DNA of 64,000 nt. Source: a virus. The stretch's first letter is position 1. Each line of letters starts with the position of its first letter. The notes under the pieces are model-generated. The model worked only from the letters and a program-made list of their open reading frames with translations, made no database searches and was not told the DNA's origin. The translations under genes were made by a program, and so were the position numbers. This document shows positions 1-64,000 of the stretch, one piece after another. The stretch spans positions 45,537 through 109,536 of IMG/VR virus record IMGVR_UViG_3300045988_177049; one strand, 5' to 3'.

Positions 1-1325
1 AGGCTCTCTACACCACGCAATCCGACGTGATCCCGGCTGTAAAAGACGTGCTTGCGGGTAACGCTGGAACAGACCTTCTCCTGGTGTCCTTGGGATGGAC
101 CTTCCACCCACACACCGTGGGGTTCTGGTTCCGTACCAACGCTGAGTTCGATGCGTTCAAGACATGGCTTCAAGGCGAGCTTGCCAAGATTGCGTCCAAT
201 ATCAGCACCCCTGATATGCGGATGTTCCAGCAGTTCGATGCGCTCACGCTCACCGATCTGACCGAATCGCTCATCTTGCGAGCAGATGACTCACAGGCTC
301 TGGATGAGTACTCGTTCGCACGTGTGCTCATGTGGGCGCTCATGACATGGACTCACAACAACGCTCCCCAGGCAGGCGCGCCCCAGACATGTGGCGTTCT
401 CCCATTCAGCATCGCTGAGATGGCTTTGCCCAGGACTCTCGTTCTGGTCAACATTGAAGCTCATGCCAGGACCTCTATGCGCAAGATCATTAACGAGTGG
501 GAACTCATCAACAAGTCACTCCACACACCTGTGAAGCTCGTAACCCCAGGGCAGCTAAGCAAACTCACGGCTCTCGCCCGTGCGCAGCAAAAAGCATCAG
601 CCCAAGCTGCAAACAGCTTGTCCAACGCGCACCAGCAAAAGGGTCGTAGTGGTCGCGTGGTATTCCACAAGCGCCCAACACACCCTGTTGACATCTACAA
701 GTCTGTCATGCGCGTGCTCACTCGTATGTCCAAGGTCAACCAATCGTTGAACTCGATTCGCAATGTGACGACGAGTTTCGTCAGGGCCAACAGGCGTCAA
801 CCTAATGATCCGAACAAGCCAGGTAAGGTCATTTCGCGTAAATACCTACCCGACATTCACATTTACCTTGATACGTCAGGGTCTATCTCCACCGAAAACT
901 ACGAAGATACGATCAAAATGCTCATCACTTTCGCCAAGAAAATGGGCGTTGATCTGTACTTCACGAGCTTCTCACACATCATGTCCACTCCTGTGCGTCT
1001 TCGTATCAAAGACCGCTCGGTAAACCAGGTGTGGAAGCAGTTCGCGGCTGTGCCGAAGGTTTCCGGTGGAACCGACTACGAGCAGATTTACACCTTCATC
1101 AACGAACACCCCACTCTAAGGCGTCGTTTGAACCTGGTGATCACTGACTTTGAATGGTGGCCTGGGTCATACCACATCGATGTCCCAGAAAATCTGTACT
1201 ACGTTCCGATCTCTGTTCCATCTGGGTACTACTCATCGTTGCGTAACAGCGCCATGAGCTTTGTCCGTTCGATGGAAAAGATCGATCCGAGTACGGGGTC
1301 TCGAATCCTTGGTATGACCAACTGA
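1..1325 (+). CDS. von Willebrand factor A (VWA) domain protein, 5'-truncated at the window edge
   Basis: The open frame runs to position 3 with no stop, so the gene starts upstream of the window. A MIDAS-like motif IYLDTSGSIS (DxSxS) is typical of VWA domains. It lies immediately upstream of an AAA+ ATPase gene on the same strand. Confidence 0.55.
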   Translation, partial: ALYTTQSDVIPAVKDVLAGNAGTDLLLVSLGWTFHPHTVGFWFRTNAEFDAFKTWLQGELAKIASNISTPDMRMFQQFDALTLTDLTESLILRADDSQALDEYSFARVLMWALMTWTHNNAPQAGAPQTCGVLPFSIAEMALPRTLVLVNIEAHARTSMRKIINEWELINKSLHTPVKLVTPGQLSKLTALARAQQKASAQAANSLSNAHQQKGRSGRVVFHKRPTHPVDIYKSVMRVLTRMSKVNQSLNSIRNVTTSFVRANRRQPNDPNKPGKVISRKYLPDIHIYLDTSGSISTENYEDTIKMLITFAKKMGVDLYFTSFSHIMSTPVRLRIKDRSVNQVWKQFAAVPKVSGGTDYEQIYTFINEHPTLRRRLNLVITDFEWWPGSYHIDVPENLYYVPISVPSGYYSSLRNSAMSFVRSMEKIDPSTGSRILGMTN

Positions 1326-1427
1326 TTCGAATCACACCAATCTGCTCACCCCTTCCTTCTCTGGGCTAACCACCTGGGGAAGGAAGGGCCTATTCATATC
1401 TCTTTATTCACGTGAAAGGAGGCCCCT

Positions 1428-3269
1428 ATGGGCCTGTCAAACTTTACACCCACAGACATCGGCGGCAACCCCGGCACTGGGGGATCGAACATCCCTCTAT
1501 CGTCCTTGCTCGGCCCACTTCTGACAGGCGGCTCTGACATTAACGATATGCTCATTAACTACAACGAGACGTACAAGAGCGCCACACCTGCTCTTTTCCG
1601 TGATGAGATCGTCACCCAGACCATGAGCATCATCTCGTCCTCTCGCAAGCCGAACGCTCTACTCGTCGGCCCAGCTGGGGTTGGCAAGACGGCGATCGTC
1701 GAAGAGATCGCCAGGCGCATCGCTAATAAAGAGGCTTCTGTGCCCCCGCAGCTCGCAAACACGACGATCTACGAGCTGCCAATTGCAACTCTCGTTGCAG
1801 GCGCTGGCGTAGTCGGTGATCTGGAAAACCGCATCACCGAGATCATCAAGTTTGCACAGGATGCAAACAACGATGCACTGCTGTTCATTGATGAGATCCA
1901 CCTCATTGCAGATAGCAACAACACGACCTACGCCAAGATTGCACAGATCCTCAAACCCGCTATGGCCCGAGGATACATCCGCGTGATCGCCGCAACGACC
2001 ATGGGTGAAGCGAAGAAACTCGATGACGACCCGGCGTTCAAGCGCCGTTTCTCATCCGTCATCGTCGATGAACTCACCCGTGAGCAGACCCGTCAAATCC
2101 TGGACATTGTTCTGCCCGGTATGCTCACCCACTACCAGAACAAGGTCACGGTCGCCCCCGACGTCCTTGACGAAATCGTCATGACAGCCGACCGTCTCAT
2201 GAGTACGGGACACCGCCCTGATACGGCGATTACGCTTCTCGACCGAGCACTGAGTCACTCCGTCATTAGCCACCACGCGGCGATCCAGGAAGCTCTCGCT
2301 TCTGGGAACACGACGAGCGCACAGATGCTCCAGCAGATTACTCATATTCCGTTGACGGCTAAGCGACTGAACACAATCGCCATGCTTCTTGTCACCGGAC
2401 AATCCCAGCCCCCACACCTTGATGTGACAGCTCTCCAAACAGAGCTATCCAGGCTCAGGGGTCAAGAAGAGGTTCTTCCCCGCATCGTCGACGCTTTGCG
2501 CAGACGCGAGCTGAACATCTTCCCGAGCACTCGCCCCACCTCATGGCTTTTCGCCGGGGCATCCGGGGTCGGCAAGTCGGAAACAGCCACGATCATCTCA
2601 TCTATGGTCACTGGGCAAAAGCCCATCATCCTCAACATGGCTGAGTACCATGACTCGGCGTCGATCAATCGCATCATCGGCTCACCAACCGGCTACGTCG
2701 GTTCGGACAGCGCCAAGGAACGACCTTTCGATACCTTGGCATCGAACCCCTACCGCGTGATCGTCCTTGATGAGTTTGAGAAGGCCGATATGTCAGTGCA
2801 GCGACTTTTCCTCTCTGCTCTGGATACCGGCGAGATCCAGATGGCAAACGGTCCAGCCGTTGACCTCTCGCGTTGCATCGTCATTGCAACGACAAACGCT
2901 GGAAGGCAGAAACTCTCTGGCTCCCAGATGGGCTTCGGGGATCATAAGCACTCCATGAGCAAGCAGTCTTTGACCAAAGAACTCCAAAAGAGTTTTGACG
3001 CAGAGCTGCTGGGACGCTTTGATGATCTCATCGCGTTCATGCCTTTGGGTGCCGACGACTACGCACAAATCTTGCGCGATGAATACAATCGCCAAGTAAA
3101 GCGTATTTGCGCCGAGCGCCCAGACCTGAGCTTTGATCCAATTGATGATGACACCATCGCTCAATTGGTCGATGAGACATGGCTCGTTGACCAGGGCGCA
3201 CGCCCGGCCATTCGCGCCATCCGCGCTCTGATTGAAGACATGCTGCTCGCTCAGGTAGCGAACTCATAG
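1428..3269 (+). CDS. Clp/Hsp100-like ATPase with two AAA+ modules (613 aa), intein-free paralog of the 34217..37990 gene
   Basis: The NBD1 P-loop LLVGPAGVGKTAIVEEIARRI resembles ClpB/ClpA NBD1 and the second P-loop is FAGASGVGKSETA. A Walker B-like LLFIDEIH is present. RBS gaaaggagg precedes the ATG. Blocks such as IRVIAATTMGE and LFIDEIH match the extein of the intein-containing ATPase. Confidence 0.75.
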   Translation: MGLSNFTPTDIGGNPGTGGSNIPLSSLLGPLLTGGSDINDMLINYNETYKSATPALFRDEIVTQTMSIISSSRKPNALLVGPAGVGKTAIVEEIARRIANKEASVPPQLANTTIYELPIATLVAGAGVVGDLENRITEIIKFAQDANNDALLFIDEIHLIADSNNTTYAKIAQILKPAMARGYIRVIAATTMGEAKKLDDDPAFKRRFSSVIVDELTREQTRQILDIVLPGMLTHYQNKVTVAPDVLDEIVMTADRLMSTGHRPDTAITLLDRALSHSVISHHAAIQEALASGNTTSAQMLQQITHIPLTAKRLNTIAMLLVTGQSQPPHLDVTALQTELSRLRGQEEVLPRIVDALRRRELNIFPSTRPTSWLFAGASGVGKSETATIISSMVTGQKPIILNMAEYHDSASINRIIGSPTGYVGSDSAKERPFDTLASNPYRVIVLDEFEKADMSVQRLFLSALDTGEIQMANGPAVDLSRCIVIATTNAGRQKLSGSQMGFGDHKHSMSKQSLTKELQKSFDAELLGRFDDLIAFMPLGADDYAQILRDEYNRQVKRICAERPDLSFDPIDDDTIAQLVDETWLVDQGARPAIRAIRALIEDMLLAQVANS

Positions 3270-3278
3270 AGCACATAC

Positions 3279-3315
3279 GGTTCGCCCACGTGAATTCACC
3301 CCTCGTGGGCGAACC
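3279..3315 (+). terminator. 12-bp perfect-stem hairpin after the ATPase gene, candidate terminator or RNA structure with a weak U-tract
   Basis: The arms ggttcgcccacg and cgtgggcgaacc are a perfect inverted repeat 10 nt after the stop. No strong T-run follows. Confidence 0.3.
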
Positions 3316-3351
3316 ACCCATTCATCATCTATTTATCCAAGGAGAACAACC

Positions 3352-4008
3352 ATGTCTACCATGCGTACCGTTCAATACACCCTTCACGAAACCGATGGGT
3401 CTTTGACGACCGTCGTCGCTCACTACGGCATCCGAAATGACCGCGTCAGCGTCATGGGAGAGGTCTATTACAACCGTGAAGATGACCAAACCCCGCTTGC
3501 CAACCTTGATCCCGATAAGTGCGGGCAGGTATGCGATGAGATTAAACAGGCGTTTCCGTGGCTAGAGCCTCTCATGGAACTCCATCTTGCCGACGCTTAC
3601 ACAGGGGCACCGATGTACGCCCTCGATAATGGGTGGTTCTGGCTTCATGAGGATGAAGCTGATGGCCCGCTCATCACCACCGTTAGCCGTCGTCGCGCAG
3701 CCAGGTACCTTCGCACGACACCGGACATGTTAGAGGACGTTCGCACCAAGAACGACCTCGAAGTTCTGATCAACACCGCACTGGCCCCGGCGTGGAAGAA
3801 ACAGATTGACGCTGCATTGGCACTCTACGATCTGTCCACCGGCCATAAGCCACAGGTCAATAAAGACCTTGAGTCTCTCCAGATCATCTACACCGATGAT
3901 AAGGGATGTCTCTACACCCAACCATTGAGCGATTTGTCCGACGTAGGAACCCTCGTCAATCCTGACGAGGACACCGATCTCACCATCGTCGGTTACACAA
4001 TCGCGTAA
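3352..4008 (+). CDS. hypothetical protein (218 aa)
   Basis: Long ORF with RBS aaggagaacaacc before the ATG, same strand and operon context. No recognisable motif. Confidence 0.45.
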   Translation: MSTMRTVQYTLHETDGSLTTVVAHYGIRNDRVSVMGEVYYNREDDQTPLANLDPDKCGQVCDEIKQAFPWLEPLMELHLADAYTGAPMYALDNGWFWLHEDEADGPLITTVSRRRAARYLRTTPDMLEDVRTKNDLEVLINTALAPAWKKQIDAALALYDLSTGHKPQVNKDLESLQIIYTDDKGCLYTQPLSDLSDVGTLVNPDEDTDLTIVGYTIA

Positions 4009-4107
4009 CCGTCTATTCGCTCATCACACCATCGATCGGTCAGTACCGCCACTGGCCGATTGATGGCTTATTCATACACTTATTTATATTCAGAAAGGAA
4101 GGCTTTC

Positions 4108-5985
4108 ATGCCCATCCTCTTGGAAAGCATTGATACCGCAGCCGCTCAGATCAATACCGTTGCTGAGGCGGGTAAAGCCCGCACGATCAAGGCTGTCACT
4201 CCCAAATTCTTCTCGTCCTCTCTGACCGGCCAGGGCAAGAAGCAAGGCGTGCTGAACTCTTCCGTTGTCCCCGGTTTCTACCCTATGGGTCTGAGCCGTG
4301 CAACGATGGGAAGCACCGACATTCGCTATAAGGAACGTCGCACTTCGAACAACGTCACCAGCCACATTATCCCCATCGGCACTGTCGTTCGACGCGCCTA
4401 TGAGCAGGGATACGGCTATATGAAGGTTCCCGTCCCCTCTGAGGCGAACGCATTCTCCGTGCGCTTGACGAGCGATACCGACGACTTCGATATCTACGCA
4501 TCCTGCCACGTACAGGGCCTCGTCATGCGCGAGGATCGTAGCGGACGAGAAATGGTCAAGGACCTTGCCGTCTCGTACCGCACGATGCTCTACGTCGTTC
4601 CGCCCGTAAAGGACGAAGACGTTGACGACCTGGAAGCTCAGATGGACACTCTGTGCGACCAGGATCTCGCCTCTTGCGACATCGATGATCCAGACTTCAT
4701 CGACGCAAGCGACGAGGACATCATGGCTTTGGACGATGAGTCTGTCGATTCACTCGTCCTGAGCGTAGACGATGACTACCGCACTCGTGCCACCCTGCTG
4801 AACATGTCGGCGTCCAACTTCCGCAACCTCTCGTATCGCATGAGTGTCGAAGGCCAAGCCTGGGCCATTGTTGACTGGAGCTATGCTCCCGTCGAAGATT
4901 CCATCGACCTACCGTGGAACGACATCCTGTGCGCCGTAGGTATCGATCCTTCGCGCCAGAACGAGTTCCGTGACACTCTGAATCAGTTCTACGCTGATTA
5001 CAGCGTCTACGAGAACATTACGTACAGTGCGCAGCGGTGGACCAGCAATGGTATCGCTGAGGACATCCGAGACGTTGTTGCCGCTCTTGTACCCAAGACC
5101 CGCACCTACAACGACGATCAGTTGGCTCAGATGGTCTACCAGCTTCGCTACATGGAGCAGTACAGCGTTCCACTGCCTGCCTACCGCGAAGTCTACACGG
5201 CCATCAACACACTCTGTGACCCTCAGACTGCATCGCGTCTGATGAAGCAGAACATGAACCTGCTGATGAACGAGACCTTGCACGAGCTGGGATCTCACCG
5301 CGACGAACTGGAGCGTGCACCTCAGTCGATGGCAACCACTCCGATCCAAGGCCAGCTCTCACCTCAGCAGAAGGCCGCTGTGTGCTCGACTGAGCCTCTC
5401 TCCATCACTCAGGCAGGAGCGGGCGCTGGTAAGAGCACGGTGATCCTTGCTCGTATCAACCAGCTCACGCTGTGCGGGGTCAACCCCTCGGACATCACTG
5501 TGCTGTCGTTTACGAACGCGGCGGCGGACAACATCATCAAAAAGAACCCCAACGTTCGCTCGATGACCATTGCCCGCATGATCCATGATCTCTACATGAC
5601 CTACTTCCCCACCCACGAACTCAGCTCTGTTGAAACGATCGCGAACTCTCTGGGTATCTACATGCCCGGAGACGCTTTCGCGCTTCAATTCTCTCAGCGT
5701 CTTCGTCGGTTGGAAGGTCGTGATGCACAAGGTGCCTACACCTCGCTGAACAACTTCATCGAGGCACACCTTGAGCAAACCGTTGACGCTCTGAACCTCA
5801 TTAAGCAAACGTCCTTGGAACTAGAGATCATCCTCGCGTACCAGACGATTGATCGGATGCCGCTGCCTTCGGGTCTGAACATCCGCCACCTCATCATCGA
5901 CGAGGTACAGGACAACTCCGTCTTTGAGTTCATCTACCTGCTCCGCCTTGTGAGCAAGCTCAAGGCATCACTTTTCATCGTGGGT
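4108..5985 (+). CDS. UvrD/Rep-family SF1 helicase, exon 1 (N-terminal extension, Walker A, motif II)
   Basis: Start chosen at ATG 4108 with RBS gaaaggaagg. Walker A is AGAGAGKST and motif II is HLIIDEVQD. The frame then ends ...SLFIVG exactly where motif III should continue. The exon ends on T at 5985. Confidence 0.65.
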
Positions 5986-7046
5986 AAGCATTGCTCACGT
6001 TAAACCCTACTAATTGCGGGAAACTCATGTTTTCGCGATAACGACCGCGACTATTGAGAAACCAATAGTGCAGCAGATGAGATAACGCTCATCGGATGGT
6101 AACACCGTTATCGTCAATGACAATCCGCAGCCAGCCACCCCAACGTCAAGCCGTGGGTGGAAGGTTCATCGACTATCGAACGCGCTGACACATTATCAGC
6201 AATAAGCCATGAGTAATCCCATGGCGAAGCAAGTAGAGTAGCGACCACACACGCATCATGTGGTACGCGAAATGATGGGCATGTTTGGTATACTCTACCT
6301 AACATGAAGATATAGTCAACCAATTCACGAAACGAGGAAACTGATGCTGTCCTCACCTGACATCAACAGACGACATTCGCTCAACACATACTTTTTCGAC
6401 ACCATCCATAATGAAGCACAAGCTTATTGGCTTGGTTTCTTATGGGCTGATGGATCATGGTCGAAAACCGCTCCACGGTGCAGTGGCCCCAACAGGCTCA
6501 CTCTTAGCCAGAAGCTCTCAGAGATTGATCATCTCCAATTGTTTCTAAACACCCTTGAAGCGGATTACCCCATTCGACGTGTTAACAACGGATACGGACT
6601 AGCCGTCGCCGTACACATTAACAGTCGACCTTTGTGCGTAAGCCTCGAACAATTAGGTTTTGCGCGTAAAGACCAACGTGTTCATATTCCACCGATACCA
6701 TCGCATTTACTACATCACTTTGTTCGTGGATACTTTGATGGGGATGGATGTCTATCTGTCTATCAACAGACAGTTGGTAATGCCGTCATCAATAAGCAGG
6801 AATGGTCCCTCACTGGACACCCCAAATTCATCGCAAACATTCGTCAGCTTATTGAGCAAAACGTTGATGTCTCTCAACGAGTGAAGATCAAGACTTATAA
6901 ACGTACCGATAAAGCTGTCACTTTACGGTACGGCAAAAAGTCCGATATCTCCGCTCTCTATGATTACTTGTACCAAGATGCCACCGTGTATCTTGACTCA
7001 AAGTATCAACGATTCGTAGAGTTCTTCACTCGTGAGAAGAACTAGG
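5986..7046 (+). mobile_element. candidate group I intron (1061 nt) interrupting the helicase between the VG and D of motif III; carries a LAGLIDADG homing endonuclease ORF
   Basis: The upstream exon ends ...LFIVG (ggT) and the downstream frame resumes DASQTLYEFRSANP, which is motif III VGDxxQxIYxFRxA. The last 5' exon base is U and the last intron base is G, as group I splicing requires. The intron is much more AT-rich than the flanks. The three ORF pieces are in different frames, so this is not an intein. Splicing restores a ~1037-aa helicase. Confidence 0.55.
6344..7045 (+). CDS. LAGLIDADG homing endonuclease (double-motif, 233 aa), intron-encoded
   Basis: Two LAGLIDADG-type motifs are present, WLGFLWADGSW and VRGYFDGDGCLSV. 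The ORF is AT-rich and lies inside the non-coding gap between the two helicase exons. RBS gaggaaactg precedes the ATG. Confidence 0.8.
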   Translation: MLSSPDINRRHSLNTYFFDTIHNEAQAYWLGFLWADGSWSKTAPRCSGPNRLTLSQKLSEIDHLQLFLNTLEADYPIRRVNNGYGLAVAVHINSRPLCVSLEQLGFARKDQRVHIPPIPSHLLHHFVRGYFDGDGCLSVYQQTVGNAVINKQEWSLTGHPKFIANIRQLIEQNVDVSQRVKIKTYKRTDKAVTLRYGKKSDISALYDYLYQDATVYLDSKYQRFVEFFTREKN

Positions 7047-8282
7047 GATGCTTCCCAGACGCTCTACGAGTTCCGTTCGGCAAACCCGAAGGCCCTGAAT
7101 GCTCTTGAGGCATCGGGTGTCTTCACCCCCTACAAGCTGGAGACCAACTATCGGTCGAACCAAGAGGTTCTGGACATGGCTAATGTTCACCTTTTGTCCG
7201 AGATCGAAGCCAACCAGCTTGCACAGATCCGCCTTCGTGCAAACTCGCTTGTTCCTGTGACCGCGCAGTCGTTCCAAGACAAGGTTCATGTCGTCCATGA
7301 GCACTACACCTCTGATGCCAAGTTCATTGGCGACCTGCCTAAGCTGCTCTCTCAGCACACCTACACCTATGTTCAGGACTGCCTGAGCCGTGGTGAACAG
7401 GTGGCGTTCTTGGCCTTTACCCGCCGAGAAGCGTTCGCTGTCCAAAAGCGCTTGGAAGAGATGTTCCCAGGCCGTTCCGTCATCTCGATGATCTCGGACA
7501 GGCGTCGCGCGTCGACGTTCTTCTCGGCCTTCATCAAGATGTACTGGTCTGACATCGAGGCCGTGGATCCCGCAAACGCCGCATACGTGTTTGCAAAGGA
7601 AATCATTGCACGAGGCCCCGCCAGCAATGCCCAGGCTCAACAAGCCTTGGCAAAGATGGCGAGCGAGTGGTGGACTGAATCGGGTTCGGCCATCCAGGGA
7701 TGGATCTACGAGTACCAATCCGCCATCATCACCAAGGAGACCTTCTTCGATCGCTTGAAGAAGTGCATCCTTGATTACGAAATCCGGTACAACTCGATTC
7801 GCGATGCTCTCATGCACCGCAACAACGAGGAACGCAAGATTCGTAACCTGGAAACCAACGCTGATCTCATTGTCTCCACTGTTCATGGAGTCAAGGGTCT
7901 TGAATTTGACAACGTTGTTGTCATCTACAAGGATCAGTCCGACATGAGCGAAGAAAAGAAGAGGCTCTATTACGTCGCGTTCACGCGCGCGAAGAACTCT
8001 CTGTTCGTTCTTTCTCATGGCACCACGTTGTCCGCGCGAATCCTCAGCGACTACAACCTCATCGTTGACTCGCTGACCCAGCCCGGTTCTACAGACAATG
8101 AGGACGAGGATACCGCCACCACTGTTACAGTGGTAAACGAAGATGATGTCCCCAGCGAGGAAGATACTCCTTGCTCGGATGCCACCGATACCGATGGCTT
8201 TGCTGCTACACGTGCTCTCGTCGCCAGCATCCAGACCGACCTTCCAGGTCTGTCTGCAACTGACGATGAGGACGACGCGTAG
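7047..8282 (+). CDS. UvrD/Rep-family helicase, exon 2 (motifs III to VI, acidic C-terminus)
   Basis: The frame begins DASQTLYEFRSANPKAL (motif III) and motif VI is VSTVHGVKGLEFDNVVV. It lies in a different frame from exon 1, consistent with splicing rather than an intein. Confidence 0.65.
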   Translation, partial: DASQTLYEFRSANPKALNALEASGVFTPYKLETNYRSNQEVLDMANVHLLSEIEANQLAQIRLRANSLVPVTAQSFQDKVHVVHEHYTSDAKFIGDLPKLLSQHTYTYVQDCLSRGEQVAFLAFTRREAFAVQKRLEEMFPGRSVISMISDRRRASTFFSAFIKMYWSDIEAVDPANAAYVFAKEIIARGPASNAQAQQALAKMASEWWTESGSAIQGWIYEYQSAIITKETFFDRLKKCILDYEIRYNSIRDALMHRNNEERKIRNLETNADLIVSTVHGVKGLEFDNVVVIYKDQSDMSEEKKRLYYVAFTRAKNSLFVLSHGTTLSARILSDYNLIVDSLTQPGSTDNEDEDTATTVTVVNEDDVPSEEDTPCSDATDTDGFAATRALVASIQTDLPGLSATDDEDDA

Positions 8283-8299
8283 TCATCGTCTGTAAAATT

Positions 8300-8337
8300 G
8301 CCCCATGACTCCTGCCTCGTCGTAGGAGTCATGGGGC
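8300..8337 (+). terminator. 14-bp perfect-stem hairpin downstream of the helicase, rho-independent terminator candidate
   Basis: The arms gccccatgactcct and aggagtcatggggc flank a 10-nt loop. A ctctttttttg run follows about 25 nt downstream. Confidence 0.45.
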
Positions 8338-8387
8338 ACCAACACCACAAAGCTCTATACTACTCTCTTTTTTTGAAAGGAGCACTC

Positions 8388-9095
8388 ATGCAAGACATTC
8401 GCCGAGGCGACATCTGGTTCATTCAACCCGCACCTGTCCCAGGAGGCGGAACTGTCGGCAACGAGATGTGGTCAGGAAGGCCGGGCGTCATCGTCAGTAA
8501 CGACACCTTGAACCAACACTCTGGTGTTGTTCAGGTCGTTTACCTTACGTCAAGCGACAAGCGACGCGCGTCTGCTACACACGTGGTCGTTCATGTGAAC
8601 AACCAACGTTCCATCGCCATCTGTAACCAAGTGACGAACATTGATACATCTCGTCTGACCCAATACATCGGACGTGTATCATCTCTTGATCTCTACAACA
8701 TCCAAAACAGCATCGCCTTCGCTCTTGGTTTAGGTGGAGCTAAACCGGGTGAAGCTCTGCATAAATGGGAAAAGCAACTATCAGCTCATGGGATTGATCT
8801 GTTCGAGCAAGAACTCAGTCTCAACGACGATATTAACTACTCTGAGCGCATCGAAGGTTTGAAGAAAACTATTCTCCAAATCGCACGTGAGCGTGACGCC
8901 CTCGCAACAGCGATCCGAGCGCACAGCGAGCACTCGTCGATGTATCAAGAGCTAAATAAAGTTTTTGGTACACCATCGACGCCGCCAATTCAACCTACCC
9001 AGAAAAAGACCAAAAAGAAAAAGAAGAAGGTGCCAAATGGAACCCACACCCACACAGCTCAGGTACATCAAAAGAAACGCCAGAAAAGCCGCTAG
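8388..9095 (+). CDS. MazF/PemK-family toxin-domain protein with a ~115-aa Lys-rich C-terminal extension
   Basis: Start at ATG 8388 after RBS gaaaggag. The N-terminus RGDIWFIQPAPVPGGGTVGNEMWSGRPGVIVSNDTLNQHSGVVQVVYLTS matches the PemK/MazF fold signature RGDIxxxDxxPxxGxExxxxRPxLVVSN. The C-terminal half is unrelated and ends KKTKKKKKK. Confidence 0.6.
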   Translation: MQDIRRGDIWFIQPAPVPGGGTVGNEMWSGRPGVIVSNDTLNQHSGVVQVVYLTSSDKRRASATHVVVHVNNQRSIAICNQVTNIDTSRLTQYIGRVSSLDLYNIQNSIAFALGLGGAKPGEALHKWEKQLSAHGIDLFEQELSLNDDINYSERIEGLKKTILQIARERDALATAIRAHSEHSSMYQELNKVFGTPSTPPIQPTQKKTKKKKKKVPNGTHTHTAQVHQKKRQKSR

Positions 9096-9537
9096 AGACG
9101 TTCTTGCCGCATATGCTGAGCGTTCTCGTATCCCTGTCAAACCTATCGCCATTGCTCGATCAATGGGACTGAGGGTTTTAGAAGCCCCTCTGCCCGGCTA
9201 CGCCTGGGGAATGATCCTCGGTAACCTCGATGGGACGGCACACATCTATTTCGACGAGAATCTCCCACCTGTGCGTGCTCGCTATGCGTGTGCGCACGAG
9301 CTTGGTCATTACGTTGCAAACAACTGTACTCTCGAACCATGTATGGGATATCAATGCGGCAGTGACGAACATCAAGACATGGCTGAAATCTATGCCGACA
9401 CCTTTGCCAAGGAACTGCTTCTTCCCCATCCTGAGATCGACGTATGTATTGAAGATGGACTGAGCATCTTTGAGATCGCACGTACATTTGAAGTACCTGT
9501 TGGTCTCATTACGTATTCGAAGAAGCAAAAACAGTGA
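9037..9537 (+). CDS. ImmA/IrrE-family (COG2856) zinc metallopeptidase
   Basis: HEXXH motif ACAHELGHYV sits in the ImmA-like context. Start chosen at ATG 9037 (MEPTPTQ). It overlaps the 3' end of the MazF-like ORF in the +1 frame across an A-rich tract. Confidence 0.65.
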   Translation: MEPTPTQLRYIKRNARKAARDVLAAYAERSRIPVKPIAIARSMGLRVLEAPLPGYAWGMILGNLDGTAHIYFDENLPPVRARYACAHELGHYVANNCTLEPCMGYQCGSDEHQDMAEIYADTFAKELLLPHPEIDVCIEDGLSIFEIARTFEVPVGLITYSKKQKQ

Positions 9538-9543
9538 AAGGCG

Positions 9544-9834
9544 GTGACCACAATGGCCTCGATTTTTGATGTATCGAAGTATATTCTGGCGCATTTTGAC
9601 CAGCCGATCTCCCCACGCAAGCTCCAAAAGCTGACTTACCTTTCGCAAGGCTGGTCCCTGGCTCTAACGGATAAACCTATCTTCCCTGAAGATTTTGAAG
9701 CATGGAAGCATGGACCCATTAATCGTGAGCTATTCAACGCTCTTCAAGGAATTCATTCCATCGATGGAACGGATGGATCGTCAACACCGTCACCAGACCG
9801 AGCCAAAAGCTTTGGTCTCAGAAACAACGAGTAA
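9544..9834 (+). CDS. Panacea (DUF4065, SocA/PanA-like) domain protein, short or C-terminally truncated (96 aa)
   Basis: KLQKLTYLSQGWSLALTDKPIFPEDFEAWKHGPI matches the Panacea core KLxKLxYxAQxxxLxxxGxPLFxExFxAWxxGPV. The same core occurs in ORF 61276..61731. The C-terminal part of the domain is missing. The start may be the ATG at 9553. Confidence 0.55.
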   Translation: MTTMASIFDVSKYILAHFDQPISPRKLQKLTYLSQGWSLALTDKPIFPEDFEAWKHGPINRELFNALQGIHSIDGTDGSSTPSPDRAKSFGLRNNE

Positions 9835-9848
9835 AGAGGACTCATACT

Positions 9849-10310
9849 ATGCGTATTCGAAACGGTATAGTTACCACGCTCCATGCGTACAGCACTGATA
9901 GTGAGTTCACTAACGTGCTTAAAGGTCGTTACATCACCAATGTGATCAACAATAACGTCATCGTCCTTGACAATGACGTGCATCTTCACATCCAAATTAA
10001 CACTTCCCATACGTTCATTCAGTACATCAACGTTTGGGGTAAGCCTGATGCACGCATCAGATCCGCTTACCTTGAACCTGATGATGAAACAACAGTGAGC
10101 CTTACTTCGTCTTCGCTCGAAACTCTACAGACGTACACATTATTCGTCGACATCAACGGTGTAGAATATCCAGTCTTCAAGATCGTTCAAAACAACGAAT
10201 TGTACACGCCGGATATCTTTACAATCACCGCTTATGCCAATCAAGACGTTTATGTGGAAGCATATGTGGATCGTTACTTACGCGGAGCACAATTTCCATA
10301 TCCTTCGTAA
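9849..10310 (+). CDS. hypothetical protein (153 aa), AT-rich, immediately downstream of the Panacea gene
   Basis: RBS aagagga precedes the ATG. No motif recognised. Its position is what a PanA-associated toxin would occupy. Confidence 0.4.
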   Translation: MRIRNGIVTTLHAYSTDSEFTNVLKGRYITNVINNNVIVLDNDVHLHIQINTSHTFIQYINVWGKPDARIRSAYLEPDDETTVSLTSSSLETLQTYTLFVDINGVEYPVFKIVQNNELYTPDIFTITAYANQDVYVEAYVDRYLRGAQFPYPS

Positions 10311-10342
10311 ACACTTTAATCACGAAAGGCTAAGAACACATC

Positions 10343-11098
10343 ATGTATAGTTCCAACATCGCTGCATGGGTTGTTAACACACTCACTGTAGCAATAGTAG
10401 TGGGAATAGCCGCACCCCTTCTCTCTATTTACACATATGGACCCCACAATTCTGGTCGCATCACACGTATCTGTATATATGTCATGTCCATTACCATCAT
10501 CGGTGCAACCGGCGTATACGGTTATTCCTATGCTCGCTTAGACATTGTGACAAACACTTTGATCACGCAAGATTCCAATAGACCTGTCCAAGTTGAATGG
10601 AACAATAATCTTGGACACGCCACGTATCATCCAACCGATGCTTTAGGTCGAGCAACCGGGGCGGGCGTACATTTCAACGCATGTACGCCTGTGCGAACCC
10701 AGCAAGATGAACCTGTGAATGCTGTTGGTTTGCCTCATAGCGATGAGTGGGTCAGCGCCCCTCTCATCTCATCCCAACTATGGGCTTCAACCAACGCATC
10801 GAACATCGTTCCAATGACAAAAGAGACCCAGAGTTCACTGTATAACGTCATTGAATACGATGCTCTCAAAAGATTCATGAGCAACGCAGGAGGAAATCAC
10901 CCTTTCCCACTGGATGTATGTGCTCATAAATCATTTGATTTCACATACACCATCATCCCGGTATATGAAGGTGACGAACTGATTCCGCGAGAGTTCATCA
11001 TCGACATGTTCGCATCAGATGGATATGCCAAGCACCTCGTTGTATCCAACGGTGTGCCCGGAAAAACCATTGACTATCGCACCGGAGCTATCAACTAG
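10343..11098 (+). CDS. membrane-anchored protein, divergent paralog of the EndA-like nuclease at 62137..62892 and apparently lacking the catalytic RGH motif
   Basis: N-terminal transmembrane helix. Shares TDALGRATGAG against LDSLGRPTCAYG, VYEGDELIPREF against NYNGNELIPRTV, and TIDYRTGAI against TIDYNTAEI with the other 251-aa protein. The two are the same length. Confidence 0.5.
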   Translation: MYSSNIAAWVVNTLTVAIVVGIAAPLLSIYTYGPHNSGRITRICIYVMSITIIGATGVYGYSYARLDIVTNTLITQDSNRPVQVEWNNNLGHATYHPTDALGRATGAGVHFNACTPVRTQQDEPVNAVGLPHSDEWVSAPLISSQLWASTNASNIVPMTKETQSSLYNVIEYDALKRFMSNAGGNHPFPLDVCAHKSFDFTYTIIPVYEGDELIPREFIIDMFASDGYAKHLVVSNGVPGKTIDYRTGAIN

Positions 11099-11133
11099 GC
11101 GCATTTCTACTATTCATCGAAAGGATATTCACC

Positions 11134-11835
11134 ATGGCTAACATTTCTTACGCAGAAGGTGTCATCATCTTCAAAGCACCCAACGAAGCAGCACTTGACG
11201 CGGTTGTCGAAGTCTTTAACACCGCCAGCCACTTCGGTTATGACACCACGTTCAACCCCGACGACATCCAAGTCTCATTAGGCGACAATGGTGACATTGT
11301 TGGTGTCGTGCCCTTCTACGGCTCAGGTCGCTGGACATACGCCACCAATGCTGAGCGTATGATCCCCTGGATCAACGAAAATCTCGACTCTATCGACAAG
11401 GACACTCTCGACGCTGTGACAAACGCCTGGTTCAACGTCACGCTCACCTGGCGCGAGTACGAGTTCGGCCAGAGCTTCGTGGCAAGTGGCTGCGCCTATT
11501 ACCACAAGCACGAGGGCCGAGATTTCGACACCACCACAACGGTTATTGGTGATGAGTCATCCGATGATCTCTCCGTTTCCTCAATGGAAGACTACGGCTT
11601 CGACGCCACGTTCTACACAGATTTCAGCCGCATGGGTATCGAGAACTTCATCAATTACTTCTCGTGGAACGACCCAGATGCAATCGGTGACCTAGCCGAT
11701 TACTCCATTGAGCAGCTCGCAGACGCCATGCGCGGTCACGAGCACGACGTGTTCGCTTCATTGGAGTACCTGAGCGAGGACGAAGAAGGTATCAAGGACT
11801 ACCGCGAGCGTATTCTCAGTCGAGTGCGCCAGTAA
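11134..11835 (+). CDS. hypothetical acidic protein (233 aa)
   Basis: RBS gaaaggat precedes the ATG. It follows the membrane nuclease-like gene. No motif recognised. Confidence 0.4.
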   Translation: MANISYAEGVIIFKAPNEAALDAVVEVFNTASHFGYDTTFNPDDIQVSLGDNGDIVGVVPFYGSGRWTYATNAERMIPWINENLDSIDKDTLDAVTNAWFNVTLTWREYEFGQSFVASGCAYYHKHEGRDFDTTTTVIGDESSDDLSVSSMEDYGFDATFYTDFSRMGIENFINYFSWNDPDAIGDLADYSIEQLADAMRGHEHDVFASLEYLSEDEEGIKDYRERILSRVRQ

Positions 11836-11850
11836 CCGCACCTATCACAC

Positions 11851-11896
11851 AAAAACAATACCCCGAGCACGGTCATGTGCCCGGGGTATTGTTTTT
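11851..11896. terminator. bidirectional rho-independent terminator between convergent genes
   Basis: The 15-bp arms aaaaacaataccccg and cggggtattgttttt form a perfect inverted repeat. A-tracts and T-tracts lie on both sides, so it works on either strand. Confidence 0.6.
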
Positions 11897-11907
11897 GCCG
11901 TATGACT

Positions 11908-12246
11908 CTATTCGTCTGCATCCTCACCGTGATCATCCGATGCGGTGAGCGAACGATTCAGTGTCAGTGACGCCGAAAACTTCAAAACGTCATAATCAGG
12001 CACTCGGCCCGAGCCTGACTTCGTAAACTGCACAGCATGACCATGCTTATGCAACCGATAAAAGCGCCCGAAACCTGTCAGCATGACAGAGCCACCTGAT
12101 CGAACGGTTTCAATAATCTCGTCAATGAGAGCGCCGTACACAGCTCGTACCGTCGCTATATCGACGTGCGTCCGATGAGAGACGCGATGCAAGAGCTTCG
12201 TCTTTGTCAGGCGACCATCCTCTCGATTCCTATGTGTCGAAACCAT
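11908..12246 (-). CDS. HU/IHF-family nucleoid-associated DNA-binding protein
   Basis: LTKTKLLHRVSHRTHVDIATVRAVYGALIDEIIETVRSGGSVMLTGFGRFY aligns with the HU pattern of an N-terminal helix plus the conserved GFGxF arm. Confidence 0.65.
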   Translation of the reverse strand: MVSTHRNREDGRLTKTKLLHRVSHRTHVDIATVRAVYGALIDEIIETVRSGGSVMLTGFGRFYRLHKHGHAVQFTKSGSGRVPDYDVLKFSASLTLNRSLTASDDHGEDADE

Positions 12247-12298
12247 AACTTACCCTCGTTTCAATCCTTCCGTTAAAACTAACGATTACATTCATACA

Positions 12299-12313
12299 CC
12301 AGTATAACATACA
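12299..12313 (-). promoter_or_regulatory. 15-nt motif tCATACACCAGTATA, identical to 17042..17056; its minus-strand reading TATACTGGTGTATGA contains a -10-like TATACT
   Basis: An exact 15/15 repeat lies in two intergenic regions, each upstream of a minus-strand gene. Here it is about 53 nt before the HU start. Confidence 0.3.
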
Positions 12314-12369
12314 GTAATAGCCCCATAAAGCTGTAAGCTCCGTGGGGCTATTACAGTGCGCTTCGAGCC

Positions 12370-12705
12370 TTAGAACCCGTAGGTAGGCGAATCCTGTGCT
12401 GCATCCATCTCAGGATCGACGTTGTGAGACTGAGTGCGCGTAACAGTCGTTGTCGTCGTCTCCGTTTTCTTACTCATCGTGCCGCGCTGCTCTTCGATGT
12501 AAGCAGCTCGCATCTGTGAGGTGATACCTGTCGCGCCAATGTTGTACATGGCCGAGGCTGCACGATTGAGCACCCCAAGCGACGGAGCACTTTGTCGCTG
12601 ACGCTCAAGACGCCTCTGTCGCTCTTGGTTCCATGCATCACGATCTTCTGGCTTCACGCCAAAAAGATCACCCATCAACCCATCATCTGTTGGAAAACCG
12701 AGCAT
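12370..12705 (-). CDS. hypothetical protein (111 aa)
   Basis: RBS aagggag precedes the start. It sits in the operon between the 553-aa protein and the HU gene. Confidence 0.4.
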   Translation of the reverse strand: MLGFPTDDGLMGDLFGVKPEDRDAWNQERQRRLERQRQSAPSLGVLNRAASAMYNIGATGITSQMRAAYIEEQRGTMSKKTETTTTTVTRTQSHNVDPEMDAAQDSPTYGF

Positions 12706-12754
12706 TGCTCGCTCCCTTCTCTTACGTTTCTTTCACTAACCACGTGTATCAATC

Positions 12755-14416
12755 TTAACCGAGTGACGGCTCATCACCATCCTCTCGTTTAAATTGATCG
12801 GACTCACCCATCTCGAACCCATCGTCAACATCATTGAGTTCGAAATCAGTCTCAGCCGTGAATGCCGACGTCTCATGCTCGTTGTACTCCTGGTTGTCAC
12901 GAGCACGGTTGTACGCATGACGACGGCGTTCCTTATCGCTCCTCATCCGCTCCGTGTGTGCATCTGCATGAGCGTTATCATGCCCTGGCGACTCGCGTGG
13001 ATCAGAGTAGAACTCACCCCGCTGCCACCTGTTGTAGGTTTCCTCGGGGCTTGCGGCGAAATCCCGCATCTCCGACCTCCACTGCGAACCATACTGTTGT
13101 GCCCAGTGGCGTTCGATATCAGGATGCGCCTTCGCGACCAATTCCATTGCATGGACGAACGACGTCGAATAGACATCACGCTGGAGATCTCGACCAAAAC
13201 CGTCAAACTCCATGGCTTCAAGCCCACGCTGAGCGCGACGAATCTTTTCACCCATTTGACCTGGGATCGCTTGGGTGTCGAGAGCCTTGTCTCGAACAAA
13301 CCATGCCGAGCCATACGCCATCAACGTCTCATTAAGATCGACAAGGTTACCGTTCAAAGCAGCACGTTCCATCTCACGAGCCATAGTCACGCTGAGCGAC
13401 ATCTCATGCTGCATATCCGACTGCGGGGGTCGCACGGTAAAGGCTCCACTGATAACAGACTCGCCCGCACGTGTCGACCACTTGCCCGACCATGTACGAC
13501 CCAGCTCACCTGTTCGCGGATCAATCTGCTCGGTCATATCCATATCGACCTCGCCATGGGCCGTCTCGACAAAGCGATAGGCCCACTCAGGCTCATACGC
13601 CATACGCTGACCGACGAACATGCGACTAAGCGCACTCACGCGGTCTACATCCAACCCATCGAGCCGAACATCGTCCCAGAAACGCTCCATGAGGCGGTCA
13701 TAGTTCTCTTGCACCTCAGCTGGATCGGCCCCAGGAGCGCGCATTTGCTCAAACGCTGCTTCACTCAGGCCAATATGGGTCAGCGCAGCACTCATCTCGT
13801 TAAACGGAAGACGGTCGCCTCGCTCACTCGCCTCGATACGCTCCAAGCGACGCTTGAGCGACCACGGCAGTTCCCCGCCGTGCTTCTCCTTATGCTCTTG
13901 GATGTCGCGGTTCACCTGCTCACGCTGGTGTTTCCGCCTGGCATTAGCCATGTCTTCAATCGCCATACGAGCATCGCGCGTGAACGACCCTACCTGCTGA
14001 CGAAAGTTCGGCGACAATAGCCACATCGTCACGCCCATACCGAGTGACTCAGCAACAGCTGACATCGATACGCCGTCTTTGAGAGGCACCAAGGCGCTGA
14101 GCACCATCATGGACGCATACGCCTTGTGCTTACCTTTCAGATCGTTGGCGCGAGAGGCGAGATCGGCCTTGCGCCTCTCCCCTTTCAGATTCACTTGCTT
14201 CAACGCGTGTAAATACCCATCAGCGTGGCTACGCATCTCACGGCGAAGCTGTTGTCCCCAGTCCAGACGTGGAACACCTTGAACAGGGGTAGGCTCAGGC
14301 TCCGGCTCAATCACCGGATCAATGACGATCGTCTCCGTCACGTTCTCGTCAACTGCTGGCTTGCGAGGTTCTCCGCCATAGCGGGGTGCTGGAAGCTCAC
14401 GGGGTGGCCGACTCAT
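12755..14416 (-). CDS. hypothetical protein (553 aa) with an acidic C-terminus containing TDFEL and DDGFEM
   Basis: Long ORF translationally coupled to the upstream gene, with 14 nt between its start and the preceding TAG. The C-terminal acidic FEL-like motifs are shared with three upstream proteins. Confidence 0.5.
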   Translation of the reverse strand: MSRPPRELPAPRYGGEPRKPAVDENVTETIVIDPVIEPEPEPTPVQGVPRLDWGQQLRREMRSHADGYLHALKQVNLKGERRKADLASRANDLKGKHKAYASMMVLSALVPLKDGVSMSAVAESLGMGVTMWLLSPNFRQQVGSFTRDARMAIEDMANARRKHQREQVNRDIQEHKEKHGGELPWSLKRRLERIEASERGDRLPFNEMSAALTHIGLSEAAFEQMRAPGADPAEVQENYDRLMERFWDDVRLDGLDVDRVSALSRMFVGQRMAYEPEWAYRFVETAHGEVDMDMTEQIDPRTGELGRTWSGKWSTRAGESVISGAFTVRPPQSDMQHEMSLSVTMAREMERAALNGNLVDLNETLMAYGSAWFVRDKALDTQAIPGQMGEKIRRAQRGLEAMEFDGFGRDLQRDVYSTSFVHAMELVAKAHPDIERHWAQQYGSQWRSEMRDFAASPEETYNRWQRGEFYSDPRESPGHDNAHADAHTERMRSDKERRRHAYNRARDNQEYNEHETSAFTAETDFELNDVDDGFEMGESDQFKREDGDEPSLG

Positions 14417-14430
14417 CTCATTCTCCTTTT

Positions 14431-15594
14431 CTACAGCTCGAAACTCGCCTCGTCCCGACGCGCCTGCTGTGGAGCAGGAGCACCCATGCGACGAGTAGTC
14501 GAAGGAACACGCGGAGCAGAGCCAACCTTTATGCTGCTCCCTGGCAGTGCAGCCTGAATCGTTCCTGAAGTCTTCTGAGACTCAGGTGACGGAGCAAGAG
14601 GTCGGCCATCTACATCGCGACCCATTGACGCCATCCATTGCTTGGCAACGTCACCCACACGCACAGGCTGACCTGGGCCGCGCTGAGCACGAACGCTTGC
14701 CGCTGGCACTGAAGCCTGGGCAGGCTGAGAACTCACATTTTCATGCTGGCTCTGCTGCATCTGAGCCATGTTCTGACGATAATATGCGCGTGCATTATTC
14801 AGATCATGGAGCTGCGCATAATCTTGCACCATCGTGTCTTTGCCATAAGGCCGAACATAGTCATGTTCAATCTTACTGATCTCCGCCATGGCTTCATCAT
14901 CGATGAGGATCCCGCTCCAGGCAGCTTCCATAGCAGCGCCATAGAGCTTGTCGCCCTGATCGTTTACGCACGGCTCTAACCATCCCGACCGCGTATAGTC
15001 GGCTTCATAGTACTGAATCTTTTCGCCAGTACGGATAGCTCCATCACGAAGCAAAGCATTAACATGTTCATCCCTCTGTGGCTCGTTCTTATTGATCACA
15101 GTCCTGACCTTATCGGCCAATGATCCTGTCCATTCGTGGGGATCAAGACCGTAGTACTGCTTAATTTCAGCCTCTGTAGGCTGAGGGAATCGCATATCGA
15201 GCCTGAGATCAGCGAGCTTTGCATCATCGACCTGATGAACCGCATAATACGTACGACCAAGAGACTCGGCACCAACAGGAAGGACATACTGATCATCGGC
15301 ATCTTGAATAGCGATCATGGTTGGATCATCAATGATGACACCACCCCATGTCGCCTGGGAGATCGCATCGCGCAACTCGTTATCCACACGACCTTCATAC
15401 TCGTCAAGCTCCATTTCCCGCTCAAAGGCTTTCACGCCATCTCGCAACAGAGCATTCGCATATACGTCTCGATCCGGCATGTCTTTACCGACAATCGCTG
15501 CCATAGTGCCATCGAGCGTGCTGGACCACTCGTATGGTTCAAGACCATAACGCTGCTTGATCTCATCGTTCGTGAGATCTCGATTCATCAACAT
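14431..15594 (-). CDS. internally repeated protein, paralog of 15776..16987, C-terminus ...RRDEASFEL
   Basis: Two ~120-aa internal repeats, EIKQRYGLEPYEW...NALLRDG and EIKQYYGLDPHEWTGSL...NALLRDG. RBS aaggag precedes the start. The C-terminal ~40 aa, LPGSSIKVGSAPRVPST...FEL, is shared with the paralog and with the RNAP-like protein. Confidence 0.55.
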   Translation of the reverse strand: MLMNRDLTNDEIKQRYGLEPYEWSSTLDGTMAAIVGKDMPDRDVYANALLRDGVKAFEREMELDEYEGRVDNELRDAISQATWGGVIIDDPTMIAIQDADDQYVLPVGAESLGRTYYAVHQVDDAKLADLRLDMRFPQPTEAEIKQYYGLDPHEWTGSLADKVRTVINKNEPQRDEHVNALLRDGAIRTGEKIQYYEADYTRSGWLEPCVNDQGDKLYGAAMEAAWSGILIDDEAMAEISKIEHDYVRPYGKDTMVQDYAQLHDLNNARAYYRQNMAQMQQSQHENVSSQPAQASVPAASVRAQRGPGQPVRVGDVAKQWMASMGRDVDGRPLAPSPESQKTSGTIQAALPGSSIKVGSAPRVPSTTRRMGAPAPQQARRDEASFEL

Positions 15595-15775
15595 AGTTGT
15601 CTCCTTTTCGGAAAATAGTACATGTCATCCACCTACTATTGTACCGTATAGACGGACTAATAACGAGACGAATCCCCTGAAAACTCACACAAAACGAGCA
15701 TAAAGAAGCAGGCCATGCTCAGCCCTTGATACAAGAGCATGAGCATGACCCGCTTGCGTGAGTCGCTACAGGACC

Positions 15776-16987
15776 TTACAGTTCAAAACCGCCATCGGCT
15801 TCATACGAATCCGACCTCTGTGGCGCTAACGTGTGAGACACAGACGTTGACCGTACACGAGGTGCCTGACGACCAACAGTGATACTGCTACCAGGAAGCA
15901 CTGCCGCAATAGACCCCTGACGGGAACCTTGAGATGGGGTGGACGAAGATACAGGTTGACCATCAGTGTCACGCCCCATTGAGCGCGTCCATTGCTCCAA
16001 AGCATTAGCGAGCCGAACCTGCTCTTTACCATGAGCACTTCCACCTGTGATTACCGAAAAATCAGCAATTTCCTGAGCCGCTTGTCTCGATAACCCAGGC
16101 TTCTTCTCAGCATGAGACGAAACAAGCGTTGGTGCAGTCTCACGATAATACTTTCGTGCATCATTAAGTTCACGCAACTCGTCATATTGGCGCGTCAACA
16201 ATTCAGGAGCATAGGGAGTCACGTAGTTATGCTCCACCCTCTTGATAGCGTTCATCGTTTCAGCATTGATCAAAATACCATTCTCTACGGCGTCCTTGAT
16301 TGAATCACGCAGATCATAACCATAGACACAAGCATCCGCTCCCATATCATTATATGTTGCGTTCTCGGCCTCAAGCTTCTCCATACCAATCTCGAAAACA
16401 GCCACCTGATCACGCAAGAAACAGTTGACCTGATGTTCCTTATTCGGTGCGTCCTTATTGATAATCGTCCTCACATCGACTGATGTACCCGTCCATTCAT
16501 CAGGTTCAAGACCATAAATCGTCTCGATATACCAATCTGAGGGCCTTTGGTACTGCTCACGCAAAGACTGACGGTAATAAATCTGCAAGGGCTTATTGTA
16601 ATAAACCTCTAAACAAGAACTGAGTAGCGATTCCCCATCACTATGAACCACGTATTCATTATCCACATCATTGATGAACAAATAAGTTTCATCGTTGATA
16701 GAAACACCATTTTCGACAACGCGAGACACAGCATCCCGGAATTCAACGTCATCAGTGAATTCTTCGCCTGGTTCCAACGGAGTGTGCATACTTCGCTTAA
16801 AAAAGTCTGCACTGTCATACAGCAACGCATTGACCTGATCTTCTCGTGCGAGGTCATTCTTATTGATAATCGCTATCACTCGATCAGAAAGCGAACCAGC
16901 CCACTCATGAGCCTCAAGACCATAACGACTCTTGACCTCATCCTGTGGAACTGTTGCCATCCACTCTGACATAACTGACACAGACAT
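15776..16987 (-). CDS. internally repeated protein, paralog of 14431..15594, C-terminus ...EADGGFEL
   Basis: It carries the same YGLExxEWxGS...INKN...VNALL repeat module twice. Start chosen at ATG 16987 after RBS gagagga; the ORF-track start is a TTG. Confidence 0.55.
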   Translation of the reverse strand: MSVSVMSEWMATVPQDEVKSRYGLEAHEWAGSLSDRVIAIINKNDLAREDQVNALLYDSADFFKRSMHTPLEPGEEFTDDVEFRDAVSRVVENGVSINDETYLFINDVDNEYVVHSDGESLLSSCLEVYYNKPLQIYYRQSLREQYQRPSDWYIETIYGLEPDEWTGTSVDVRTIINKDAPNKEHQVNCFLRDQVAVFEIGMEKLEAENATYNDMGADACVYGYDLRDSIKDAVENGILINAETMNAIKRVEHNYVTPYAPELLTRQYDELRELNDARKYYRETAPTLVSSHAEKKPGLSRQAAQEIADFSVITGGSAHGKEQVRLANALEQWTRSMGRDTDGQPVSSSTPSQGSRQGSIAAVLPGSSITVGRQAPRVRSTSVSHTLAPQRSDSYEADGGFEL

Positions 16988-17041
16988 GATACATATTTCC
17001 TCTCTCAAAGCGGGTTTTCAACTCATACACCAGTATATCGT

Positions 17042-17056
17042 ACTATCTCTGCCATA
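17042..17056 (-). promoter_or_regulatory. second copy of the 15-nt motif tCATACACCAGTATA, ~34 nt upstream of the gene starting at 16987
   Basis: Exact repeat of 12299..12313. A hairpin (ggaagcgggttg ... caacccgcttcc) lies just upstream at ~17085..17125, between the RNAP-like gene and this motif. Confidence 0.3.
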
Positions 17057-17131
17057 TTGAGATACACCGGCTCATAAAGAGGAAGCGGGTTGCTCCAATC
17101 ATGAAACAACCCGCTTCCCACGACTGATGAC

Positions 17132-20100
17132 TCACAGCTCGAAGCCATCGTCCTCACTCTCGACAGCAACAGGCGCTGGCACCCGGTACTGAGCTGTCGT
17201 ACTTCTGCTCACATGTGCCGTGCCCGTCTTCGAGCGAACAGGAACAGCCCATGACGTCGACTTGCGTCGTCCGATGGTTTCCTCTACCTCAACGCGAGCC
17301 ACAGTGTCGTCCATCGCGATGACAGGAGCCTCGACTTGCGTCTCCACATCAGCCTGGAGCACCTCTCGCACGCGAGCAGGAGCAAAGCTCTCGTTCCACT
17401 TTCCTTCGAACAAACCGGCTCGCTCATGAGCCAACGTCTGCATCGTCGTGAAATCCCCACCGTACGCCAGGCGATCCATCGGTGAGGCCAACTTTTCGAT
17501 GACCTTCTCATCTTCCAAGTTGAGCATGATGCCGTTGCTATCACTGAGAGCCGTGGCAACCTTCTCGATGTTCTCAGCGTTCACGGTAACGCCCAAACCG
17601 TCGTCACCATAGAACCGAGAGAACGCCTCAACCCACTGCTCCTTCGTCGCTTGAACCGGCTTGTGATCAGCATCCAGAACAGTGTTCCACACGCCATCGT
17701 TTCCCTGAGCGATCATCTGTCCGCGCCACAAACTTCGAGCAGGCCCCATGAGCAGCTCATAACGATGACGTGCATCTACCGGATCATGCTTGGCCTGCAA
17801 AATGCTCTGGGTCACCGGGTAGGTCAACTCCAAAACAGCTTTCAGTTCCTCGTTACGCAGCGCTCGAACGCCGCGCTGAGAGAAGGTTCCAGCAACCCCT
17901 GTACCAAACGATTTCACAGCCGTTGCGTACATGGTACCCTTCTGATCATCGCGCGTGACCTGAGTGGTCGTCAGATCCACATGTGTCTCAGGGTCATATC
18001 CGATGTACTTGGCGTAATCAAGCATCTTCTTGGGCGAACCCTTTGCTCCAGTCTCGATACATGCCTTCTCAACAGAAGCCATGTGCTCGTGAACCGACCC
18101 AAAGGAAAGCACAGCTTCACCATACTGATGACGCAGTGCATCGTGATACATCCGTGATGCAGCAGCGCTCACCTCACGGCTCGTCTCCAAGAACCGCTCA
18201 CGACTAGACTCACCTTCGACGAAATCGTAGTATGCGTTGTTTGCCATCTGGTGAACCTCAGCCATATCTTCCGCATAAAGCGAGTCATAGTGCTGAGACA
18301 CCTTCACGTCCAGCGCATCATGCATCGCCAGAGGGTAGCAACCCTCGTCATCCATGCCTTGACCCAAATCAAGGAGATTCGCCTCAACACTCAGCCTCTC
18401 CATGGCTTGCTCGTGAGCAGCCCCGTGACCCAGGTTGACGACTGCCACCGAGTCACCATCAAAGTCGCCATCGAAACACTTGACCATGTTCGGATTCACG
18501 CTCACACCCGTGAGACGCTCGTCAATGCTCACTCGCATGTAACGAACGCCCGCATCACGGAGCACGGGATCACGCCAGATCAAAGCGTAGTCACCATCAC
18601 GTAAGCGCAGTTTTTTCGCCAGCTCTGGACCAACACCAACTTGATCAATATCAAGCCTGGGGTCCCCTGTCCACACAGCGGTTGCCGAGCGTGGCAAACG
18701 AGAAGCCATCAAGCCTTCCTTGACGACGTTATGTTTACCCGTAAAACGGCGGCGCATGATGTCCTGGGCAATACCGTCGTAAGCCGTCTGTGCGCGGTGC
18801 ATAGCCTCAGCCATCGTTTGACGAGCATCGGCCAAGTCCTTACCCGTCAGCTCACCCGAGGCAGCGCGGTCAGCCGCGTGCTTGTAACGCAGCGCCCACT
18901 CACGGATCGTCAAATAGCGATACGTGTAGTCATGGACCGTTGACGACCCATCATCCAGGTCTTGACCCGAGCGCAAGTGCGAACTCAGCACCGGCACACG
19001 CCACGTGGTATCCGTTGCGTGTAGGGTGCGCTCCCCCGTTGGCATCGTCAATGGGAATGGAATCTCCATATCACCACCAGCGTCACCAATGAGCGCAGCA
19101 AAATCACTCCGAACCTTGCGCACGTCAAACGACCCGCGTTCGGTCACAGGAACCTCACCCATCTCGATGAGACGGCGCGCACCACCAACAGCAAGATCGT
19201 CATGGCCCTCACGCAGCGTCCCATCGGGTTCGATGTCAAGACCGCACACCAGAGCCATCTCACGAAGCTGAGCGAGAGCTTGCAGATTACCACCGTAGAT
19301 CTGCTCCAGCACCTTGTCGCATCCCTGAGACTGCAACGCCCAAGCAAGCTGAGACGAGGCTTTACGTCCCTGACCAGCACGAATAGCAGCGTCATCGTAT
19401 GCAGCAGTCTTTGCATCAACCGTCATATGGGTACCAATGAAGGACACCTGACCGATACCGTTTTCAACAACCTCGCCGTTTGGCAGGTACAACGGAGCGG
19501 TACTCTGCATCGCTTCACGAGCGCTACCACCGTTGAAACGAGACACCGCGCTAAAGGGTGCCATCACGACGTCCAGATCCGGGTTTTGCCTAAACAGATC
19601 CATCATGTCAGTCGATCCATACAGATCTTCGATCTCCGAAGACGTCAATGAGGCATCACGGTCAACAATGAGTGAAATGACACCCTTGTTGCCGTGCATG
19701 TCGGAAATCTTGTCGCCGACAATGAGATCACGCATCTCGCCATCGGTTCCACGAACGCGATATGTACGCGCGAAATCAGCCGAAACAACGATGGAGTCTT
19801 CCATCGTCCATCCACCAGCCGTCATAAACGCCGTGCCCACAGGCTTCGTCACAGACGAGGCATTCATGAGATTCGATGTTGTCATCTGTTGACGATCGAA
19901 AGGATCATAGCTCATGAACTCAGCTTGTTTCGTCAGCATGAGCGGAGCACGATCACCCTTGTCTGAGGGAACAATCGACCCATCGACGTTCACCTGAGCA
20001 CCAGAAACCAGATAACGAGTCACGCCTTGGTTGACACCGCTCGATGTCATGATCGGATCAAAGTAGCCATCGGCTTCCTCACTGAGCAACGACATATTAC

Positions 20101-22585
20101 GACCGCCCGTGAGCACCCACGGATCCATCGTCGTGTCGTTGGCGGGATCGCCGCTAAAACCCTGTTCCCGTGCGCGAGATGCACGGAAATCCGCATCAAT
20201 GGTTGATCCATCACGCAGTGCATTCGGATAGCGCACGCGGCGCGCTTCGGTGGCAAGAATTGCATCGAGAATCTCTCGATCCATACCCTCTTCAAGGGCA
20301 CGCTCATAGTGATCTGCTCGATGGCGCGTATCAGTCAGCCTACGATACACACCGTTAAGGGAGGCAGGCTCACCGACGCGAGACCGGCCTGTGAGCACGT
20401 CAGCTTGAACCCGATAGCGAATCGCATCACTCATCTGCTGTTCGTAACCGATCAGCCGAGTGCGCTCTTCGAGAGACTTCTTTTCTCCGGGTTTTTGACT
20501 GACGACGCGCGCCTCAAAGCCTGGCACGATCATGAGATCGTTACCGGAGTTGAAACGAGTGATGATCTCTCCATTCTCACCGCGAGCGAAGATCTGTCCG
20601 ATCGTTCCGCTCACAGGCTCTTCTCGACCTGTTTGGGAACGCATGATTGAGCCGGTCCACTCCACGACACCGTTTGCATCGACGCGGATCGATCCAGGAG
20701 TAACCGCGCACGATTCAAGCGTGTCTGACACGACTTGAAGCATCGATGTGGTGAACTCATCGTCCACAACGTCCATTGACAACGCCGTGGACTCGTCGAA
20801 AGTGATCAATCGATCCCTAAATGCGTTGGAATAGAAAGATTCTCCAACGATCTTTTCCTTCGGCAAACGCGCGGTACGCATTGCAGCCACAAGATCATCG
20901 TTGTTACGCCACTGACCGTATTCACTGGTCATGTAACGAGCAGTACGCACGGGATCAAAGACAAACTCATCCGACTCAATCGGTGCATCCACACCGATTT
21001 GAGTATCGAGTAGATCACGCAGGTGCGCACGAACGCGCTCTTCTGGACTTCCCGTGTAAGCCACAGAACCGGCCAACATGTCGTGAACACCAGACAGATC
21101 GCTGTCTTGGTCCATCTCATCGAGCAACCCTGTTGCTTCGGCGTACTCAGACCTAGTTGCATCAGGCTTGAGCAATGTGGTCTCTGCTCCGCGCAGAACG
21201 TCCCAATACGCGCGCCCAACGGCTGCAAGATCAGGATCGCCAGACAACACAGGAACATACGTCCCCTCGCGTGCAGCGTCTTCATGCTCGCTGAGCTGAC
21301 GGATCAAACCGTCAACATCGAGCTGCTGCTCCACATTGATGCGAGCACTACGAACAGCATCGGTGATAAACGTCGATGCCTGGGTTCGACCTTCGGGCGT
21401 ATCAACGAAGAACCGAGACGAGGCAGAACGCTCCTTCATCTGACGACGGATGACCACCTGCTCACCGTTTGCTCCCGGCATGTCCTTATACGCACTCGTG
21501 AGCGTGTCTGTGGACAAATACGACTCTTGAAGCGTCTTATTCTTGCTCTGACGCTGACCAACGTGGCCGACAAGACCTTTACCGTCCTTGCGCTCCACGG
21601 GGCGTCCCAAGGCGACGCGCACAAGGTCGCACACCTCATCAACAGTGGGTGTGTACGCCACCTGCTTGTTATCTCGACGAGCAGTCGTGGAGAAGTACAG
21701 CGTTGCACCGTTGTCATAGACACGACCCACCCACTGCTCTTTGTCTCGGGTATCGGTCAGACGCACCGTCATATTCGTTCCCGTGAGTCGAGCACGAATC
21801 TGACCGGGACGCAAGTCCTTTTCAATCGTGTAGGGAATACCTTCTTCGGCCAACATATCGAGCACAGCTCGGGAGCGAGCAAGTGCGTCGGTACTCATGA
21901 ACTGACGGGCGTTATAGCGTCCCGTCTCAGGGTTACGTGCACCATCAAGTACCCACTGACGAACATCGTTGTACTCAGCCGTCGTCATGCGACCCATGAG
22001 TTCAGTCAGGCCCGAGATATCATCGAGGCTGAGTGCCCGGCCTGCTTCTTTCGCATCGCCGTCTTCGTTCAGACGATAGAGCTTGAGTTCCGAGGATGTG
22101 ACCTTTTCCAGACTACTCGGCTTGCCATCGGCAAATGCAGCAATGTCATCATCGAGAATATACAAAATCGATGAACCAGCTTGCTTGACGCTTCGGCGGG
22201 TTCCCCACCGAGGATCATAAGGAGAGATCGGCAAACGAGGTCCAGCAGCTCCTGTAGATCCGCTCAGACCAATCGTCGCCGTAAAGTCTTTGTACAACGC
22301 CTTGTAGCCCTTACTTGATGTATCGGCAGGCTGGAACAAGGCTTTGTATCCTGGGACGTTCTCACTCATGACGCTTTGAATAGCGTCGAGTGCTTCGGGG
22401 ACGCCTAAGTCCCCATCGTTAAACGAACGTCCATTTTCATTAAGCTTGGCTTCCATGAGATCTCGCAAGTGCCGACCCTGTGAAACCAGGATCGGAGAAC
22501 CAATCAACTCACTCGTTCGATTGATCGTACGGGCGATCATGTACTCATACATGTACCGACGCAAACCAGCATTACGCGTTTGCAT
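17132..22585 (-). CDS. single-polypeptide two-barrel RNA polymerase-like protein (1817 aa) carrying both the beta-subunit and beta-prime-subunit catalytic motifs of multisubunit RNAPs
   Basis: LIVGDKISDMHGNKGVISLIV matches the beta DPBB signature GDKxAGRHGNKGVVS. About 350 aa downstream, VKCFDGDFDGDSVAVVNL matches the beta-prime Mg-binding NADFDGD signature. RBS aaggag precedes the start. The C-terminal tail ...VAVESEDDGFEL resembles those of the two downstream paralogs. Confidence 0.7.
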   Translation of the reverse strand: MQTRNAGLRRYMYEYMIARTINRTSELIGSPILVSQGRHLRDLMEAKLNENGRSFNDGDLGVPEALDAIQSVMSENVPGYKALFQPADTSSKGYKALYKDFTATIGLSGSTGAAGPRLPISPYDPRWGTRRSVKQAGSSILYILDDDIAAFADGKPSSLEKVTSSELKLYRLNEDGDAKEAGRALSLDDISGLTELMGRMTTAEYNDVRQWVLDGARNPETGRYNARQFMSTDALARSRAVLDMLAEEGIPYTIEKDLRPGQIRARLTGTNMTVRLTDTRDKEQWVGRVYDNGATLYFSTTARRDNKQVAYTPTVDEVCDLVRVALGRPVERKDGKGLVGHVGQRQSKNKTLQESYLSTDTLTSAYKDMPGANGEQVVIRRQMKERSASSRFFVDTPEGRTQASTFITDAVRSARINVEQQLDVDGLIRQLSEHEDAAREGTYVPVLSGDPDLAAVGRAYWDVLRGAETTLLKPDATRSEYAEATGLLDEMDQDSDLSGVHDMLAGSVAYTGSPEERVRAHLRDLLDTQIGVDAPIESDEFVFDPVRTARYMTSEYGQWRNNDDLVAAMRTARLPKEKIVGESFYSNAFRDRLITFDESTALSMDVVDDEFTTSMLQVVSDTLESCAVTPGSIRVDANGVVEWTGSIMRSQTGREEPVSGTIGQIFARGENGEIITRFNSGNDLMIVPGFEARVVSQKPGEKKSLEERTRLIGYEQQMSDAIRYRVQADVLTGRSRVGEPASLNGVYRRLTDTRHRADHYERALEEGMDREILDAILATEARRVRYPNALRDGSTIDADFRASRAREQGFSGDPANDTTMDPWVLTGGRNMSLLSEEADGYFDPIMTSSGVNQGVTRYLVSGAQVNVDGSIVPSDKGDRAPLMLTKQAEFMSYDPFDRQQMTTSNLMNASSVTKPVGTAFMTAGGWTMEDSIVVSADFARTYRVRGTDGEMRDLIVGDKISDMHGNKGVISLIVDRDASLTSSEIEDLYGSTDMMDLFRQNPDLDVVMAPFSAVSRFNGGSAREAMQSTAPLYLPNGEVVENGIGQVSFIGTHMTVDAKTAAYDDAAIRAGQGRKASSQLAWALQSQGCDKVLEQIYGGNLQALAQLREMALVCGLDIEPDGTLREGHDDLAVGGARRLIEMGEVPVTERGSFDVRKVRSDFAALIGDAGGDMEIPFPLTMPTGERTLHATDTTWRVPVLSSHLRSGQDLDDGSSTVHDYTYRYLTIREWALRYKHAADRAASGELTGKDLADARQTMAEAMHRAQTAYDGIAQDIMRRRFTGKHNVVKEGLMASRLPRSATAVWTGDPRLDIDQVGVGPELAKKLRLRDGDYALIWRDPVLRDAGVRYMRVSIDERLTGVSVNPNMVKCFDGDFDGDSVAVVNLGHGAAHEQAMERLSVEANLLDLGQGMDDEGCYPLAMHDALDVKVSQHYDSLYAEDMAEVHQMANNAYYDFVEGESSRERFLETSREVSAAASRMYHDALRHQYGEAVLSFGSVHEHMASVEKACIETGAKGSPKKMLDYAKYIGYDPETHVDLTTTQVTRDDQKGTMYATAVKSFGTGVAGTFSQRGVRALRNEELKAVLELTYPVTQSILQAKHDPVDARHRYELLMGPARSLWRGQMIAQGNDGVWNTVLDADHKPVQATKEQWVEAFSRFYGDDGLGVTVNAENIEKVATALSDSNGIMLNLEDEKVIEKLASPMDRLAYGGDFTTMQTLAHERAGLFEGKWNESFAPARVREVLQADVETQVEAPVIAMDDTVARVEVEETIGRRKSTSWAVPVRSKTGTAHVSRSTTAQYRVPAPVAVESEDDGFEL

Positions 22586-22821
22586 AACATTCTCCTTTTC
22601 AGGTTCGGCCCAGTCGGACCGATCGGGTGATTACCCTTACATATTACCTGAAAAACCCACGCTTTTCAACGGAAACACTGTCGAAACGCTTTTGTATCGA
22701 GTACGATAAATACGTAGATGTCATATCGCAAACCCCGGTGTCACGGACAAACATTTTCCGTGTGTAACATCCGACAAGCCATATGACCATCTCTCAACAC
22801 ACAACAGAAAGGACACTCACC

Positions 22822-24213
22822 ATGTCACATGAACAAGTAAAAGGTACTCTGCTCACCGTTGGAGCAACAGCGGCATCAACCGCCCTTCTCGTCGGCGGTT
22901 TTATCGGATACAACCACATACAAGCCATGTCCTCAGCCGATGAACAAGCCGTCATCTTTAACGAGACGCACTCCGCCAGCGGAGCCACAGACGCTCTCAC
23001 CGGAACAACCGGAGAATTCAGTGATCATTGCACCGTTATGCGCGAAGGTTTGCAATTCACTGTAGGCCCCATGAATTATACGACCTCAAACACGTCATTG
23101 CGCGGCACACCTGTTCCACCCACGCGATCTACAACCGGCTTTGATTGGCAATGGGTAAACAAGGATCGCGTATCACCCACCGGAGTACGCGCCGATGTTC
23201 CCGATGTCGTCGGAACGACCCCAGAGAACGTCTCCACTCCAGAAGGTCGCACACAGGCGAACCTCAATGCGTGGTATCAGCAAATCTGGGACAGCAACTT
23301 CCGTGTTGGAAACGTTGAGATCGGTTATCACCCAGGCGGTCAACCTAACCCCGCCATTCCGCAGGTTCTCGCAGCCCACTGCGAGTGGGATGTCAAAGTT
23401 TCGAGTAATGCTGACACAAATAGTGAAGGTTCTACTCTTAATGACGACGTAACACTTGGCGCTGTTCCCGTTTGGGACCTCGCAGAAGGGGAAACTGCCC
23501 CGTGGCTCACGGTAGACGGCAAAAAAGCCCAAGTAACGGTTCACGGTCGCGCCTACCACACGGCAGACAAGCCCATTAAAGACAATGACATTCCGGCAAA
23601 CGCTCAGCTCATCGGGGAAACAACCCTTGACTTCACTGCCTCGGGAACTAAGACCGCAACCATCAACAAGCCATCCAACCTTAACGGAGGTTACGTCACA
23701 TGGGTGTGGAGCGTTGATAAGAATAATCAGCCCGGCGATTGGGGTAAGTACCTCATGAACGACAATGTTTCTGACGGGTGGGCCGCAGAAAACGAGGTCG
23801 TTGAACTCCCCAAGAACCCTGAGCCTACGCCAAGCGTAGCTGCTCCCACCGTTGAGCCGAGTGCAGCGCCGACACCTAGTGCCACGGAACCTACCCCTAC
23901 ACCAAGCATTACCACTCCTACATCTGAACCTACGCCAAACACGACACCTTCCACTCCGGTTTCAAAAACCACGCCTTCGGCAACCCCGACTCCAGATGGG
24001 AATGAGACCCCTGCACCAACACCGAGTGATCCGACTGGTTCAACCCCGTCAGCACCGGGTACTCCGGGTACTGTCACCCCACAAACGTCACACGAGACAC
24101 CATATGCAAGTCTTGCTCACACTGGTTCACCAGCGCTCCCGCTGATTGAATTAGGTGTCATCTCGTTGGCTGGTGGTTTGACTCTGGCTCTCAGGAAGCG
24201 TAACGTGGGTTAA
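22822..24213 (+). CDS. cell-wall-anchored surface protein with a Pro/Thr-rich stalk and an LAxTG-type sortase signal
   Basis: Start at ATG 22822 after RBS gaaagga. N-terminal signal/TM LLTVGATAASTALLVGGFIG. The C-terminus has a PT-rich linker, then LAHTG, a hydrophobic stretch and RKRNVG, the classic sorting-signal architecture. LAxTG is the class E sortase variant. Confidence 0.65.
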   Translation: MSHEQVKGTLLTVGATAASTALLVGGFIGYNHIQAMSSADEQAVIFNETHSASGATDALTGTTGEFSDHCTVMREGLQFTVGPMNYTTSNTSLRGTPVPPTRSTTGFDWQWVNKDRVSPTGVRADVPDVVGTTPENVSTPEGRTQANLNAWYQQIWDSNFRVGNVEIGYHPGGQPNPAIPQVLAAHCEWDVKVSSNADTNSEGSTLNDDVTLGAVPVWDLAEGETAPWLTVDGKKAQVTVHGRAYHTADKPIKDNDIPANAQLIGETTLDFTASGTKTATINKPSNLNGGYVTWVWSVDKNNQPGDWGKYLMNDNVSDGWAAENEVVELPKNPEPTPSVAAPTVEPSAAPTPSATEPTPTPSITTPTSEPTPNTTPSTPVSKTTPSATPTPDGNETPAPTPSDPTGSTPSAPGTPGTVTPQTSHETPYASLAHTGSPALPLIELGVISLAGGLTLALRKRNVG

Positions 24214-24306
24214 TACCTCACACAGGGCGCGAGTAGCGGCGGTTCGTATGACACATGTTGTGCGAGCCGCCGCTTCCTTTTGCACCACACCGACAAAGGA
24301 GTAACC

Positions 24307-24828
24307 ATGGCTTCCAATACCGTTCTGGCCGAACAACACCACTACAAACGACACATGCCCTCGGTTGCGACAGTCGTCAAGTACTGGCGTACACATCCCC
24401 AACTATGGATGAAAGGCGTAGTTATTGGTTGGAACATTCCGTTTTGTTTCGCGTGCGGCTGGATCCCGCCTGTGAAGATTCACAACGGTTTCAAATGGAA
24501 GGGCGCGAGCCGTTTTCTTGAACGTGCTCACCTGCAAAATCATTGCGTGCGCGGAAACGATAAACCATCGAACATCGTCCTTCTATGCCCACTATGCCAC
24601 AGTGCAATGCCACGGTTTCAATCACGCAAAGAAGCGCTGCACTGGGTATCCAAACAGTACTCTTACCGTATGCGAACCACCAGCACAGCGCTCCATGATG
24701 CCTCTTGGCAGCTCTACACCAACACGCACCCGTGTTGTGATCAAGACGATATCCGCGAGCTGTACAGACTGTTTTTGATCAGCGTCATGCTTCAGGCTCA
24801 AGAGGTGGCACACCTAATGCATCCATAA
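24307..24828 (+). CDS. HNH (His-Me finger) endonuclease
   Basis: RBS aaggag precedes ATG 24307. The segment ERAHLQNHCVRGNDKPSNIVLLCPLCH matches the H-N-H pattern with its Cys pairs. Confidence 0.55.
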   Translation: MASNTVLAEQHHYKRHMPSVATVVKYWRTHPQLWMKGVVIGWNIPFCFACGWIPPVKIHNGFKWKGASRFLERAHLQNHCVRGNDKPSNIVLLCPLCHSAMPRFQSRKEALHWVSKQYSYRMRTTSTALHDASWQLYTNTHPCCDQDDIRELYRLFLISVMLQAQEVAHLMHP

Positions 24829-25036
24829 GCGCATCACACGCATCATTGAGGGAAAGAACGTAGTCCTTTTCAACGACCATGAAATCAAAAAACTCATCCA
24901 AAAACGCTGTAACACGTTTTTCTAAAGTTTTTGACTCGGATACATCTCCAATCAATTCTTCCAATCTTTCAGCAGTCGTAATGAGATTATCTCGCTTATC
25001 CAAAAAATCCGAAACGACCGTTTCCAAATTTGCCAT
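24785..25036 (-). CDS. small acidic hypothetical protein (~83 aa), AT-rich
   Basis: RBS aaaggaaagg precedes ATG 25036 (MANLETVV). It overlaps the HNH gene tail on the opposite strand, so the call is low confidence. Confidence 0.3.
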   Translation of the reverse strand: MANLETVVSDFLDKRDNLITTAERLEELIGDVSESKTLEKRVTAFLDEFFDFMVVEKDYVLSLNDACDALMDALGVPPLEPEA

Positions 25037-25092
25037 TTCCAACACCTTTCCTTTCATACATCAATGGATACTTTTACGTAAATAACAATCAA

Positions 25093-25581
25093 TCACAACG
25101 ATTGATAAATCGCCTTCCGTAACTCATCATTTCCATATTCATAAAGCAGCCACTCCGGTTGAGCCAAGCAAACATACCGGCGACCGCACTCACGATCACG
25201 GTCATGATCACGCAAGTACCACATATTGTGCTTGACCATAGCCAATTCTTCCTTCGTGAATTGAGCCAGGCTCGCTTCAACTTCTTTTGCACCCATCCAA
25301 TCATCAAGTATGCTAAACGAACCTTCTCGATCCTCATTCCAGAGATTCCATTCAGTTGCAGTATTTGGATCGAGCTTCTTGTAATATAAACCGCCATCAG
25401 AAAGGCTCTCAAAGACGGCAAGAACGGGCATCATGCCGCTCAGCGCACTAAGTCTATGACTTTTGCACTCTAAACCTGCAACGTCCCATAACGATTTCGC
25501 CAAATCGAACGGACTAGTTGCTGACATAATACTTCTGCACAATAGCGTCTTTGCTGTAGCTAAACGATCGACGTCATTCAT
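25093..25581 (-). CDS. hypothetical protein (~162 aa), AT-rich islet
   Basis: RBS gaaagga precedes ATG 25581 (MNDVDRL). No motif recognised. Confidence 0.4.
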   Translation of the reverse strand: MNDVDRLATAKTLLCRSIMSATSPFDLAKSLWDVAGLECKSHRLSALSGMMPVLAVFESLSDGGLYYKKLDPNTATEWNLWNEDREGSFSILDDWMGAKEVEASLAQFTKEELAMVKHNMWYLRDHDRDRECGRRYVCLAQPEWLLYEYGNDELRKAIYQSL

Positions 25582-25699
25582 ATTTTGTCCTTTCGCATAG
25601 AGATTCTGCTCGTAACTCAGTCTAACACAATGATACGTATAACGCATCTATGTTACAATGGATAATATAAACCACTTCTAGTAGAAAGCCGCGCACACC

Positions 25700-27484
25700 A
25701 TGCCACGAAAACCTTCCCAAACCCTTGAACAATTCAGCTCCGCCCTGGCTGATCAGCTTGTTGATCAATCCCTACGATCCATTGCTCGTGGATCAGACAC
25801 AAGAGTCCAATGGCGCTGTCCCATTGACCCTCGCCATATATGGTGGGCAAGCCCAATGAACCGCACTAATGCGAAAAATCCAACCGGATGCAGCGTATGT
25901 AACGGCAAGACTGTCATCCCCGGTGTCAATGACGTCGCCACAACCCATCCCGACGTGGCTGCTCTCATGGTTGATCAAAGCCTCACCACGAAGCTCACCG
26001 GCTCTTCTAATAAGAGAGTCGAGTTCTGGTGTGGTAATCCCGCACACAACCACTGGGTTGCACCGCTCAGTAACGTCGCGCGCCAAGGAACGCGCTGCCC
26101 TCAGTGCTCAGGTCGTAAACCCGTTTCAGGCCAGAGCGATCTAGCGACCACTCATCCCGACCTAGTTTCCGAACTTGTTGATCAGTCTCTCGCTACCACC
26201 CTCAAAGCAGGGTCAAACACCTCTGTGCTCTGGCAATGCTCGGTGAATCCCGATCACACGTGGAAGGCAACGCCATACTCACGTACAACTAAAAAGACCG
26301 GGTGCCCGTATTGCTCAGGTAGGATCATCGTCCCTGGTGTCAATGATCTTGCAACCACACACCCCGATCTGGCTATACAGCTCGTGGATCAGTCCTTAGC
26401 GACAGCCACGAGCAAGGGTGGGACTACACCTGTGCTTTGGCAGTGCCAAGTCAACCCGGAGCACACATGGCTCGCAGCCCCAAGTAACCGTGTGAAGCCC
26501 TCGGGATGCCCCATGTGCTACAGGCTTCATACCAACCCATCTCAAACACTTTTAACCGAGATGATCCGCTCTCTTGTTCCCACGAGCACAGTCCTCGGTG
26601 ACGACCATACGATTCTCCCCTCGGGTAAAGAACTTGATATCGTCGTGCCTGACCACCGTCTCGCCATCGAGTTCAACGGTGTGTTCTGGCACTCTGAGGC
26701 CGCATCTGTCGAAACGCACTGCAAGCCCCATCCTCACGGCTATCACGCTGAGAAAACACGTGAAGCACGCGAGCAGGGCTACCAACTCGTTCACGTGTGG
26801 GAGGATGACTGGGTGCATCGACACGAGCTTGTTATGCGCGCTCTTGCTCATAAGCTACACGCGACAGACCGCCTGCCGGAGATTCTGCCAGACATCAACC
26901 CGCTGGCCTATGAGCGTCTCTACGCGCGCAGCCTCACAGTGAAAACTGTTCCTGGTGATGTTGCAAGACGTTTCTGGCAAGACAACCATCTCCAAGGCCC
27001 GGTGAACTGCTCTGTCAACATCGGTCTCTATGATCAAAACCATGTTTTACGCGCTCTGCTCGGTGTGGGGCGCAAGAACCATGGTTCACGTGTCTCGCTG
27101 CCAGATGGAACCTGGGATATCCAGCGCTACGCAACACTAGGCATTGTCGTTGGTGGCTTCACCCGTCTCCTTGCCCACGCTGAGACACTTCTGCCCGTCC
27201 ACGCGTGGACGTCATGGAGCGACAACGACATCTCTGATGGTGGGATGTACCAAGCAGCAGGCTTCACCCCGGATAAGCGTCAAGGAGCGAGCTACAGCTA
27301 CGTCGGACGCACAACCAGGTGGGAACGTGTTCATCGCTCCACGTACACGAAGCAGCGTTTCATTGACGATCCTGATCTCGTCTACGAGCCTGGTCAAACT
27401 GAGCACGAGGCGGCTTTAGCTAATAGGCTCTACCGCATCTACGACGCAGGTAAGACCCGGTGGATCAAACACGTGGAACGCTAG
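25700..27484 (+). CDS. protein with four tandem zinc-ribbon modules followed by a Vsr/DUF559-like PD-(D/E)xK endonuclease domain (homing-endonuclease-like)
   Basis: The unit WxCxxxPxHxWxAxxxxRxxxxxGCPxCxGxxxxxGxNDLATTHP is repeated four times. After it, ELDIVVPDHRLAIEFNGVFWHS is typical of Vsr-like restriction-endonuclease-fold nucleases. Confidence 0.55.
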   Translation: MPRKPSQTLEQFSSALADQLVDQSLRSIARGSDTRVQWRCPIDPRHIWWASPMNRTNAKNPTGCSVCNGKTVIPGVNDVATTHPDVAALMVDQSLTTKLTGSSNKRVEFWCGNPAHNHWVAPLSNVARQGTRCPQCSGRKPVSGQSDLATTHPDLVSELVDQSLATTLKAGSNTSVLWQCSVNPDHTWKATPYSRTTKKTGCPYCSGRIIVPGVNDLATTHPDLAIQLVDQSLATATSKGGTTPVLWQCQVNPEHTWLAAPSNRVKPSGCPMCYRLHTNPSQTLLTEMIRSLVPTSTVLGDDHTILPSGKELDIVVPDHRLAIEFNGVFWHSEAASVETHCKPHPHGYHAEKTREAREQGYQLVHVWEDDWVHRHELVMRALAHKLHATDRLPEILPDINPLAYERLYARSLTVKTVPGDVARRFWQDNHLQGPVNCSVNIGLYDQNHVLRALLGVGRKNHGSRVSLPDGTWDIQRYATLGIVVGGFTRLLAHAETLLPVHAWTSWSDNDISDGGMYQAAGFTPDKRQGASYSYVGRTTRWERVHRSTYTKQRFIDDPDLVYEPGQTEHEAALANRLYRIYDAGKTRWIKHVER

Positions 27485-27587
27485 AGTGCAGACAACAAAA
27501 GTGAGGTGGTGATCCTTATGGACCGCCACCTCACTTCGTAGTATCCCAGCACCTCCGCGCACCGGGGCTTATATCATACCACGAGAA

Positions 27588-30500
27588 TCACTCGTTCTCT
27601 CGGCGCTCATGGATACGAGCCATAGCTCGATCAAAAGCACCGTTACCGAGATCTTCCCACGATTCACAGCTGTTCAAGAACTTATAGAACGCGTCGTGAA
27701 CCTGCCACGAGCCAAGCTCAGCAGCATTCATGATCGACTCATCGTCACCATACACACCTTGGGTGGCATCAGACGATGCATCCTGGATCGCGCGCAGCTC
27801 AGAGCTTGACAAGCCCTGGCTGATGTACACCCGACCTTCAAGCGAGCACAGTGACCCGTTCGCGTCCACTCTAAAGAACCGGGCGTCTCCTGCAAGTTCA
27901 CGCTTGGTCTCACGGTACGCAGCGATGATCTCATCATCAAGACTATGGATCACACTTCCGTTGTCACCGATAAAATCAGCACGGCTGATCTGACCTTCGG
28001 CATACCGCTTCTTCTTCCGATCATCCATAATCTTCTGCTGCACGGCCATTTCTTGCTGAACGTCCTCATTGATCACGTCATCTTGACTAAAGACATCATA
28101 ACCCGCTCCCACGAAAGCACGATACGCGTCCTCACTCATCATGTCGTATTCTTCGGACTCATCACTTTGACCTTGGCGTTCTGCCTCAATGGATGCAATG
28201 AGATCCATGACCTCAGCCGAGTACACGTCTGGGTCCAAAATCGAGATGCCGTAATCATCCAGGTTATAAGCATCTTGGTACAGATTCATTGCCTCAGCAG
28301 CGTTTGCAGCCTGTTCAATACGCTTGTCCAGCATCTTGACAAAGTCAGGCTGGTTCAAGCGCACATCGAACTCAAGTGCAGACGAAAGGGTTGGAATCGT
28401 CTGGAGCGAATACGTGTGTCCTGGATGCTGAATCGTGTCTTTGAACAAACGCCACGACATCGGCAGGATCTCTGCATTGCGGTTCCAGATCGGTGAGATA
28501 CCAGCGGAGAAGATGATTGAATTACGCTCCGGCAAAAATGCCAAGTCATTGTACCCAATCACAGACTCTTCCTTCGCACTGATCGTGTACGAGACCTTGC
28601 CCTCAACATTCAAACCTTCGATGAGACGCTCGGTATCCTGAGTCACCGTCTTCGAGTCTCGCACCGCGCGGTGGCGCGTACCTGACATCTTCGCCAATGT
28701 CTCAATCATCGTATCGTCCGTCGATTTCAGAAACACAATATTGGCAACGTTTCCTTGGATGATCTTATCTACCGAGTCGCCATAGACGTCTCTAGCCTGC
28801 TGCAACGTTTGAAGAATCAACGTAAATTGCTGCTCCTGGCCCAAACCAATCGACAACATGGTTTCGAACCCGGCGATACCGTGGCCCTCAGACTGCAAGT
28901 TACCCAACTCGTCAAGCATGAAGCGCGTCTTGTACAACGGCTTCTGGCTCGACTTGGTCATGTAAGACTTATCAAAGTTCAAGTCCACCAATTGCTTCAC
29001 GAGGATCAGCACGAGTTTCGCGTACTTCATCAAGTGCGGTGGCGTCACCAGGAACACAGCCTTGGGTTGTTCCGAGTACCGCACCGACGACAAGATAATG
29101 GCAGGCACGCTCTCTCGCACCGTCTGAGGCTTCCCAGCCTTATCGAGAAGACGAGTCGTGGGGTAGTTCAGATGACCTGGAACAAGTTTTCCATCCGGCC
29201 CCTTCACCATCTCCACGAGAACACCATTACGGATGATCTTGCTTCCCGTCACAGGGTCTTTGACGAACTTACGACCATTCAGGGACAACTGGTACCCCTT
29301 CGTGAACTGAAAATAGAACGTCTTCAAGAGCACGCCGGTATGCGGATTAAACAAGCGCAGTCGCAAGTATGCGACATCGTGAGGGAACTTCCCATCGAAG
29401 TAGTAACGCGCCCAACCTTCTCGCACAACTGTGTCTTCGTGCTCAAAGTCTTTCCCGAGGTTGTGTGTCAACTCGGGATCATCAAAGGCATCCCACTTCG
29501 CCTGAGCACCAATGAGACCGTCTCGCTTAGTGAAGTTTTGTGCGAAACGGACACCGAAACGACGAGGGAACGACAACCCGCCCAAGTCAGTGTTCTGGGA
29601 GGGCGTACCAGAAGTCAGTGTCGAGATCGTCGGATCAGTAAAGAAGCTCATTGCGGTGATCGCAATACCGTAGACAGACGCAAGCATCTTCTCAGCTCCC
29701 GCCATTGCACGAAGCGCATTGTTGGCGTTGGCAATGAGCGTGCGCATCGTCGACTGAGGTAGAGCCTCGGTCGCGTTAAAGAACAAGGTGAGCAGGTCCA
29801 GCTCAGGCTTGTCTTCCCACAAGAACTCAATACGCTCGGCTTGTGCCTGGTCGTGATTGATCGCTTCCTGACGTTCGTCCTCGTCCTGAATCTGGTCGTA
29901 ATACCCACCCTTGAGACGCTCGTTCATCTGAGTCATGGGCGACTTGCGCTTCTTCGAGGTGAGCTGCACAAAAAGCTGGTAGCAGTTATAGAGCGTGACT
30001 TTACCCCACATGGCATCGAGCTTTTGTTCCAAAACCTTTTGATCCATGCCATGTCGCATCGCATACTGACGCAACTGGTGCTCTTCTTCCAGGTAGTAGT
30101 CGATCAAGCCGTATGCTGCACGCTTGAACGCGTTGTTTGCAGCGTTCGGCCACACCGGGTCTTCTGCACCATCGACTGGGAAGAACACGTCTGCGATGTT
30201 TTCAACGTAGAGAGCACACTTGGTCTGGTCACCTTCGCGTGCTGCCTCAGCAGCCATCCCAAGCGGATTGTAAATGTCCGTTTTCATGGCATTGATGAGG
30301 TTAAACTGCACAACCTGGAACCCGCGCATGGTGGCACGGACGTAATTTTTCACCAAAAGTTCGCCCTTGGGGTCATTGATGACCATGTTGTCCGGGCGCT
30401 TTTGGCGCATCCAGATATCGAGCATCGGTTCAATGTAGGTCTGACCTTTACCAGCACGAGTCATAGCAAGGATCATGGTGTTGGCAGGGGCTGTATCAAC

Positions 30501-31628
30501 GTAATACACACCAGCCGGGCGCTGAGGCTCATACGTAGGCAGCTCCCACTCCCCATTCACCAGATCGGCGAGCGTGGCAAAACCTTTGAGCTTATCTCGG
30601 CTCGCGTTCCCGGGGTTGTAAGGAACAGTGCTGGGGTCGAGACGCCGACGCAGTTTATCGTTGTCAGGCAGACCCGAGGCGTCCCACAAAGCCGTTCCAA
30701 AGGCTTCATCGAACATCGGAACCATGTCAGTGATCGGGGTTCCGTGTTCATCGGTGAGAACCTCGCCCTTGAACAAAGTCACGTCGTCATCTTCATCAAG
30801 AATGTCTGTCTCAGCACGCTTGGCAAACGCCACCGGCTTAATACCCTTATTCGCCACCATCGAGTGTGAAATGAGCGTTGTCGCACTGACCCCTGTGTGT
30901 GCTCCAACATCGGGAACAACGTCGAAACGCTCGCGCACCTCTTCGGGCAAGGCCACGTGCTGATCGTTCTTGTACTGGTTAATATCCGTGGTGTCACGCA
31001 TGAGGTTCTGAGCCTTAAGATTGCGCATCAAGACCAGACGCAGCGCCCCCCATGCTGCTCCACCAGCGAAGGCGGAGACGAAAAACTTGATCCAACCGAG
31101 TGAGAAGATCCACCCCAGAGCACTCCCAGGTTGATCAGCCATCTGAGCATCCCGCTCGGCCTTTTCTGCTGCCACAGCGTCCTTATGCCACTGTGGTTCA
31201 GGAACGTCCTTGGCTGACTCGTAACACGTCTCATCAGATGGGTCAGGCGACCCATCCTCTAGAGCCGGAGAATAACACACCTCGCTGATCACAGAACGGT
31301 GCAAAGCTTTGGTAAGATCCCTGTTCTCAACCGAATAGCTCGGTACAGACGAGTGCCACAGCGAGTCTTTCACCGCTGCAATGCCCATCGAACCAAACGA
31401 AATGATCACCCAGACGGAAATGAAAACAAGTATGCCGACCGCTGCTGAGGCGATCTCACGAGAGCGAGGAGAGAGCTTTGCTTCAATCTCACTACGCTCA
31501 AGCTGCTGATCCCCGTGAACATCCTGGTACGCCAAGGAGTCCAGCTCGTCTTGCTGACCGAGCTGTGCCCACGCTTGGCTCCCCTTTTCACGAGGGGCCT
31601 GCCCTCTGGCTTTTCGACGCCAACCCAT
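27588..31628 (-). CDS. type IV secretion coupling protein (VirD4/TraG family), unusually long at 1346 aa
   Basis: Two N-terminal TM helices. The Walker A-like AMTRAGKGQT matches VirD4 PTRSGKG, and VINDPKGEL matches the T4CP DPKGE motif. About 700 aa of extra C-terminal sequence follows. Confidence 0.7.
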   Translation of the reverse strand: MGWRRKARGQAPREKGSQAWAQLGQQDELDSLAYQDVHGDQQLERSEIEAKLSPRSREIASAAVGILVFISVWVIISFGSMGIAAVKDSLWHSSVPSYSVENRDLTKALHRSVISEVCYSPALEDGSPDPSDETCYESAKDVPEPQWHKDAVAAEKAERDAQMADQPGSALGWIFSLGWIKFFVSAFAGGAAWGALRLVLMRNLKAQNLMRDTTDINQYKNDQHVALPEEVRERFDVVPDVGAHTGVSATTLISHSMVANKGIKPVAFAKRAETDILDEDDDVTLFKGEVLTDEHGTPITDMVPMFDEAFGTALWDASGLPDNDKLRRRLDPSTVPYNPGNASRDKLKGFATLADLVNGEWELPTYEPQRPAGVYYVDTAPANTMILAMTRAGKGQTYIEPMLDIWMRQKRPDNMVINDPKGELLVKNYVRATMRGFQVVQFNLINAMKTDIYNPLGMAAEAAREGDQTKCALYVENIADVFFPVDGAEDPVWPNAANNAFKRAAYGLIDYYLEEEHQLRQYAMRHGMDQKVLEQKLDAMWGKVTLYNCYQLFVQLTSKKRKSPMTQMNERLKGGYYDQIQDEDERQEAINHDQAQAERIEFLWEDKPELDLLTLFFNATEALPQSTMRTLIANANNALRAMAGAEKMLASVYGIAITAMSFFTDPTISTLTSGTPSQNTDLGGLSFPRRFGVRFAQNFTKRDGLIGAQAKWDAFDDPELTHNLGKDFEHEDTVVREGWARYYFDGKFPHDVAYLRLRLFNPHTGVLLKTFYFQFTKGYQLSLNGRKFVKDPVTGSKIIRNGVLVEMVKGPDGKLVPGHLNYPTTRLLDKAGKPQTVRESVPAIILSSVRYSEQPKAVFLVTPPHLMKYAKLVLILVKQLVDLNFDKSYMTKSSQKPLYKTRFMLDELGNLQSEGHGIAGFETMLSIGLGQEQQFTLILQTLQQARDVYGDSVDKIIQGNVANIVFLKSTDDTMIETLAKMSGTRHRAVRDSKTVTQDTERLIEGLNVEGKVSYTISAKEESVIGYNDLAFLPERNSIIFSAGISPIWNRNAEILPMSWRLFKDTIQHPGHTYSLQTIPTLSSALEFDVRLNQPDFVKMLDKRIEQAANAAEAMNLYQDAYNLDDYGISILDPDVYSAEVMDLIASIEAERQGQSDESEEYDMMSEDAYRAFVGAGYDVFSQDDVINEDVQQEMAVQQKIMDDRKKKRYAEGQISRADFIGDNGSVIHSLDDEIIAAYRETKRELAGDARFFRVDANGSLCSLEGRVYISQGLSSSELRAIQDASSDATQGVYGDDESIMNAAELGSWQVHDAFYKFLNSCESWEDLGNGAFDRAMARIHERRENE

Positions 31629-31775
31629 ATCGTCACCTTCCTTTTAATTCGTTTGGTACACCAATACAATCATATCAGATATACACAGGTTGTATCAAAG
31701 ACAAAAAGAGGGGATACGGCCCAGGTTTCCCAGACCGTATCCCCTTCTTACGCTACCAAGTGGCGCACGGGTATC

Positions 31776-34064
31776 TTAGACACCCAATGTACCACCACCA
31801 GCAGCATTATTCATCACCCATGACATCATCGAAGCAGCGTGTGCGCTCGAACCTGCCCCGCCATGAACGAGCATTCCAATGATCACGCCCAGTGCGAGGA
31901 ACGCCAGAGCGACCAAAACCGCCAGCGCGATGTAGAGTCGGTTGGCTCGCTTGGCGACAAGGTTCTCGCGATCCATCTGATCCATGAGCAGCTGCTTGTC
32001 GGTTTGCAACGACTCGACCTGGCTCTGGAACTGCCGTGCGATCTCATCACGAACAACGCCAACGCGCTCGGCTTCTTCCTTCACGCGCTCGTTCGCACGC
32101 TGAACCTCTGCGCGAGCCTGAGCGAGCTGTGCATCATTTTCCTGGCGCATACGCTCCAAGACCTTGTTCGCTTCGTCCTGAGCCGCTAGAACGCGCTTGT
32201 GGGCTTCATCGCGTTCACGTGCGATCTGCTCGTGCAGCTCCTGTTCACGAGCTGCAAATTCAGCGCTCTTTTCCTCAACGATGTTCTGACGCGAGAGCTG
32301 TTCCTGGAGAGCCTGGGTACGAGCAATGTCTTCCTTACGATTCTCATCAAGGAAGTCATTCATCTCGACGCGGAACTTCTCGATCAGTTCAGCTTCACGC
32401 TGCACCTGCTCAGCGCGCTTTTCAATGAGGTGATCCATCACCTTAGTGATGGCCGCATCGAACGCACCCTGTGCCGAGGTCTTGCGAGCACGCAAAATCT
32501 CATAGCGGCGTGCCTCGTAGTCGGATTCGATGTCCAAGCGAATCGATACTTCCAAGTCGTCCATCTGGCGAGTTAGAGCGGGCTTGTGACGCTCGTCGTA
32601 ACGCACGCGCTCTTCCCCGATTCGAGCCTGGATAAAGGCTTCACGTTCCTGCTGGTACCGATCGGCGAGTACAGCCTTCTCCTTCTCAGAAATCTCAATC
32701 AAATCGGCAAGAGCCTTTGTCTCATTACCATTGACCTCAGCCATGGTCTTGGCCCACGTGTTCTCGGCGTCTTCGTCAATGCTCATCTGAGACGAGATCT
32801 CATCTCCCGTACGTGAGACGAGCGAGAAGAACAGGTTACGCAGTTCCTCGATATCACGACGACGCTGGTCAGCAAGAACAGTGTTCGCCTGCTGAGAGAG
32901 CATCTTGATCTGACCATCAAGCCAGTTGGTGCTGTCCAGATGATCCAGAGAGAACTGAGCCGGGGTATCAACCTCGTAGCCCAGCAGGGTCTCGAAAGGC
33001 GTCATATCAACGGCGAAATCCAGGCTGTCATCAAGGAAGCGACGAGCAACGGCTGTGCGAACAGCGTCTTTATTAAAGACACGCTCGTCCACCGGAGCAA
33101 CCTCAGGTGCGACCTCTACCTCTTCGGTCTGAGTCGGTACATGCAGAGCAGGGGCGGGAGCCTCTTCGATGTCATCGAAGGGGTTCTCATCCTCATCGTC
33201 CTCGTCATACAGACCCTCATCCGAAGGCAGCTCATCAACCATCGATTCATCCGGGATGTCATCGGGGTCGAAGTGAGGCAGGTTTTCAACAGCCTCAACA
33301 GACTCACTCTGAGCAGCGGTAGGCGGAAGGGTCGGAGCAGCCGGTGCTGCTTCCTCATGCACCTCTTCGGGTGCCACTTCTTCTACAGCTTCCTCTTCAA
33401 CCCCGTCTCCACCGAGACGCTTCCACAGCGTCGGGATGAGCGATGCCAAGGTGATAGTACCCGCTGCAATCTCCTGAGCCTGAGCCAGGGTGACAGTATC
33501 GATGTCTCCATCAGGAACCTCAATGAGACCCGTTGCTTCATCGAAATGAACAGGAACGGTTTCAAGAGTTCCATCGGCGGCAGGGGTCACCGACGTGAGC
33601 AAGAACTTCGCACGGTCGAACAGGGTGTACTCCCCCATGCCATCAGGTCCAAGGGAAGCAGGGGTGGGGATCACGCCCAAAATATTGTGACGAAGCATGT
33701 CTTCGGTCGCACACACCTGGATCTTATCGTCAGCGATCCGCTGAAGGATCGACCCCTTGTCTTCATTGCCCTTGGACGAGACCTTACCGAGGCCCCCGAT
33801 ACCGCCGTCTTCGATCGAGGCGTCAACAGGGAGCGCAAGAATCACGCCAATACCGTTTGGCAGAAGCCATTCGGTGTTCTGGCGAATAATATCAAGGGCA
33901 GCGCCGGGTTCAGTCTCATCGATGACCAAAGTCAGCGAGTCCTTCGCAGCACGTGCATCAACGGCTGGTGCCTTCGTTTCGGTCTGAGCAGGAGCGGCTG
34001 CCTGAGCTTCTTCAATTGCGCCGCCGCCATCGGCAGCAGCCTTGTCTTTCTTGCCAAACAACAT
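31776..34064 (-). CDS. hypothetical coiled-coil protein with an acidic central region and a C-terminal TM anchor (762 aa)
   Basis: Long Glu/Arg/Ala-rich heptad-like segments. The C-terminal hydrophobic helix is LYIALAVLVALAFLALGVIIGMLV. It sits inside the conjugation operon. Confidence 0.45.
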   Translation of the reverse strand: MLFGKKDKAAADGGGAIEEAQAAAPAQTETKAPAVDARAAKDSLTLVIDETEPGAALDIIRQNTEWLLPNGIGVILALPVDASIEDGGIGGLGKVSSKGNEDKGSILQRIADDKIQVCATEDMLRHNILGVIPTPASLGPDGMGEYTLFDRAKFLLTSVTPAADGTLETVPVHFDEATGLIEVPDGDIDTVTLAQAQEIAAGTITLASLIPTLWKRLGGDGVEEEAVEEVAPEEVHEEAAPAAPTLPPTAAQSESVEAVENLPHFDPDDIPDESMVDELPSDEGLYDEDDEDENPFDDIEEAPAPALHVPTQTEEVEVAPEVAPVDERVFNKDAVRTAVARRFLDDSLDFAVDMTPFETLLGYEVDTPAQFSLDHLDSTNWLDGQIKMLSQQANTVLADQRRRDIEELRNLFFSLVSRTGDEISSQMSIDEDAENTWAKTMAEVNGNETKALADLIEISEKEKAVLADRYQQEREAFIQARIGEERVRYDERHKPALTRQMDDLEVSIRLDIESDYEARRYEILRARKTSAQGAFDAAITKVMDHLIEKRAEQVQREAELIEKFRVEMNDFLDENRKEDIARTQALQEQLSRQNIVEEKSAEFAAREQELHEQIARERDEAHKRVLAAQDEANKVLERMRQENDAQLAQARAEVQRANERVKEEAERVGVVRDEIARQFQSQVESLQTDKQLLMDQMDRENLVAKRANRLYIALAVLVALAFLALGVIIGMLVHGGAGSSAHAASMMSWVMNNAAGGGTLGV

Positions 34065-34216
34065 TGAAATCCTTTCGTTTGATCAAATGGGTGATGGAGC
34101 CGGTACCACCACCCAACCACGGTAATGAATGGTACCGGCATCGCGAGGTTTACACTCGTGTATCAGCATATCACACTTTTATGCACCGATGTTGATACAC
34201 GAGCATATTCGCACTA

Positions 34217-37200
34217 TTACGCGAGAACAGCATCATAAGGTTGGACCACAACACGCGCATCCGACTTCAAAATCGACACGTCTTCACTACGCAATGTGCC
34301 TTCAATTCTGACGGCAATATTACGTTCATGTGGATGTTCATTGATAAACGCGGCGATTTCCGTTGTCACAAATCGCTGCATCCGTCGCACCATGTCACGA
34401 GCACCACCAGAGTCCGAGTCGCTCCGCGCCTCATCTTCCACGAGAAACTCCAACACACGCCCATCGACGGTGACATGGATACCGTGCTTACGCTTGACGT
34501 CTGTGATCATTTCAGCGAGCTTCTTCGTCATGATCTTGCGCAGCGTGGCACGAGACAGAGGCTGGAACGGGACGATGGCATCGATACGACCCAAGAGTTC
34601 CGGTGGGAACTTTCCACCGTCTTCGCTCTTGATCGAGGTCTCGATGATCTTCTCGTAATCTCGCATCGTCTCTTCGCTCCCGTGGTCATCGGCGTTGTAT
34701 TCACCAATGGTGCGATAGATCTCAGAGCCAGCGTTCGTGGTCAACACGATGTACGTGTTCAGGAACGAGACCTGGCGACCATCTTTATCGGACAGACGAC
34801 CGTCATCGAGCACCTGAAGCAGCAGGCGCACAACGAGCGGTGACGCCTTCTCGATCTCATCGAAAAGCAGCACGCAGTGGCTCGTTGCCCACACGTGACG
34901 AGCGAGGTCTTCACGGAAGAGATCAACGCTGTCATCCCTGCCCCATTCCGACATGTCGAAACGCACAAGGTGGCGCTGATCGTCGCCAAACAGGATCTTT
35001 GCAAGCTGCTTCGTGACCTCAGTGTTGTGCGTAACGATGAAGTCACCTGCTTGGTACAGGTGCTCGTCATCGGCAACGTAAATACACGAAGAGGACTCTC
35101 GATACGGAAGTTTCTCGATCTTGGTGATACCGACCATATCGAACTTCTTGACACGTTGACGACCCTTGGTTGCGACCTTTGCTTCCTCAGCAATGGCACG
35201 CTTACGCTCCAACCAAAAGAAACGAGTCTTATCGTCATTGCTGGACTTGACGTAAATCGTATACTCCGTTGACACACGACCATCATCATCGGTGCGCATA
35301 TACGTATTCATAGTGTTAGACACACCGAGCGAAAACAGCAGTTCGCGTACATCCTCAGCCAGGCCCTGAGAAGATGTCGAATAACTGACATCATAACGAT
35401 CCTTAACGATGCTACCGTCAGTATCGAAAAGCCCGCGCACTAGCTCCCAACGTTGTCCAACGGATGCCGCCATATACTGTTGTGGGATACGACGCTCAGT
35501 AGAATATACACCGATTAACTCAGGAACCTTAGCAAAGATATCTTTCGTCTGAACGAGACTATCCCTATGCCCAAATTTCTCACCAGTTTTAAATAGCCAG
35601 CAATAATGTGCGTTATCTTCCTTAAACTCAAAACCGATGGTCTCACTGATACGACGTACAACATCAATATCATCAGAAGATAGCCTCAGTGGCTTTCTCG
35701 TCAAACACCCATTTCCGATAAACACCCCAACCACATAAGGATCTACCGGCAAATGAGCATCAGGCCACTGCACAGCCTCATTCATCGGGATGAAAAACTT
35801 CATGCGTTTCGCCCCACTCTTTGGATGAATGTTCAATACACCCGACTCCAACATATCCATCGTTGTCATCACACGAGGCTGAACATCGAGGCCCCCACGC
35901 TTACGCTCCCGCATAGACCGAGTGTACACACTCCATAAATGCGGCCCACCAACATCAAGGTGTCGACCATCCCACGTGTGAACACGATAAATGTCCTGCT
36001 TCCCTTGAGGGAACACAGCGAGAACCTCTTCCGGTGAGCCATCGCGTTTAAACACACGATCACCAGGAACGAGATCACCGTGACGTTTCCACGCCACAGA
36101 ACCATCCTCAGAAAAGACTGGTACACGAGTAGAGTCTGTACACAGCTTGCCCACGCCTGAGCTGCCCGTCAGCAACAGCGATGCCATAGGTTTACTCGGG
36201 TCATTCAACCCGGCCACACACAGCTGCAAACGCCGTGCAATCGACGTCGTGGCAAAGTCTTGGCTAAAGACGCGCTTGTCCAGCTCGGCTTTAATCGCCG
36301 TAGCATCGACGTTAATCTCGACTTCGACACCGAACTCGACTTTCAACACTGTTGCGAGCAGTTTCTTATCCATCGGCTCACCGAGGTACCTGTGGCGACC
36401 CACCATGGCATCGAGCACACGGATCGACTTACGCGGCTGTACGGAGGCAGGCACGTAGCGGTTCGTGTAGTCAAAGATCTGCTCGTAGAGCGACTCGCTG
36501 ATCATGCCCTGATCGACGCCATACTTTTGCGCCATGGCCTTGAGAATCTCGATAGTCACCCTTCGATTCGTCTGAGGGATGTTGATACGCGCAAGGCGTT
36601 CAACCAAAGGCAGGTTCGAGGCAATATGAGCATCGAACTCGTCATAGGTCGTTGCCGCAATAACCTTGATCCCACGCGATCCAGAAGCCGCGAGCAAAGG
36701 CTTGAGCGCTTCCACAGCAGCAGCGGAGAGCTGAACCACCTGGTGAAACTCGTCGATGAACAGCACGACTTCCCGGCCCTCGGCCTTAGAAAAAGCCTCG
36801 GCTTCGTCGAACAGAGCCTTGAGGCGTGCAGCCATTTCCTCGGGGTTCGACAGGTCAGAGATCATCTTCGCCATGTCAACTTCGAGGTAAATACGAGCCG
36901 GATCATCTTCCATGCACGACTGTACGAGCACAGTGTTGTGCGTGACGATGTGACCCCGACCCACCTGGTACAGGTGAGTGTCCGAGTCCACCATGATGCA
37001 CGTCATCTCTGTTTCACGGTTATTGTCAATAACCTCAGCGATCAAGCCACCGATTCGACCCAGAGAACACTCCAGCTCGTGCATGTCGATATCGACCTTC
37101 CAGATGAAAGGCGAGGACACATCTCGATACGACTCACTTTCTCGCAAGGCTCGTACCATCTCTTGACGATCATGAACGCTACTCGTCATGTACAGACGCG

Positions 37201-37990
37201 GGATGCGACGCTGTTCCTCATCCTTCACGATCAAACCTGTAAATGCTGGATGCGTCATCACCTGTGGGCCTTCGACGCGCTTACCTGTCCCCTCGTGGAT
37301 AAAAATCGATCGGGAACTCTCGCGCTGTCGCTTCCATCCCATGTGCTCTTCGATCGCTGCAAAAACCTCATCGGGAGCCTCATTCGGCATACTGACGTAC
37401 CCACGCTCGTCAATGCGTACACCCCAGCCGAGAAACGCTCCGCACACATAAGGATCAACCGGGAGCAAACGGCTCTGTCGCACCAGTGCTCCAGATGCAG
37501 GCAGCTCCCATACCAAAGACCTGTCCTGGGGATCCACCAAGCCCTGGTCCATAATCTCTCGCAGCGACAATGTCTGCCACTCGTGAGTTCCACAGCGACG
37601 CACAGTCCACAGGTGCTCATCGTTGCAGCGTACTCGATCCCCTCGATTCGTGACCATCTCATATTCGCGCCGCATCCCCTGTGGGAACACGCCTGTGACA
37701 GTGACAGGGTCTCCGTGTTCATCAAAGACGCGATCCCCCACCTTGAGCATCCCAATACGCACGTACCCACGTTCGTCTGCAACCGGAATCAACTCATCGT
37801 TTGGATGAGCCTTGCCGGTGCCTGGCGGGGCAAGCAGAATCGCGTTACACATCTCGGGGCGAGCCAGAGCACTCATCAATGAGACCTTCTCCTTTTCACG
37901 GCCCACAACTTCACGCGCGGGTTTGCCCAGACGAGACGCAAAATCTCGCAGCATGGGATAAGCCTCATTCAGACGATCATTGTCGAACAC
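34217..37990 (-). CDS. Clp/Hsp100-like double-AAA+ ATPase interrupted by two inteins (precursor 1257 aa, extein ~592 aa)
   Basis: The N-extein ILLAPPGTGK is followed by A...IVTHN (292 aa), then TVLVQSCMED, which restores GTGK-T. The second P-loop GSSGVGKL is followed by CTDS...FIVTHN (373 aa), then TEVTKQLAKILFG. Both inserts end in HN followed by Thr and carry LAGLIDADG-like blocks, PVDPYVCGAFLGWG and PVDPYVVGVFIGNGCL plus WELVRGLFDTDGSI. The extein is paralogous to ORF 1428..3269. Confidence 0.75.
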   Translation of the reverse strand: MFDNDRLNEAYPMLRDFASRLGKPAREVVGREKEKVSLMSALARPEMCNAILLAPPGTGKAHPNDELIPVADERGYVRIGMLKVGDRVFDEHGDPVTVTGVFPQGMRREYEMVTNRGDRVRCNDEHLWTVRRCGTHEWQTLSLREIMDQGLVDPQDRSLVWELPASGALVRQSRLLPVDPYVCGAFLGWGVRIDERGYVSMPNEAPDEVFAAIEEHMGWKRQRESSRSIFIHEGTGKRVEGPQVMTHPAFTGLIVKDEEQRRIPRLYMTSSVHDRQEMVRALRESESYRDVSSPFIWKVDIDMHELECSLGRIGGLIAEVIDNNRETEMTCIMVDSDTHLYQVGRGHIVTHNTVLVQSCMEDDPARIYLEVDMAKMISDLSNPEEMAARLKALFDEAEAFSKAEGREVVLFIDEFHQVVQLSAAAVEALKPLLAASGSRGIKVIAATTYDEFDAHIASNLPLVERLARINIPQTNRRVTIEILKAMAQKYGVDQGMISESLYEQIFDYTNRYVPASVQPRKSIRVLDAMVGRHRYLGEPMDKKLLATVLKVEFGVEVEINVDATAIKAELDKRVFSQDFATTSIARRLQLCVAGLNDPSKPMASLLLTGSSGVGKLCTDSTRVPVFSEDGSVAWKRHGDLVPGDRVFKRDGSPEEVLAVFPQGKQDIYRVHTWDGRHLDVGGPHLWSVYTRSMRERKRGGLDVQPRVMTTMDMLESGVLNIHPKSGAKRMKFFIPMNEAVQWPDAHLPVDPYVVGVFIGNGCLTRKPLRLSSDDIDVVRRISETIGFEFKEDNAHYCWLFKTGEKFGHRDSLVQTKDIFAKVPELIGVYSTERRIPQQYMAASVGQRWELVRGLFDTDGSIVKDRYDVSYSTSSQGLAEDVRELLFSLGVSNTMNTYMRTDDDGRVSTEYTIYVKSSNDDKTRFFWLERKRAIAEEAKVATKGRQRVKKFDMVGITKIEKLPYRESSSCIYVADDEHLYQAGDFIVTHNTEVTKQLAKILFGDDQRHLVRFDMSEWGRDDSVDLFREDLARHVWATSHCVLLFDEIEKASPLVVRLLLQVLDDGRLSDKDGRQVSFLNTYIVLTTNAGSEIYRTIGEYNADDHGSEETMRDYEKIIETSIKSEDGGKFPPELLGRIDAIVPFQPLSRATLRKIMTKKLAEMITDVKRKHGIHVTVDGRVLEFLVEDEARSDSDSGGARDMVRRMQRFVTTEIAAFINEHPHERNIAVRIEGTLRSEDVSILKSDARVVVQPYDAVLA
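35024..36142 (-). mobile_element. intein 2 (373 aa) inserted at the NBD2 P-loop; Cys1 ... HN/T; contains a LAGLIDADG homing endonuclease domain
   Basis: It spans residues 617..989. Block A is CTDSTRVPVF...GDRVF. The LAGLIDADG blocks are DPYVVGVFIGNGCL and LVRGLFDTDGSI. It ends DFIVTHN followed by T. Confidence 0.6.
36935..37810 (-). mobile_element. intein 1 (292 aa) inserted between the Lys and Thr of the NBD1 Walker A GKT; Ala1, ...THN/T junction
   Basis: It spans residues 61..352 of the precursor. The first residue is Ala, which is non-nucleophilic. Trp (EHLW), Cys (EMTCIM) and the penultimate-block Thr (VTHN) are retained, a class-3-like WCT pattern. It also has a degenerate LAGLIDADG region. 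Confidence 0.55.
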
Positions 37991-38117
37991 ATTAACACTC
38001 CGTTCAATCGATTAACTTGGTATACCAGCATTCTAGCACAATCACTCGACAATAAAAAATCACCCTCGCCAGATTTCTCCAGCGAGGGTGAAACGGAGGT
38101 GTAAACCTACCAAACGA

Positions 38118-38669
38118 TCAGAACTCCGGTTCGTCGTTCTCGATCTCAGCAACCTCTTCAACCTGCGCCTCGGCGCTAACCTCGGCTTCTGCGTCCTTCT
38201 GAGCAGCCTTGCGAGCTTCATTAGCTTCCTTAGCTGCCTTCGAAGCTGCACGCAGCTCATCGAAGATCTTATCGTCGATCGCCAACTCCGAAGGCTCAAG
38301 AGTCTTCGTGTTGATGACAAGACCAGTCTGCTTACCAGATGCAGGCATCACGTCTGCCTTCACCGCGTAAACGCGAGGTCCCGGATGACCGTCACGCTCA
38401 GGCATCTGAACGAAGTTATCGCCAGCCGCAGCAACAATAGCATCTCGCTGAGACACACTGTAACCGGCCTGGTGATCATACACCGTTCGACCATCCAATT
38501 CACGCTTCTTCGACACCAGGTGAGGAACTTGCTGGGGTGCAACACCCTCAACAGGACGCACCTGTGCATCCAGGAAGAAACGATCGCCAGCCTTTGAGTG
38601 TGCGTTGGGGTATTCGACAACCACCAGCTCGACACCACTCATTGAACCCTTACCACGTAGAATAGCCAT
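38118..38669 (-). CDS. hypothetical protein with a Lys/Ala/Glu-rich acidic tail ending ...ENDEPEF
   Basis: ORF of 183 aa directly downstream of the relaxase gene on the same strand. The C-terminal EPEF is shared with ORF 41205..42308. Confidence 0.45.
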   Translation of the reverse strand: MAILRGKGSMSGVELVVVEYPNAHSKAGDRFFLDAQVRPVEGVAPQQVPHLVSKKRELDGRTVYDHQAGYSVSQRDAIVAAAGDNFVQMPERDGHPGPRVYAVKADVMPASGKQTGLVINTKTLEPSELAIDDKIFDELRAASKAAKEANEARKAAQKDAEAEVSAEAQVEEVAEIENDEPEF

Positions 38670-38804
38670 TGCGCCATCCTCCTTCCATATCCCGCTCCGC
38701 AGAGCGTCAGTCGAGGGTTAATCAGCCCTCTCATATACACGGGTCCCTCCCGTGCAACGCTCTTTCATCATAATACGAGAAAACACTGAGTGTCAAGTCA
38801 AACA

Positions 38805-41129
38805 TCAACCAAGTTCAATATCGTCGGATGCATCCATGATGTCATTCTCAGGCGTGTCCAGAACAGCCTCAATCTGAGGCACCAAGTCTGCCGTCTCGCG
38901 CCATGTGCTTATCCGAACGATGCCAGCCAGACCCTCGTCAAAACTGACTGTTGCACTCCGGCGCACCCCCTTTTTCATCGGAACCACATCGCTGAGCGCG
39001 CTTGTGAGAACCAGATCGCCACTCTTGTGGCTCATCTGCTTCTCCAGATCATCAGCCACCTTATTCATCCGGCGCACATCACCCAGGGGCAACACGGCGT
39101 CAACGATGGTGCTCTGGCCTGATTGCTCCAAATAGGTTCGAGCCTCATCAACCAGACGTTGCCGCCTTCGTGCCCACTGAACGAAGCCCTGGGCCGTGTG
39201 GCGTCCCAGGGCCATATCCACCACCGTGTCCGACCTAACGTCGTGAAGATCCATACCCTTGGTTTCAGACAATGTCCAGCGTTCCCCTTGCACCACAGTG
39301 AGGGCGTTCTCGCCACCTGCTGTCTGATCCTTTTGATCCGAGTCCTCATCGCCCACAGCCTTGATGACAAGACCTTGACCCGACAGGGTGGACACAAGAT
39401 CGTTCATACGGGTTTTGAGCGTCTCACGCGCCTTCTCTAGGCGGCGGCGCAAAGTCTGACGCCCCGCTGAGCCACCGGCCACCAGCAAACGTCCACCGCT
39501 CACGCCATGAGAGACCACCCCTAAGCGCTCGGCTTCATTCGCATCCTTCATCTTCGGGATGGAACGGTCCCCCAGCAACCCCTCTAGGCCAAAAACACCC
39601 GTGCGTGCCTGATCGACAGCATACAACGCCTCTTTCCACGTCTCATCGCTACTCTCACCATCAACGCCTGTAGCCAGCGGCCCCAGCAGCGAGCGATATT
39701 TACTCACGCACCGGGCATGATACTCTTCCTCTTCGAGATAGAGCCTATGCATCGGCTCAGAGGTTGACGAGACGACCCCTGCTTGGAAACCAGACTCCCA
39801 TTCTGAGGCACGCTGACGCCACATCTCACGTTGAGCGTTATGTTCCCGCATCCTTGTTCCATACGAGCGTAGTCGCAATGAGAAGCCCACAAGATCATCC
39901 TCGGCGCTCACGCCCCCAGCTCGGGTCTTGATCTGCTGAGCGTGAGTAGCCATCAGGGTCTCCACGTCTTGGCTCATCACGTCCAGAGTCGGCGTACGTA
40001 CATGTGTCATCTCTGGCGGCAACGAGGCAAGAACTTGGTACAAACCGTTAACACCTCGCTCCATAATGGTCTGATACCCACGCTGAACCAATGCCTTGCG
40101 CGCCTGCTCACTCAAACCTTCTCGCTGTGCCCTACGGCCAGCGTAGGTCTCGACAGCGAGCATGGCAGAAGCCATCGGTGAGCCTTCTTGTTCAAGCAGC
40201 TCACTCACCAGCTCTGTGGCAACGCTATTGGCACGTCGCATCTCGCTCCGGTTTGATCCGTAACGCCACAAAGTCTTGTCAGCAGGCAGGCACGCGAGCA
40301 GCAGCTGTGGAAGCGACTCTTCGAGCACCTTCTTATGCGCCCATCGCTTAACAAACGCTGCGACATTAAGTCGTTCATACCCCACAGCGCTCGACATATG
40401 AGCCACGTGCTGGTTCTCGTCTAACCACGAGTCCACCCCTCGGCGGAGCACAGAGATGTCGGTGCTCGTCAGTTTACCTTTCTGCTGGACGCCTTTCCCG
40501 GTGCGCACTCTCCGACCGCGCCCGGCATCAACCATTGCGAGATGGCAGTGAACATGCAGGGTATCCACCTGGATCACGCCCACGTAGCGCAGGTCATCGA
40601 AACGATGCCCCATACGCTCCAGTCCATGCATAATCGCCATGCGCAGGCGCATCTGGTCGATATGGCCTCGGTAATCGCCTTTGTTCTGTGCCACGAAACC
40701 CTTGGGAACCACACCCATCTCTTGCAGATACTCAGGGCTAAAAGACAACACAGTTTTCATGACTGTGTGACCTTCATCGAACAGACGTTGAATGTCAGCG
40801 CTGGCTCGGCGTACACCTTCATCAGAGAGCGAGGGTTGGCCGTAGCCAAAGGCAACGCCGCCCAGCCCAGAGACATGGAGCACGCTCTCTTTAACCTCGT
40901 AGCGCGAATGAGCCTTCTCCGTTGCGCTCTCACGGGCCATGTAACGAAGAATAAAGTCTTCCGTATCGCGCTTGCGGATCGGCGTGACAGGTTCGGTTGC
41001 CCCTTTGCGAGCCATATAGCGCATGACGTAGGTACCGGGGGTACCACCACGTGATCCACCTTTGCCAGACCCTGGGGTGGGCACGCTGAACTCGTTGACG
41101 ACAACGATGCTGCTCTTAAGGCTCACCAT
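38805..41129 (-). CDS. MobP-type (RP4 TraI-like) conjugative relaxase with a large C-terminal extension
   Basis: The three-histidine motif VIQVDTLHVHCHLAMVD matches relaxase motif III HxDxxxLHxHxxxN of RP4 TraI. RBS gaaagg precedes the start. It is embedded among T4SS genes. Confidence 0.6.
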   Translation of the reverse strand: MVSLKSSIVVVNEFSVPTPGSGKGGSRGGTPGTYVMRYMARKGATEPVTPIRKRDTEDFILRYMARESATEKAHSRYEVKESVLHVSGLGGVAFGYGQPSLSDEGVRRASADIQRLFDEGHTVMKTVLSFSPEYLQEMGVVPKGFVAQNKGDYRGHIDQMRLRMAIMHGLERMGHRFDDLRYVGVIQVDTLHVHCHLAMVDAGRGRRVRTGKGVQQKGKLTSTDISVLRRGVDSWLDENQHVAHMSSAVGYERLNVAAFVKRWAHKKVLEESLPQLLLACLPADKTLWRYGSNRSEMRRANSVATELVSELLEQEGSPMASAMLAVETYAGRRAQREGLSEQARKALVQRGYQTIMERGVNGLYQVLASLPPEMTHVRTPTLDVMSQDVETLMATHAQQIKTRAGGVSAEDDLVGFSLRLRSYGTRMREHNAQREMWRQRASEWESGFQAGVVSSTSEPMHRLYLEEEEYHARCVSKYRSLLGPLATGVDGESSDETWKEALYAVDQARTGVFGLEGLLGDRSIPKMKDANEAERLGVVSHGVSGGRLLVAGGSAGRQTLRRRLEKARETLKTRMNDLVSTLSGQGLVIKAVGDEDSDQKDQTAGGENALTVVQGERWTLSETKGMDLHDVRSDTVVDMALGRHTAQGFVQWARRRQRLVDEARTYLEQSGQSTIVDAVLPLGDVRRMNKVADDLEKQMSHKSGDLVLTSALSDVVPMKKGVRRSATVSFDEGLAGIVRISTWRETADLVPQIEAVLDTPENDIMDASDDIELG

Positions 41130-41139
41130 TCAACCTTTC

Positions 41140-41204
41140 TGTAACGTCTGAATACAAGCAACAGGGGCGGCGCAATCCCACCGCCCCTGCCGCATTGCGA
41201 CATC
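41140..41204 (-). promoter_or_regulatory. candidate oriT or terminator: nested inverted repeats immediately upstream of the relaxase gene
   Basis: caggggcgg-N10-ccgcccctg is a 9-bp perfect inverted repeat and contains the nested pair cgcaat / attgcg. It lies between the stop of 41205..42308 and the relaxase start. No nic-site consensus could be confirmed by eye. Confidence 0.25.
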
Positions 41205-42308
41205 TTAGAACTCGGGTTCCTCGTCCTCGATGTCAAGGTCAAGAGCGTTAATCGTCTTGTCTCCCGCGCTCGTGTCCTTCTCGTCGCTCTCATCCGCGAC
41301 AGGCATCTTTTCACGCAGACGTGCTTCGACCTCTTCACGGATCGAGTCATCGTTCAAAGCCTCGGTGACAGCAGGGCTGTTCTCGGCAATCTGAGAGGCG
41401 ACAAAGTCGCCGAGCACAGACTTGAACGTCGAGTCCAGGGTGCTCTCCTTGGCAGACTCCACGCTCGGTTTGTCCTCGCGCGTCTCTTCTGCTTCGACCT
41501 CGGCCTCATCCTGGGCGGCTGCCTTGTTTTGAGCGTTGCGCATCAGCGCATCGAACAGAGGCGATTCCATGACAGGCAGAGAAGTCGCAGAAGCGCCGCT
41601 CAGAGCCTGAGAAATCGACGCACCTTCTGCCTCGCTGACTCGACCTTCTGAGCCGTCCTCGTCATACTCAGACAGATCCATACCGGCGAACATGTCGTTC
41701 ACCTGAGAGGTTCGCTCCATGCTCCGATCCGCAGACAGGCTGTTTTCACTCTCACGAGAGCGAATCTCACTGAGGTAATCCGGGAAGTAGTCGGACAGAT
41801 CAAGGCCGGAGTTCTCGGAGTCAATGACAAGTCCGTCTCGGTCCACAACGTCAAGGAACACCAGTGGTGCTTCCGTTTCGTTTCGAGGTGCAATTGCAAT
41901 GCCCTTGTAGTGAGCCGGAAGCTGCCACACTTGGTTGAGCAGATCGGCAGGGGGTTCGAAACCTTCGTTGAAGAAACCCTTTTGAACAAGGGCGACAAGC
42001 TGCTCATCGGAGAATTCATAGAATGCATCGACCGTTGAGTCACCGCCATCCATGTTCCGATCAAAAGCCACCTCGGTCACGCCGTAGGCGATCTCGGGTG
42101 AGTCATAGGGGACCAGTCCAACAAGGCGACCACGAACATGGAGAACGGGTCGGTAGTTAGAGGCTGGTCCATGGTTGGTGAAATACAAGGTGTCCACAAG
42201 AACCTTGATGTCGGCTTCGCCTTCAACCTCACGCGTTTCAACGTCTCGCATCGACAGGGCGCGTTGTACCCAGCGATTCGAGCGACGCATTCCGGTAACG
42301 GTACTCAT
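41205..42308 (-). CDS. highly acidic hypothetical protein (367 aa), C-terminus ...DIEDEEPEF
   Basis: Long ORF upstream of the relaxase. It is extremely Asp/Glu/Ser-rich and ends in EPEF like ORF 38118..38669. Confidence 0.45.
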   Translation of the reverse strand: MSTVTGMRRSNRWVQRALSMRDVETREVEGEADIKVLVDTLYFTNHGPASNYRPVLHVRGRLVGLVPYDSPEIAYGVTEVAFDRNMDGGDSTVDAFYEFSDEQLVALVQKGFFNEGFEPPADLLNQVWQLPAHYKGIAIAPRNETEAPLVFLDVVDRDGLVIDSENSGLDLSDYFPDYLSEIRSRESENSLSADRSMERTSQVNDMFAGMDLSEYDEDGSEGRVSEAEGASISQALSGASATSLPVMESPLFDALMRNAQNKAAAQDEAEVEAEETREDKPSVESAKESTLDSTFKSVLGDFVASQIAENSPAVTEALNDDSIREEVEARLREKMPVADESDEKDTSAGDKTINALDLDIEDEEPEF

Positions 42309-42347
42309 ATATTCTCTCTTTCCTTTAGTAGGGGTAGAACCATCGGC

Positions 42348-42842
42348 TCAGCGCCGACGCGACTTCTTCTTCTTTCGGTCTGGTTCAGGGGTTTCGACAC
42401 GCTTTGCACGGCCCATTGGTTCAGAGGCGTGGTGCACACCTTCTGTCCACTCGCCCATGCCCCCTGCTCGATCAACCCATAGTCTCATCGAGTCAAAACC
42501 TCGGTTCATGACGCGCCACATCCATGCGCACAGCGCGATCACACCAGCGGAGATCACCAAGGTTGTGAGCAGCATCGGAGCAACCCAGTACGTGATGAAC
42601 GATTCACTGCTCGGCGCGTTTGCACTCGTCACACCCAATGCATTTTGAATGAGTGATCCCATGTTTGGAACAACTTTCAGCGCTCCCCACATCGTGATCC
42701 ACAGGCTGATAAACAGCCATAGGACAAAGCCGATGACGCGGGCAACAACGTAGAGGCCCATACGGGCACTTCGCTTGATTGCACCCTTTTCATCGTCAGT
42801 CATGGGAGTGCGGGAGGTCTTAACCAAAGAAGTCAGGTTCAT
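42348..42842 (-). CDS. small polytopic membrane protein with a basic C-terminal tail (RKKKKSRRR), candidate T4SS component
   Basis: Three to four predicted TM helices. It lies within the conjugation gene block. Confidence 0.4.
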   Translation of the reverse strand: MNLTSLVKTSRTPMTDDEKGAIKRSARMGLYVVARVIGFVLWLFISLWITMWGALKVVPNMGSLIQNALGVTSANAPSSESFITYWVAPMLLTTLVISAGVIALCAWMWRVMNRGFDSMRLWVDRAGGMGEWTEGVHHASEPMGRAKRVETPEPDRKKKKSRRR

Positions 42843-42899
42843 TCGAGATTTCCTTTCAGATTATTTCAATAAAACAATGACATGTGGGACTGCACATGC

Positions 42900-43625
42900 T
42901 TAGTACGTCCGATCGTGACCAGGAGAACCGGCCCAACCGATGAGATCAGTAACGTTTCCATCACTATCCACGGTGTAACTCATCGTAGAGTACGAGGTGC
43001 TGGTTGCCTTACCGTCAACGCTTCGTGTTTTGATACCGACCACGGCAAAGTAGGAGTACTTCGTGCCGTTAATGTTCGTCACAGCGCTCGTGAACGAATC
43101 GAGAGTCGAGTTCGCGCCTTCATAAGCAAAGTACGTCTTTCCAGACGAGTCTGTGCGCCACGCACCTGCATCTTCACCCGGCATAAACACCTTGAGGAAC
43201 TGAGAGTTCTCATCGAGATGCCAACGATCGATGAGCGCCTTTCGTGCATCAATGTACTGTTGCCCGCTTGACCACGTAAGCGCCTGCTTCATAATGGCTT
43301 CAACAGTCTCGTCATCCTTGGCCTTACGAGCCGGGGACATGCCAGTGGTCTCGGTCGAGACATTCTCTTGCGCGGTCGCACTTGATGCCTGGGTCGAGCC
43401 AAGCTGAGAGCGCAACTGCTGGACGTAGGCTTCCGTGCGTGCGTTCTCGGCGCTCACGGTGTTTCCGTGAACAGCCGCAACACCGATACCACCGCACAGA
43501 ATCGCACCACCTGCAATGAGTGCTCCGAAACGTACAACCCACGAGGGCTTATTCTCTTGTGTCATCTCAACCAACTCCGTTCGCGTGTGCCGTGTCATCA
43601 CTAATGAGCAAGCGTGCTCCAGCAC
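42900..43625 (-). CDS. membrane-anchored or secreted hypothetical protein (241 aa)
   Basis: N-terminal TM FGALIAGGAILCGGIGVAAVHG followed by a Thr/Ser-rich extracytoplasmic region. Confidence 0.4.
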   Translation of the reverse strand: MLEHACSLVMTRHTRTELVEMTQENKPSWVVRFGALIAGGAILCGGIGVAAVHGNTVSAENARTEAYVQQLRSQLGSTQASSATAQENVSTETTGMSPARKAKDDETVEAIMKQALTWSSGQQYIDARKALIDRWHLDENSQFLKVFMPGEDAGAWRTDSSGKTYFAYEGANSTLDSFTSAVTNINGTKYSYFAVVGIKTRSVDGKATSTSYSTMSYTVDSDGNVTDLIGWAGSPGHDRTY

Positions 43626-44343
43626 TCGTCACGCCAGTATGCAGCTTGGAGAACGTTCCAGACCCAGCATCATACGTGGCTGTCGTCCATGCGAGCAACG
43701 TACCGTCGCTCCCCTTGCACAACCATGCGATCGGCAGAGCGGACGTGTCTGTCACATCGTAGGTGACAACCGATTCCCACTTGTACTGATCGGCGGGCAT
43801 CGGATTTGCCCCGCCAGACCCGTCCTTAACCAAAGGCGAGAACCACCTGCCAGCAGCCTTGCTCGGAACCAACTGAGCCAACGCCTCATACAGTGCCTTG
43901 GACTTTTGTGCATCCTGCTGTGCCTGTGCAGCAGCAGTGCTCGGTTGCCAACCCCTGTATTCGTTTTGGAGATCGGCAACCTTCTGGCTCTTTTCTTGCA
44001 GGGCGCTCACAGCCTTCTTCGCCACGTTCGCATCAGGAACAGCCTGCTCGGTGTGCTGTGCGCTAGAGATCTGAGCGTTCAGATCGTTAATCTCAGCCGT
44101 GCGGTCCACAGGCTTGGTCTGCATCCCAAACGCTGCAATACCAATACCAAGAGCTGCAAGACCCATGCTTGCACCCACCTTGAGGCCAGTGCGAGAGCGA
44201 GTGTTCTCACCGGAACCCTGCTCCTTTTCAGCGCGACGACGCTCCCATTCTTCGGCAACGTCGATGCGAGTTGTGCGCTTCGGCTTTTCAGTCGGGGTGC
44301 GCGACCATTCAATCAAGTCATCAAGTTTCGACACGGCTATCAC
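43567..44343 (-). CDS. membrane protein (258 aa) with one TM and a Gln/Ala-rich extracellular part
   Basis: TM helix GASMGLAALGIGIAAFG. Its 3' end overlaps the next ORF by 59 nt, so the boundaries are uncertain. Confidence 0.35.
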   Translation of the reverse strand: MIAVSKLDDLIEWSRTPTEKPKRTTRIDVAEEWERRRAEKEQGSGENTRSRTGLKVGASMGLAALGIGIAAFGMQTKPVDRTAEINDLNAQISSAQHTEQAVPDANVAKKAVSALQEKSQKVADLQNEYRGWQPSTAAAQAQQDAQKSKALYEALAQLVPSKAAGRWFSPLVKDGSGGANPMPADQYKWESVVTYDVTDTSALPIAWLCKGSDGTLLAWTTATYDAGSGTFSKLHTGVTSAGARLLISDDTAHANGVG

Positions 44344-44455
44344 TTCCTTTCGTTTGACGCGATTTCACTCGTGTATCAATATAATTATTGTAGCACAAAA
44401 CCCCGCACTAGATGCAATATCTAGCACGGGGCCTGTGATCAATCCATGCAACAAC

Positions 44456-46351
44456 TCACGGTCCAGGGGTCAGGCGCGTACCCTTATCCCCCTGCCCCTT
44501 CTGCATAGAGGACGGGACAGTAACAGACGTGAACTTCGAAGACTGCTCCTTCGTCACGTTACGGAACGCCAAGTAATCCGTATCGAGACCCGTTGAACCA
44601 GTGTAGAACTGACCAACTGTTGGCGAACGGTCGTTGAGCGAACCAGAAACAATCTCGCCATGAGACTCGTAGTTTCCTTCGCCCCAAACTTCCTTCACCG
44701 AGTCTTCACCCACGTACATGACTGTGTGCGAAACGCCGCCAGTTGTGCGCAAAAGGATATCTCCCGGTTGCAGCTTGGACTTGTCACCGTTGTAATCAAC
44801 CGGCTTCCACTTCGAACTGCCTTCACCTTGGAGATAGGCGAGCTGGTTCGATACACCACCAGCGGGATAGCTATCGTCTGTTCCAGACCAGCGCACAGCG
44901 GTTGCAACCGTACGGTCACATGAAGCAAAGAAATGATCCGACTCACCAAGTACTTCCTTATGAAGATACTTGTACAGATCGGTGCCGTCGTTGCCCTTAC
45001 CCTCATCGTTGTACGGCCATGCGTAGGACAGCGCAGCCTTGACCAGCGACGAGTTATCAACGTGTCCAGCAAAAGACTTACACTGACTTGCCGCCTGAGC
45101 AACAGAAGCGTTGTTCGCTCCTGTCACTGCACTACCTGACTGAGCAAGAATCGAGTCAGCGAGCGACTGATTCTTCGACCAGCCACCCATCTTGGCAAAC
45201 CACGTGCCAGCAGCAGCTTCACGGGTTGGCAGCGTTCCATCATTGATGCCTTCCCACTTCGTAAGGAAGTACGAGGTTGCAGCAGACACGCTTCCACCCT
45301 CAGAGTTATTGATGAGAGCCTTCACCTGACCCACACGGGTTGGATCATCCTTGGAGACCATGAAACCAAGCTGAGTTTCCAGCGTGTACCACGGCTTATT
45401 GATCGACTTTGCATACTCGGTGAGCAGCGTGTTACGGCCATTCGTCCACTGTCCAAGGCCAATACCCATGAGGTCAATCGCAGGGAAACGAGCAGCGTAA
45501 GCCGGATCAACCTGAGCCATCTTAAAGTTCTTAAGTTGAGCATCCGTTTTGCGCGGCCCAATCGTGAACTTCTCGTCAAAGATTGTTTCAACGCTCGTTG
45601 GATCGATACCTGACTCATGCGACCAGTTGCCAAGGATGCCAGCGATATTCTCATTCGACATTCCCCATGCCGAGAGCACGGAGTAAATCGTCTTGGCGTT
45701 TTCTTCTGTTTGAGCCGAGAAATCGCCCTGAGCGCCCTCAGATGCTTTCACAGCGTTGTTCACTTCAACAGTGCATGAGGGGAGCAATCCATCGCGAGAG
45801 GCGGTGTCGCCATCGCGCATCGCAAGAGCACCACCAACCACGCCGACAGCTCCAACCGCTAGAGCCGCAAACGAAGCAACGCCCGCTGTTGCAGCTGAAA
45901 CCATGCCACCCATCGCACTTGAAATTGAAGTACCAAGACCAGCAAAGAACCCGACGACCGACTTACCAGCAGCGACGAGAGCGCCTGCTGCCATAGACCA
46001 CAGTGACTGAGCAGCAGCAACGGCTGTCATCATCACAGTTTTCAGCCAGTTAAGAAACGTCGCTAGAGCAGCAGCTTGCGCAGCAACCGGAGCAGCAGCA
46101 CCAGCGGCCATACCTGCCGCAGCCTTGCCGCCCTTACCCGCGCCAGGAACGCCACCGATACCAGAGGGCGCTCCACCAGGAGCCGCGCCACCCGATCCCA
46201 TCACATCGGTACCATTAGCGCCTGTATCAACCTTTTCAGGCACATCACTTTGAGATGCGGAACGATCAGGCTTGTCAATCGTCTCAGGGGTAGAAGCGTC
46301 GCCCTTCAATGGGTCTAGCCCACCAGCTACGCCTTTACTCACTGTCATCAC
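44456..46351 (-). CDS. CwlT-like bifunctional cell-wall hydrolase: lysozyme-like muramidase domain plus C-terminal NlpC/P60 or CHAP peptidase
   Basis: N-terminal Gly/Ala-rich TM region. ENIAGILGNWSHESGIDP resembles the phage-tail-lysozyme or CwlT N-domain. The C-terminus has a Cys...His papain-like NlpC/P60 arrangement in ...FFASCD...GDILLRTTGGVSHTVMYVG. Confidence 0.6.
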   Translation of the reverse strand: MMTVSKGVAGGLDPLKGDASTPETIDKPDRSASQSDVPEKVDTGANGTDVMGSGGAAPGGAPSGIGGVPGAGKGGKAAAGMAAGAAAPVAAQAAALATFLNWLKTVMMTAVAAAQSLWSMAAGALVAAGKSVVGFFAGLGTSISSAMGGMVSAATAGVASFAALAVGAVGVVGGALAMRDGDTASRDGLLPSCTVEVNNAVKASEGAQGDFSAQTEENAKTIYSVLSAWGMSNENIAGILGNWSHESGIDPTSVETIFDEKFTIGPRKTDAQLKNFKMAQVDPAYAARFPAIDLMGIGLGQWTNGRNTLLTEYAKSINKPWYTLETQLGFMVSKDDPTRVGQVKALINNSEGGSVSAATSYFLTKWEGINDGTLPTREAAAGTWFAKMGGWSKNQSLADSILAQSGSAVTGANNASVAQAASQCKSFAGHVDNSSLVKAALSYAWPYNDEGKGNDGTDLYKYLHKEVLGESDHFFASCDRTVATAVRWSGTDDSYPAGGVSNQLAYLQGEGSSKWKPVDYNGDKSKLQPGDILLRTTGGVSHTVMYVGEDSVKEVWGEGNYESHGEIVSGSLNDRSPTVGQFYTGSTGLDTDYLAFRNVTKEQSSKFTSVTVPSSMQKGQGDKGTRLTPGP

Positions 46352-46364
46352 AAATCTCCTTCTC

Positions 46365-47846
46365 TCAGTACAGTGTCAAAACGTTCGCGTTCGTGTTCTG
46401 AGTCGTATTTGAACGGACGTTACGCAACTCAATCTCTAGGTTGAGCAAGTCGGAATACGACGTCACCTGATACTCCTTCTTGTGCTCGTAATATGTCTGC
46501 CATGAGGCAATAAGATTACTCCGCAAGTCAAGCAACGGCTTGATAAAAGTATCCCGATTGGTATAAACGCTGAGTGGCGTTCCGTTATTCAACGTAAACT
46601 CGACTTTATCCCAGACGGGCGCAGGAGCGGTGAGTTTTGACTGAGCCTTCATAAAGTCCACATAGCTCATACCCTTGGGAACAATCCGATCGAGGTACCC
46701 CTCGCTGACGTTGCCCTTGCGCCAGTCAAAGTCGTAACCACCGGGAACAACCTTCTTGGACACAAGTGCCAGCGTCGATTGTCCCGTCTTGCTGCTCTTA
46801 GCGTCTTGACCCGTCACCTGATCGCCCGCAATAATCTCCGGCGCAGGCGGATCGTTCAACTTCAAGATGTTTCCACGGTCATTGACAGTGGTCGTTGCAA
46901 TCTGGGAATTGTACTGATCAATCTTCGCCAGATCAGCTTGCATCTGAAGCAATTGACCATCCATCTTGTCACGCAACTTTTGCTCAGCATCGCGGGTCAC
47001 AGCCTCGTGATAGACGTTACCGGCGTTGAAATCACTTCCGGCAACACCCAGATTCATCTCGGTAGACCCAGTTGCCACAGGGTTAAACGCGATCCTGATC
47101 TGATCGTACCTCTCAAACGACTTACCTTTGGTGTTTGAATTCTGTGTTGAATCCGACGACGGCCCAGCCTGAGCGCCAGAACCATCACCCGTGTCCTTAT
47201 ACGAAACCTCACGGTTAATACGCACGATCATATCGAGAATGCGCAGATCGAACTTATTCGGGTTATCAAGCACGACACCCATGTATTTCGCATTATTTCC
47301 AAAGGTCACATAGCGTGCCGTAATTGGCTGGCCTTTGAGCGAGTAATGGTTCATCTCGGTGTCAGTGCCGGTGAGGAAGACCTGGTAATCATCAGCGCTT
47401 GAAGGAAGACGGTTATCGTCCTTAACCGAGAGCAAGACCATCGTGCGCGTCTTTGACGGATCGGTGTACACGCCCATAACAGAGCCGCCCACCTGAGTAC
47501 GCGAGGTGGTAAACGACTGAGTATAAAGAGCTGTTGCTCCGAGCTTTTCTTGTCCGTTTGCATACGAGGACACACCTGCTCCTGCAAAAAGAGCAATACC
47601 AGTGAAGCCAAAGATGGCAACAGCTACACCAAAACGTTCAATCGCATGGTGGGAATCAAACTTATACTTCGTCTGAAATTGTTTGAGTTTGTGGGAAAAA
47701 CCTGACGGAACTCCCTCACCACCAATGCTTTCTACTGTGCCAGGCTGGGTAGATTCTCCCTGAGCTTTCTTTCGACGATTCCACGCCATAATAGGATCCT
47801 TTCGCATAAATAAACCGAGATTAAGGGACGCACATAAAAACAACAA
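46365..47846 (-). CDS. conjugation-associated bitopic membrane protein (493 aa), ConB/TcpC/VirB8-like by position
   Basis: A single N-terminal TM, FGVAVAIFGFTGIALFAGAGV, followed by a large extracytoplasmic domain. It sits between the hydrolase and VirB6-like genes. Confidence 0.4.
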   Translation of the reverse strand: MLFLCASLNLGLFMRKDPIMAWNRRKKAQGESTQPGTVESIGGEGVPSGFSHKLKQFQTKYKFDSHHAIERFGVAVAIFGFTGIALFAGAGVSSYANGQEKLGATALYTQSFTTSRTQVGGSVMGVYTDPSKTRTMVLLSVKDDNRLPSSADDYQVFLTGTDTEMNHYSLKGQPITARYVTFGNNAKYMGVVLDNPNKFDLRILDMIVRINREVSYKDTGDGSGAQAGPSSDSTQNSNTKGKSFERYDQIRIAFNPVATGSTEMNLGVAGSDFNAGNVYHEAVTRDAEQKLRDKMDGQLLQMQADLAKIDQYNSQIATTTVNDRGNILKLNDPPAPEIIAGDQVTGQDAKSSKTGQSTLALVSKKVVPGGYDFDWRKGNVSEGYLDRIVPKGMSYVDFMKAQSKLTAPAPVWDKVEFTLNNGTPLSVYTNRDTFIKPLLDLRSNLIASWQTYYEHKKEYQVTSYSDLLNLEIELRNVRSNTTQNTNANVLTLY

Positions 47847-47903
47847 CAGCCGAAGCCGGTTCCCCGGCCCCGGCTGTGTTGATGGGTTGTGACTTGGTCG
47901 CTC

Positions 47904-48269
47904 TTACGGCAAGAAAGTCAACGCATAGGGCAGAATCATTCCGCCGCCAAGTTCTTCGAATGATTCCTTTGCACCCTGTGCAATATTCATCACCATCGAA
48001 ACCCCACCGAACAGGAGCAAGCCACCGAACATGAATGCCAGAAGGATCATGAACCACGAGGTTTGCTGCGAACCCTGGGTCTGCATGAACTTACCAACAA
48101 GTTTGAAGATTGACCAGCCGATCAAGACCAGGCCAAAAATTCCAAGAGCCAGACCGAGATAGGTCTTTCCTTCACTGAACATCTTTTCCAAGAGAGTCTT
48201 TGCACTCCACCCGGATGCAGGCACCATAAGACGAGTCATCGCCTCAGATGCAAGAACGTTGAGAGACAT
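47904..48269 (-). CDS. small two-TM membrane protein (121 aa), VirB3/TcpE-like by position
   Basis: Two hydrophobic helices. It is adjacent to the VirB6-like gene. Confidence 0.4.
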   Translation of the reverse strand: MSLNVLASEAMTRLMVPASGWSAKTLLEKMFSEGKTYLGLALGIFGLVLIGWSIFKLVGKFMQTQGSQQTSWFMILLAFMFGGLLLFGGVSMVMNIAQGAKESFEELGGGMILPYALTFLP

Positions 48270-48460
48270 AATATTAAGTCTCCTTTCTCATCAATCGTAC
48301 GTACGTATCTTTGACGGCCAGAGCATCATCTGGTTGTCAGATACATCCACTCATGACCTACAACCATTGTACACAAAGTGTCTATAACGAGCAAGTGAAA
48401 CGCCCTCGATCATGTTGGTTATCCAACACAACCGAGGGCGTTGCGTGTGTCACACCACCG

Positions 48461-51400
48461 TCACTTCTTGATCGGTGGGATAGACGGGCCACCGCCAGGC
48501 TTCATCCCTGTCCCACCTCGTGGAGCAGTCGGAGGCAGGTGAGGTGACGCAGGTGCCTGTGGACTAGATGGCTGAGCCGCCAGACGTGGTGCACGACCAC
48601 GAGCCGGTGCAGCGGGCTGCGTAGGTGCGGGCCTTGGAGCAGGAGCCTGAGCAGGAGCACTGCTCTGCTGTGGTTGCTGCACCCGGCGCACAGGACGCGG
48701 AGCCTCGGCCACCTGACGGTGAGCCTTTGCTTCCTGACCCTTGCTACGAGCTTGCTGGAGATCACCAACAGCCTTGCTGCCATCCTGTGCCGCACCAGCC
48801 ACGTCACCAACAGATGCGCGAGCCGCTGCCTTACCACCGTGATACACAGCCTTCACACCCGAGGTCAGCTGGGAGCGACGGGCCTTGTCAGCCTTGCTAT
48901 GAGCGTCCATGGTTTCCCGGATCGATCCGGTGAACGCGCTCACGCCATCACCTTCACCGTTTGCCACAGTGCTCGATGCAGCAGCGTCCTTTGTATCAGC
49001 CTTCGGACCAGCTTCGAGACGGGGCGGTTCAGACAGACCGCCACGGCTATCCACCTCACGAGCGAGCTGACGATCCGATGCGGAGGTTGTCAGTGCTGTG
49101 GAAGGACCACCAGCAGACAATCCCTCATCACGAGAGGCAATACCACCGCTGCCATCACTGAGCAGCAGACCACCGCCGCCGCTTCCGCCTGGGCTGCTGG
49201 GTCCAGCACCCAATGCACCCGGTCCTGCTTCGTCTGGGTTATCCGTACCGTTGATCGACGAACCGCCAGCAGCGGCTCCACCTGCAACCCCCAGGCCACG
49301 CGCGATGCCATCACGAGCAGCAGAAGTGGAACCAAGGCCCCCACGACCGCTCATCAAACGGTTCGCAGCAGCGCTGCCTACGCCTGCACCAACACCGCTC
49401 ATCAACGGCATACCCTTGACGCCCCCACCCGGTGGCAAAACGTTCACATCAAGGAACTTATCGACAATCTTCGTCACAGCCTCATTCAGACCCTTGACGA
49501 AAGCGCCCCTGAAGTGCATCATCTTCACGGTCAAAAGGAGCAGAACAACAGTTGTCACAATCGCTGTAAACAACGTGACATAACCACTATTGCGCAGATA
49601 ATCACCGAATCCACCGAGAGAGTTGTACATATGTTCCAAACCACCCTCAAAGATGCTGGGAACCGAGACGATGAACTCTTGAACCAGTCGATAGATGAAC
49701 ATGGTACCGATGATCTCAGTGATCATCGTAAAGGTGTAGATCAACACCTTAGCGATAGCCGCTAAAGAACCAAGAGTTGCAAACGGAACCGCCGTAATGA
49801 TACGCAATGTGTTTCTCACAGCTCCTGTGAGCATACCCAGGGCGTAGCCCAGACCGAGCACGACGAAGCAGAAAAGCGTCGTCGATGCATTGAGCCAGTA
49901 GAGCCAGTTCACACCAGAGGATCCCACAAGGTTCACCGATGCGTGATACTCACGAGTTGCTTGTGACACAGCATTGCTCGACGAGTACACAGTCAATGCG
50001 TTCTTATCGAACGAAGTGTTCAGATAGTTGTACATCGACAGAGCTGACAAGTTGGCATTAACGCGTTCTCCACCCTTAACAACACGAGCGCCTGGTGAAT
50101 CACTTCCCCCTGGGGTCGTAAACGTATAAACGCTACCTGTTTCGCCAAGATCCGCCTTAAGACCAGAACCAGGCGCAACCGTCAATACAGGGTTATCAGA
50201 AGCCTTGAGCTTGTCACACTTCTGATTATCGCCAGACTCTCCAGCCTTCGTCGAACCGTCAGTTTGGACACCAAACCATGTCGTTGCACAACTTTTAACC
50301 AGTGTGCCGTTATCCGAATTAGACGCCGCAGCTTGTCCAAGCGTACCCTTAACAGCCGTCTCAAAATCCGAGGCTTCATAGCGTTGAGCTGTTGCATAGC
50401 GCAGCAACATACCCATTGTTGCGCCATACGTCTTATAGTTCACACCACTGTCTTGCGATTCATCTGCTTTCGCAGCTTCGATGGTGATTGAACCAAGACT
50501 AGAAACACCCAAACTAGAAACATCCTTAAATGCCTCATGCTGTGCAAGACCATTGATAGCAGCCGTCGTCTGACGGAGCTTATTCACAGAATAGCCTGTA
50601 GGCGCTTGGGTCAAACCATCCCATGCCAACGTCGCACCTTGAGGTACAGCAAGACGACTATTCTTCGCCCAATTCTCAAAGTCAACAAACGTTGAAACAA
50701 CAACGCGAGTCGCACCCATACCGGCTCCAGCCGATGCGTCCTTCATAGTTGAAAGTGTCGCTGTGTACAGTGATCCAATAAGAGGCAAGCCGAACGCAAG
50801 AAATACCACACGTACCAGTAGCTTCTTCAAACCACTAAGAGCCTGTCCCTTCTTCCACAAAAAAGCGGAAGTAACGAACGTAACCAAAAACAACGGCATG
50901 AGTACTGTCCACGACATATTGACGAGAACTTGATACCAGTCGCTTACCCATGTACTTAGACTCTGCATCCATACAGGAACGCCTTGCCCATCCGTCATTC
51001 CGTCAGCCAGAGAAGCACTCGATGCAGACACGGCTTGAAAGAACATCCTAAACGGATTGAGCAGGTCAAGAATCCACACAACAGCCGAGAAGATCGTATC
51101 AATGCCGCCAGCAAGAAGATAAAGCAACATCATGACAAAGCCAAATATCATGTTCTCCAAATGGAGTCCAATACCTGTCGATGTTGAATCTAGGCCCATA
51201 GCATTAAGCAACGACCCATACTGAGCATACCCAAGGGCACCTTGAAGCGAAGTCTTGTTACCATCGGAATCGCTACTAATGGCGCGCAATGAATCATAAC
51301 CGACAGTATTCGATGCGCCTGTAGTCTTAGAGACTAACCAACCTGTAAAGCTGGAGATATTATCATCGCCGTAACCAAGAAAATCCCCACCTTCGCTTGC

Positions 51401-51709
51401 GTTTTGAGCAATCGTTGTCCACCCTTCATCCTTAGATAGACCCGTTTTTGCCCCCGGCTTCACGGCATCGGAGAAATACGCAGTGACATTCGATGACAAG
51501 GTATAAAAGTCATACTTTTCCGTCTTACCCGGATCAGCGTGAGTACTCCCGCCAATCATTGTCACACCAAAGGCTAGAACAAGAGCGGCGACCATCAGTG
51601 TGATCACGCGGGTAAACCCTGTGAGCACACGTACGCTCCCGCGCACGTGAGCGTCCATCCCCTTCCGATGTCCCATCAACAATCCTTTCCTATCCTTTGT
51701 TCTCATCAT
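48461..51709 (-). CDS. VirB6/ConG/TcpH-like polytopic T4SS channel protein with a Gly/Pro-rich C-terminal region (1082 aa)
   Basis: More than eight predicted TM helices across the central ~500 aa. Long extracytoplasmic N-terminal and low-complexity Gly/Ala/Pro C-terminal regions. Its start overlaps the upstream gene by 4 nt. Confidence 0.5.
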   Translation of the reverse strand: MMRTKDRKGLLMGHRKGMDAHVRGSVRVLTGFTRVITLMVAALVLAFGVTMIGGSTHADPGKTEKYDFYTLSSNVTAYFSDAVKPGAKTGLSKDEGWTTIAQNASEGGDFLGYGDDNISSFTGWLVSKTTGASNTVGYDSLRAISSDSDGNKTSLQGALGYAQYGSLLNAMGLDSTSTGIGLHLENMIFGFVMMLLYLLAGGIDTIFSAVVWILDLLNPFRMFFQAVSASSASLADGMTDGQGVPVWMQSLSTWVSDWYQVLVNMSWTVLMPLFLVTFVTSAFLWKKGQALSGLKKLLVRVVFLAFGLPLIGSLYTATLSTMKDASAGAGMGATRVVVSTFVDFENWAKNSRLAVPQGATLAWDGLTQAPTGYSVNKLRQTTAAINGLAQHEAFKDVSSLGVSSLGSITIEAAKADESQDSGVNYKTYGATMGMLLRYATAQRYEASDFETAVKGTLGQAAASNSDNGTLVKSCATTWFGVQTDGSTKAGESGDNQKCDKLKASDNPVLTVAPGSGLKADLGETGSVYTFTTPGGSDSPGARVVKGGERVNANLSALSMYNYLNTSFDKNALTVYSSSNAVSQATREYHASVNLVGSSGVNWLYWLNASTTLFCFVVLGLGYALGMLTGAVRNTLRIITAVPFATLGSLAAIAKVLIYTFTMITEIIGTMFIYRLVQEFIVSVPSIFEGGLEHMYNSLGGFGDYLRNSGYVTLFTAIVTTVVLLLLTVKMMHFRGAFVKGLNEAVTKIVDKFLDVNVLPPGGGVKGMPLMSGVGAGVGSAAANRLMSGRGGLGSTSAARDGIARGLGVAGGAAAGGSSINGTDNPDEAGPGALGAGPSSPGGSGGGGLLLSDGSGGIASRDEGLSAGGPSTALTTSASDRQLAREVDSRGGLSEPPRLEAGPKADTKDAAASSTVANGEGDGVSAFTGSIRETMDAHSKADKARRSQLTSGVKAVYHGGKAAARASVGDVAGAAQDGSKAVGDLQQARSKGQEAKAHRQVAEAPRPVRRVQQPQQSSAPAQAPAPRPAPTQPAAPARGRAPRLAAQPSSPQAPASPHLPPTAPRGGTGMKPGGGPSIPPIKK

Positions 51710-53835
51710 TTTTGACCACCTGCGCGTTTCTTCATCACAGCACCACGATTACGGCCAGGTGCAACCGATCCATCATACGTAGTCCCTCGCACATGAGCAT
51801 TGACCCCGAGAGCAAGATCGCGCTTAAACACCACGTTAACAGTCCCGCGTCGCAAAAAGGTCAGTCCCTCGCCTCGGCGAGTAATGACCTTCGTCATATC
51901 AACAGGGATCCGCTTGGCGAGCTTCTTCTCGTAGACCGGAACCAGAGCATCACTCATGGCTCCCAGGGCCGTCCAATCGGCTTCGTCAAAGTGGTTGAAC
52001 TCCGAGTCATCGAGCATCGCCTTCACGCCGTTATAGCACAGGGCCACACGTGCGTTACGGCGGTACAGTCGCTCGAACTGATCAGTGACGTAGGGCTTGA
52101 CGCCCTCGTCGATCAGTTCTGCTCCGTGAACGATAAGCGTGTCGCCTTCACCGAGCGCAGAAGCCGCAAACGCCAACACGTTAACGAGCTGAGCCATCGC
52201 CACACCCTTACCACGGTTGATCAGAGAGGAAAAGTCATAGATCACGCGACGAGCATGTTGCGCTCCGTCAATCGCATCTTTCGTCACAACATTGAACAGA
52301 TCACCGTTCGCGTCGAGCATGTCTTTAAAGACAGCAGAGAGCACGGAGTATGCGTGCAACAGCTCATCGTCACGGTTCGACTTACCAGTCAGCGCCTTAT
52401 AGCGCTGATCCAAGTAAGTAACGAACAACTTGAGCTGAGGAACTTGGTCATGAGGGATCCCCACAAGACGCAAGCGATCGACATTGTGCTTCGCGTTTCG
52501 AACCCACATGTCCTGATCGACATAGAACTGAGTGAGCGTATCTTTGAGCGAAGCTCGGATGATTGAACGATCTGCATCGGTTGGTTCATACGCCTGCTCA
52601 GTCATGAGCACGAGCTTCTCCAAGTGCGTCGAAAACAGCGACAGCTGATCCTTACGCTCACCAAACACCTCAAAGGGGTTGACATCGCCTTGAGACATAT
52701 CAATGCGAGCAGTGATCGTCTCCATACGAGGTCCAAGAACGCCGGTGAGATCAGCACCATCAAGAATGATATGAACCACGCGCTTGTTATTGATAAGTGC
52801 TGCCTGGGAAATCTTCGATGCCCACATATCAGCAACCTGAGCATTCCCCATAGCTTGAGCACGAGACTTATCATCGTCAGCAACCACGACGTGGTGCTTG
52901 TACATGTCCACGTCCATGAGCACACCGGAGTTATTGACGTCGCCCACCATGTAGCCGACGAACTCACCGCCCCGGTCGTTCAAACCGTTGGTGACGAGGT
53001 TGAAAGCACCAGCCAGTTCAGTTGAGGTGAAGTGGAAGCCTTTACCCTTCTTCGAGGCGTTCGGGGAAAAGAGAGTCGCAAGCTCCTGGCGCTGGAGACC
53101 GTGGTGACCAGCGATCGACAGATTGCCCACAGCGTCGATGTACTTGCGTCGCAAGTCATCGATCACGTCATCGAGCACCTCTAGGGAGGGAGCCTTGAGC
53201 AAGATACGGTAATGCACAGATAGGTACGCGGCCCCGTCTTGGATCTCGGCAATCACCTGTTCAATGTCAGCAGAGACCTTCGACGCCTTACGACGCGTTG
53301 ACTTTGTTCCATTCTCACTCTGCTCTTGGTTATCGAGGCGATCAAGACGTTCGGACTCTTTGATCTTGTTCGTCAGCCACGATTCAGTCACGCGAGAGAT
53401 TTGTTCCAGGAGAATAGCCGTCACGTTCTGAGGAAGATACGGGATCAGATTCACACCCCAAAACGGCGGTAGTTCATCGCGAGCACTCTCGTCATGGAAA
53501 TAGCTCAGAATACATCCGACTTCACCGTCAATCTCGAAATAGTCGGAATGGAACACGTAGCCCTGTCTGGGCTTAACGGCCAGAAGATGAGCATAGTCCC
53601 TCACCTGTCCATTATTTGCCCGTGAAAAGAACGCCCGACGCTCCTTACGCGACATGCCCTTCAAGGCACGCTCGCTCGACTCGGCCCTATCGCGCGCCTC
53701 GGATGCTGCATGAGTTTCGCTCACTTCGCGTACACGCTGTGTAGCCCCACCCCATACTGAGGTATCAACCGCCCCAGTCTGTACAGCTTGCGCTTTACCC
53801 TTCGCCATGCCACTCCTTTCCCTCGTATTGAACAA
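51706..53835 (-). CDS. 709-aa conjugation protein in the position of a VirB4/TcpF/ConE ATPase, but with no canonical Walker A
   Basis: Its size and operon position match the T4SS ATPase, and it is translationally coupled to the VirB6-like gene. No GxxGxGK[ST] was found by eye, so the assignment is tentative. Confidence 0.3.
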   Translation of the reverse strand: MFNTRERSGMAKGKAQAVQTGAVDTSVWGGATQRVREVSETHAASEARDRAESSERALKGMSRKERRAFFSRANNGQVRDYAHLLAVKPRQGYVFHSDYFEIDGEVGCILSYFHDESARDELPPFWGVNLIPYLPQNVTAILLEQISRVTESWLTNKIKESERLDRLDNQEQSENGTKSTRRKASKVSADIEQVIAEIQDGAAYLSVHYRILLKAPSLEVLDDVIDDLRRKYIDAVGNLSIAGHHGLQRQELATLFSPNASKKGKGFHFTSTELAGAFNLVTNGLNDRGGEFVGYMVGDVNNSGVLMDVDMYKHHVVVADDDKSRAQAMGNAQVADMWASKISQAALINNKRVVHIILDGADLTGVLGPRMETITARIDMSQGDVNPFEVFGERKDQLSLFSTHLEKLVLMTEQAYEPTDADRSIIRASLKDTLTQFYVDQDMWVRNAKHNVDRLRLVGIPHDQVPQLKLFVTYLDQRYKALTGKSNRDDELLHAYSVLSAVFKDMLDANGDLFNVVTKDAIDGAQHARRVIYDFSSLINRGKGVAMAQLVNVLAFAASALGEGDTLIVHGAELIDEGVKPYVTDQFERLYRRNARVALCYNGVKAMLDDSEFNHFDEADWTALGAMSDALVPVYEKKLAKRIPVDMTKVITRRGEGLTFLRRGTVNVVFKRDLALGVNAHVRGTTYDGSVAPGRNRGAVMKKRAGGQK

Positions 53836-53936
53836 CTCGATTATAGTGGTTACTCAATATATTCTACACGAGAACCAAAAGAAACGCACCCCTGAACACT
53901 GTCATTCAGGGGTGCACCAGGTAACAATTCACGTGA

Positions 53937-54821
53937 TTATTTCGTCATCGCTACCGGCCCATAGTGAGTTGCAAGAAGATCGATCGTCTCATCATAGGTG
54001 AGCATCGACACCTGCTTAAACATCAGCGACGAGTCCGCCGCCTCTGAGTCGAGCAGGTTGTGCGCCTTACGCAACTCTTCCTCGTTTCGAGCGATGAGGA
54101 TCAGGTACTGATGGATGCTGAAAAAGCTCGATCCAACGTATGAGCGCAGTGACTCATACTGCTCATCCATCAGTGCGACCAGCTCAGGATCCCGTGCCTC
54201 TAAAGGCAGGGCCTGGTTACGCTTTTCAAGCGCAGCCACCTGAGCATACACGCGTTGCGGTTCCTTCGTGGTGATGAACACCCATTCCACACCCGGTTCC
54301 AACTTACGGTAGAACCGATCGTTACGGTTCAAGATCGCATCACGATCTTGATCAAAGAGCAGGCGCGAGGCTGATCCAACGACGCTATAGGCTTGTCCAA
54401 CCATGCCATCAACGTACGTGATCAGACCTGTATCCTGATCAACATCCTTAATGCCGACGATGGACAAAAATGGTCCCGTGCGAGAATCCGACCGAGTGAC
54501 CACCCGGCGTGACGTCTTCGGGAGATAGTCGAACAAAGCGGAAAGTTGGCTCCCTCGCATCTCCTTCGTCTTCGAGTATGCGGCGAAATAGACTGTCGCC
54601 GCAATCCACCACAAGGTGATGAGCGCGAGCAATCCAAAGTTCGCACCCTTAAGCGGTGTACTCGTCAATACCCACATGAGCACGATCGCGCTTCCCAGGT
54701 AGGTAAAGATCACCTTCATGGGCAAGGGTTTGACCTGAAACGACTTGTTCGACAGGTTAATCTCATGATCAAGAATCGACCGATCAAGCGACACAGGTAC
54801 TGAGTACCGATCTTTCGCCAT
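53937..54821 (-). CDS. two-TM membrane protein (294 aa) with a cytoplasmic C-terminal domain, T4SS-associated by position
   Basis: TM helices VIFTYLGSAIVLMWVL and LLALITLWWIAATVYFAAY. Confidence 0.35.
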   Translation of the reverse strand: MAKDRYSVPVSLDRSILDHEINLSNKSFQVKPLPMKVIFTYLGSAIVLMWVLTSTPLKGANFGLLALITLWWIAATVYFAAYSKTKEMRGSQLSALFDYLPKTSRRVVTRSDSRTGPFLSIVGIKDVDQDTGLITYVDGMVGQAYSVVGSASRLLFDQDRDAILNRNDRFYRKLEPGVEWVFITTKEPQRVYAQVAALEKRNQALPLEARDPELVALMDEQYESLRSYVGSSFFSIHQYLILIARNEEELRKAHNLLDSEAADSSLMFKQVSMLTYDETIDLLATHYGPVAMTK

Positions 54822-54855
54822 ACGTCGCGCTCTCCTTTCTCACACCTAAATCGAC

Positions 54856-57069
54856 TCACGCATCAAACGAGAACGCGATTCCGCGAGTGCCATCCGGCTT
54901 ATCCTCAAGGAACAAGTAGGCGTCAAAGTTCTTACCAGACTTCTTGGACTTCATACCCTTGACCAAGACCTTTTCCCCAGCTTCGATCTTTGCTCGCTGT
55001 TCATCAGTGAGCTTGACACCGAGCATCGACTTGGGGGCAACACCGCGCTTTGCAGCCGAGGTCGGCTTGGTGAAATCAGGGGTGAAACCAACGAAGGTGC
55101 GGCCCTGGTACTCCCCTTCACCCAGCGCGCCGATCACCGTGAAATCATCCCCAGTCTTCTTGGACTGAGCGGTGATTTCAATGTCTTTACCCGCCAAGAG
55201 ATCCATGCACTCCTGATCCGTGAAACGGTGCCCGCTCCACGTACGGTTGAACCGCACATGCTCACCCGTCTTCTCCCAGGTTCCCTCGAAATATTCCTTT
55301 TCCACGTAGTCGCCCATTCCTAAATCCTTTCTCATGGTTTGAGCATTCACCGTCATCACGGCAATATCATCGGTTACGAGCCTAGCCACCTCAGCCAGGA
55401 CATCATCTGCTTGCTTTTCTCCCTTCGCCACGGCCTTCATGTCCGAGAACACGCGTTCTGTGATCGCCAAATCACCAATATGCGTACCCGGAAGCAGGCG
55501 GTAGCTGATCTCGCCTGTTTCGGTGAGATCAATCTTGCCCCTCGTCTCGCTCATAAGTGGATAACGAGACTTAGAACTCGACACCTCAGCAAAAGTGCTG
55601 GTACGAGTCGCGCCAGTACCTACATCGCGCCGCTCCAGTTGCTTCATGAGCCACTTGACAGTCGGTGCGACAGGTTGAGACGGCACACCTTCATGAACAA
55701 ACGGCTTGGCCTGGGTGCCCAGACCTGCTCCGTTGTTCTCGTCCACGTCATCGTCCGCCATTGATGCACCGCCGAGCACGGCCTTCCAGCCCTGCTTCTT
55801 AGGAACGGAGCATGATCCGACATATGCGGGGAAATCAGTGACGTGACCCTTCTGGGCCTCGTACTCGTAATCTTCCGCGAGCACAGCCAGAGCCGAACGA
55901 GCGAGCAGCTCATAGATCATAGCGCCGGTCTTACCGTACTTGTTCTCCACTTCTGCGAGAGAAGACGGAATGTTCGGACCAGGCCGGTTCGCACCGTGTG
56001 CACCTGAGTCCTTCACATGGGTGGAACGAGCGGCGGTGTGCGTAAGCAACGAGGGGTCGATACCAACAGCTCGCGCAATGGCTGGAGCATTGCGCACAAG
56101 CTCAGCGAATTGCTCCTTGGTGACGTGCTTGTCGTCTGTGCGGGGGTACGATACTACCTGAGATTCGTACATTTTTTGATAGATTCCCAGCACCTCAGCT
56201 GCCTTCACACCTTTGGCGCTCAGCAGTGCTGACAGACCTGCAAGATCCAGCATCCGAGGCGGGCCAGAACGTTTCATGGTCTTAGAATCCACCGTCACGC
56301 TCGACGCGTGCAAACCGCTGAGATCCACGTCGCTCTCGTGTGCAAACCTCTGAGCATCGGAATCAATGTACATGACGCCGTTCTCATCGCGGAAGCGAGG
56401 CTCGTAGAACGGAACTTTCTTCCATTCGTTATGTGCCTTAAGCTGATCCCCAACGAGCACAATCATGGCCGACTTAAGTCGCCCCTGACGAACGATCGCA
56501 CGCTTATCAACAAGCTCAGAAGCAATACGCGTCCATTGCATGGAGAGGAAATCCCACCGGGAACGCAACCATGCCATACGGTACTCATCATGGTCTTCCA
56601 TCGAAGTCAAACGTTTGCGAGAGACGAACGCCTTTTTGATCGACGCAGGAGACTCATCAGTAAAGTACATACGTGAAATCGGCTTATGATCAAGCCCTAA
56701 TTCAGAAATAATCTCCCAAGCAAGCAGGCCACCCTCACCTGAAACATCTGAGTCTGTGGCAATCGCCAGTTCATCGCAAGAACCAAGCGTTTTCTTGATA
56801 TCAGCGAGTAATTTCGAGGTATCCTTCTTCTTTTCACGCTCAAATGCGAAGTCGTTCACATCCCACGGAAGCTCACTCAGTGACCACGAAGCGTACTTTG
56901 CACGCTTCGACGGATCCACCTGATCCACAGGTTGTTTCAGCTCAAACAGATGGCCACGTGCGAAAGCGATGACATAACTTTCACCGTTACAGGTACCACT
57001 TTGACCACCAAGCGCTTTGGCAAAGTTACGCGCAGCACTCGGTTTCTCAGTCAAAATACCGACTGTCAT
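54856..57069 (-). CDS. topB: type IA DNA topoisomerase (topoisomerase III-like)
   Basis: Start at ATG 57069 (MTVGILTEKPSAARNFAKALGG) after RBS aggagg. This matches the Toprim start MxLxIAEKPSxAxxIAxxL. The active-site region is VVSYPRTDDKHV (SYPRTD with the catalytic Tyr). Confidence 0.7.
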   Translation of the reverse strand: MTVGILTEKPSAARNFAKALGGQSGTCNGESYVIAFARGHLFELKQPVDQVDPSKRAKYASWSLSELPWDVNDFAFEREKKKDTSKLLADIKKTLGSCDELAIATDSDVSGEGGLLAWEIISELGLDHKPISRMYFTDESPASIKKAFVSRKRLTSMEDHDEYRMAWLRSRWDFLSMQWTRIASELVDKRAIVRQGRLKSAMIVLVGDQLKAHNEWKKVPFYEPRFRDENGVMYIDSDAQRFAHESDVDLSGLHASSVTVDSKTMKRSGPPRMLDLAGLSALLSAKGVKAAEVLGIYQKMYESQVVSYPRTDDKHVTKEQFAELVRNAPAIARAVGIDPSLLTHTAARSTHVKDSGAHGANRPGPNIPSSLAEVENKYGKTGAMIYELLARSALAVLAEDYEYEAQKGHVTDFPAYVGSCSVPKKQGWKAVLGGASMADDDVDENNGAGLGTQAKPFVHEGVPSQPVAPTVKWLMKQLERRDVGTGATRTSTFAEVSSSKSRYPLMSETRGKIDLTETGEISYRLLPGTHIGDLAITERVFSDMKAVAKGEKQADDVLAEVARLVTDDIAVMTVNAQTMRKDLGMGDYVEKEYFEGTWEKTGEHVRFNRTWSGHRFTDQECMDLLAGKDIEITAQSKKTGDDFTVIGALGEGEYQGRTFVGFTPDFTKPTSAAKRGVAPKSMLGVKLTDEQRAKIEAGEKVLVKGMKSKKSGKNFDAYLFLEDKPDGTRGIAFSFDA

Positions 57070-57118
57070 AAATCCTCCTAATCGTCGAAAACGTTCGTAT
57101 ACGAATATAACAAGTATA

Positions 57119-59362
57119 TCAGAGTCGCTCAAAAACTACCATCGTTTCACCGCGATGCGTCTGACGCGAACGAGAACGTTGGAAATGGTTACGGGAAGCA
57201 GATGCATCAATCTCATCCACACAACGCCACCCATCACCGAGAACGCTGTGCACTACCGTGCTCATACGCTCGCGCCACAACTCGCTGATCTGGAAGGCGA
57301 AAACACGGGTCGTTGGTGCAACGCTCATGGTGACAACCCGCTTCCACCACCCCAAGAACGCCTCATCATCCAGATTCTCGGCTCCATTCTCAGTGTAAAC
57401 TTCAGTGTTACCATACGGCGGACAGGTCAACACCATCTCATGCGTTCCACCGCGCATATCACGGGTAGCACTGTCCCCGAGCGTCACGTCAGCATGAGTC
57501 AAACCAAGACGATCAATCAGGCTCTGGTGAGCCTGAACCACTGCCTCAGAAATGTCCGTACCTGTGTACGTCACACCGCGTTGCGCGCACGTGAGCATAC
57601 GCTCACCCCACCCGCTGCACGGGTCATACAAACTCGTCGGCTTGTACTGATCGAGAACAGCCGTCATCGCCGTGTTAATGAAGGTCGAGTACGACCGGAT
57701 CTCACCGCTGATCGCCAAACCTCGCACCACCTCTAGAGCCGACTCAGGGAACCTACCGAGATAGTGCAATCGGTTGGCAAGCAAACGTGCTCGTAGACGA
57801 CCCCATTTACGATGATGCACCTCGTCGTCGTTCCACATCTGCAACTCGCGAGCATAGAACGTCTCCCACACCGCACTTCGAGCCAGCCAGGAGATCTGCC
57901 TCGAACCAGCTTCTGTGACATCAATATCAACCCACTGCTCGATCTGCTCTGACAAACCGACCGTGAGGTCATTGAGCCATTCAGGAAGATCAAGCCAGGA
58001 GTACTCACGTTCCCAATCCCGGCCATCTGGTGCCCCTAGAGCAAACCACAGATGAGCATCAAACAAGGACTCAAGACCATCCCACAGCGTGACATAGTTC
58101 AGCTGTGCTTTGCGAGCCGCTTCACGCTTGCGTACGTCTCGCTTGATCCATGTCTCCAAAGCAACACGATAGTACTTAGACTTTTTACCCTTCTTGAGCC
58201 ACGTCTGTACTGTCCGCTGATCCATCTCACGATCAGCCTCATACCAGTGTCCGCCATGCGACCATGAGCCATTGAGTTCGATGAACAGATCACGCTCAGG
58301 AATATAAAAATCAACAGCAAAAGGATAGCGCTTCTCGTCACGATACTGTCGCACCACGGTCATACCATGCTGGTTAACGTATTCAACAAGTAGTTTATAG
58401 AGAACATCTTCTGACAATGACGTATTGAACGTACCATTTTCACGCTTTGCGCGCGAAATACGACGCTGATGCGACGGGTCGCTCATTCGACGCGATTGCT
58501 CCTGGCGATGCTCAGGTAGCTGCGTAAAATAAGCAACACCGTACCGCTCCTGATTAGTGGTAACGGTTCTTGCTCGTATACGTCGTTGGTTCTCAGGATC
58601 AGTCATGTACTGCGACACGCTCTGTCTAAACGAAGCGCGTTGAGAAGGATGGTCCACACCATAACGAGATTGCGAGGTCGCAATACGACGTTCATTTGCC
58701 ACGACCTTTTCCTCATCAGTCAAAGTACGACGATGGTAACCATGCAGGGCGCGCTCACGTTGACGTTCCTCGCGTTCGCGCTTTTTACGAGCTAAAGTTC
58801 GTTCACGCTTAGCTCGACGTATAGGCTCTAACGACTCTTGACCCTTCTTCCGAGCCTCATCAGCGAAAACTGATCCATCCGCAAGCGTGTAACGAGCACC
58901 GTAACGTTCCTCACGTGTCTGAGCGGCCTTCTCTTGAAAATCCTCTAGCTTAAACGGGTTGTCCGTACCGTACTGAGCAACCATACCTGCACGCATCGTA
59001 CTACGGCGCGCGCGACGATCCGCATCCTTGAACTCATCGCCTAGACCCAATCCTGTGAACAAGTCGGCGAGCTTGATCAGATTCACAGCGTCGTGCAACC
59101 CAAGCTGCTCCAAGACACCAGCCTTGTCCAGCTCACACGTTGCAAATCGCTCCACCAGATCTCGTGCCACCGGCAATCCAACACGCTGCTTCACGTGCTC
59201 GATCTTATAGGCGTGTCGATCCACACCTTTCAGCTCAGTCTTCACCGAGGCGTTGTGGTAGCCGGGGTCAATACCGGTGCGCTCTAAAACACGCTCACGG
59301 GACCACCCACGGCACACCAGGTCGTTGACACTACCTTCGGGAAACAGTTTCAATTCGTTCAT
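57119..59362 (-). CDS. multidomain protein: N-terminal repeated YG modules, a Vsr/DUF559-like PD-(D/E)xK nuclease domain and a C-terminal DNA methyltransferase-like domain
   Basis: Four repeats of the type (Q/R)YG(V/T)DxPxQ. FAVDFYIPERDLFIELNGSWSHGG is a Vsr-like nuclease core. The C-terminal part has motif I-like LYDPCSGWG and motif IV-like LTCPPYG, as in N6A or N4C methyltransferases. Confidence 0.5.
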   Translation of the reverse strand: MNELKLFPEGSVNDLVCRGWSRERVLERTGIDPGYHNASVKTELKGVDRHAYKIEHVKQRVGLPVARDLVERFATCELDKAGVLEQLGLHDAVNLIKLADLFTGLGLGDEFKDADRRARRSTMRAGMVAQYGTDNPFKLEDFQEKAAQTREERYGARYTLADGSVFADEARKKGQESLEPIRRAKRERTLARKKREREERQRERALHGYHRRTLTDEEKVVANERRIATSQSRYGVDHPSQRASFRQSVSQYMTDPENQRRIRARTVTTNQERYGVAYFTQLPEHRQEQSRRMSDPSHQRRISRAKRENGTFNTSLSEDVLYKLLVEYVNQHGMTVVRQYRDEKRYPFAVDFYIPERDLFIELNGSWSHGGHWYEADREMDQRTVQTWLKKGKKSKYYRVALETWIKRDVRKREAARKAQLNYVTLWDGLESLFDAHLWFALGAPDGRDWEREYSWLDLPEWLNDLTVGLSEQIEQWVDIDVTEAGSRQISWLARSAVWETFYARELQMWNDDEVHHRKWGRLRARLLANRLHYLGRFPESALEVVRGLAISGEIRSYSTFINTAMTAVLDQYKPTSLYDPCSGWGERMLTCAQRGVTYTGTDISEAVVQAHQSLIDRLGLTHADVTLGDSATRDMRGGTHEMVLTCPPYGNTEVYTENGAENLDDEAFLGWWKRVVTMSVAPTTRVFAFQISELWRERMSTVVHSVLGDGWRCVDEIDASASRNHFQRSRSRQTHRGETMVVFERL

Positions 59363-59399
59363 GAGACGATTCTATCATTGTTTCAAGGGTAGCACAACA

Positions 59400-60341
59400 T
59401 CATTCGACGATCTGCCCACGTCCACGTTGCACCGACTCAGCTCGATCCAACTCGCGAGCCTTCTCTCGAAGACGCGCCCGTGCGTCAAGCACAGTCTTGT
59501 TCGTCAGATCGATCGCGGAAGATGTCACCTGGTTGAACAAAAGCGGTTCAGTCTTATCGACGAGCAACCACGTGAGCATGAGTTCCAGCTCATAGAGCTG
59601 TTTCTCAGCGCTGAGCGCCCGCCTCGTCATCGCATCGAGATCTTTTTGAGCGCGCTTCTGGTTATCCAACACCTGCTCCACCTTCATTTCGATGGCGGCA
59701 ACGCGCCCCTGCCCCGTGCGCAAGACCTCAGCGGCGCGACGAGTGTTCTCGTCCACCCCTGGGATCTCGATATCCAAAGAACTCATTGCAAGCGCCGTGA
59801 TCAGAGACGCAAACGACAGAGCCTTACTCTGGGTTGATGCTGTCAGCGCCGCACCTAGTGCCGGTGCCCCAAGCCTCGTCAACTCGTCTCGAATAGCTTG
59901 ATCGATCACAGCAGGCATGTCACGTGGTCGCTTCTTCTCGCCATCAAAGGTAAACGAGGCGTCGCCCTCGATCGTCACCGGGATCTCGCTGCCATCGCGA
60001 TGACGCAAAGTCATCGGCACCGTCTCATGACTTGGCTCATCAATCCCCTTCTGAGGCTCACCACTGGGGGTCTCACTCTCACGAGCAGACGAGTTAACAC
60101 CCTCTGCTTCCGTGATCGCATCCCCCGGCTCATCGCGCTGAGGCTGTGGCGGGGTCGCACCGATACCAGACGTGGCCCCAGGAGCAGCGCTACTGTGACC
60201 ACCGCTGCCACCGTGCTGTCCACGCGCCGAGACCACAACAGGCCGATCGCTATGACCTCGCTCGCGCAACTGCTTCTTAATGGCAGCGCGAGGATCAAAA
60301 ATCTCAGGCGCTCTACCGTCGTAATCGTACTCAGGCATCAT
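59400..60341 (-). CDS. hypothetical protein (313 aa) with a Gly/Ser-rich N-terminal region and a coiled-coil C-terminal half
   Basis: ORF overlapping the upstream ribbon-helix-helix gene by 4 nt (ATGA). Confidence 0.4.
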   Translation of the reverse strand: MMPEYDYDGRAPEIFDPRAAIKKQLRERGHSDRPVVVSARGQHGGSGGHSSAAPGATSGIGATPPQPQRDEPGDAITEAEGVNSSARESETPSGEPQKGIDEPSHETVPMTLRHRDGSEIPVTIEGDASFTFDGEKKRPRDMPAVIDQAIRDELTRLGAPALGAALTASTQSKALSFASLITALAMSSLDIEIPGVDENTRRAAEVLRTGQGRVAAIEMKVEQVLDNQKRAQKDLDAMTRRALSAEKQLYELELMLTWLLVDKTEPLLFNQVTSSAIDLTNKTVLDARARLREKARELDRAESVQRGRGQIVE

Positions 60342-60673
60342 TCTTCTCCGTCCTCGTCATCGAGCAGGTAACTGTCTCCTCGGGTGAGACCAATGATGGT
60401 ACCCGCCATTGATTCAACCATCTTATGAAGGTTGGCGACGTTACTCGCAAGAACAACCTGTGCATCAACGAGTTGAGCCAGGCGCGCTTGCTCCAAAGTC
60501 GGCAGATCGTAATCGCCATTGGCACGCGCGATATGCCCCTCGATGCACTCAATGATGAAATCATTAGCGCTCAAATTCTCTTTCTCAGCCCAATACGCAA
60601 CCTTGTCGCGTATGCTTTGTGGCATACGGACATTGAGCCTGACCATCGGCTCGCCTGCCTCGCGTTCGCTCAC
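60338..60673 (-). CDS. ribbon-helix-helix (CopG/Arc/MetJ-like) DNA-binding protein
   Basis: MVRLNVRMPQSIRDKVAYWAEKENLSANDFIIECIE fits the beta-strand and two-helix RHH pattern. It has an acidic C-terminus. Confidence 0.5.
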   Translation of the reverse strand: MSEREAGEPMVRLNVRMPQSIRDKVAYWAEKENLSANDFIIECIEGHIARANGDYDLPTLEQARLAQLVDAQVVLASNVANLHKMVESMAGTIIGLTRGDSYLLDDEDGEE

Positions 60674-60809
60674 CGTTAAGTTCTCCTTTCAAAGCCTTAT
60701 GGCTCTACGTTTCCGTTGATACTTAAGTATAACATAGTTCTGTGGCACACTGGTGTGTGCCGATAATTATACAGATTCTTATTTCCTTCTTTTTCTTTGG
60801 AGCACCCCT

Positions 60810-61250
60810 ATGTCACGCTTGCTCATCACAGGTTCTCGCGCTCATCAATGGACACCATATGATTCACACGCTCTACTCATCGCCGTGCGAGAAATCCTCG
60901 AAAAGACCCACACTCTTCCCACTCTCGTCCATGGCGGCGCAACCGGAGCAGACACCGAAGCTGCTCGTGCAGGACAGCGCCTGCTGGGTCTCCCGATTGA
61001 GGTTCATCGAGCCGACTGGAACACCTACGGCAGAGCCGCTGGCCCCATCCGTAACAAAGAGATGGTGAATCTTGGAGCCGACCTCTGCCTGGCCTTCCCT
61101 GACCACCCCAAGGGACAAGGTTCGCGCGGCACATGGGGATGCATCGACCTCGCGCACCAAGCCGGTATCCCCGTTTACGTGGTATGGAACCGTCGCATAT
61201 GGGTCTACAACCCATCGCATCCCGATCATGGGACCGCATACATCCTGTAA
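60810..61250 (+). CDS. SLOG-superfamily (DUF2493/YAcAr-like) Rossmann-fold nucleotide-binding protein
   Basis: Start at ATG 60810 after RBS ggag. LITGSRAHQW...LVHGGATGADTEAARAGQRL...GPIRNKEM matches the GGAxGADxxA...RN signature of DprA/LOG-like SLOG domains. Confidence 0.5.
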   Translation: MSRLLITGSRAHQWTPYDSHALLIAVREILEKTHTLPTLVHGGATGADTEAARAGQRLLGLPIEVHRADWNTYGRAAGPIRNKEMVNLGADLCLAFPDHPKGQGSRGTWGCIDLAHQAGIPVYVVWNRRIWVYNPSHPDHGTAYIL

Positions 61251-61275
61251 AACAGCTCGTAGAAAGGACTCATCT

Positions 61276-61731
61276 ATGACCCAATCCATCACCGACGTTG
61301 CAGCATTTATCCTGAACCGCACCGGAATTATCACGACAATGAAGCTCCACAAACTCGCGTACTACGCTCAGGCAGCACATATCGTCGCGCATGGCGGCAC
61401 ACCGCTGTTCCCAGAGGACTTCTACGCTTGGCGCTCTGGCCCTGTGGCCCCACTTCTGTTCATTTTGCACCGACACAAATTCCTCATCCGTCCCGGTGAG
61501 CTTCCACAAGGCGATCCCGATCGGCTCAGCGACGAGGAAAAGAACCTCATCATTCGCATCTGCACCCTCATGGGTAACATGACTGGTGCTGAACTCAGTG
61601 AACGCGTATGCTCAGAAGACCCGTGGTTGCACGCACGGGGCAACCAAAAGGCCTGTGATACAGGTGGCGATACACTGATCCCCAAGATCACAATGGGTGT
61701 CTACTACTTTGAGCACCCAATCCTTCACTAG
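61276..61731 (+). CDS. Panacea (DUF4065) domain protein, full length (151 aa)
   Basis: MKLHKLAYYAQAAHIVAHGGTPLFPEDFYAWRSGPVAPLLF matches the Panacea core. Start at ATG 61276 after RBS aaagga, 26 nt after the SLOG gene stop. Confidence 0.65.
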   Translation: MTQSITDVAAFILNRTGIITTMKLHKLAYYAQAAHIVAHGGTPLFPEDFYAWRSGPVAPLLFILHRHKFLIRPGELPQGDPDRLSDEEKNLIIRICTLMGNMTGAELSERVCSEDPWLHARGNQKACDTGGDTLIPKITMGVYYFEHPILH

Positions 61732-61798
61732 AGCAGAGTAGGAGTGAGTGTGGCGCACTAATGTGCGCCGAAAATTATAACGACTCTCTTTCTCTCCC

Positions 61799-61845
61799 GA
61801 CCCTCTCCCACCTTCCGTTACGGAGAGGGTCTCTTTTCTTCTCTT
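61799..61845 (+). terminator. rho-independent terminator after the SLOG-Panacea pair
   Basis: A 10-bp stem gaccctctcc / ggagagggtc is followed by tcttttcttctctt. An additional hairpin ggcgcac-TAA-gtgcgcc lies at 61752..61769. Confidence 0.6.
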
Positions 61846-61872
61846 ATCAACACAGCGAAAGGCCCCATCACC

Positions 61873-62121
61873 ATGGCTATTGACATCCATTATGTGACCA
61901 GCGAGAACGCCCACAAAGCGTTCTTGAACCGAGTCATTGATCGCTTCTGCCAGATCAATCCGACGATCGAGCCAGAACGCATGGAACCCTACATCGGGTA
62001 CCTTTTCGACTACACGATCGCAGATCTTGATATTCTTGCCTCGATTCTCATCGTTGACGTCGAATGGTTGCTCACCGGCCATGGCTACTGCCCGCCCGTT
62101 TCGCACAAATACCGCCACTGA
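61873..62121 (+). CDS. small hypothetical protein (82 aa), possible HTH-like C-terminal segment
   Basis: ORF with ...IADLDILASILIVDVEWLLTGHG, which is reminiscent of XRE or CI-type helix-3 endings. Confidence 0.3.
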   Translation: MAIDIHYVTSENAHKAFLNRVIDRFCQINPTIEPERMEPYIGYLFDYTIADLDILASILIVDVEWLLTGHGYCPPVSHKYRH

Positions 62122-62136
62122 TTAAGGACAATTCTC

Positions 62137-62892
62137 ATGTCAAAGAAACACCTCGGGTTGATTGGGATCATCACCCTCGCACTTGTCATCTGTGCGACTA
62201 TGATTGCCGGATACATCGCCTTTGCATACAAGCTGCACAATACCACTCCCCAGCCACAGCAAACGCAGCAGACTCAGCCCACGCCGCGCATCACGTACAA
62301 CGCTGATTACTATCAGGTTGACGGGCAGGCGCAGCGCTCATACAAGGACGCAAAGAAAGGTCAGATCACCTACTGTGATCTTGACTCTCTGGGCAGGCCC
62401 ACCTGTGCCTACGGCTTGCTCACCACTGATATGCGCAAAGCTGCTAAAGCCCGTGGTCGTCAGCATATTGACGTGAACCCCACAGGTTGGCCGAAGCACA
62501 ACCAGAAGGTCACGATCACCGATGGCTCGCAGTCATACACAGGGTGGTTCTGGAACCGCTCGCACATGATCGCTGATTCTCTCGGTGGCGACCCGGTGAA
62601 GGAGAACCTTGTCACCGGAACTCGCACCCAAAACGTTGGCATCAGCTCTGCTCATAACGGCGGCATGGCATACTCCGAGACCAAGGCGCGCTCGTACCTG
62701 GATAACCAAGCCCACGCATCGTGCCCGCTCTACTACGCAGTCACGCCCAATTACAACGGTAATGAGCTGATCCCTCGCACCGTGACTGTTGACATCGAAT
62801 CATGCGACAAGTCGATCTCCGAGCACATCACTGTGCCCAACACCGCAAATGGCTACACCATCGACTACAACACCGCTGAGATCAGCCACTAA
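62137..62892 (+). CDS. membrane-anchored DNA/RNA non-specific endonuclease (EndA/NucA-like, 251 aa)
   Basis: N-terminal TM LIGIITLALVICATMIAGYIAF. WFWNRSHMIADSLGG matches the (D/N)RGH active-site motif of EndA-type nucleases. RBS aaggacaa precedes the start. It is a paralog of 10343..11098. Confidence 0.55.
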   Translation: MSKKHLGLIGIITLALVICATMIAGYIAFAYKLHNTTPQPQQTQQTQPTPRITYNADYYQVDGQAQRSYKDAKKGQITYCDLDSLGRPTCAYGLLTTDMRKAAKARGRQHIDVNPTGWPKHNQKVTITDGSQSYTGWFWNRSHMIADSLGGDPVKENLVTGTRTQNVGISSAHNGGMAYSETKARSYLDNQAHASCPLYYAVTPNYNGNELIPRTVTVDIESCDKSISEHITVPNTANGYTIDYNTAEISH

Positions 62893-62918
62893 ACCCAAAG
62901 TTCGAAAAGGATTACACC

Positions 62919-63482
62919 ATGACTAACCGTCAAAAATTCATAGGTAACGCAGAAGCTCTCATTGAACTTCTCAACGACATTCTCAACGATGCTTTTTCCG
63001 ATGAAATCTCTGAAGAAAATGAATCCGACTTCGATGTCAAGACCGATCTCGACTACGCTCTTGATTGCTTCTGCGACATCTTCAACATCGACATTGATAA
63101 GTCTCTTATCACCGATAGGGATAATGGGGATAATCCCATTGATACTTCCGAAAAGGCTGAAAAAGCAATGACAGAAGATGAGAGCGAGCCAGAAAAGCTC
63201 ACTGGCGACATGTTCGAAGCCGAAGGTCCTGACGGTACTCGTCATATCTTCAAGGCGAGTAGTTTCTCCGCCGGTACGATCATTGATCCACCGGGGTGTA
63301 ATACGTTCTATCACATTCATCGACCACACAACCCCAATGAACCTTTTTGCGTTTGGGTGGACCCATGGGGCAATCATTACACTAATGATGATCTCGCAGA
63401 AATTGTTCGACGTTGTAATGCCGCACATAACCCCGATACTACAATGATCATCTCGCGCGCAAGAGATATAGCGAACAACTGA
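62919..63482 (+). CDS. hypothetical acidic cytoplasmic protein (187 aa), AT-rich, candidate partner or immunity protein for the upstream nuclease
   Basis: RBS aaaagga precedes the ATG, 26 nt after the nuclease stop. Very acidic N-terminal half. No motif recognised. Confidence 0.4.
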   Translation: MTNRQKFIGNAEALIELLNDILNDAFSDEISEENESDFDVKTDLDYALDCFCDIFNIDIDKSLITDRDNGDNPIDTSEKAEKAMTEDESEPEKLTGDMFEAEGPDGTRHIFKASSFSAGTIIDPPGCNTFYHIHRPHNPNEPFCVWVDPWGNHYTNDDLAEIVRRCNAAHNPDTTMIISRARDIANN

Positions 63483-63516
63483 CACATGGTATATAATACT
63501 GATATACCAATCAAAA

Positions 63517-63603
63517 TCCCTCGTGGCGAAACAGGCAGACGCGTCTGATTCAAAATCAGATGTCCACAAGGACGTGTGGGTTCAACTCCCACCGAGGGAA
63601 CCA
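63517..63603 (+). tRNA. tRNA-Leu (anticodon CAA), type II with a long variable arm, CCA encoded
   Basis: The acceptor strands tccctcg / cgaggga are perfectly complementary, followed by a discriminator A and CCA. D-arm gcgaaacaggcagacgc. Anticodon stem tctga / tcaga with loop ttCAAaa. Variable arm gtccacaaggac. T-arm gtggg-ttcaact-cccac. The overall layout parallels E. coli tRNA-Leu(CAA). Confidence 0.75.
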
Positions 63604-63926
63604 CCCAGCGGTTGGATAATGCTGGATGAATAGAAGAGGGATAGCTACCCTCTCCTGCCATTGAACTTTCCTTGCCTCGGTTCCATGGCTAGACCAACCG
63701 CCGTGATCGGGGGATCACGTATGGGGTCGCACCCCAGACGAGCACATAATTTAATATAGTGTGTGTTTCTGTCGGCTCGCCAAACAGCATCCCCCACCAC
63801 AAACCACCTCTCCCAGAGGTAGCGGAACGCTGATGGAATCACCTTCCTCAACGTAGACCGCATCCGGTGTGCTCTTTGTTCTATTAACAGAGGTAATCTG
63901 AGAACAAAGGGCACACCCGCCAGCAA

Positions 63927-63999
63927 CGGAATGTGGCGCAGTTGGTAGCGCACCTGGTTTGGGACCAGGGGGTCGTGAGTTCGAGTCTCACCATTCCGA
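63927..63999 (+). tRNA. tRNA-Pro (anticodon TGG)
   Basis: Acceptor strands cggaatg / cattccg. D-arm gcgcagttggtagcgc. Anticodon stem cctgg / ccagg with loop ttTGGga. T-arm ggtcg-tgagttcgagtctcacc. Discriminator A at 63999. Confidence 0.75.
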
Positions 64000-64000
64000 C

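Follow-up and report, generated by a model that had tools for sequence, protein, structure and literature searches.

A probable mobile group I intron with a LAGLIDADG gene in motif III of a UvrD-like helicase gene

Results

The UvrD-like superfamily 1 (SF1) helicase gene in the window (i.e. the whole stretch of 64,000 nucleotides that was analysed) is, with high confidence, split within motif III by a mobile group I intron, probably of the IA-like type, the P9 helix of which holds a LAGLIDADG gene in its loop. From the sequences we infer splicing of the transcript, cleavage of DNA by the encoded enzyme and the direction of transfer. The group I interpretation was first put forward in a sequence-only reading of the window, and is now supported by a match to the Intron_gpI model, by the P1 and P10 helices, by covariation among related introns and by exact junctions with respect to intron-less alleles.

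Interruption of the helicase gene

Exon 1 of the helicase (4108..5985, + strand) contains the Pfam domains UvrD-helicase (4.5e-13) and AAA_19 (9.3e-13), and ends with the residues ...SLFIVG, the last of which is encoded by GGT (5983-5985) with U5985 as the 5' splice-site uridine. Its start is likely ATG 4108 rather than TTG 4060 (the start in the list of open reading frames), after the gene calls in related contigs, which give 630-633 aa for this exon. Exon 2 (7047..8282, + strand) opens with DASQTLYEFRSANP, runs to the stop, contains UvrD_C (1.6e-16) and UvrD_C_2 (1.6e-12), and aligns over its full length with homologues. The insert between them (5986-7046, 1,061 nt, with G7046 as its final base) has a G+C content of 45.9%, compared to 55.2% and 54.3% for the two exons. 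Continuing in the frame of exon 1, a UAA stop (6001..6003, + strand) is reached six codons into the insert, just past P1; stops in frame and this early have been described as a usual trait of group I introns in bacteria and phages (PMC3984707). The starts of the three coding pieces equal 1, 2 and 0 modulo 3, which places them in three different frames.

When spliced in silico, the junction reads FIVGDASQTLYEFRSA, with motif III (VGDxxQxxYxFRxA) whole in one chain. The spliced helicase, with a predicted full length of ~1,037 aa, is gap-free relative to uninterrupted homologues (P0001, at 86% identity, reads ...SLFIVGDCSQTLYEFRSANP), and 100% of the query is aligned to uninterrupted proteins of 918-975 aa. 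Neither exon is disrupted, and their dN/dS of ~0.04-0.08 indicates purifying selection.

The coordinates given for the interruption in the sequence-only reading are right to the base: the ...SLFIVG end of exon 1 at ggT 5985, the 1,061-nt AT-rich insert with its double-motif LAGLIDADG ORF (6344..7045, with a match to Pfam LAGLIDADG_3), and the U5985 and G7046 that group I splicing requires at the exon and intron ends were all found. The motif III that it saw rebuilt at the junction is colinear and gap-free when set against uninterrupted homologues, and its exclusion of an intein holds with the three frames and the stops between them.

Structure of the intron

A search with the covariance model, which the sequence-only reading had called for, returned a full-length group I core directly 3' of the proposed 5' splice site. 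Rfam Intron_gpI (RF00028) matches positions 5965-6339 over the full model length with 47.1 bits (gathering score 50), at an E-value of 1.5e-10 when the region alone is searched and of 7.3e-9 against both strands of the 64-kb window, which is far beyond chance; at the gathering threshold the window yields two tRNAs only and no intron, the intron emerging in E-value mode. The shortfall in score coincides with insertions of ~90 nt in P5 and ~110 nt after P7, and ORF-less relatives of the intron score 47.6 and 48.9 bits. The conserved core strings AAUUGCGGGAAA, AAUCCGCAGCC, GGUUCA..GACUA and, in J8/7, AAGAUAUAGUC are present.

According to the Rfam consensus alignment and RNAalifold, the catalytic core (6004..6317, + strand, like all of its elements) consists of the P3 5' strand (6005-6011), P4 (6015-6020 with 6124-6129), P5 (6025-6028 with 6117-6120, extended by P5a/b/c at 6035-6114), P6 (6130-6165), P7 (6171-6175 with 6313-6317), the hairpins P7.1 (6185-6199) and P7.2 (6206-6225), an extra, third hairpin (6241-6268) before P8, and P8 itself (6280-6306), after which J8/7 follows. 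The core thus lies wholly 5' of the endonuclease ORF, an arrangement that the sequence-only reading had missed. In the covariance model, CCC 6005-6007 of P3 pairs with GGG 6277-6279, with mismatches alongside, whereas RNAalifold pairs 6004-6011 with 6232-6239 instead, and covariation cannot choose between these pairings because all positions are invariant. Two covarying hairpins follow P7, where IA introns have P7.1 and P7.2, but the third hairpin and the ambiguous P3 make the exact subgroup assignment less certain; the architecture is probably IA-like.

The P1 hairpin (5979..5999, + strand) is formed by CGUGGGU at the end of exon 1 (5979-5985) and the internal guide GCUCACG (5993-5999), with 7/7 pairs, including the U5985-G5993 wobble at the 5' splice site, which is present in 21/21 relatives. 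Its pair 5979:5999 covaries (CG in 11, UG in 7 and UA in 3 introns), such that a synonymous exon position shifts together with the intron guide. The 7-nt loop of P1, AAGCAUU (5986-5992), serves as the 5' strand of P10, and exon 2 opens with GAUGCUU (7047..7053, + strand), which pairs with it at 7/7 positions; these P10 pairs are invariant among close relatives. P9 is a long-range helix between UCACGA (6325..6330, + strand), 7 nt after P7, and UCGUGA (7030..7035, + strand), which lies within the end of the ORF, 11 nt before the 3' splice site, so that the endonuclease ORF is enclosed in its loop. Of the 21 introns, 14 have A-U and 7 have G-C at pair 6330:7030 of this helix, and it is broken in none. 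The final ~35 nt of the intron are retained in all ORF-less introns. A terminal hairpin GUUCUUC/GAAGAAC (7021-7042) was considered and rejected: its outer pair is broken in five sequences, and its loop contains the covarying P9 strand.

The curated structure was scored on 21 distinct related introns, with slid pairing partners and 500 shuffles as controls. Of the modelled cells, 98.6% pair (32-45% after sliding), and two-sided changes are seen at 15 pairs (0-3 after sliding); none of the 500 shuffles reached the observed values, although the shuffle control overstates significance because the sequences are related, which makes the slid control the fairer one. Compensatory changes support P1, P5a, P5b, P5c, P7.1, P7.2, the extra hairpin, P8 and P9, whereas P4, P6 and P7 are invariant in the 21 introns and are neutral as evidence. 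The P1-P9 folding that had likewise been proposed as a check gives a P1 and P10 that fit the splice sites, and helices backed by compensatory changes in the 21 introns.

Inserts of 1,060-1,062 nt recur in independent assemblies, and introns of 1,171-1,172 nt interrupt the same IVG|D site in L152 and L153, two distant clades, again with the ends U|...G|. These retain P1, with the guides GCCCACG and GCCCACA; P10 is replaced in each by another pairing, of 9 bp (GGCAUAAUU with GAUUGUGCC in L152), and P9 is formed in the same place by helices of 7 bp and 9 bp of unrelated sequence. Rfam did not detect either of these two introns at E <= 0.01, their assignment being by reading of the sequence.

The endonuclease gene

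The ORF in the P9 loop (6344..7045, + strand) is intact and encodes a 233-aa, double-motif, monomeric LAGLIDADG protein. Its two motifs are LGFLWADG (D36) and RGYFDGDG (D134), and both aspartates are invariant in 46 homologues. It matches Pfam LAGLIDADG_3 with 30.2 bits (cut-off 22.5) and PHROG 4645 at 1e-42, and its dN/dS of 0.07-0.18 indicates purifying selection. A sequence search against the PDB gave chance-level matches only. In the AlphaFold2 model (pLDDT 94.4, pTM 0.91), the order alpha-beta-beta-alpha-beta-beta-alpha occurs twice in one chain, and the top Foldseek matches are I-AniI, I-Tsp061I, the bI3 maturase and the I-OnuI family (probability 1.0, query-normalised TM 0.54-0.67); 121 PDB matches have E <= 0.001, and all 50 of the 50 listed are LAGLIDADG enzymes or maturases.

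A Shine-Dalgarno-like GAGGA (6334-6338) precedes the AUG at 6344 (together 6334..6346, + strand). It is pairable locally with UCCUC (6350-6354), or over a long range with UUCUU (7022-7026). A hairpin that would hide this ribosome-binding site was rejected, since it appears in centroid folds yet is no stabler than in shuffled sequences (z -0.6, ORF-bearing introns); the long-range GAGGA/UUCUU alternative is fully pairable, with zero two-sided changes. At the other end of the gene, the final codons (FTREKN*) share bases with the 3' strand of P9.

Allelic states in related replicons

Three allelic states of the helicase gene occur in related replicons (i.e. intron-less, with an ORF-less intron, and with an intron plus ORF), and all three are found in both host clades. 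In 14 lineages the ribozyme is kept without the ORF, with both exons intact. Intron-less alleles have 77-95% exon nucleotide identity and are colinear across the junction, which is why the junction can be called exact. At position -1, G is found in 7/7 intron-less alleles and T in all intron-bearing ones. The ligated-exon sequence CTTTTCATCGTGGGTGATGCTTCCCAGACG is in none of the DNA alleles compared, because intron-less DNA has GGG there; likewise, a search of metagenome and viral contigs for the ligated-exon 26-mer, i.e. for a precise intron loss that kept T at -1, found none.

In the same pairs of sequences, the dS of the endonuclease is about half to a sixth of that of the flanking exons (e.g. 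0.05 versus 0.32, and 0.58-0.70 versus 1.26-1.68, where values above ~1 are near saturation). The intron core is 90-95% identical where the exons are ~77% identical, for which structural constraint could partly account. Decay is seen in L004, where 13 nt of the P3 5' strand are deleted and exon 1 is frameshifted. The three allelic states indicate ongoing gain and loss at the helicase site.

A generic P4/P6 pattern, searched in viral contigs, retrieved assorted group I introns, including those on giant-virus contigs, and was too unspecific. An intron 16-mer searched in genome and viral contigs (596 Gb) gave mostly chance matches, of which hundreds are expected by an estimate. A few of the 16-mer matches are MAG contigs of inconsistent taxonomy.

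Discussion

Proposed mechanism of splicing and homing

The following course of events would fit these structures. Transcription of the helicase gene would cross the intron, and ribosomes translating exon 1 would halt at the UAA at 6001-6003. The 5' end of the intron and the end of exon 1 would form P1 with its U5985-G5993 wobble, the core from P3 to P8 (6004-6317) would fold, and the long-range P9 (6325-6330 with 7030-7035) would loop out the ~700-nt ORF and bring the 3' end to the core. An external guanosine would then attack after U5985, P10 (5986-5992 with 7047-7053) would align exon 2 with G7046 in the G site, and ligation of the exons to GUG GGU GAU GCU would restore the helicase reading frame across the junction. 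On the DNA level, the endonuclease, translated from AUG 6344, may cut intron-less alleles (…GTGGGG|GATGC…) in co-resident replicons, after which repair off the intron-bearing copy would transfer the intron and, with it, the adjacent G-to-T change at -1. Later loss may proceed by way of the ORF first and then the intron. A candidate target can be predicted for this uncharacterised 233-aa enzyme from the intron-less allele of L016, namely TTCATCGTGGGG|GATGCTTCCCAG; the L016-type sequence TTCATCGTGGGGGATGCTTCCCAG is likewise a candidate target.

It is conceivable, albeit unlikely, that the LAGLIDADG protein mainly acts as a maturase for its own intron and not as a DNA endonuclease, with the patchy distribution of the intron arising from vertical descent with losses only. 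The best fold matches do include I-AniI, a bifunctional endonuclease/maturase, and the bI3 maturase, and purifying selection on the ORF is expected under either role. However, the 14 lineages that hold a conserved, covarying intron without the ORF mean that the ribozyme is independent of a protein encoded in cis. Pure maturases commonly lose the catalytic aspartates (as in bI3), whereas D36 and D134, at the catalytic positions, are invariant here, and the low dS of the endonuclease relative to its flanking exons is consistent with transfer between lineages. The roles of maturase and endonuclease are not mutually exclusive.

Even less probable is that the intron in this copy is a decaying relic, the ribozyme of which splices poorly or not at all, leaving either a helicase pseudogene or two polypeptides (exon 1 up to the stop at 6003, and exon 2 from GTG 7032). 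Its Rfam score falls just below gathering, three pairs are weaker than in the consensus of the family (A-C at the tip of P5b and again in P7.2, and U-U in P8), decay does exist in the family (L004), and translation of a C-terminal fragment could in principle begin at GTG 7032. Against this, the exons are intact and under the purifying selection noted above, P1, P10, P7 and P9 are perfect in this very copy, the three weakened pairs all lie in peripheral hairpins, and the nearly identical introns of L008 and L012 have the same architecture. Moreover, SF1 helicases require motifs I-VI in one chain, and the halves of motif III, one per exon, would not work apart. The variant that the sequence-only reading had named as the outcome that would overturn it (a free-standing endonuclease gene disrupting a helicase pseudogene) is contradicted by the ORF-less lineages with intact exons and by the exon-intron covariation in P1/P10.

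That there is no group I ribozyme at all is barely credible: an endonuclease ORF inside a gene would agree with a free-standing endonuclease gene, and nothing else does, given the core found by covariance model and covariation and the existence of inserts without the ORF, while an intein is excluded by the three frames with intervening stops, a group II intron by the absence of a reverse-transcriptase ORF and of an Rfam group II match, and a sequencing frameshift by the repeated occurrence of the 1,060-1,062-nt insert in independent assemblies.

The host replicon

IMG/VR files the contigs as viral, and yet the replicon that carries the intron resembles a conjugative plasmid more than a phage. 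Among its predicted products are a MobL relaxase (2.4e-63), a TraG/VirD4-type coupling protein, a topoisomerase III-like protein, SSB, a sortase and a PemK toxin, as well as a weak, sub-threshold actin-like match. Neither capsid, portal, terminase or tail families nor a VirB4-type ATPase were recognised in the ~94 of ~111 kb examined. The best homologues of the relaxase and helicase are on plasmids of Streptomyces, Gordonia and Rhodococcus. At the nucleotide level, neither the gene nor the intron core had a match in a phage collection, and a 25-kb stretch had none among plasmids. It is a tentative proposition, to which we give slightly less than an even chance, that an actively homing intron targets a backbone gene of a conjugative plasmid family (~105-126 kb, from human- and animal-associated samples, with probably Gram-positive or actinobacterial hosts).

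In bacteria, group I introns have been described as travelling with phages and group II introns with plasmids, and those of group I as not yet seen in any standalone gene of a plasmid (PMC2504315, 2008; PMC3429520, 2012). If the replicon is indeed a conjugative plasmid, it would be a counter-example to the rule that bacterial group I introns are spread by phages and not by plasmids, and the reason behind this rule would become open to experiment. Conjugation, instead of phage co-infection, would then unite the intron-bearing and intron-less alleles for homing. In addition, the natural series of close replicons, in which each of the three states of the homing cycle is represented, could serve to estimate rates of gain and loss, the last codons of the ORF, which form one strand of P9, put coding and RNA-structure constraints on the same bases, and the system yields an enzyme with a defined candidate target.

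Comparison with known systems

The intron itself is of a familiar, textbook kind and needs no new concept; it is the apparent plasmid setting that is unusual. In the phage T4 nrdD (sunY) intron, which carries the gene of I-TevIII, the core likewise lies wholly 5' with a long ORF 3' of it, and extra hairpins stand between P7 and P3'; pairings at the far 3' end reportedly (Michel et al. 1992) return the remote 3' splice site to the core. Both are group I introns in a protein-coding gene of a conserved nucleic-acid enzyme. They differ in the endonuclease, which is of the HNH type in T4 (I-TevIII) and of the LAGLIDADG type here, and the helicase intron has no P2 (with 5 nt between P1 and P3), an extended P5 and a third hairpin before P8; moreover, its host gene is a helicase, on a replicon that does not look like a phage, and a nucleotide search of the phage collection detected no sequence similarity to phage records.

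The LAGLIDADG proteins of phages (Staphylococcus Twort/K-like, Bacillus, Alicyclobacillus and crAss-like) resemble the present enzyme in family, in size and in belonging to PHROG 4645, with 29-33% identity over >90% of the length, and for several of them the annotation reads intron-encoded endonuclease or mobile intron protein. They are nevertheless distant, reside in other host genes, and their introns have no DNA similarity to the helicase intron. I-AniI (from the Aspergillus mitochondrial cob intron), the I-OnuI family, I-Tsp061I and the bI3 maturase share with it the fold and the presence of two halves in one chain, and are, like it, all intron-encoded (those of fungi in group I introns, I-Tsp061I in an intron of an archaeon), whereas the identity is 11-15%, the 233 aa are shorter than most, and the enzyme is bacterial and not organellar.

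The introns of the Bacillus cereus group (Tourasse and Kolsto 2008) are chromosomal or in prophages, unlike the helicase intron, on the replicon of which relaxase and coupling-protein genes are found and phage structural genes were not detected. They are, like it, bacterial group I introns inserted after a U in conserved genes of DNA metabolism (PMC2504315), and at their sites, which lie in recA, nrdE, nrdF and genes of prophages, some alleles have a complete endonuclease gene and others the ends of the ORF only (PMC2504315).

The split helicase gene

The sequence-only reading had proposed that a group I intron carrying a LAGLIDADG endonuclease gene splits a UvrD-like helicase gene, and the split frames, the insert, the ORF and the junction are all present in the sequence where it had placed them. 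The helicase frame reads ...SLFIVG up to its last codon, GGT (5983-5985), and then meets an in-frame stop (6001-6003). The insert (5986-7046; 1,061 nt) has a G+C content of 45.9%, versus 55.2% and 54.3% for the exons, and contains an intact ORF of 233 codons (6344-7045), after which exon 2 continues from 7047 in a third frame, reading DASQTLYEFRSANP. By Pfam, the first piece has a UvrD-helicase domain, the middle ORF has LAGLIDADG_3 (30.2 bits versus a cut-off of 22.5) and the last piece has UvrD_C.

Joining 5985 to 7047 gives ...FIVGDASQTLYEFRSA, and when this joined product was searched against 5.8 billion proteins, hundreds of helicases without an interruption (918-975 aa, mainly from Actinomycetota) aligned to it at 100% query cover. 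The nearest of these, P0001, is 86% identical, and the DNA of its allele aligns colinearly across the junction without a gap. The same search also matched C-terminal fragments of 367-437 aa (84-99% identity), which stem from other occurrences of this split gene. The interpretation of the insert as a group I intron is supported by a match to RF00028 (the Rfam Intron_gpI family), by P1 and P10 pairings at the splice sites, by covariation and by the existence of intron-less alleles.

Structure of the intron

At the gathering threshold, Rfam reported only two tRNAs, the intron being absent. With E-value reporting, the covariance-model search that the sequence-only reading had suggested matched RF00028 to 5965-6339 over the full model length with 47.1 bits, where the gathering score is 50 (E = 1.5e-10 for the region, 7.3e-9 for the 64-kb window). 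Two long insertions relative to the model, in P5 and after P7, are probably the reason that the score falls below gathering. Conserved core strings in the alignment are AAUUGCGGGAAA, AAUCCGCAGCC, GGUUCA..GACUA and AAGAUAUAGUC.

The P1 that the covariance model proposes is poor, and a better one can be drawn at the proposed splice site, where CGUGGGU (5979-5985) pairs with GCUCACG (5993-5999), so that U5985-G5993 stands at the splice site. The 7-nt P1 loop, AAGCAUU, is fully complementary to the start of exon 2 (GAUGCUU, 7047-7053), a predicted pairing that is a textbook P10. For P3 there are two options, namely CCC 6005-6007 with GGG 6277-6279 with mismatches adjoining (covariance model), and 6004-6011 with AGUAGAGU at 6232-6239 (RNAalifold). 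The bases of both are invariant, distant clades included, and both 3' segments are complementary to adjacent parts of CCCUACU; hypothetically, a split P3 with an extra hairpin branching from it would fit both pairings.

For covariation, 21 distinct introns were aligned with 15 nt of each exon, the ORF interior being excised from the long introns, and after RNAalifold prediction pairs were counted on a curated structure including the pseudoknotted P7 and P10. In the curated structure 98.6% of cells form a pair, versus 32-45% when partners are slid by 1-3 columns, and 15 pairs are changed on both sides, versus 0-3. None of 500 shuffles matched the observed counts, the slid control being the fairer one because the sequences are related. 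Compensatory changes occur in each of P5a, P5b, P5c, P7.1, P7.2, the extra hairpin and P8, while P4, P6 and P7 are uninformative since they never vary among the 21 introns. P1 closes with C-G in 11 introns, with U-G in seven and with U-A in three, which means that a synonymous change at the third base of an exon codon goes along with a change in the intron guide sequence.

Furthermore, UCACG[A/G] (6325-6330) pairs with [U/C]CGUGA (7030-7035), the variable pair being A-U in 14 introns, G-C in seven and broken in none. This helix starts 7 nt past P7 and ends 11 nt ahead of the 3' splice site, a position that identifies it as P9, and the P9 loop therefore contains the entire endonuclease ORF, the final codons of which (FTREKN*) encode the P9 3' strand. 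RNAalifold also pairs 5972-5976 (UUUUC or UCUUU, in exon 1 upstream of P1) with GAAGA 7036-7040 in the intron 3' tail (alignment columns 2-6 with 433-437), with one-sided changes only; the pairing may have arisen by chance or may be a contact that helps to draw the splice sites together.

The endonuclease

The 233-aa protein falls in a PHROGs endonuclease family (1e-42) and is 29-33% identical to annotated intron-encoded endonucleases of Staphylococcus, Bacillus, Alicyclobacillus and crAss-like phages. A sequence search of the PDB gave no match. The AlphaFold2 model, built from 46 homologues, is confident (pLDDT 94.4, pTM 0.91) and has two copies of an alpha-beta-beta-alpha-beta-beta-alpha unit, and Foldseek matched it to I-AniI, I-Tsp061I, the bI3 maturase and the I-OnuI family (probability 1.0). 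D36 and D134, the acidic residues closing both motifs, are invariant in the 46 homologues, and pairwise dN/dS among seven copies is 0.07-0.18.

Allelic states and mobility

Contig look-ups and an IMG/VR scan yielded about 30 related loci, with three classes at precisely this site: seven intron-less alleles, 14 ORF-less introns (416-425 nt) and seven introns with the 233-codon ORF (1,060-1,062 nt, the window included). The ORF-less introns retain all sequence up to the start codon as well as the last ~35 nt, and two of them score 47.6 and 48.9 bits in Rfam. One further ORF-less copy, in the related contig L004 (2106-2514), has a 13-nt deletion taking the P3 5' strand and J3/4, and exon 1 there is frameshifted and split into two ORFs; the copy is either in decay or wrongly assembled.

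All three states are found in both host clades, for which identity of the flanking exon DNA to the window is at least 93% in one and ~77% in the other, with the intron core still 90-95% identical between the two. Within the close clade, synonymous divergence of the endonuclease versus that of the flanking exons is 0.05 versus 0.32 and 0.13 versus 0.25 for the same pairs, and between clades 0.58-0.70 versus 1.26-1.68. These low values fit passage of the intron between lineages after their split, an indication weakened by dS saturation and RNA-structure constraint. Position -1 is strictly T with the intron and strictly G without it (the glycine codon is GGG, not GGT, in 7/7 intron-less alleles), which would fit co-conversion of the base required for splicing. 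Neither the ligated-exon 26-mer (which would mark spliced RNA) nor an allele with precise intron loss and T kept at -1 was present among the contigs of the metagenome and viral collections.

More distantly related replicons likewise have endonuclease homologues (51-59% identity) inside UvrD-like helicase genes. Two examples are L152 (3536-4707) and L153 (3541-4711), one of them a 201-kb contig from an NCBI metagenome assembly, where inserts of 1,171-1,172 nt occupy the same motif III site; they follow IVG with U, end in G and are followed by D. Both keep P1 (guides GCCCACG and GCCCACA), their P10 is a 9-bp pairing unlike that of the window and in agreement with their own, differing exon 2 sequences, and in the P9 position they have a helix of 7 or 9 bp whose sequence is unrelated. 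Rfam did not detect these two introns at E <= 0.01, so their assignment rests on direct reading of the sequence, and annotation pipelines would report such loci as split genes.

The host replicon

The related contigs (105-126 kb) are listed as viral in IMG/VR. The window encodes a MobL relaxase (2.4e-63), a TraG/VirD4-type coupling protein, a topoisomerase III-like protein, a cell-wall hydrolase (lysozyme) domain protein, a PemK toxin and two ClpB-like ATPases, its plasmid-type genes lying at 27588-31628 (-), 38805-41129 (-), 54856-57132 (-), 44456-46351 (-) and 8298-9095 (+). Related contigs have an HU-domain gene at the matching position, and next to the window (L306, L332, L354) add SSB, a sortase, SNF2 and MgsA-like ATPases, a dNMP kinase and a weak actin-like match under the Pfam cut-off. 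The roughly 94 kb covered, out of about 111 kb, yielded no capsid, portal, terminase or tail family. In the plasmid database, three plasmids carry the best homologues of both helicase and relaxase; they come from Streptomyces, Gordonia (pGKT2) and Rhodococcus, and pGKT2 has the same gene order (ATPase - unknown - ATPase - helicase). By gene content and plasmid homologues, the replicon therefore reads, tentatively, as a conjugative or mobilisable plasmid, although no VirB4-type ATPase was recognised; its host is probably Gram-positive and perhaps actinobacterial, and the viral label may be wrong.

One ATPase, a ClpB-like AAA+ protein of 1,257 aa (34217-37990, -), has in its second P-loop an insert of ~370 aa (~35024-36142) with a LAGLIDADG_3 domain, bordered as ...GSSGVGKL / CTDST...FIVTHN / TEVTKQ..., which is a probable intein. 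An extra Leu precedes the Cys, so the spliced P-loop reads GKLT, not GKT. The insert gives rise to spurious PHROG terminase and primase matches, and the terminase matches were rejected as virion evidence. Other nuclease-like genes are a 594-aa protein (25700-27484, +) with four DUF4379 zinc-finger repeats and strong PHROG homing/HNH endonuclease matches, a small ORF (24280-24828, +) with a weak HNH match, and a 747-aa protein (57119-59362, -) adjoining the topoisomerase gene, with a partial match to a homing endonuclease; selfish nucleases seem to be abundant on this replicon.

A 1,817-aa protein (17132-22585, -), conserved in related contigs, matches RNA polymerase over short stretches only (Rpb2 domain 6 and Rpb1 domain 2) and may represent an RNA polymerase-like protein with two barrels in a single chain. 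The window ends (63517-64000) in tRNA-Leu(CAA) and tRNA-Pro(UGG), and L306 has two tRNA-Gln genes (12301-15107) just past the matching position, which makes a small tRNA cluster. Downstream of the helicase, 8298-11900 varies among relatives (matching regions of L001-L010), the PemK-like gene being called at 51 to 235 aa; Peptidase_M78 and Endonuclea_NS_2 proteins near the helicase are present or absent by relative.

Comparison with known introns

In the T4 nrdD (sunY) intron the ORF lies 3' of the core and the 3' splice site is remote, an arrangement that the present intron resembles. There are well-documented cases, in phages and in Bacillus chromosomes, of group I introns that bear homing endonuclease genes and sit in conserved genes of DNA metabolism; alleles keeping only the ORF ends, a stop codon met early in frame, and insertion after U are equally on record (PMC3984707; PMC2504315). 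The enzymes in phage introns are mostly GIY-YIG, HNH, PD-(D/E)xK or EDxHD (2014 review, PMC3984707). According to statements in two papers that are 14-18 years old (PMC2504315; PMC3429520), standalone plasmid genes offered no known case of a group I intron, and a literature search of incomplete coverage found no later report of one. The present intron departs from the documented phage and Bacillus introns in its target gene and insertion site, in the family of its endonuclease (LAGLIDADG) and in its replicon. The intron itself is ordinary and of a kind already known, and its moderate interest lies in the apparent plasmid setting, the complete natural series of the homing cycle and the placement of the ORF in P9.

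Follow-up and report, generated by a model that had tools for sequence, protein, structure and literature searches.

Shared acidic C-terminal tails on an RNA polymerase-like protein and its neighbours in actinobacterial conjugative elements: a possible docking or export signal

The RNA polymerase (RNAP)-like protein of an actinobacterial (Actinomyces-like) conjugative element with a type IV secretion system (T4SS) ends in a short acidic tail that recurs on proteins encoded beside it, and we tentatively suggest, at something short of an even chance, that this tail may be a docking or export signal marking client proteins for the element's coupling-protein/unfoldase machinery. The window, by which we mean the whole stretch of DNA analysed (64,000 nt), corresponds to positions 45,537-109,536 of the IMG/VR record IMGVR_UViG_3300045988_177049, and its features are collected in Table 1. 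A first-pass annotation of this DNA had reported the tail, and that observation is real and in part confirmed: the RNAP-like protein ends in ...ESEDDGFEL, paralogs A and B in ...EADGGFEL and ...RRDEASFEL, respectively, and the 553-aa protein (p553) carries TDFEL (residues 523-527) and DDGFEM (531-536), after which 17 further residues lead to a DEPSLG end. The tail can be described as a short linear motif that closes a region predicted to be disordered at the very C-terminus and comprises at least two acidic residues, an aromatic or large hydrophobic residue, E/Q/G, L/M/F/P, and then 0-3 trailing residues.

Table 1. Features of the window discussed in the text (positions are those of the window).
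Feature	Position	Strand	Remarks
HU/IHF-like DNA-binding protein	11908..12246	-	Last gene of conserved block; Pfam Bac_DNA_binding 9.7e-10
p111 family protein, 111 aa	12370..12705	-	Ends ...AAQDSPTYGF, tail variant
p553 family protein, 553 aa	12755..14416	-	Conserved partner downstream of RNAP in most related elements
p553 lineage-specific extension	12758-12805	-	DEPSLG end; orthologue comparison
p553 motifs TDFEL and DDGFEMG	12806-12850	-	ORF translation
Paralog B, 387 aa	14431..15594	-	Ends ...RRDEASFEL
Paralog A, 410 aa from TTG	15776..17008	-	Likely start ATG at 16987; ends ...SYEADGGFEL, tail 15779-15802
Two-barrel single-polypeptide RNAP-like protein, 1817 aa	17132..22585	-	NCgl1702-like; Pfam, signatures, alignment
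RNAP tail ...VESEDDGFEL (coding)	17135-17164	-	ORF translation
Giant VirD4/TraG-type coupling protein, 1346 aa	27588..31628	-	Candidate receptor; Pfam T4SS-DNA_transf, TraG-D_C, TrwB_AAD_bind
Conserved membrane protein, 762 aa	31776..34064	-	C-terminal TM segment; between AAA+ and coupling protein
Clp/Hsp100-type two-ring AAA+, intein-interrupted	34217..37990	-	Candidate unfoldase / second receptor; Pfam AAA_2, AAA, ClpB_D2-small, LAGLIDADG_3, Hint
p183 family protein	38118..38669	-	Just downstream of relaxase; ends ...IENDEPEF, SSB C-terminal-tail-like
MobL relaxase, 774 aa	38805..41129	-	Pfam MobL 2.4e-63; ends ...DASDDIELG
367-aa acidic protein	41205..42308	-	Upstream of relaxase; ends ...DIEDEEPEF

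A six-frame translation of the window gives 559 open reading frames (ORFs) of 50 aa or more, and FEL ends are confined to three of them, namely the RNAP-like protein and the two paralogs, and all three are adjacent; a scan of the same frames for ends of the form [FWY]E[LMIVF] or F[ED][LMIV] returned these three ORFs only. The FEL tails are acidic, with no K or R within the last 6 residues, and in the carriers the motif sits within the last 3-7 residues. The codons for FEL differ (TTC GAG CTG against TTT GAA CTG), as do the stop codons (TGA, TAA and TAG), and the DNA downstream of the three ORFs is unrelated between genes, all of which shows that the likeness has been selected at the level of the peptide. 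A DNA repeat or gene-conversion artefact is ruled out by the same three differences.

The shared segment is shorter than had been proposed. The first-pass annotation extended it by about 40 preceding residues, which holds between the two paralogs, as these are homologues over their full length (35-38% identity), and fails for the RNAP-like protein: in local alignments against 2000 shuffles, the RNAP pre-tail region did not rise above shuffled sequence with either paralog A (p=0.62) or paralog B (p=0.017), nor did it do so in the sister element L001 (p=0.94 and p=0.97, respectively). A 40-residue module common to the RNAP and both paralogs is thus rejected, and the last 6-8 residues alone are common across families. 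The carriers had also been called otherwise unrelated; this does not apply to the paralogs, which are homologous to each other, but the RNAP, paralog and p553 families are independent, as is p111. The 111-aa protein, ending in SPTYGF, is a further carrier that had been missed. The operon in which all of these were placed is an assumption, and strong hairpins lie 3' of the RNAP, paralog A, p111 and HU genes.

In the carriers examined by structure prediction, the tail lies in segments of low confidence. Paralog B consists of a two-repeat, all-alpha domain (residues 1-285; AF2 pLDDT ~88) and a disordered C-terminal region (residues 286-387, positions 14434-14739; pLDDT ~30 over residues 334-387), and residues 515-553 of p553 are likewise predicted to be disordered (pLDDT <50). 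The N-terminal domains of the paralog family diverge to 39% identity while the FEL end is kept, being present in 120/120 paralog homologues among the matches listed, with F385, E386 and L387 of paralog B invariant in the homologue alignment. The alignment of a near-identical element, L002, to paralog A begins at residue 8. In p553 it is F534 and G537 that are conserved, and its orthologues end in ...QDVDFELG, EDYQPA, EHEYQA or EGFDMGG; p111 orthologues and positional equivalents end in DPDFEL, EPDLEL, DEGFEF, DPGFEF, SDYSPGF or DAPYEY.

The comparison set comprised 73 related loci, 96+146 RNAP homologues, 120 listed paralog homologues and ~30 p553 orthologues. Loss of the tails from homologous operons would have counted against a common signal, and over the 73 loci and more than 240 homologues the tails are instead conserved in kind, the RNAP, p553 and p111 families all ending in an acidic stretch, an aromatic residue, [E,Q,G] and [L,M,F,P]. 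A strict form of the motif was found in 52/63 (83%) of the unique RNAP tails in related loci, 14/29 p553 orthologues, 5/6 p111 orthologues and 4/4 paralogs, against a baseline of 15/6141 control ORFs (0.24%), or 5/1416 for high-GC3 ORFs. Among the 146 RNAP representatives (50%-identity clusters), 33 have the strict motif and 80 a looser pattern whose baseline is 4.4-5.8% of control ORFs. Machinery proteins lack the strict motif altogether (unique tails: coupling protein, 0/50; AAA+, 0/52; membrane protein, 0/53), and the HU-like protein of the window has an acidic end, DDHGEDADE, without an aromatic tail; 57 HU orthologues occupy the same position, and the strict motif is found in 2/52. The tails persist in Staphylococcus and Lactococcus plasmid homologues at ~25% identity.

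The tail carriers are also linked by position to the transfer machinery. The related loci keep the order MobL relaxase, SSB-like p183, two-ring Clp-type AAA+, membrane protein, giant VirD4, RNAP, p553, p111 and HU, and the part from AAA+ to HU is retained in Actinomyces, Streptomyces, Arthrobacter, Kribbella and Gordonia. The coupling protein gene lies directly upstream of the RNAP gene in related elements; its product in the window resembles the NCBIfam VirD4-like CD1115 family (E=8e-44, below the curated cutoff). Essentially every related locus has the AAA+ two genes upstream of the RNAP (86 matches, 73 loci), orthologues of ~590 aa without the intein occurring at this position, and a second AAA+ copy is present in the window at 1428-3269. 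The membrane protein has 66 orthologues and, over residues 706-739, a hydrophobic stretch. In the large ORFs of the window neither HMMs nor a Walker-A search picked out a VirB4, such that the mating-channel ATPase was not located. In Staphylococcus SAP020A a large coupling protein is encoded near the RNAP, which keeps its tail, and a scan of neighbouring genes revealed no AAA+. There were no RNAP carriers in 50,697 phage records, and for this reason a phage origin, or a virion-packaging signal, was discarded.

On the relaxase side the picture is less uniform. Relaxase tails vary, from DDIELG in the window (loose pattern only) to STAFEP in Streptomyces and TSPGM in Gordonia, with several others having no motif. 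Alignment of p183 orthologues gives ends of the form D-x-P-x-F or ...AVG; it has no match in Pfam or the PDB, and p183 is at most a candidate SSB, the phmmer matches being spurious (polyubiquitin) and a profile search against the PDB empty. The 367-aa acidic protein has no family match.

The same end appears on different families in different elements. Three proteins of element L001 have the identical end VDDGFEL; GPELG is found on the RNAP in Arthrobacter-type elements and on a p553-like 778-aa protein in Gordonia, and DFELG on p553 in Microbacteriaceae, DGFEL being found on the RNAP in Actinomyces. Lineage-specific insertions after the RNAP gene bear tails as well, these being the paralogs in Actinomyces and a 269-aa protein (ESNFDF end) in Lumbricidophila, and in Nocardiopsis elements the aromatic residue is missing from all three tails simultaneously. 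On the other side, each family has flavours that are stable across genera (RNAP DDYGMGY, p553 EDYQPA, p111 DPDFEL), and covariation of the last 8 residues within elements, uncorrected for phylogeny, is weak (RNAP-p553, p=0.02; p553-p111, p=0.05; RNAP-p111, p=0.76). A distant low-GC element keeps the coupling protein with an RNAP that has no tail, and a C. glutamicum CGP3-like locus keeps the tails, its coupling protein being a 507-aa remnant.

The Gordonia plasmid pGKT2 extends the range of carriers. Here four co-directional transfer-region proteins (398 aa, 323 aa, the 191-residue LysM protein and 778 aa) end in G-P-x-[LM]; the 323-aa protein is Gly-rich, and the LysM protein has no N-terminal signal peptide. 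Looser tails occur on the relaxase (SPGM), the RNAP (EGLGA), a p183-like 200-aa protein (AVPNF) and a 103-aa protein (NGYEF). By inspection, the other listed pGKT2 genes have no such tail apart from the SSB and a 104-aa protein (EPPF ends), the true SSB ending in NDEPPF.

It is reasonable to postulate that the tails would first dock clients on the giant VirD4-type coupling protein encoded immediately upstream, with the adjacent two-ring Clp-type AAA+ as a helper, possibly as an unfoldase. As clients we would count the RNAP, p553 and p111, together with the paralogs specific to Actinomyces and, in certain elements, also the relaxase and small accessory proteins; their recruitment to the channel may be followed by export, probably along with the T-strand, after which the RNAP could work on the DNA newly arrived in the recipient. 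Coupling-protein complexes are what recognises the substrates of T4SSs. To pass, these substrates have to be unfolded (Trokter & Waksman 2018, cited in PMC12857230). We infer such a receptor and route because the presumed RNAP operon adjoins the giant coupling protein gene, with the two-ring AAA+ beside that, because the machinery proteins themselves never bear the tail, and because the pGKT2 quartet includes a LysM protein without a signal peptide. Further support is lent by the confinement of FEL ends to three adjacent ORFs of the window; by the conservation of the motif in the RNAP, p553, p111 and paralog families relative to control ORFs; by the linkage that is maintained across genera and in SAP020A and is without phage carriers; by the portability of the label between families; by its location in segments predicted to be disordered; by the triple loss of the aromatic residue in Nocardiopsis; and by the established co-transfer of primases and SSB in plasmid conjugation (PMC5512222; PMC8406263). 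The earlier suggestion of a common docking or export signal is thereby partly supported.

Several observations nonetheless weaken the docking or export proposal. The relaxase, the sole protein that must reach the coupling protein, has inconsistent tails; covariation across families is weak, again uncorrected for phylogeny; and the family-specific flavours could mean different partners. The low-GC element has the coupling protein and no RNAP tail, whereas the CGP3-like locus keeps its tails beside a remnant, and no VirB4 is recognisable in the window. Known conjugative T4SS signals, moreover, are mostly basic or internal rather than acidic.

Comparison with the C-terminal signals of better-studied T4SSs, namely the Legionella Dot/Icm E-block with DotM and the VirB/D4 signals of Agrobacterium and Bartonella, cuts both ways. 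As in those systems, a short unstructured segment at the extreme C-terminus (here judged from the paralog B and p553 models) is found on unrelated proteins of one system; the tails are on putative substrates and not on machinery, a VirD4-type coupling protein is present, and the carrier genes are linked to it (PMC12857230). The acidic character is shared with the E-block, yet the tails have a defined aromatic-x-Leu end where the E-block is a diffuse Glu-rich patch, and they are unlike the VirB/D4 signals, which are Arg-rich and of net positive charge. No homologue of DotM, IcmSW or an adaptor was seen, and the setting here is Gram-positive conjugative elements rather than effector-translocating pathogens.

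The main rival to an export signal is an epitope for an intracellular hub, of the SSB C-terminal tail (SSB-Ct) or T7 gp2.5/gp4 kind, by which the RNAP, p553, p111 and p183 would either gather at a single cytoplasmic hub protein or bind the basic DNA-binding surfaces of one another, forming a nucleoprotein machine with no export; this we hold to be doubtful, if a serious possibility. The chemistry matches, in that SSB-Ct (E. coli DDDIPF; actinobacterial DDEPPF) likewise combines acidic residues with a hydrophobic or aromatic end, a free carboxylate and a disordered linker, and serves many interactions with one epitope. The DEPEF and DEEPEF ends of p183 and the 367-aa protein in the window come close to it, and to the DEPPF of the pGKT2 SSB. 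Family-specific flavours across genera would suit several related docking sites, and tails are kept where the coupling protein is truncated. T7 gp2.5 and gp4 provide a further parallel, being linked but unrelated nucleic-acid proteins of one mobile genome with interchangeable acidic C-terminal tails that end in Phe and bind a common partner, the T7 DNA polymerase. Against this, the aromatic residue of FEL is third from the end, with Leu last and without the Pro-Phe of SSB-Ct. The carriers also have no OB-fold ssDNA-binding domain: no SSB or OB domain of Pfam was matched in the RNAP, the paralogs, p553 or p111, and the AF2 models of tail carriers are helical (all-alpha or novel). There are many tail carriers here, as opposed to one carrier and many binders for SSB, and the polymerase bears the tail rather than receiving it, in a setting of conjugation and not phage replication. 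Finally, the pGKT2 LysM protein without a signal peptide and the Gly-rich 323-aa protein are unlikely members of a DNA machine.

A tag read by the element's Clp/Hsp100-type AAA+ alone, in an ssrA-like manner, would serve to unfold, remodel or turn over in a controlled way proteins that might be toxic, a foreign RNAP among them, and not to export them. We consider this unlikely. The two-ring AAA+ conserved two genes upstream of the RNAP does have a ClpB D2-small domain, the window has a second copy, and ssrA-type degrons (...ENYALAA) resemble the order acidic, aromatic, x, Leu-COOH. The cluster, however, showed neither a ClpP-type protease nor an adaptor, and the SAP020A RNAP keeps its tail where no AAA+ was identified among the scanned neighbours. 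The AAA+ is in addition always found with the membrane protein and the coupling protein flanking it, an arrangement that points to a function at the channel and partly merges this explanation with the docking or export signal that we prefer.

Less likely again is a DNA-mimic or autoinhibitory tail (cf. SSB, gp2.5 and HMGB1) that would fold back on the nucleic-acid-binding surface of its own protein, with no common partner and with chemistry reached by convergence. The core carriers are encoded in a presumed DNA/RNA-enzyme operon beside an HU-like protein, their tails are acidic and predicted to be disordered, and the flavours are family-specific. Charge mimicry, however, would not fix an aromatic-x-Leu end whose F, E and L are invariant in every listed paralog, would not homogenise three L001 proteins to VDDGFEL, would not place a tail on LysM or Gly-rich proteins, and leaves the simultaneous aromatic loss in three Nocardiopsis proteins unexplained. 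A lack of any shared function, with the resemblance put down to chance or a biased composition and to the common ancestry of the two paralogs, is scarcely credible. It has in its favour that paralogy leaves two of the FEL ends dependent on each other, and that 4-6% of control ORFs show a loose acidic/hydrophobic pattern. The strict motif, on the other hand, is >100-fold enriched in three to four unrelated families and hundreds of sequences and is kept at ~25% identity into Firmicutes, and the synonymous codon differences show peptide-level selection. Two known motifs were also discarded, the proteasome HbYX/GQYL-type motif and the T7SS YxxxD/E signal, since the aromatic residue of the tails stands at -3 and not in the penultimate position, and ESX components are absent.

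To our knowledge, little has been established about how Gram-positive conjugation systems choose their protein substrates, and the T4SS elements of actinobacteria have so far had no C-terminal signal assigned to them. A simple, conserved tag marking the RNAP, its partners and some relaxosome proteins, whose genes adjoin a giant coupling protein and an unfoldase, may therefore offer a testable handle on substrate recognition and on the role of Clp-type unfoldases in conjugation, and could serve the delivery of cargo proteins between actinobacteria.

The docking or export proposal can be carried further, to a 200-kDa RNAP that is exported with its partners alongside the transferred strand, the tail being the tag read by the coupling protein, the AAA+ unfolding the cargo, and the RNAP transcribing or priming the incoming ssDNA independently of the host RNAP. 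In this extended form we think it rather improbable. The RP4 TraC and ColIb Sog primases, the SSB, PsiB and ParB of the F plasmid and the virion RNAP of phage N4 are similar in concept, as enzymes of the element's own that are shipped with the DNA and act before host functions (PMC5512222; PMC8406263). An exported conjugative RNAP, if such there be, would be a counterpart of the injected N4 enzyme. The latter is T7-like and packaged in the capsid, and differs in this from the transfer considered here; we know of no two-barrel RNAP that is transferred by conjugation, and our literature search returned nothing on RNAP transfer. Were the RNAP to be co-transferred, these elements would arrive in a new host with transcription or priming machinery of their own, which would matter for the range of hosts and for becoming established in the face of their defences.

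The assignment of the RNAP-like protein itself rests on two signatures in one chain. The beta-type double-psi beta-barrel signature (GDK....HGNKG[VI]) is present as GDKISDMHGNKGVIS at residues 957-971, and the beta-prime-type DxDxD (NADFDGD-like) signature as CFDGDFDGDS; in a 16-sequence alignment G957, D958, K959, S961, D962, H964, G965, N966, K967, G968, V969 and I970 are invariant, as are D1372, D1374, D1376 and D1378 and the whole of FDGDFDGD. Pfam RNA_pol_Rpb2_6 (27.6 bits; cutoff 23.4) and Rpb1_2 (28.0 bits; cutoff 25.3) both match. By both signatures the protein belongs to the NCgl1702-like/YonO-like two-barrel family, in which the two barrels likewise share one chain, and RNAP activity is predicted. 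The catalytic core and phyletic spread of the two-barrel RNAPs of mobile elements have been described (Iyer & Aravind; PMC7824862; PMC2919709), and in the literature on NCgl1702-like RNAPs we found no mention of a C-terminal tail, of its sharing with neighbours or of a fixed coupling-protein linkage. One homologue of C. glutamicum type (2169 aa, 39% identity), equal in length to NCgl1702, ends in DGGFEL and is encoded beside a DNA methylase and a restriction enzyme.

A short acidic and aromatic tail, exemplified by DDGFEL, is a conserved C-terminal linear motif that marks a defined subset of the proteins in a single family of T4SS conjugative elements; the machinery proteins lack it. The 64 kb around the RNAP genes is itself such a conjugative element, with uncultured Actinomyces MAG contigs as its closest genome matches (protein identity 96% and 86%). 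Six co-directional genes on the minus strand of the window encode the RNAP-like protein, the paralogs parA and parB, p553 and p111 (named by length) and an HU/IHF-like protein; a topoisomerase III-like protein, a Phage_lysozyme2 cell-wall hydrolase and a LAHTG-anchored surface protein are encoded elsewhere in the element. The RNAP-like protein, a two-barrel polymerase made as a single polypeptide, bears beta-type GDKISDMHGNKGVIS and beta-prime-type FDGDFDGD signatures, in both of which most residues are invariant in a 16-sequence alignment, and its Pfam Rpb2_6 and Rpb1_2 scores exceed the cutoffs.

Coordinates of the features discussed (in the window unless another locus is named)
Feature	Position	Strand	Detail
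RNAP-like protein	22585..17132	minus	1817 aa
parA (paralog A)	17008..15776	minus	410 aa
parB (paralog B)	15594..14431	minus	387 aa
p553	14416..12755	minus	553 aa
p111	12705..12370	minus	111 aa
HU/IHF-like protein	12246..11908	minus
VirD4/TraG-type coupling protein	27588-31628		1346 aa
MobL relaxase	38805-41129
Clp/Hsp100-type two-ring AAA+	34217-37990	minus	intein-interrupted
Second two-ring AAA+ copy	1428-3269	plus	613 aa, intein-free
Hairpin after RNAP	17082-17120	minus	-33.9 kcal/mol
Hairpin after parA	15705-15755	minus	-40.3 kcal/mol
Hairpin after p111	12310-12362	minus	-30.8 kcal/mol
Hairpin after HU	11845-11905	minus	-41.3 kcal/mol
Coupling-protein C-terminal motif	27588-27660
Same motif, L003-L073	around 9700-9830
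Same motif, L079	4220-4356
Split UvrD-like helicase	4060-8282	plus	647-aa and 416-aa ORFs
LAGLIDADG endonuclease ORF	6344-7045		233 aa
PemK/MazF-like toxin ORF	8298-9095	plus
ORF overlapping the toxin ORF	8965-9537
tRNA-Leu(CAA), tRNA-Pro(TGG)	63517-64000	plus
DUF4379 protein, L076	837-2657
Hypothetical protein, pGKT2	34337-34651	minus	104 aa

The first-pass annotation had noted FEL ends on the RNAP-like protein, parA and parB, and these three adjacent ORFs are indeed the sole ones with that ending among the window's 559 six-frame ORFs (50 aa or longer). The TDFEL and DDGFEM elements reported for p553 are likewise present (TDFEL at residues 523-527, DDGFEMG at 531-537), followed by a 16-residue extension that ends in DEPSLG; orthologue alignment identifies this extension as lineage-specific and places DDGFEMG against the ancestral C-terminus ...QDVDFELG, with F534 and G537 conserved. 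The pattern is robust, and it reaches well beyond what the one sequence could show. p111, initially overlooked, ends in SPTYGF and belongs to a family that elsewhere ends in DPDFEL, DEGFEF or SDYSPGF. Other C-termini in the window read DDIELG (relaxase), NDEPEF (p183) and DEEPEF (the 367-aa protein, p367). A repeat at the level of DNA was considered and ruled out. Because the FEL codons (TTC GAG CTG versus TTT GAA CTG), the stop codons (TGA, TAA and TAG) and the unrelated downstream sequences all differ, it is the peptide and not the DNA that is conserved. Two parts of the original description did not hold. A 40-residue segment preceding the tail was thought to be common to the RNAP and the two repeat proteins; parA and parB are full-length paralogs, so that their common segment is plain homology, and the RNAP part does not rise above shuffled sequence (p=0.62 and 0.017 against parA and parB; p=0.94 and 0.97 in the sister element). 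Similarity across families is confined to the last 6-8 residues.

Conservation in related loci, on which the initial reading had been staked, was found in the RNAP, p553, p111 and paralog families alike. RNAP homologues form 96 clusters at 90% identity and 565 at 50%, from Arthrobacter, Microbacterium, Plantibacter, Cryobacterium, Streptomyces, Kribbella, Nocardiopsis, Gordonia, Rhodococcus and Corynebacterium, and at about 25% identity the family extends to Staphylococcus and Lactococcus plasmids; none was found in phages among 50,697 records. The C-termini of nearly all close homologues consist of an acidic run followed by one aromatic or large hydrophobic residue, E/Q/G, and L/M/F/P with 0-3 trailing residues (e.g. 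DDGFEL, DDYQL, DSFQL, DDDYGMGY, GGPELG, DGFEYGL). A strict version of this pattern was present on 52 of 63 unique RNAP tails from 73 loci, 14 of 29 p553 orthologues, 5 of 6 p111 orthologues (BLAST-defined) and 4/4 paralogs, as against 15 of 6141 control ORFs (0.24%; same loci, minimum length 100 aa) and 5 of 1416 high-GC3 control ORFs. Among 146 further RNAP representatives, 33 matched the strict pattern and 80 the loose one, for which the baseline is 4.4-5.8%. In the paralog family, all of the matches listed (120/120) end in FEL, which is kept though the helical domains diverge down to 39% identity; F385, E386 and L387 are invariant columns. The tails presumably sit in disordered segments, as AlphaFold2 models of parB (pLDDT ~88 for residues 1-285, ~30 for 334-387) and of p553 segment 515-553 (pLDDT <50) would suggest.

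Each orthologous family holds to its own favoured flavour across genera: DDYGMG[YNG] or DDYQL for RNAP, [DE][YF]QP or DVDFELG for p553 and [DE]P[DG][FL]E[LF] for p111. The same flavour may also fall on different families according to the element, GPELG occurring on the Arthrobacter-type RNAP and the Gordonia p553-like protein, and DFELG on Microbacteriaceae p553 with DGFEL on Actinomyces RNAP. Lineage-specific genes inserted after the RNAP bear the tail as well (the Actinomyces paralogs and a Lumbricidophila 269-aa protein ending in ESNFDF), and the sister Actinomyces element carries an identical VDDGFEL end on three proteins. In Nocardiopsis (L049, L057, L059) the aromatic residue, Y/F in relatives, is gone from the RNAP, p553 and p111 tails together (DEGMGL, EDPQPV, LGPEME), which may represent a concerted change with a common receptor. 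Covariation of tails within elements is marginal at most (p=0.02, 0.05 and 0.76, phylogeny ignored), and we do not lean upon it.

Loci with called or annotated genes served as clean controls. An Arthrobacter-type contig bears tails on its RNAP (GGPELG), a 586-aa protein (EGFDMGG) and a 105-aa protein (SDYSPGF), and on none of its remaining genes. Four co-directional transfer-region proteins of Gordonia sp. KTR9 pGKT2 end in G-P-x-[LM], namely a 398-aa protein (SPGPSL), a 323-aa Gly-rich protein (SGPQLG), a 191-aa LysM protein that lacks an N-terminal signal peptide (AGPEMSA) and a p553-like 778-aa protein (STGPELGA); looser tails of the same kind end its relaxase (TSPGM), RNAP (SEGLGA), p183-like 200-aa protein (DAVPNF) and a 103-aa protein (DNGYEF). 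The plasmid's true SSB ends in NDEPPF; a 104-aa hypothetical protein encoded 3 kb away has the similar end GEEPPF and may mimic the SSB tail. A C. glutamicum CGP3-like contig (L076) bears tails on its RNAP (DGGFEL), 77-aa (FDDMDF), 719-aa (DPQYGY) and 75-aa (NDGFSFG) proteins and on none of its remaining genes. These genes follow a coupling-protein remnant, and the RNAP, at 2169 aa equal in length to NCgl1702, lies beside a DNA methylase and a restriction enzyme; the neighbourhood (3897-19219) looks like a decayed conjugative element rather than a prophage module. If L076 is the CGP3 region, some of that 'prophage' may derive from a conjugative element. The Staphylococcus SAP020A and Lactococcus pJM4A homologues (1807 and 2382 aa) end in DKGFELEM and EVEIEMEV, and both of these Firmicutes plasmids carry the tail on the RNAP only. 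SAP020A shares the element architecture, with a large coupling protein close to the RNAP as well as TopoIII and Phage_lysozyme2/CHAP; in pJM4A a lysozyme/CHAP hydrolase is encoded nearby.

Gene order is fixed across genera, running (MobL relaxase), p183, two-ring AAA+ (~590 aa), membrane protein, giant coupling protein (1330-1750 aa), RNAP, p553, p111 and HU. The window is an exception in that a 4.7-kb insertion (22783-27484), encoding an LAHTG-sorted surface protein, an HNH protein, two small ORFs and a DUF4379 treble-clef/REase-like protein, parts the coupling-protein and RNAP genes, which most related elements keep side by side; a DUF4379 protein also lies near the RNAP in L076. Among unique tails of the machinery, the motif occurs on 0/50 coupling proteins, 0/52 AAA+ and 0/53 membrane proteins. 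The coupling proteins have a common C-terminal motif of their own, SWE.LA.G.FDRAMA.EM, a candidate interaction helix. A low-GC element still shows it recognisably (SWSAFANGKFEEAVSRKM), as does the 507-aa remnant at the Corynebacterium-type locus (HWRDLAQGHFDKEVARAF).

The tail matches neither the Arg-rich VirB/D4 signal nor the canonical SSB-Ct in the features that define them, and is best classed among C-terminal docking or translocation peptides. Coupling-protein complexes recruit T4SS substrates. We infer, as the most economical mechanism, that the tagged proteins would dock on the substrate-receiving machinery encoded immediately upstream, with the giant VirD4-type coupling protein as putative receptor and the Clp-type AAA+ possibly joining as unfoldase, and would then be exported along with the transferred strand. 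This model fits such recruitment, as well as the need for T4SS substrates to be unfolded for passage (PMC12857230) and the shipment of primases, SSB and other proteins to recipients by conjugative plasmids (PMC5512222; PMC8406263). The main rival holds that the tail serves inside the cell as a hub epitope, like SSB-Ct or T7 gp2.5/gp4. The DEPEF ends of p183 and p367 and the persistence of tails beside the truncated coupling protein of the CGP3-like locus favour this view; the aromatic residue at position -3, the want of OB folds in the carriers and the presence of tails on LysM and Gly-rich proteins argue against it. The common docking or export signal originally proposed is plausible and partly supported, but is not separated from the hub alternative. 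That the tail is purely an AAA+ tag, an intramolecular DNA mimic or a product of chance is less likely. Our literature search returned no description of the tail or of one common to neighbouring proteins, no mention that the RNAP gene is constantly linked to those for a coupling protein and a Clp-type AAA+, and no suggestion that an RNAP of this kind might be transferred. For experiments, the motif gives simple access to two questions: how Gram-positive conjugation selects its substrates, and what a long-unexplained polymerase family does.

Very stable hairpins lie 3' of the RNAP, parA, p111 and HU genes on the minus-strand transcripts, and only that after HU has a canonical U-tract; the other three may segment the 'operon' as attenuators, or as sites of RNA stabilisation or processing. 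Because of these hairpins, a single RNAP-to-HU operon is no more than plausible. No VirB4-type ATPase was recognised by HMM match in 44456-53835 (minus), nor was a Walker A motif found in the 1082-aa and 709-aa ORFs beside the lysozyme there; the channel ATPase is either highly divergent or encoded beyond the window. For the AAA+ intein, LAGLIDADG_3 matches residues 850-913, while Hint and Hom_end match weakly; the ~590-aa orthologues of other elements have no intein. A UvrD-like helicase is seemingly split into ORFs for the UvrD N-terminal domain (647 aa) and UvrD_C (416 aa) with a LAGLIDADG endonuclease ORF between them, perhaps a decayed intein or homing-endonuclease insertion. The PemK/MazF-like toxin ORF, in which a poly-A tract specifies the C-terminal lysines (KKTKKKKKK), overlaps the next ORF, possibly through a slippery-tract frameshift or a sequencing artefact. 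At the right window edge, two tRNA genes beside the last element genes likely mark the integration site or boundary of the element.

Follow-up and report, generated by a model that had tools for sequence, protein, structure and literature searches.

RNA polymerases (RNAPs) of the two-barrel superfamily have eight universal residues in common: the three aspartates of the DxDGD motif, an arginine and a proline of switch 2, one aspartate of the beta-type barrel and two beta-type lysines (PMC2919709). A 'fifth carboxylate' beside the beta aspartate, equivalent to Rpb2 E836, is missing from the YonO-like and RdRP enzymes (PMC2919709). One member with both barrels on a single chain is NCgl1702 of C. 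glutamicum, previously described as a distant beta::beta-prime fusion of unassigned role (PMC2919709, PMC7824862); the SBHM 'flap' insert of the beta barrel is missing from NCgl1702-like RNAPs (PMC7824862). The same order of fusion on one chain is found, by description, in Orf6 (Rpb2::Rpb1) of the Kluyveromyces lactis plasmid pGKL2 and in the beta::beta-prime protein of Helicobacter (PMC2919709). Orf6 is plasmid-encoded and provides host-independent transcription, but pGKL2 is a eukaryotic cytoplasmic linear killer plasmid and the Helicobacter fusion is a cellular enzyme, and neither is tied to conjugation. YonO of B. subtilis SPbeta is likewise a single-chain two-barrel DNA-dependent RNAP of a mobile element; compared by description, it is an enzyme of ~100 kDa from the RdRP-like branch, without the fifth carboxylate (PMC2919709).

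The virion RNAP gp96 of P23-45, another single-chain two-barrel enzyme, enters the target cell with the DNA and transcribes the first genes, and we propose it as a functional analogy. A conjugative element has to express its first genes in the recipient before its DNA is double-stranded, and under active host defences; current accounts of how it does so rely on host RNAP and single-strand promoters. The phage N4 virion RNAP and the proteins Sog and TraC are nucleotidyl-transferases that enter a new host with DNA and provide the closest functional precedent for export (PMC5512222), but their folds (T7-like for N4 and Toprim primase for Sog and TraC) are unrelated to that of the enzyme considered here. 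A survey of conjugatively transferred proteins reports no two-barrel RNAP among them (PMC5512222). Here we analyse a large single-chain RNAP encoded in a 64-kb stretch of DNA (hereafter the window), whose family is found beside the coupling protein of Gram-positive conjugation modules; this arrangement points to an element that brings its own transcription enzyme.

The RNAP gene and its catalytic motifs

The gene and the regions of its product are as follows.

17132..22585, minus strand: RNAP gene, NCgl1702-like family (ORF; Pfam Rpb2_6 and Rpb1_2; 96 full-length homologs; fold matches to beta and beta-prime)
20636..22585, minus strand: N-terminal ~650 aa, conserved and confidently modelled (alignment, AlphaFold, Foldseek)
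19796..19801, minus strand: beta-type acidic pair E929-D930, within GGWTMEDSIVVS (alignment; equivalence judged by motif context)
19673..19717, minus strand: beta-type DPBB signature GDKISDMHGNKGVIS, aa 957-971, including K959 and K967
18440..18478, minus strand: beta-prime-type Mg-binding signature FDGDFDGDSVAVV, aa 1370-1382, with D1374, D1376 and D1378
17135..17314, minus strand: disordered C-terminal ~60 aa with the acidic-aromatic end ..ESEDDGFEL (pLDDT <30, model residues 1109-1168; family tail statistics)

The ORF starts with ATG and encodes a single chain of 1817 aa. Since E. coli beta and beta-prime together comprise ~2750 aa, the preliminary description was right to put the protein at about two thirds of their combined size. 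Both catalytic motifs that it had picked out were confirmed, although their spacing is ~417 residues and not ~350, a minor inaccuracy. Just before FDGDFDGDSVAVV lies a WRDP sequence with the switch-2-like residues R1338 and P1340. Across an alignment of 39 sequences, with equivalence assigned by motif context, no variation occurs at D1374, D1376, D1378, R1338, P1340, D930, K959 or K967, and 38 of the sequences have an acidic residue (D or E) at position 929. Judged by the same motif context, D930 is equivalent in position to the universal beta carboxylate and E929 to the fifth carboxylate, which would place the enzyme in the DNA-dependent multisubunit-type branch rather than the YonO/RdRP branch. 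Pfam Rpb2_6 and Rpb1_2 both exceeded their cut-offs, each over a short match, and the two families recurred in 16 and 17, respectively, of 17 homologs. A search for the bridge helix and trigger loop, in which fragments of the RNAP were compared with PDB sequences, gave no match.

AlphaFold modelling, based on only 17 sequences, gave a structure with a pLDDT of 80.3 and a pTM of 0.76. When this model was used as a Foldseek query, 670 PDB matches were obtained, headed by beta-prime (E 2.7e-11, 930-1050 columns), and both the beta-type and the beta-prime-type barrel modules were matched. Identity to the cellular subunits in these fold matches is merely 10-20%. At the level of sequence, the best PDB match was the tape-measure-fused P23-45 gp96 (PDB 8h2m/8h2n), around DFDGD (E 7e-6). 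The N-terminal region is conserved along its whole length and was modelled with a pLDDT of 85.3; a Foldseek search of the PDB with the N-terminal 700 aa found nothing significant (best E 0.04, TM <= 0.12). Taken together, the Pfam matches, invariant residues and fold matches bear out the earlier proposal that one polypeptide carries beta- and beta-prime-type catalytic modules, and we are confident that its identity as a single-chain two-barrel RNAP is real. It is in effect a minimised beta-to-beta-prime fusion that follows a novel N-terminal region of ~650 aa.

A family of mobile-element RNAPs

By sequence comparison, the RNAP is a member of the 'NCgl1702-like RNAP of mobile elements' family. 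Cluster P0091, which contains BAB99168.1 (NCgl1702 of C. glutamicum ATCC 13032, 2169 aa), matched 92% of the query at 39% identity (E 0). NCgl1702 has the same beta-to-beta-prime order, the invariant motifs and an end of its own, ..GGFEL, but is longer than the 1817-aa enzyme. The family comprises at least 443 clusters at 50% identity; homologs were found in 77 genomic loci and occur on actinobacterial, Staphylococcus and Lactococcus plasmids, whereas a tblastn search of 50,697 phage genomes found none on phage records at E 1e-5. The family has been known computationally since 2003 and the present RNAP adds a member. Our literature search found no biochemical or genetic work on any member; nor did it find work tying YonO to conjugative elements, the matches for Clostridium plasmids being to the author name Yonogi.

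The preliminary description had favoured a YonO-type or virion-type enzyme. The length of 1817 aa, the retained fifth carboxylate, the lack of phage matches and the lack of virion genes in ~103 of the element's 112 kb all speak against this. Whereas YonO is half the size, the present enzyme (~200 kDa) has no detectable phage relatives and is structurally nearer to cellular subunits.

The conjugation module and its gene order

Upstream of the RNAP gene the window encodes the following.

27588..31628, minus strand: type IV coupling protein (VirD4/TraG-like), 1346 aa (Pfam; pGKT2 synteny)
31776..34064, minus strand: conserved 762-aa protein between the ClpB-like ATPase and the coupling protein (synteny; no family match)
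34217..37990, minus strand: ClpB-like double-AAA+ ATPase, with a likely intein carrying a LAGLIDADG endonuclease (Pfam; synteny)
38118..38669, minus strand: tail-bearing 183-aa protein ending ..ENDEPEF (tail scan)
38805..41129, minus strand: tail-bearing MobL-family relaxase ending ..DASDDIELG (Pfam PF18555, E 2e-63)
41205..42308, minus strand: tail-bearing 367-aa protein ending ..EDEEPEF (tail scan)

The next genes after the RNAP gene are these.

15776..17008, minus strand: 410-aa protein ending ..ADGGFEL, specific to the Actinomyces lineage
14431..15594, minus strand: 387-aa protein ending ..DEASFEL, a paralog of the 410-aa protein (38% identity, E 1e-70)
12755..14416, minus strand: conserved 553-aa partner ending ..DGDEPSLG (blastp)
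12370..12705, minus strand: 111-aa protein ending ..DSPTYGF, kept in some related loci
11908..12246, minus strand: HU-like DNA-binding protein (Pfam PF00216, E 1e-9; synteny)

The coupling protein has the Pfam domains T4SS-DNA_transf, TraG-D_C and TrwB_AAD_bind; with the MobL relaxase, it confirms that the RNAP gene lies inside a conjugative element. The order ClpB-like ATPase, ~800-aa protein, coupling protein, RNAP, ~570-aa partner and HU-like protein recurs across Actinomycetota in MobL-relaxase conjugation modules, and the whole module is collinear with the Gordonia plasmid pGKT2. The gene for the ClpB-like ATPase is kept upstream of the coupling-protein gene, and in other genera the RNAP gene is found directly 3' of the latter. 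Orthologs of the 553-aa partner were detected by blastp in 27 loci; in Streptomyces, Arthrobacter and Kribbella the distance from the RNAP stop to the start of the partner gene is -22 to +6 nt, and a database search with the partner returned unnamed homologs only. In 65 loci the HU-like gene is kept ~2.2 kb downstream of the RNAP gene. An RNAP in a conjugative element had been regarded as unusual, and such enzymes as known from few elements; with at least 443 clusters, 77 loci and synteny to pGKT2, the enzyme is not rare and its setting is the rule in this family. NCgl1702 was described as an isolated, fast-evolving oddity, whereas here the family appears as a syntenic core gene of a full MobL/coupling-protein module. 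The best explanation is that the RNAP is a core gene of this module.

The host element is a circular, plasmid-like, conjugative element of ~112 kb from an oral Actinomyces; in human oral metagenomes it is abundant, its clusters containing 571-681 sequences. Genes for a topoisomerase and a cell-wall hydrolase also lie in the window. Profile searches (Pfam, NCBIfam, PHROG) did not pick out any VirB4-type ATPase; a 709-aa protein matches an 'AAA family ATPase' of pGKT2 by position and had no Pfam, NCBIfam or PHROG match. Searches of Pfam, NCBIfam, PDB and PHROG gave nothing for the 553-, 410-, 387-, 762-, 1082-, 709-, 493-, 367-, 294- and 313-aa proteins. No integrase was found in the window; tRNA genes, considered as a putative integration site, lie at its right end.

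An acidic-aromatic C-terminal tail

The acidic-aromatic tail motif is present in 8 of the 42 proteins of the window, compared with 0.18 expected; the pattern was defined after inspection of the data, and its P-value is inflated as a result. The tail-bearing genes form two runs, five consecutive genes from the RNAP gene on and three consecutive genes including that of the relaxase, and none of the 31 proteins of the element encoded outside the window has the motif. Across the RNAP family, acidic residues average 3.2 and basic residues 0.28 among the last 12 positions, and the last four include a hydrophobic or aromatic residue in 97% of members. In a sister element (L003) the identical end VDDGFEL is found on the RNAP and on the two proteins encoded after it, and in pGKT2 the RNAP, the relaxase and no fewer than six neighbours carry a local version of their own. 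The tails vary between genera, and that of the pGKT2 relaxase (..TSPGM) is only loosely alike. The ..DDGFEL-type tail of the RNAP, common to eight proteins that all belong to the RNAP and relaxase clusters, appears to be new.

The Glu-rich 'E-block' of Legionella Dot/Icm substrates, the acidic tail of F TraD and the ..MGF tail of EsxB, which is bound by the T7SS ATPase EccC, are likewise short, flexible and acidic with a terminal hydrophobic residue, and are read by coupling-type ATPases or adaptors. They belong to other secretion systems and phyla; the likeness is a lead only. To our knowledge, Gram-positive systems have no established C-terminal T4SS signal, and we know of nothing like these three signals in Gram-positive conjugation. 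The presence of the tail on both RNAP and relaxase is compatible with transcription in the recipient; equally, the tail could serve assembly at the coupling protein or relaxosome within the donor. It is a candidate Gram-positive T4SS substrate signal that is directly testable.

A putative promoter, a putative terminator and a repeated 15-nt motif

The following non-coding features were located around these genes.

22641..22669, minus strand: sigma-70-like site TTGAAA-17-TAATAT upstream of the RNAP gene (consensus match only)
17080..17125, minus strand: terminator-like structure immediately 3' of the RNAP stop, a GC-rich hairpin with a T-run behind it (sequence)
17023..17037, minus strand: 15-nt motif copy TATACTGGTGTATGA, ~35 nt upstream of the 410-aa gene
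12292..12306, minus strand: 15-nt motif copy 46 nt upstream of the HU-like gene, just past a hairpin
34193..34207, minus strand: 15-nt motif copy upstream of the 762-aa and coupling-protein genes, with an inverted copy at 34151-34165
38018..38032, minus strand: 15-nt motif copy with 1 mismatch, 28 nt before the start of the ClpB-like gene

A terminator scan recovered part of the hairpin, at 17096-17082, and sigma-70-like sites are no commoner in this region than expected by chance. Because the gene has its own promoter-like site and a hairpin with T-run after its stop, the suggestion that it leads one long operon is not clearly borne out. The 15-nt motif occurs in seven copies, compared with 0.06 expected, most of them a short way upstream of genes of the transfer module, and the sister elements have kept it. 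This enrichment near transfer genes appears to be new. Within the motif are a short inverted repeat and the -10-like hexamer TATACT.

Possible roles of the RNAP

The identity, fold and catalytic residues of the RNAP, its synteny, the shared tail and the enriched motif are observations; its catalytic activity as a DNA-dependent enzyme, its choice of template and promoters and its export are predictions. Transcription dedicated to the element and tied to transfer seems to us slightly favoured. Export through the T4SS is possible but doubtful, and the reading as a whole, in which the element has an autonomous transcriptase that is linked to conjugation and may be exported, is our best explanation, at a little under an even chance. 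In the donor, host RNAP would express the gene from the sigma-70-type promoter. The flexible tail on the RNAP, its partner and a few neighbours, as on the relaxase, may be read by the coupling protein, with prior unfolding by the ClpB-like ATPase as a possible step, and the tail-bearing proteins would be exported together with the transferred strand. In the recipient the RNAP would transcribe element DNA independently of host RNAP, perhaps from sites of the 15-nt motif, to give early expression of element genes. In its most specific form, which is rather unlikely, the RNAP, its partner and a few neighbours would be 'pilot' proteins that leave with the relaxase by means of the acidic-aromatic end, a previously unrecognised signal read with help from the ClpB-like unfoldase by the coupling protein, which is unusually long, and the RNAP would be the first enzyme to transcribe or prime the incoming DNA. 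If this last reading is true, conjugation would have an equivalent of the phage virion RNAPs. If active, it would also offer a compact beta/beta-prime-type polymerase for studies of minimal RNAP mechanism and evolution, and would probably escape rifamycin-type control of transfer.

The tail and the promoter sequences can also be read without export. A resident transcriptase in the manner of a T7- or YonO-like cascade would act only in element-carrying cells and use the 15-nt motif to transcribe the operons for transfer and maintenance, with the tails serving assembly or localization at the coupling protein or relaxosome; we consider this rather unlikely. It accommodates the position of the motif before several transfer-module genes, the different, host-type promoter site of the RNAP gene itself, and the high autonomy of the element, which carries its own DNA-polymerase-like protein, D5-type primase/helicase and SSB. 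Moreover, the SPbeta prophage protein YonO is reported to function as an RNAP (PMC5467207). Given the host-type promoter, a recipient could indeed express the RNAP without any protein transfer. However, this reading leaves unexplained why the tail is found on the relaxase, the protein known to exit the donor, and why it is limited to eight clustered proteins, and the -10-like hexamer and dyad symmetry of the motif suggest a host promoter with an operator. Improbable, by comparison, is a conjugative primase surrogate, in which an exported or early-made RNAP would prime the complementary strand on incoming single-stranded DNA in the manner of Sog and TraC. This reading draws on the same tail evidence as our best explanation; no primase was found in the 64-kb window, and QDE-1, a two-barrel relative, uses single-stranded templates. 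Exported primases are also established in conjugation (PMC5512222). Nevertheless, the D5-type primase/helicase encoded outside the window, as is the DNA-polymerase-like protein, weakens this reading, and a 200-kDa enzyme with a conserved partner and an HU-like protein would be elaborate for priming alone.

IMG/VR lists the element as viral, but we regard a phage or phage-plasmid identity, with the RNAP as a virion or non-virion phage enzyme, as very improbable. Near-identical copies lie on IMG/VR contigs of 105-126 kb, inteins, homing endonucleases, tRNAs and a dNMP kinase are phage-like traits, and the best PDB sequence match is a virion RNAP; NCgl1702 itself reportedly lies inside the C. glutamicum CGP3 'prophage'. 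Against this, Pfam and PHROGs revealed no capsid, portal, terminase or tail genes in ~103 of the 112 kb, and the remaining ~9 kb leaves too little room for a virion module. Phage identity was dropped for this reason, and the relaxase, coupling protein, sortase, adhesins and actin-like partition protein, together with the negative tblastn search of phage genomes, point the same way. The chance that the motif matches are coincidental, or that the gene is a fused or misassembled host rpoB/rpoC fragment, is negligible. Although each Pfam match is short, the same full-length architecture is conserved in the 96 close homologs and throughout the family clusters, which rules out a host fragment or misassembly; the low identity to cellular subunits, the missing normal flanking rpoB/rpoC domains and the novel N-terminus agree with the original view that this is not host rpoB or rpoC.

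With respect to the 15-nt motif, a host-sigma-A promoter combined with a repressor operator would suit its sequence at least as well as a dedicated promoter. An exact 17-nt form was set aside, having only two copies, a count reached in 2 of 100 shuffles; only the degenerate 15-nt form is clearly enriched. If the motif is a dedicated promoter, TATRCTSGTRTAYSA is a candidate start-site sequence.

A very probable two-barrel RNA polymerase on a single chain

The RNAP gene (17132..22585, minus strand, ATG start) is a single ORF of 1817 aa in which, as the preliminary description had claimed, a beta-type signature, GDKISDMHGNKGVIS (aa 957-971), is accompanied by a beta-prime-type signature, FDGDFDGDSVAVV (aa 1370-1382); their spacing, put there at about 350 residues, measures about 417. 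Pfam profiles match at both sites (RNA_pol_Rpb2_6 at aa 950-976, 27.6 bits against a cut-off of 23.4; RNA_pol_Rpb1_2 at aa 1328-1382, 28.0 bits against 25.3), and NCBIfam gave weak matches to archaeal A-prime and bacterial beta. Among PDB sequences, the tape-measure-fused virion RNAP of Thermus phage P23-45 matched best and Rpb1 came next. With a family profile, about 210 positions could be matched to Rpb1, beta-prime and A-prime (E. coli beta-prime 240-494; E 1e-10 to 6e-9). Stretches resembling the bridge helix and trigger loop are conserved in the family; a fragment search against PDB sequences gave no match. Eight residues have been listed as universal in two-barrel RNAPs (Ruprich-Robert & Thuriaux, PMC2919709), and all eight (D1374, D1376, D1378, R1338, P1340, D930, K959 and K967) are invariant in a 39-sequence alignment of the family. 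The 'fifth carboxylate' is absent from YonO-like and RdRP enzymes (Ruprich-Robert & Thuriaux, PMC2919709); the corresponding position here, 929, is acidic in 38 of the 39 sequences. We are confident in identifying the protein as an RNAP of the two-barrel type.

A structure model, proposed earlier as a check, was obtained for the core, and Foldseek retrieved cellular-type RNAP subunits with it. The AlphaFold model of aa 650-1817 (17 sequences; pLDDT 80.3, pTM 0.76) matched 670 PDB chains at E<=1e-3, the best being bacterial beta-prime (E 2.7e-11, 930-1050 columns). In a Foldseek comparison the split phage RNAPs scored similarly to bacterial beta-prime (phiKZ 15.4, AR9 13.9), whereas single-chain enzymes scored lower (P23-45 gp96 11.7, QDE-1 11.7, P74-26 gp62 10.1, crAss gp66 8.8). 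That the modelled structure lies nearer to the subunits of cellular RNAPs than to enzymes of the YonO/RdRP type appears to be a new point. The N-terminal 700 aa adopt a confident fold (AlphaFold, pLDDT 85.3) for which Foldseek found no relative in the PDB (best E 0.04), and disorder is predicted for the last ~60 residues.

A database search returned 96 full-length homologs (36-96% identity, about 1800-2300 aa), nearly all labelled 'hypothetical', with named representatives in Arthrobacter, Microbacterium, Plantibacter, Cryobacterium and Streptomyces. An exhaustive profile search (E<=1e-30) gave 443 clusters at 50% identity; the catalytic core starts at about residue 650-900 in nearly all of them. 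The two signatures hardly vary within the family. One match (P0091; 2169 aa, 39% identity, 92% coverage) has in its cluster BAB99168.1 of C. glutamicum ATCC 13032, which is the 2169-aa NCgl1702 (Cgl1702) protein. The RNAP is thus a new member of a family named in the literature and experimentally uncharacterised: our literature search found no experimental study of any NCgl1702-like protein, nor any paper tying the family to conjugative transfer, although two older papers may cover gene context.

Full-length homologs occur on Streptomyces, Rhodococcus and Gordonia plasmids. Since Staphylococcus and Lactococcus plasmids carry distant, core-only homologs (24-27% identity over the catalytic core), the family reaches beyond Actinomycetota. 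These Firmicutes proteins (Staphylococcus plasmid SAP020A, L002 12327-17750; Lactococcus plasmids H9-H13) are ~1800-aa 'hypothetical proteins' on MOBP-typed plasmids, adjoining topoisomerase III.

The element is probably a conjugative plasmid-like replicon

The closest relatives of the RNAP (96% and 86% identity) come from uncultured Actinomyces MAG contigs and human oral metagenomes, and IMG/VR holds many near-identical contigs of 105-126 kb labelled viral (loci L081-L103, L128 and L145). Compared with the window, contig IMGVR_UViG_3300045988_175253 (111,856 bp) is a circular permutation, and hence the element is probably a circle of ~112 kb. In the ~103 of 112 kb inspected for gene content, neither Pfam nor PHROGs identified any gene for a capsid, portal, terminase or tail, which argues for a conjugative plasmid-like replicon, probably from human oral samples, that IMG/VR has misfiled among viruses. 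The part of the element outside the window codes for a D5-type primase/helicase, a DNA-polymerase-like protein (1073 aa, phrog_1252), an SNF2 helicase, a RarA-like ATPase, an SSB, an actin-like partition protein (ALP_N), a sortase and AgI/II-type adhesins. The replication/segregation set (primase/helicase, DNA-polymerase-like protein, SSB, RarA-like ATPase and partition protein) lies at 1-5662 of element contig L145 and at 13255-13767 and 17785-19056 of locus L127; together with the RNAP it makes for an unusually autonomous replicon.

The RNAP gene belongs to a conserved conjugation module

Domain searches, and blastp for the partner protein, identified the following genes.

38805-41129, minus strand: MobL relaxase
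27588-31628, minus strand: VirD4/TraG-type coupling protein, 1346 aa
34217-37990, minus strand: ClpB-like double-AAA+ ATPase, likely with an intein
44456-46351, minus strand: cell-wall hydrolase
54856-57132, minus strand: topoisomerase
12755-14416, minus strand: partner protein, 553 aa
11908-12246, minus strand: HU-like gene (PF00216)

The whole module is collinear with the Gordonia plasmid pGKT2, where the order is topoisomerase, ATPase, two large proteins, lysozyme, MobL, ClpB-like ATPase, 866-aa protein, coupling protein and RNAP. In other genera the RNAP gene stands next to the coupling-protein gene, whereas in the window ~5 kb of opposite-strand cargo separates them. That NCgl1702-like RNAPs form part of the conserved core of MobL-type conjugation modules appears to be new, as does the conserved presence beside them of the partner protein and the HU-like gene. 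The partner protein, which has no domain or name in any database searched and only unnamed homologs, is the ortholog (blastp) of a gene that, in Streptomyces, Arthrobacter and Kribbella, overlaps or directly adjoins the stop codon of the RNAP gene (-22 to +6 nt). Local blastp found it in 27 loci, placed the HU-like gene ~2.2 kb 3' of the RNAP gene in 65 loci, and showed the 410-aa and 387-aa proteins to be paralogs confined to the Actinomyces lineage. Within each of these paralogs (14431-17008), neither with any database annotation, a ~170-aa unit with the motif YGLEP.EW...VNALLRDG is duplicated (repeat family D1, four copies).

A 15-nt motif recurs in the transfer region

Upstream of the RNAP gene lies a consensus-matching sigma-70-like site, TTGAAA-17-TAATAT (22669 to 22641), which is the sole minus-strand match in 11 kb; the regional total is not above chance. 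A GC-rich hairpin and T-run directly follow the RNAP stop codon. Past this hairpin occurs TATACTGGTGTATGA, found again past the hairpin 3' of the 111-aa gene. Its degenerate form, TATRCTSGTRTAYSA, has seven matches against 0.06 expected, a count reached in 0 of 100 shuffles.

12292-12306, 17023-17037, 34193-34207, 36119-36133, 38018-38032 and 57095-57109, coding strand: 15-nt motif
34151-34165, plus strand: 15-nt motif

Of the six coding-strand copies, those not upstream of the HU-like, 410-aa, 762-aa/coupling-protein and ClpB-like genes lie at the topoisomerase gene start and inside the ClpB-like ORF. Its conservation extends to the sister elements L003 and L004, and the strong enrichment of this transfer-module motif in the element appears to be new. 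It may serve a transfer regulon as promoter or operator.

The RNAP and the relaxase share a C-terminal tail

Only the RNAP and the next two proteins, 3 of 403 ORFs, end in FEL. Averaged over the family, the 12 C-terminal residues include 3.2 acidic and 0.28 basic ones, and in 97% of members at least one of the final four is hydrophobic or aromatic. A pattern set post hoc (acidic, Phi-[EQSDG]-[LFY], optional G/A, no K/R in the last six) fits 8 of the 42 proteins in the window, where internal positions would predict 0.18, and none of 31 proteins that the element encodes elsewhere. These eight fall into two runs, one with the RNAP and the 410-aa, 387-aa, 553-aa and 111-aa proteins (12370-22585), the other with a 367-aa protein, the MobL relaxase (..DDIELG) and a 183-aa protein (38118-42308).

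In sister element L003 an identical VDDGFEL ends the RNAP and both downstream proteins, and the fourth protein ends DGFEPSL. The pGKT2 loci (L001, L080) show a local variant, GP-x-L-G (RNAP ..EGLGA, downstream protein ..GPELGA, others ..GPQLGG, ..GPQLG, ..GPSL and ..GPEMSA; relaxase ..SPGM). NCgl1702 ends ..GGFEL and the SAP020A homolog ..DKGFELEM. That an RNAP has its tail in common with a relaxase appears to be new. Since conjugative T4SSs have the relaxase as their canonical protein substrate, the simplest unifying reading would be that the coupling machinery recognises the shared tail, either for export or only for assembly in the donor.

Two relaxase-flanking proteins (38118-38669, 41205-42308) end ..NDEPEF and ..DEEPEF, and a pGKT2 protein (L001 28337-28651) ends ..GEEPPF. 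These ends closely resemble the actinobacterial SSB tip (pGKT2 SSB ..NDEPPF, element SSB ..DQDNPPF), and may be SSB-tail mimics.

Possible roles of the RNAP

The reading that we prefer, with slightly less than even confidence, is that an active DNA-dependent RNAP would transcribe the element independently of the host, in a manner linked to transfer, and would probably be exported alongside the relaxase through the common tail. Export itself, as suggested by the tail sequences, we hold more loosely still. The 15-nt motif includes a -10-like hexamer and a short dyad, so it could either combine a host promoter with an operator or serve the element RNAP as promoter. The latter is what the main rival proposes, namely a resident T7/YonO-like cascade in which no protein is exported; we consider this somewhat unlikely.

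A role for the RNAP as a surrogate primase is improbable and is weakened by the D5-type primase/helicase of the element. The P23-45 match notwithstanding, no homolog was found among 50,697 phage genomes, and a phage enzyme is largely excluded, with very little probability left to it. Conservation spans the full RNAP length in the 39-sequence alignment; an artefactual ORF is likewise largely excluded, its probability being negligible.

Other genes of the element

The cargo at 22783-27484 includes a surface protein of 476 aa, rich in Pro and Thr, that carries an LAHTG sortase-type anchor; an HNH-like protein; and a protein of 594 aa in which four DUF4379 treble-clef zinc fingers accompany a weak REase_MTES_1575 match. 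Likely addiction or defence cargo (8298-9095, 10343-11098, 61072-61731, 62137-62892) comprises a MazF/PemK-like toxin, a SocA/Panacea antitoxin-domain protein and two non-specific DNA/RNA endonucleases. Genes for tRNA-Leu(CAA) (63517-63603) and tRNA-Pro(UGG) (63927-64000) lie within the element at the window's right end; no integrase was found nearby, and they may therefore be element-encoded rather than an attachment site.

The ClpB-like ATPase at 34217-37990 is interrupted at about aa 640-920 by the likely intein, which shows LAGLIDADG_3 and weak Hint and Hom_end matches; a second ClpB-like gene (1428-3269) is intein-free. A UvrD-like helicase (4060-8282) is apparently split into N-terminal (4060-6003) and C-terminal (7032-8282) ORFs with a LAGLIDADG endonuclease ORF (6344-7045) between them, which could reflect a homing-endonuclease insertion or a degenerate intein; the same arrangement occurs in a metagenome contig.
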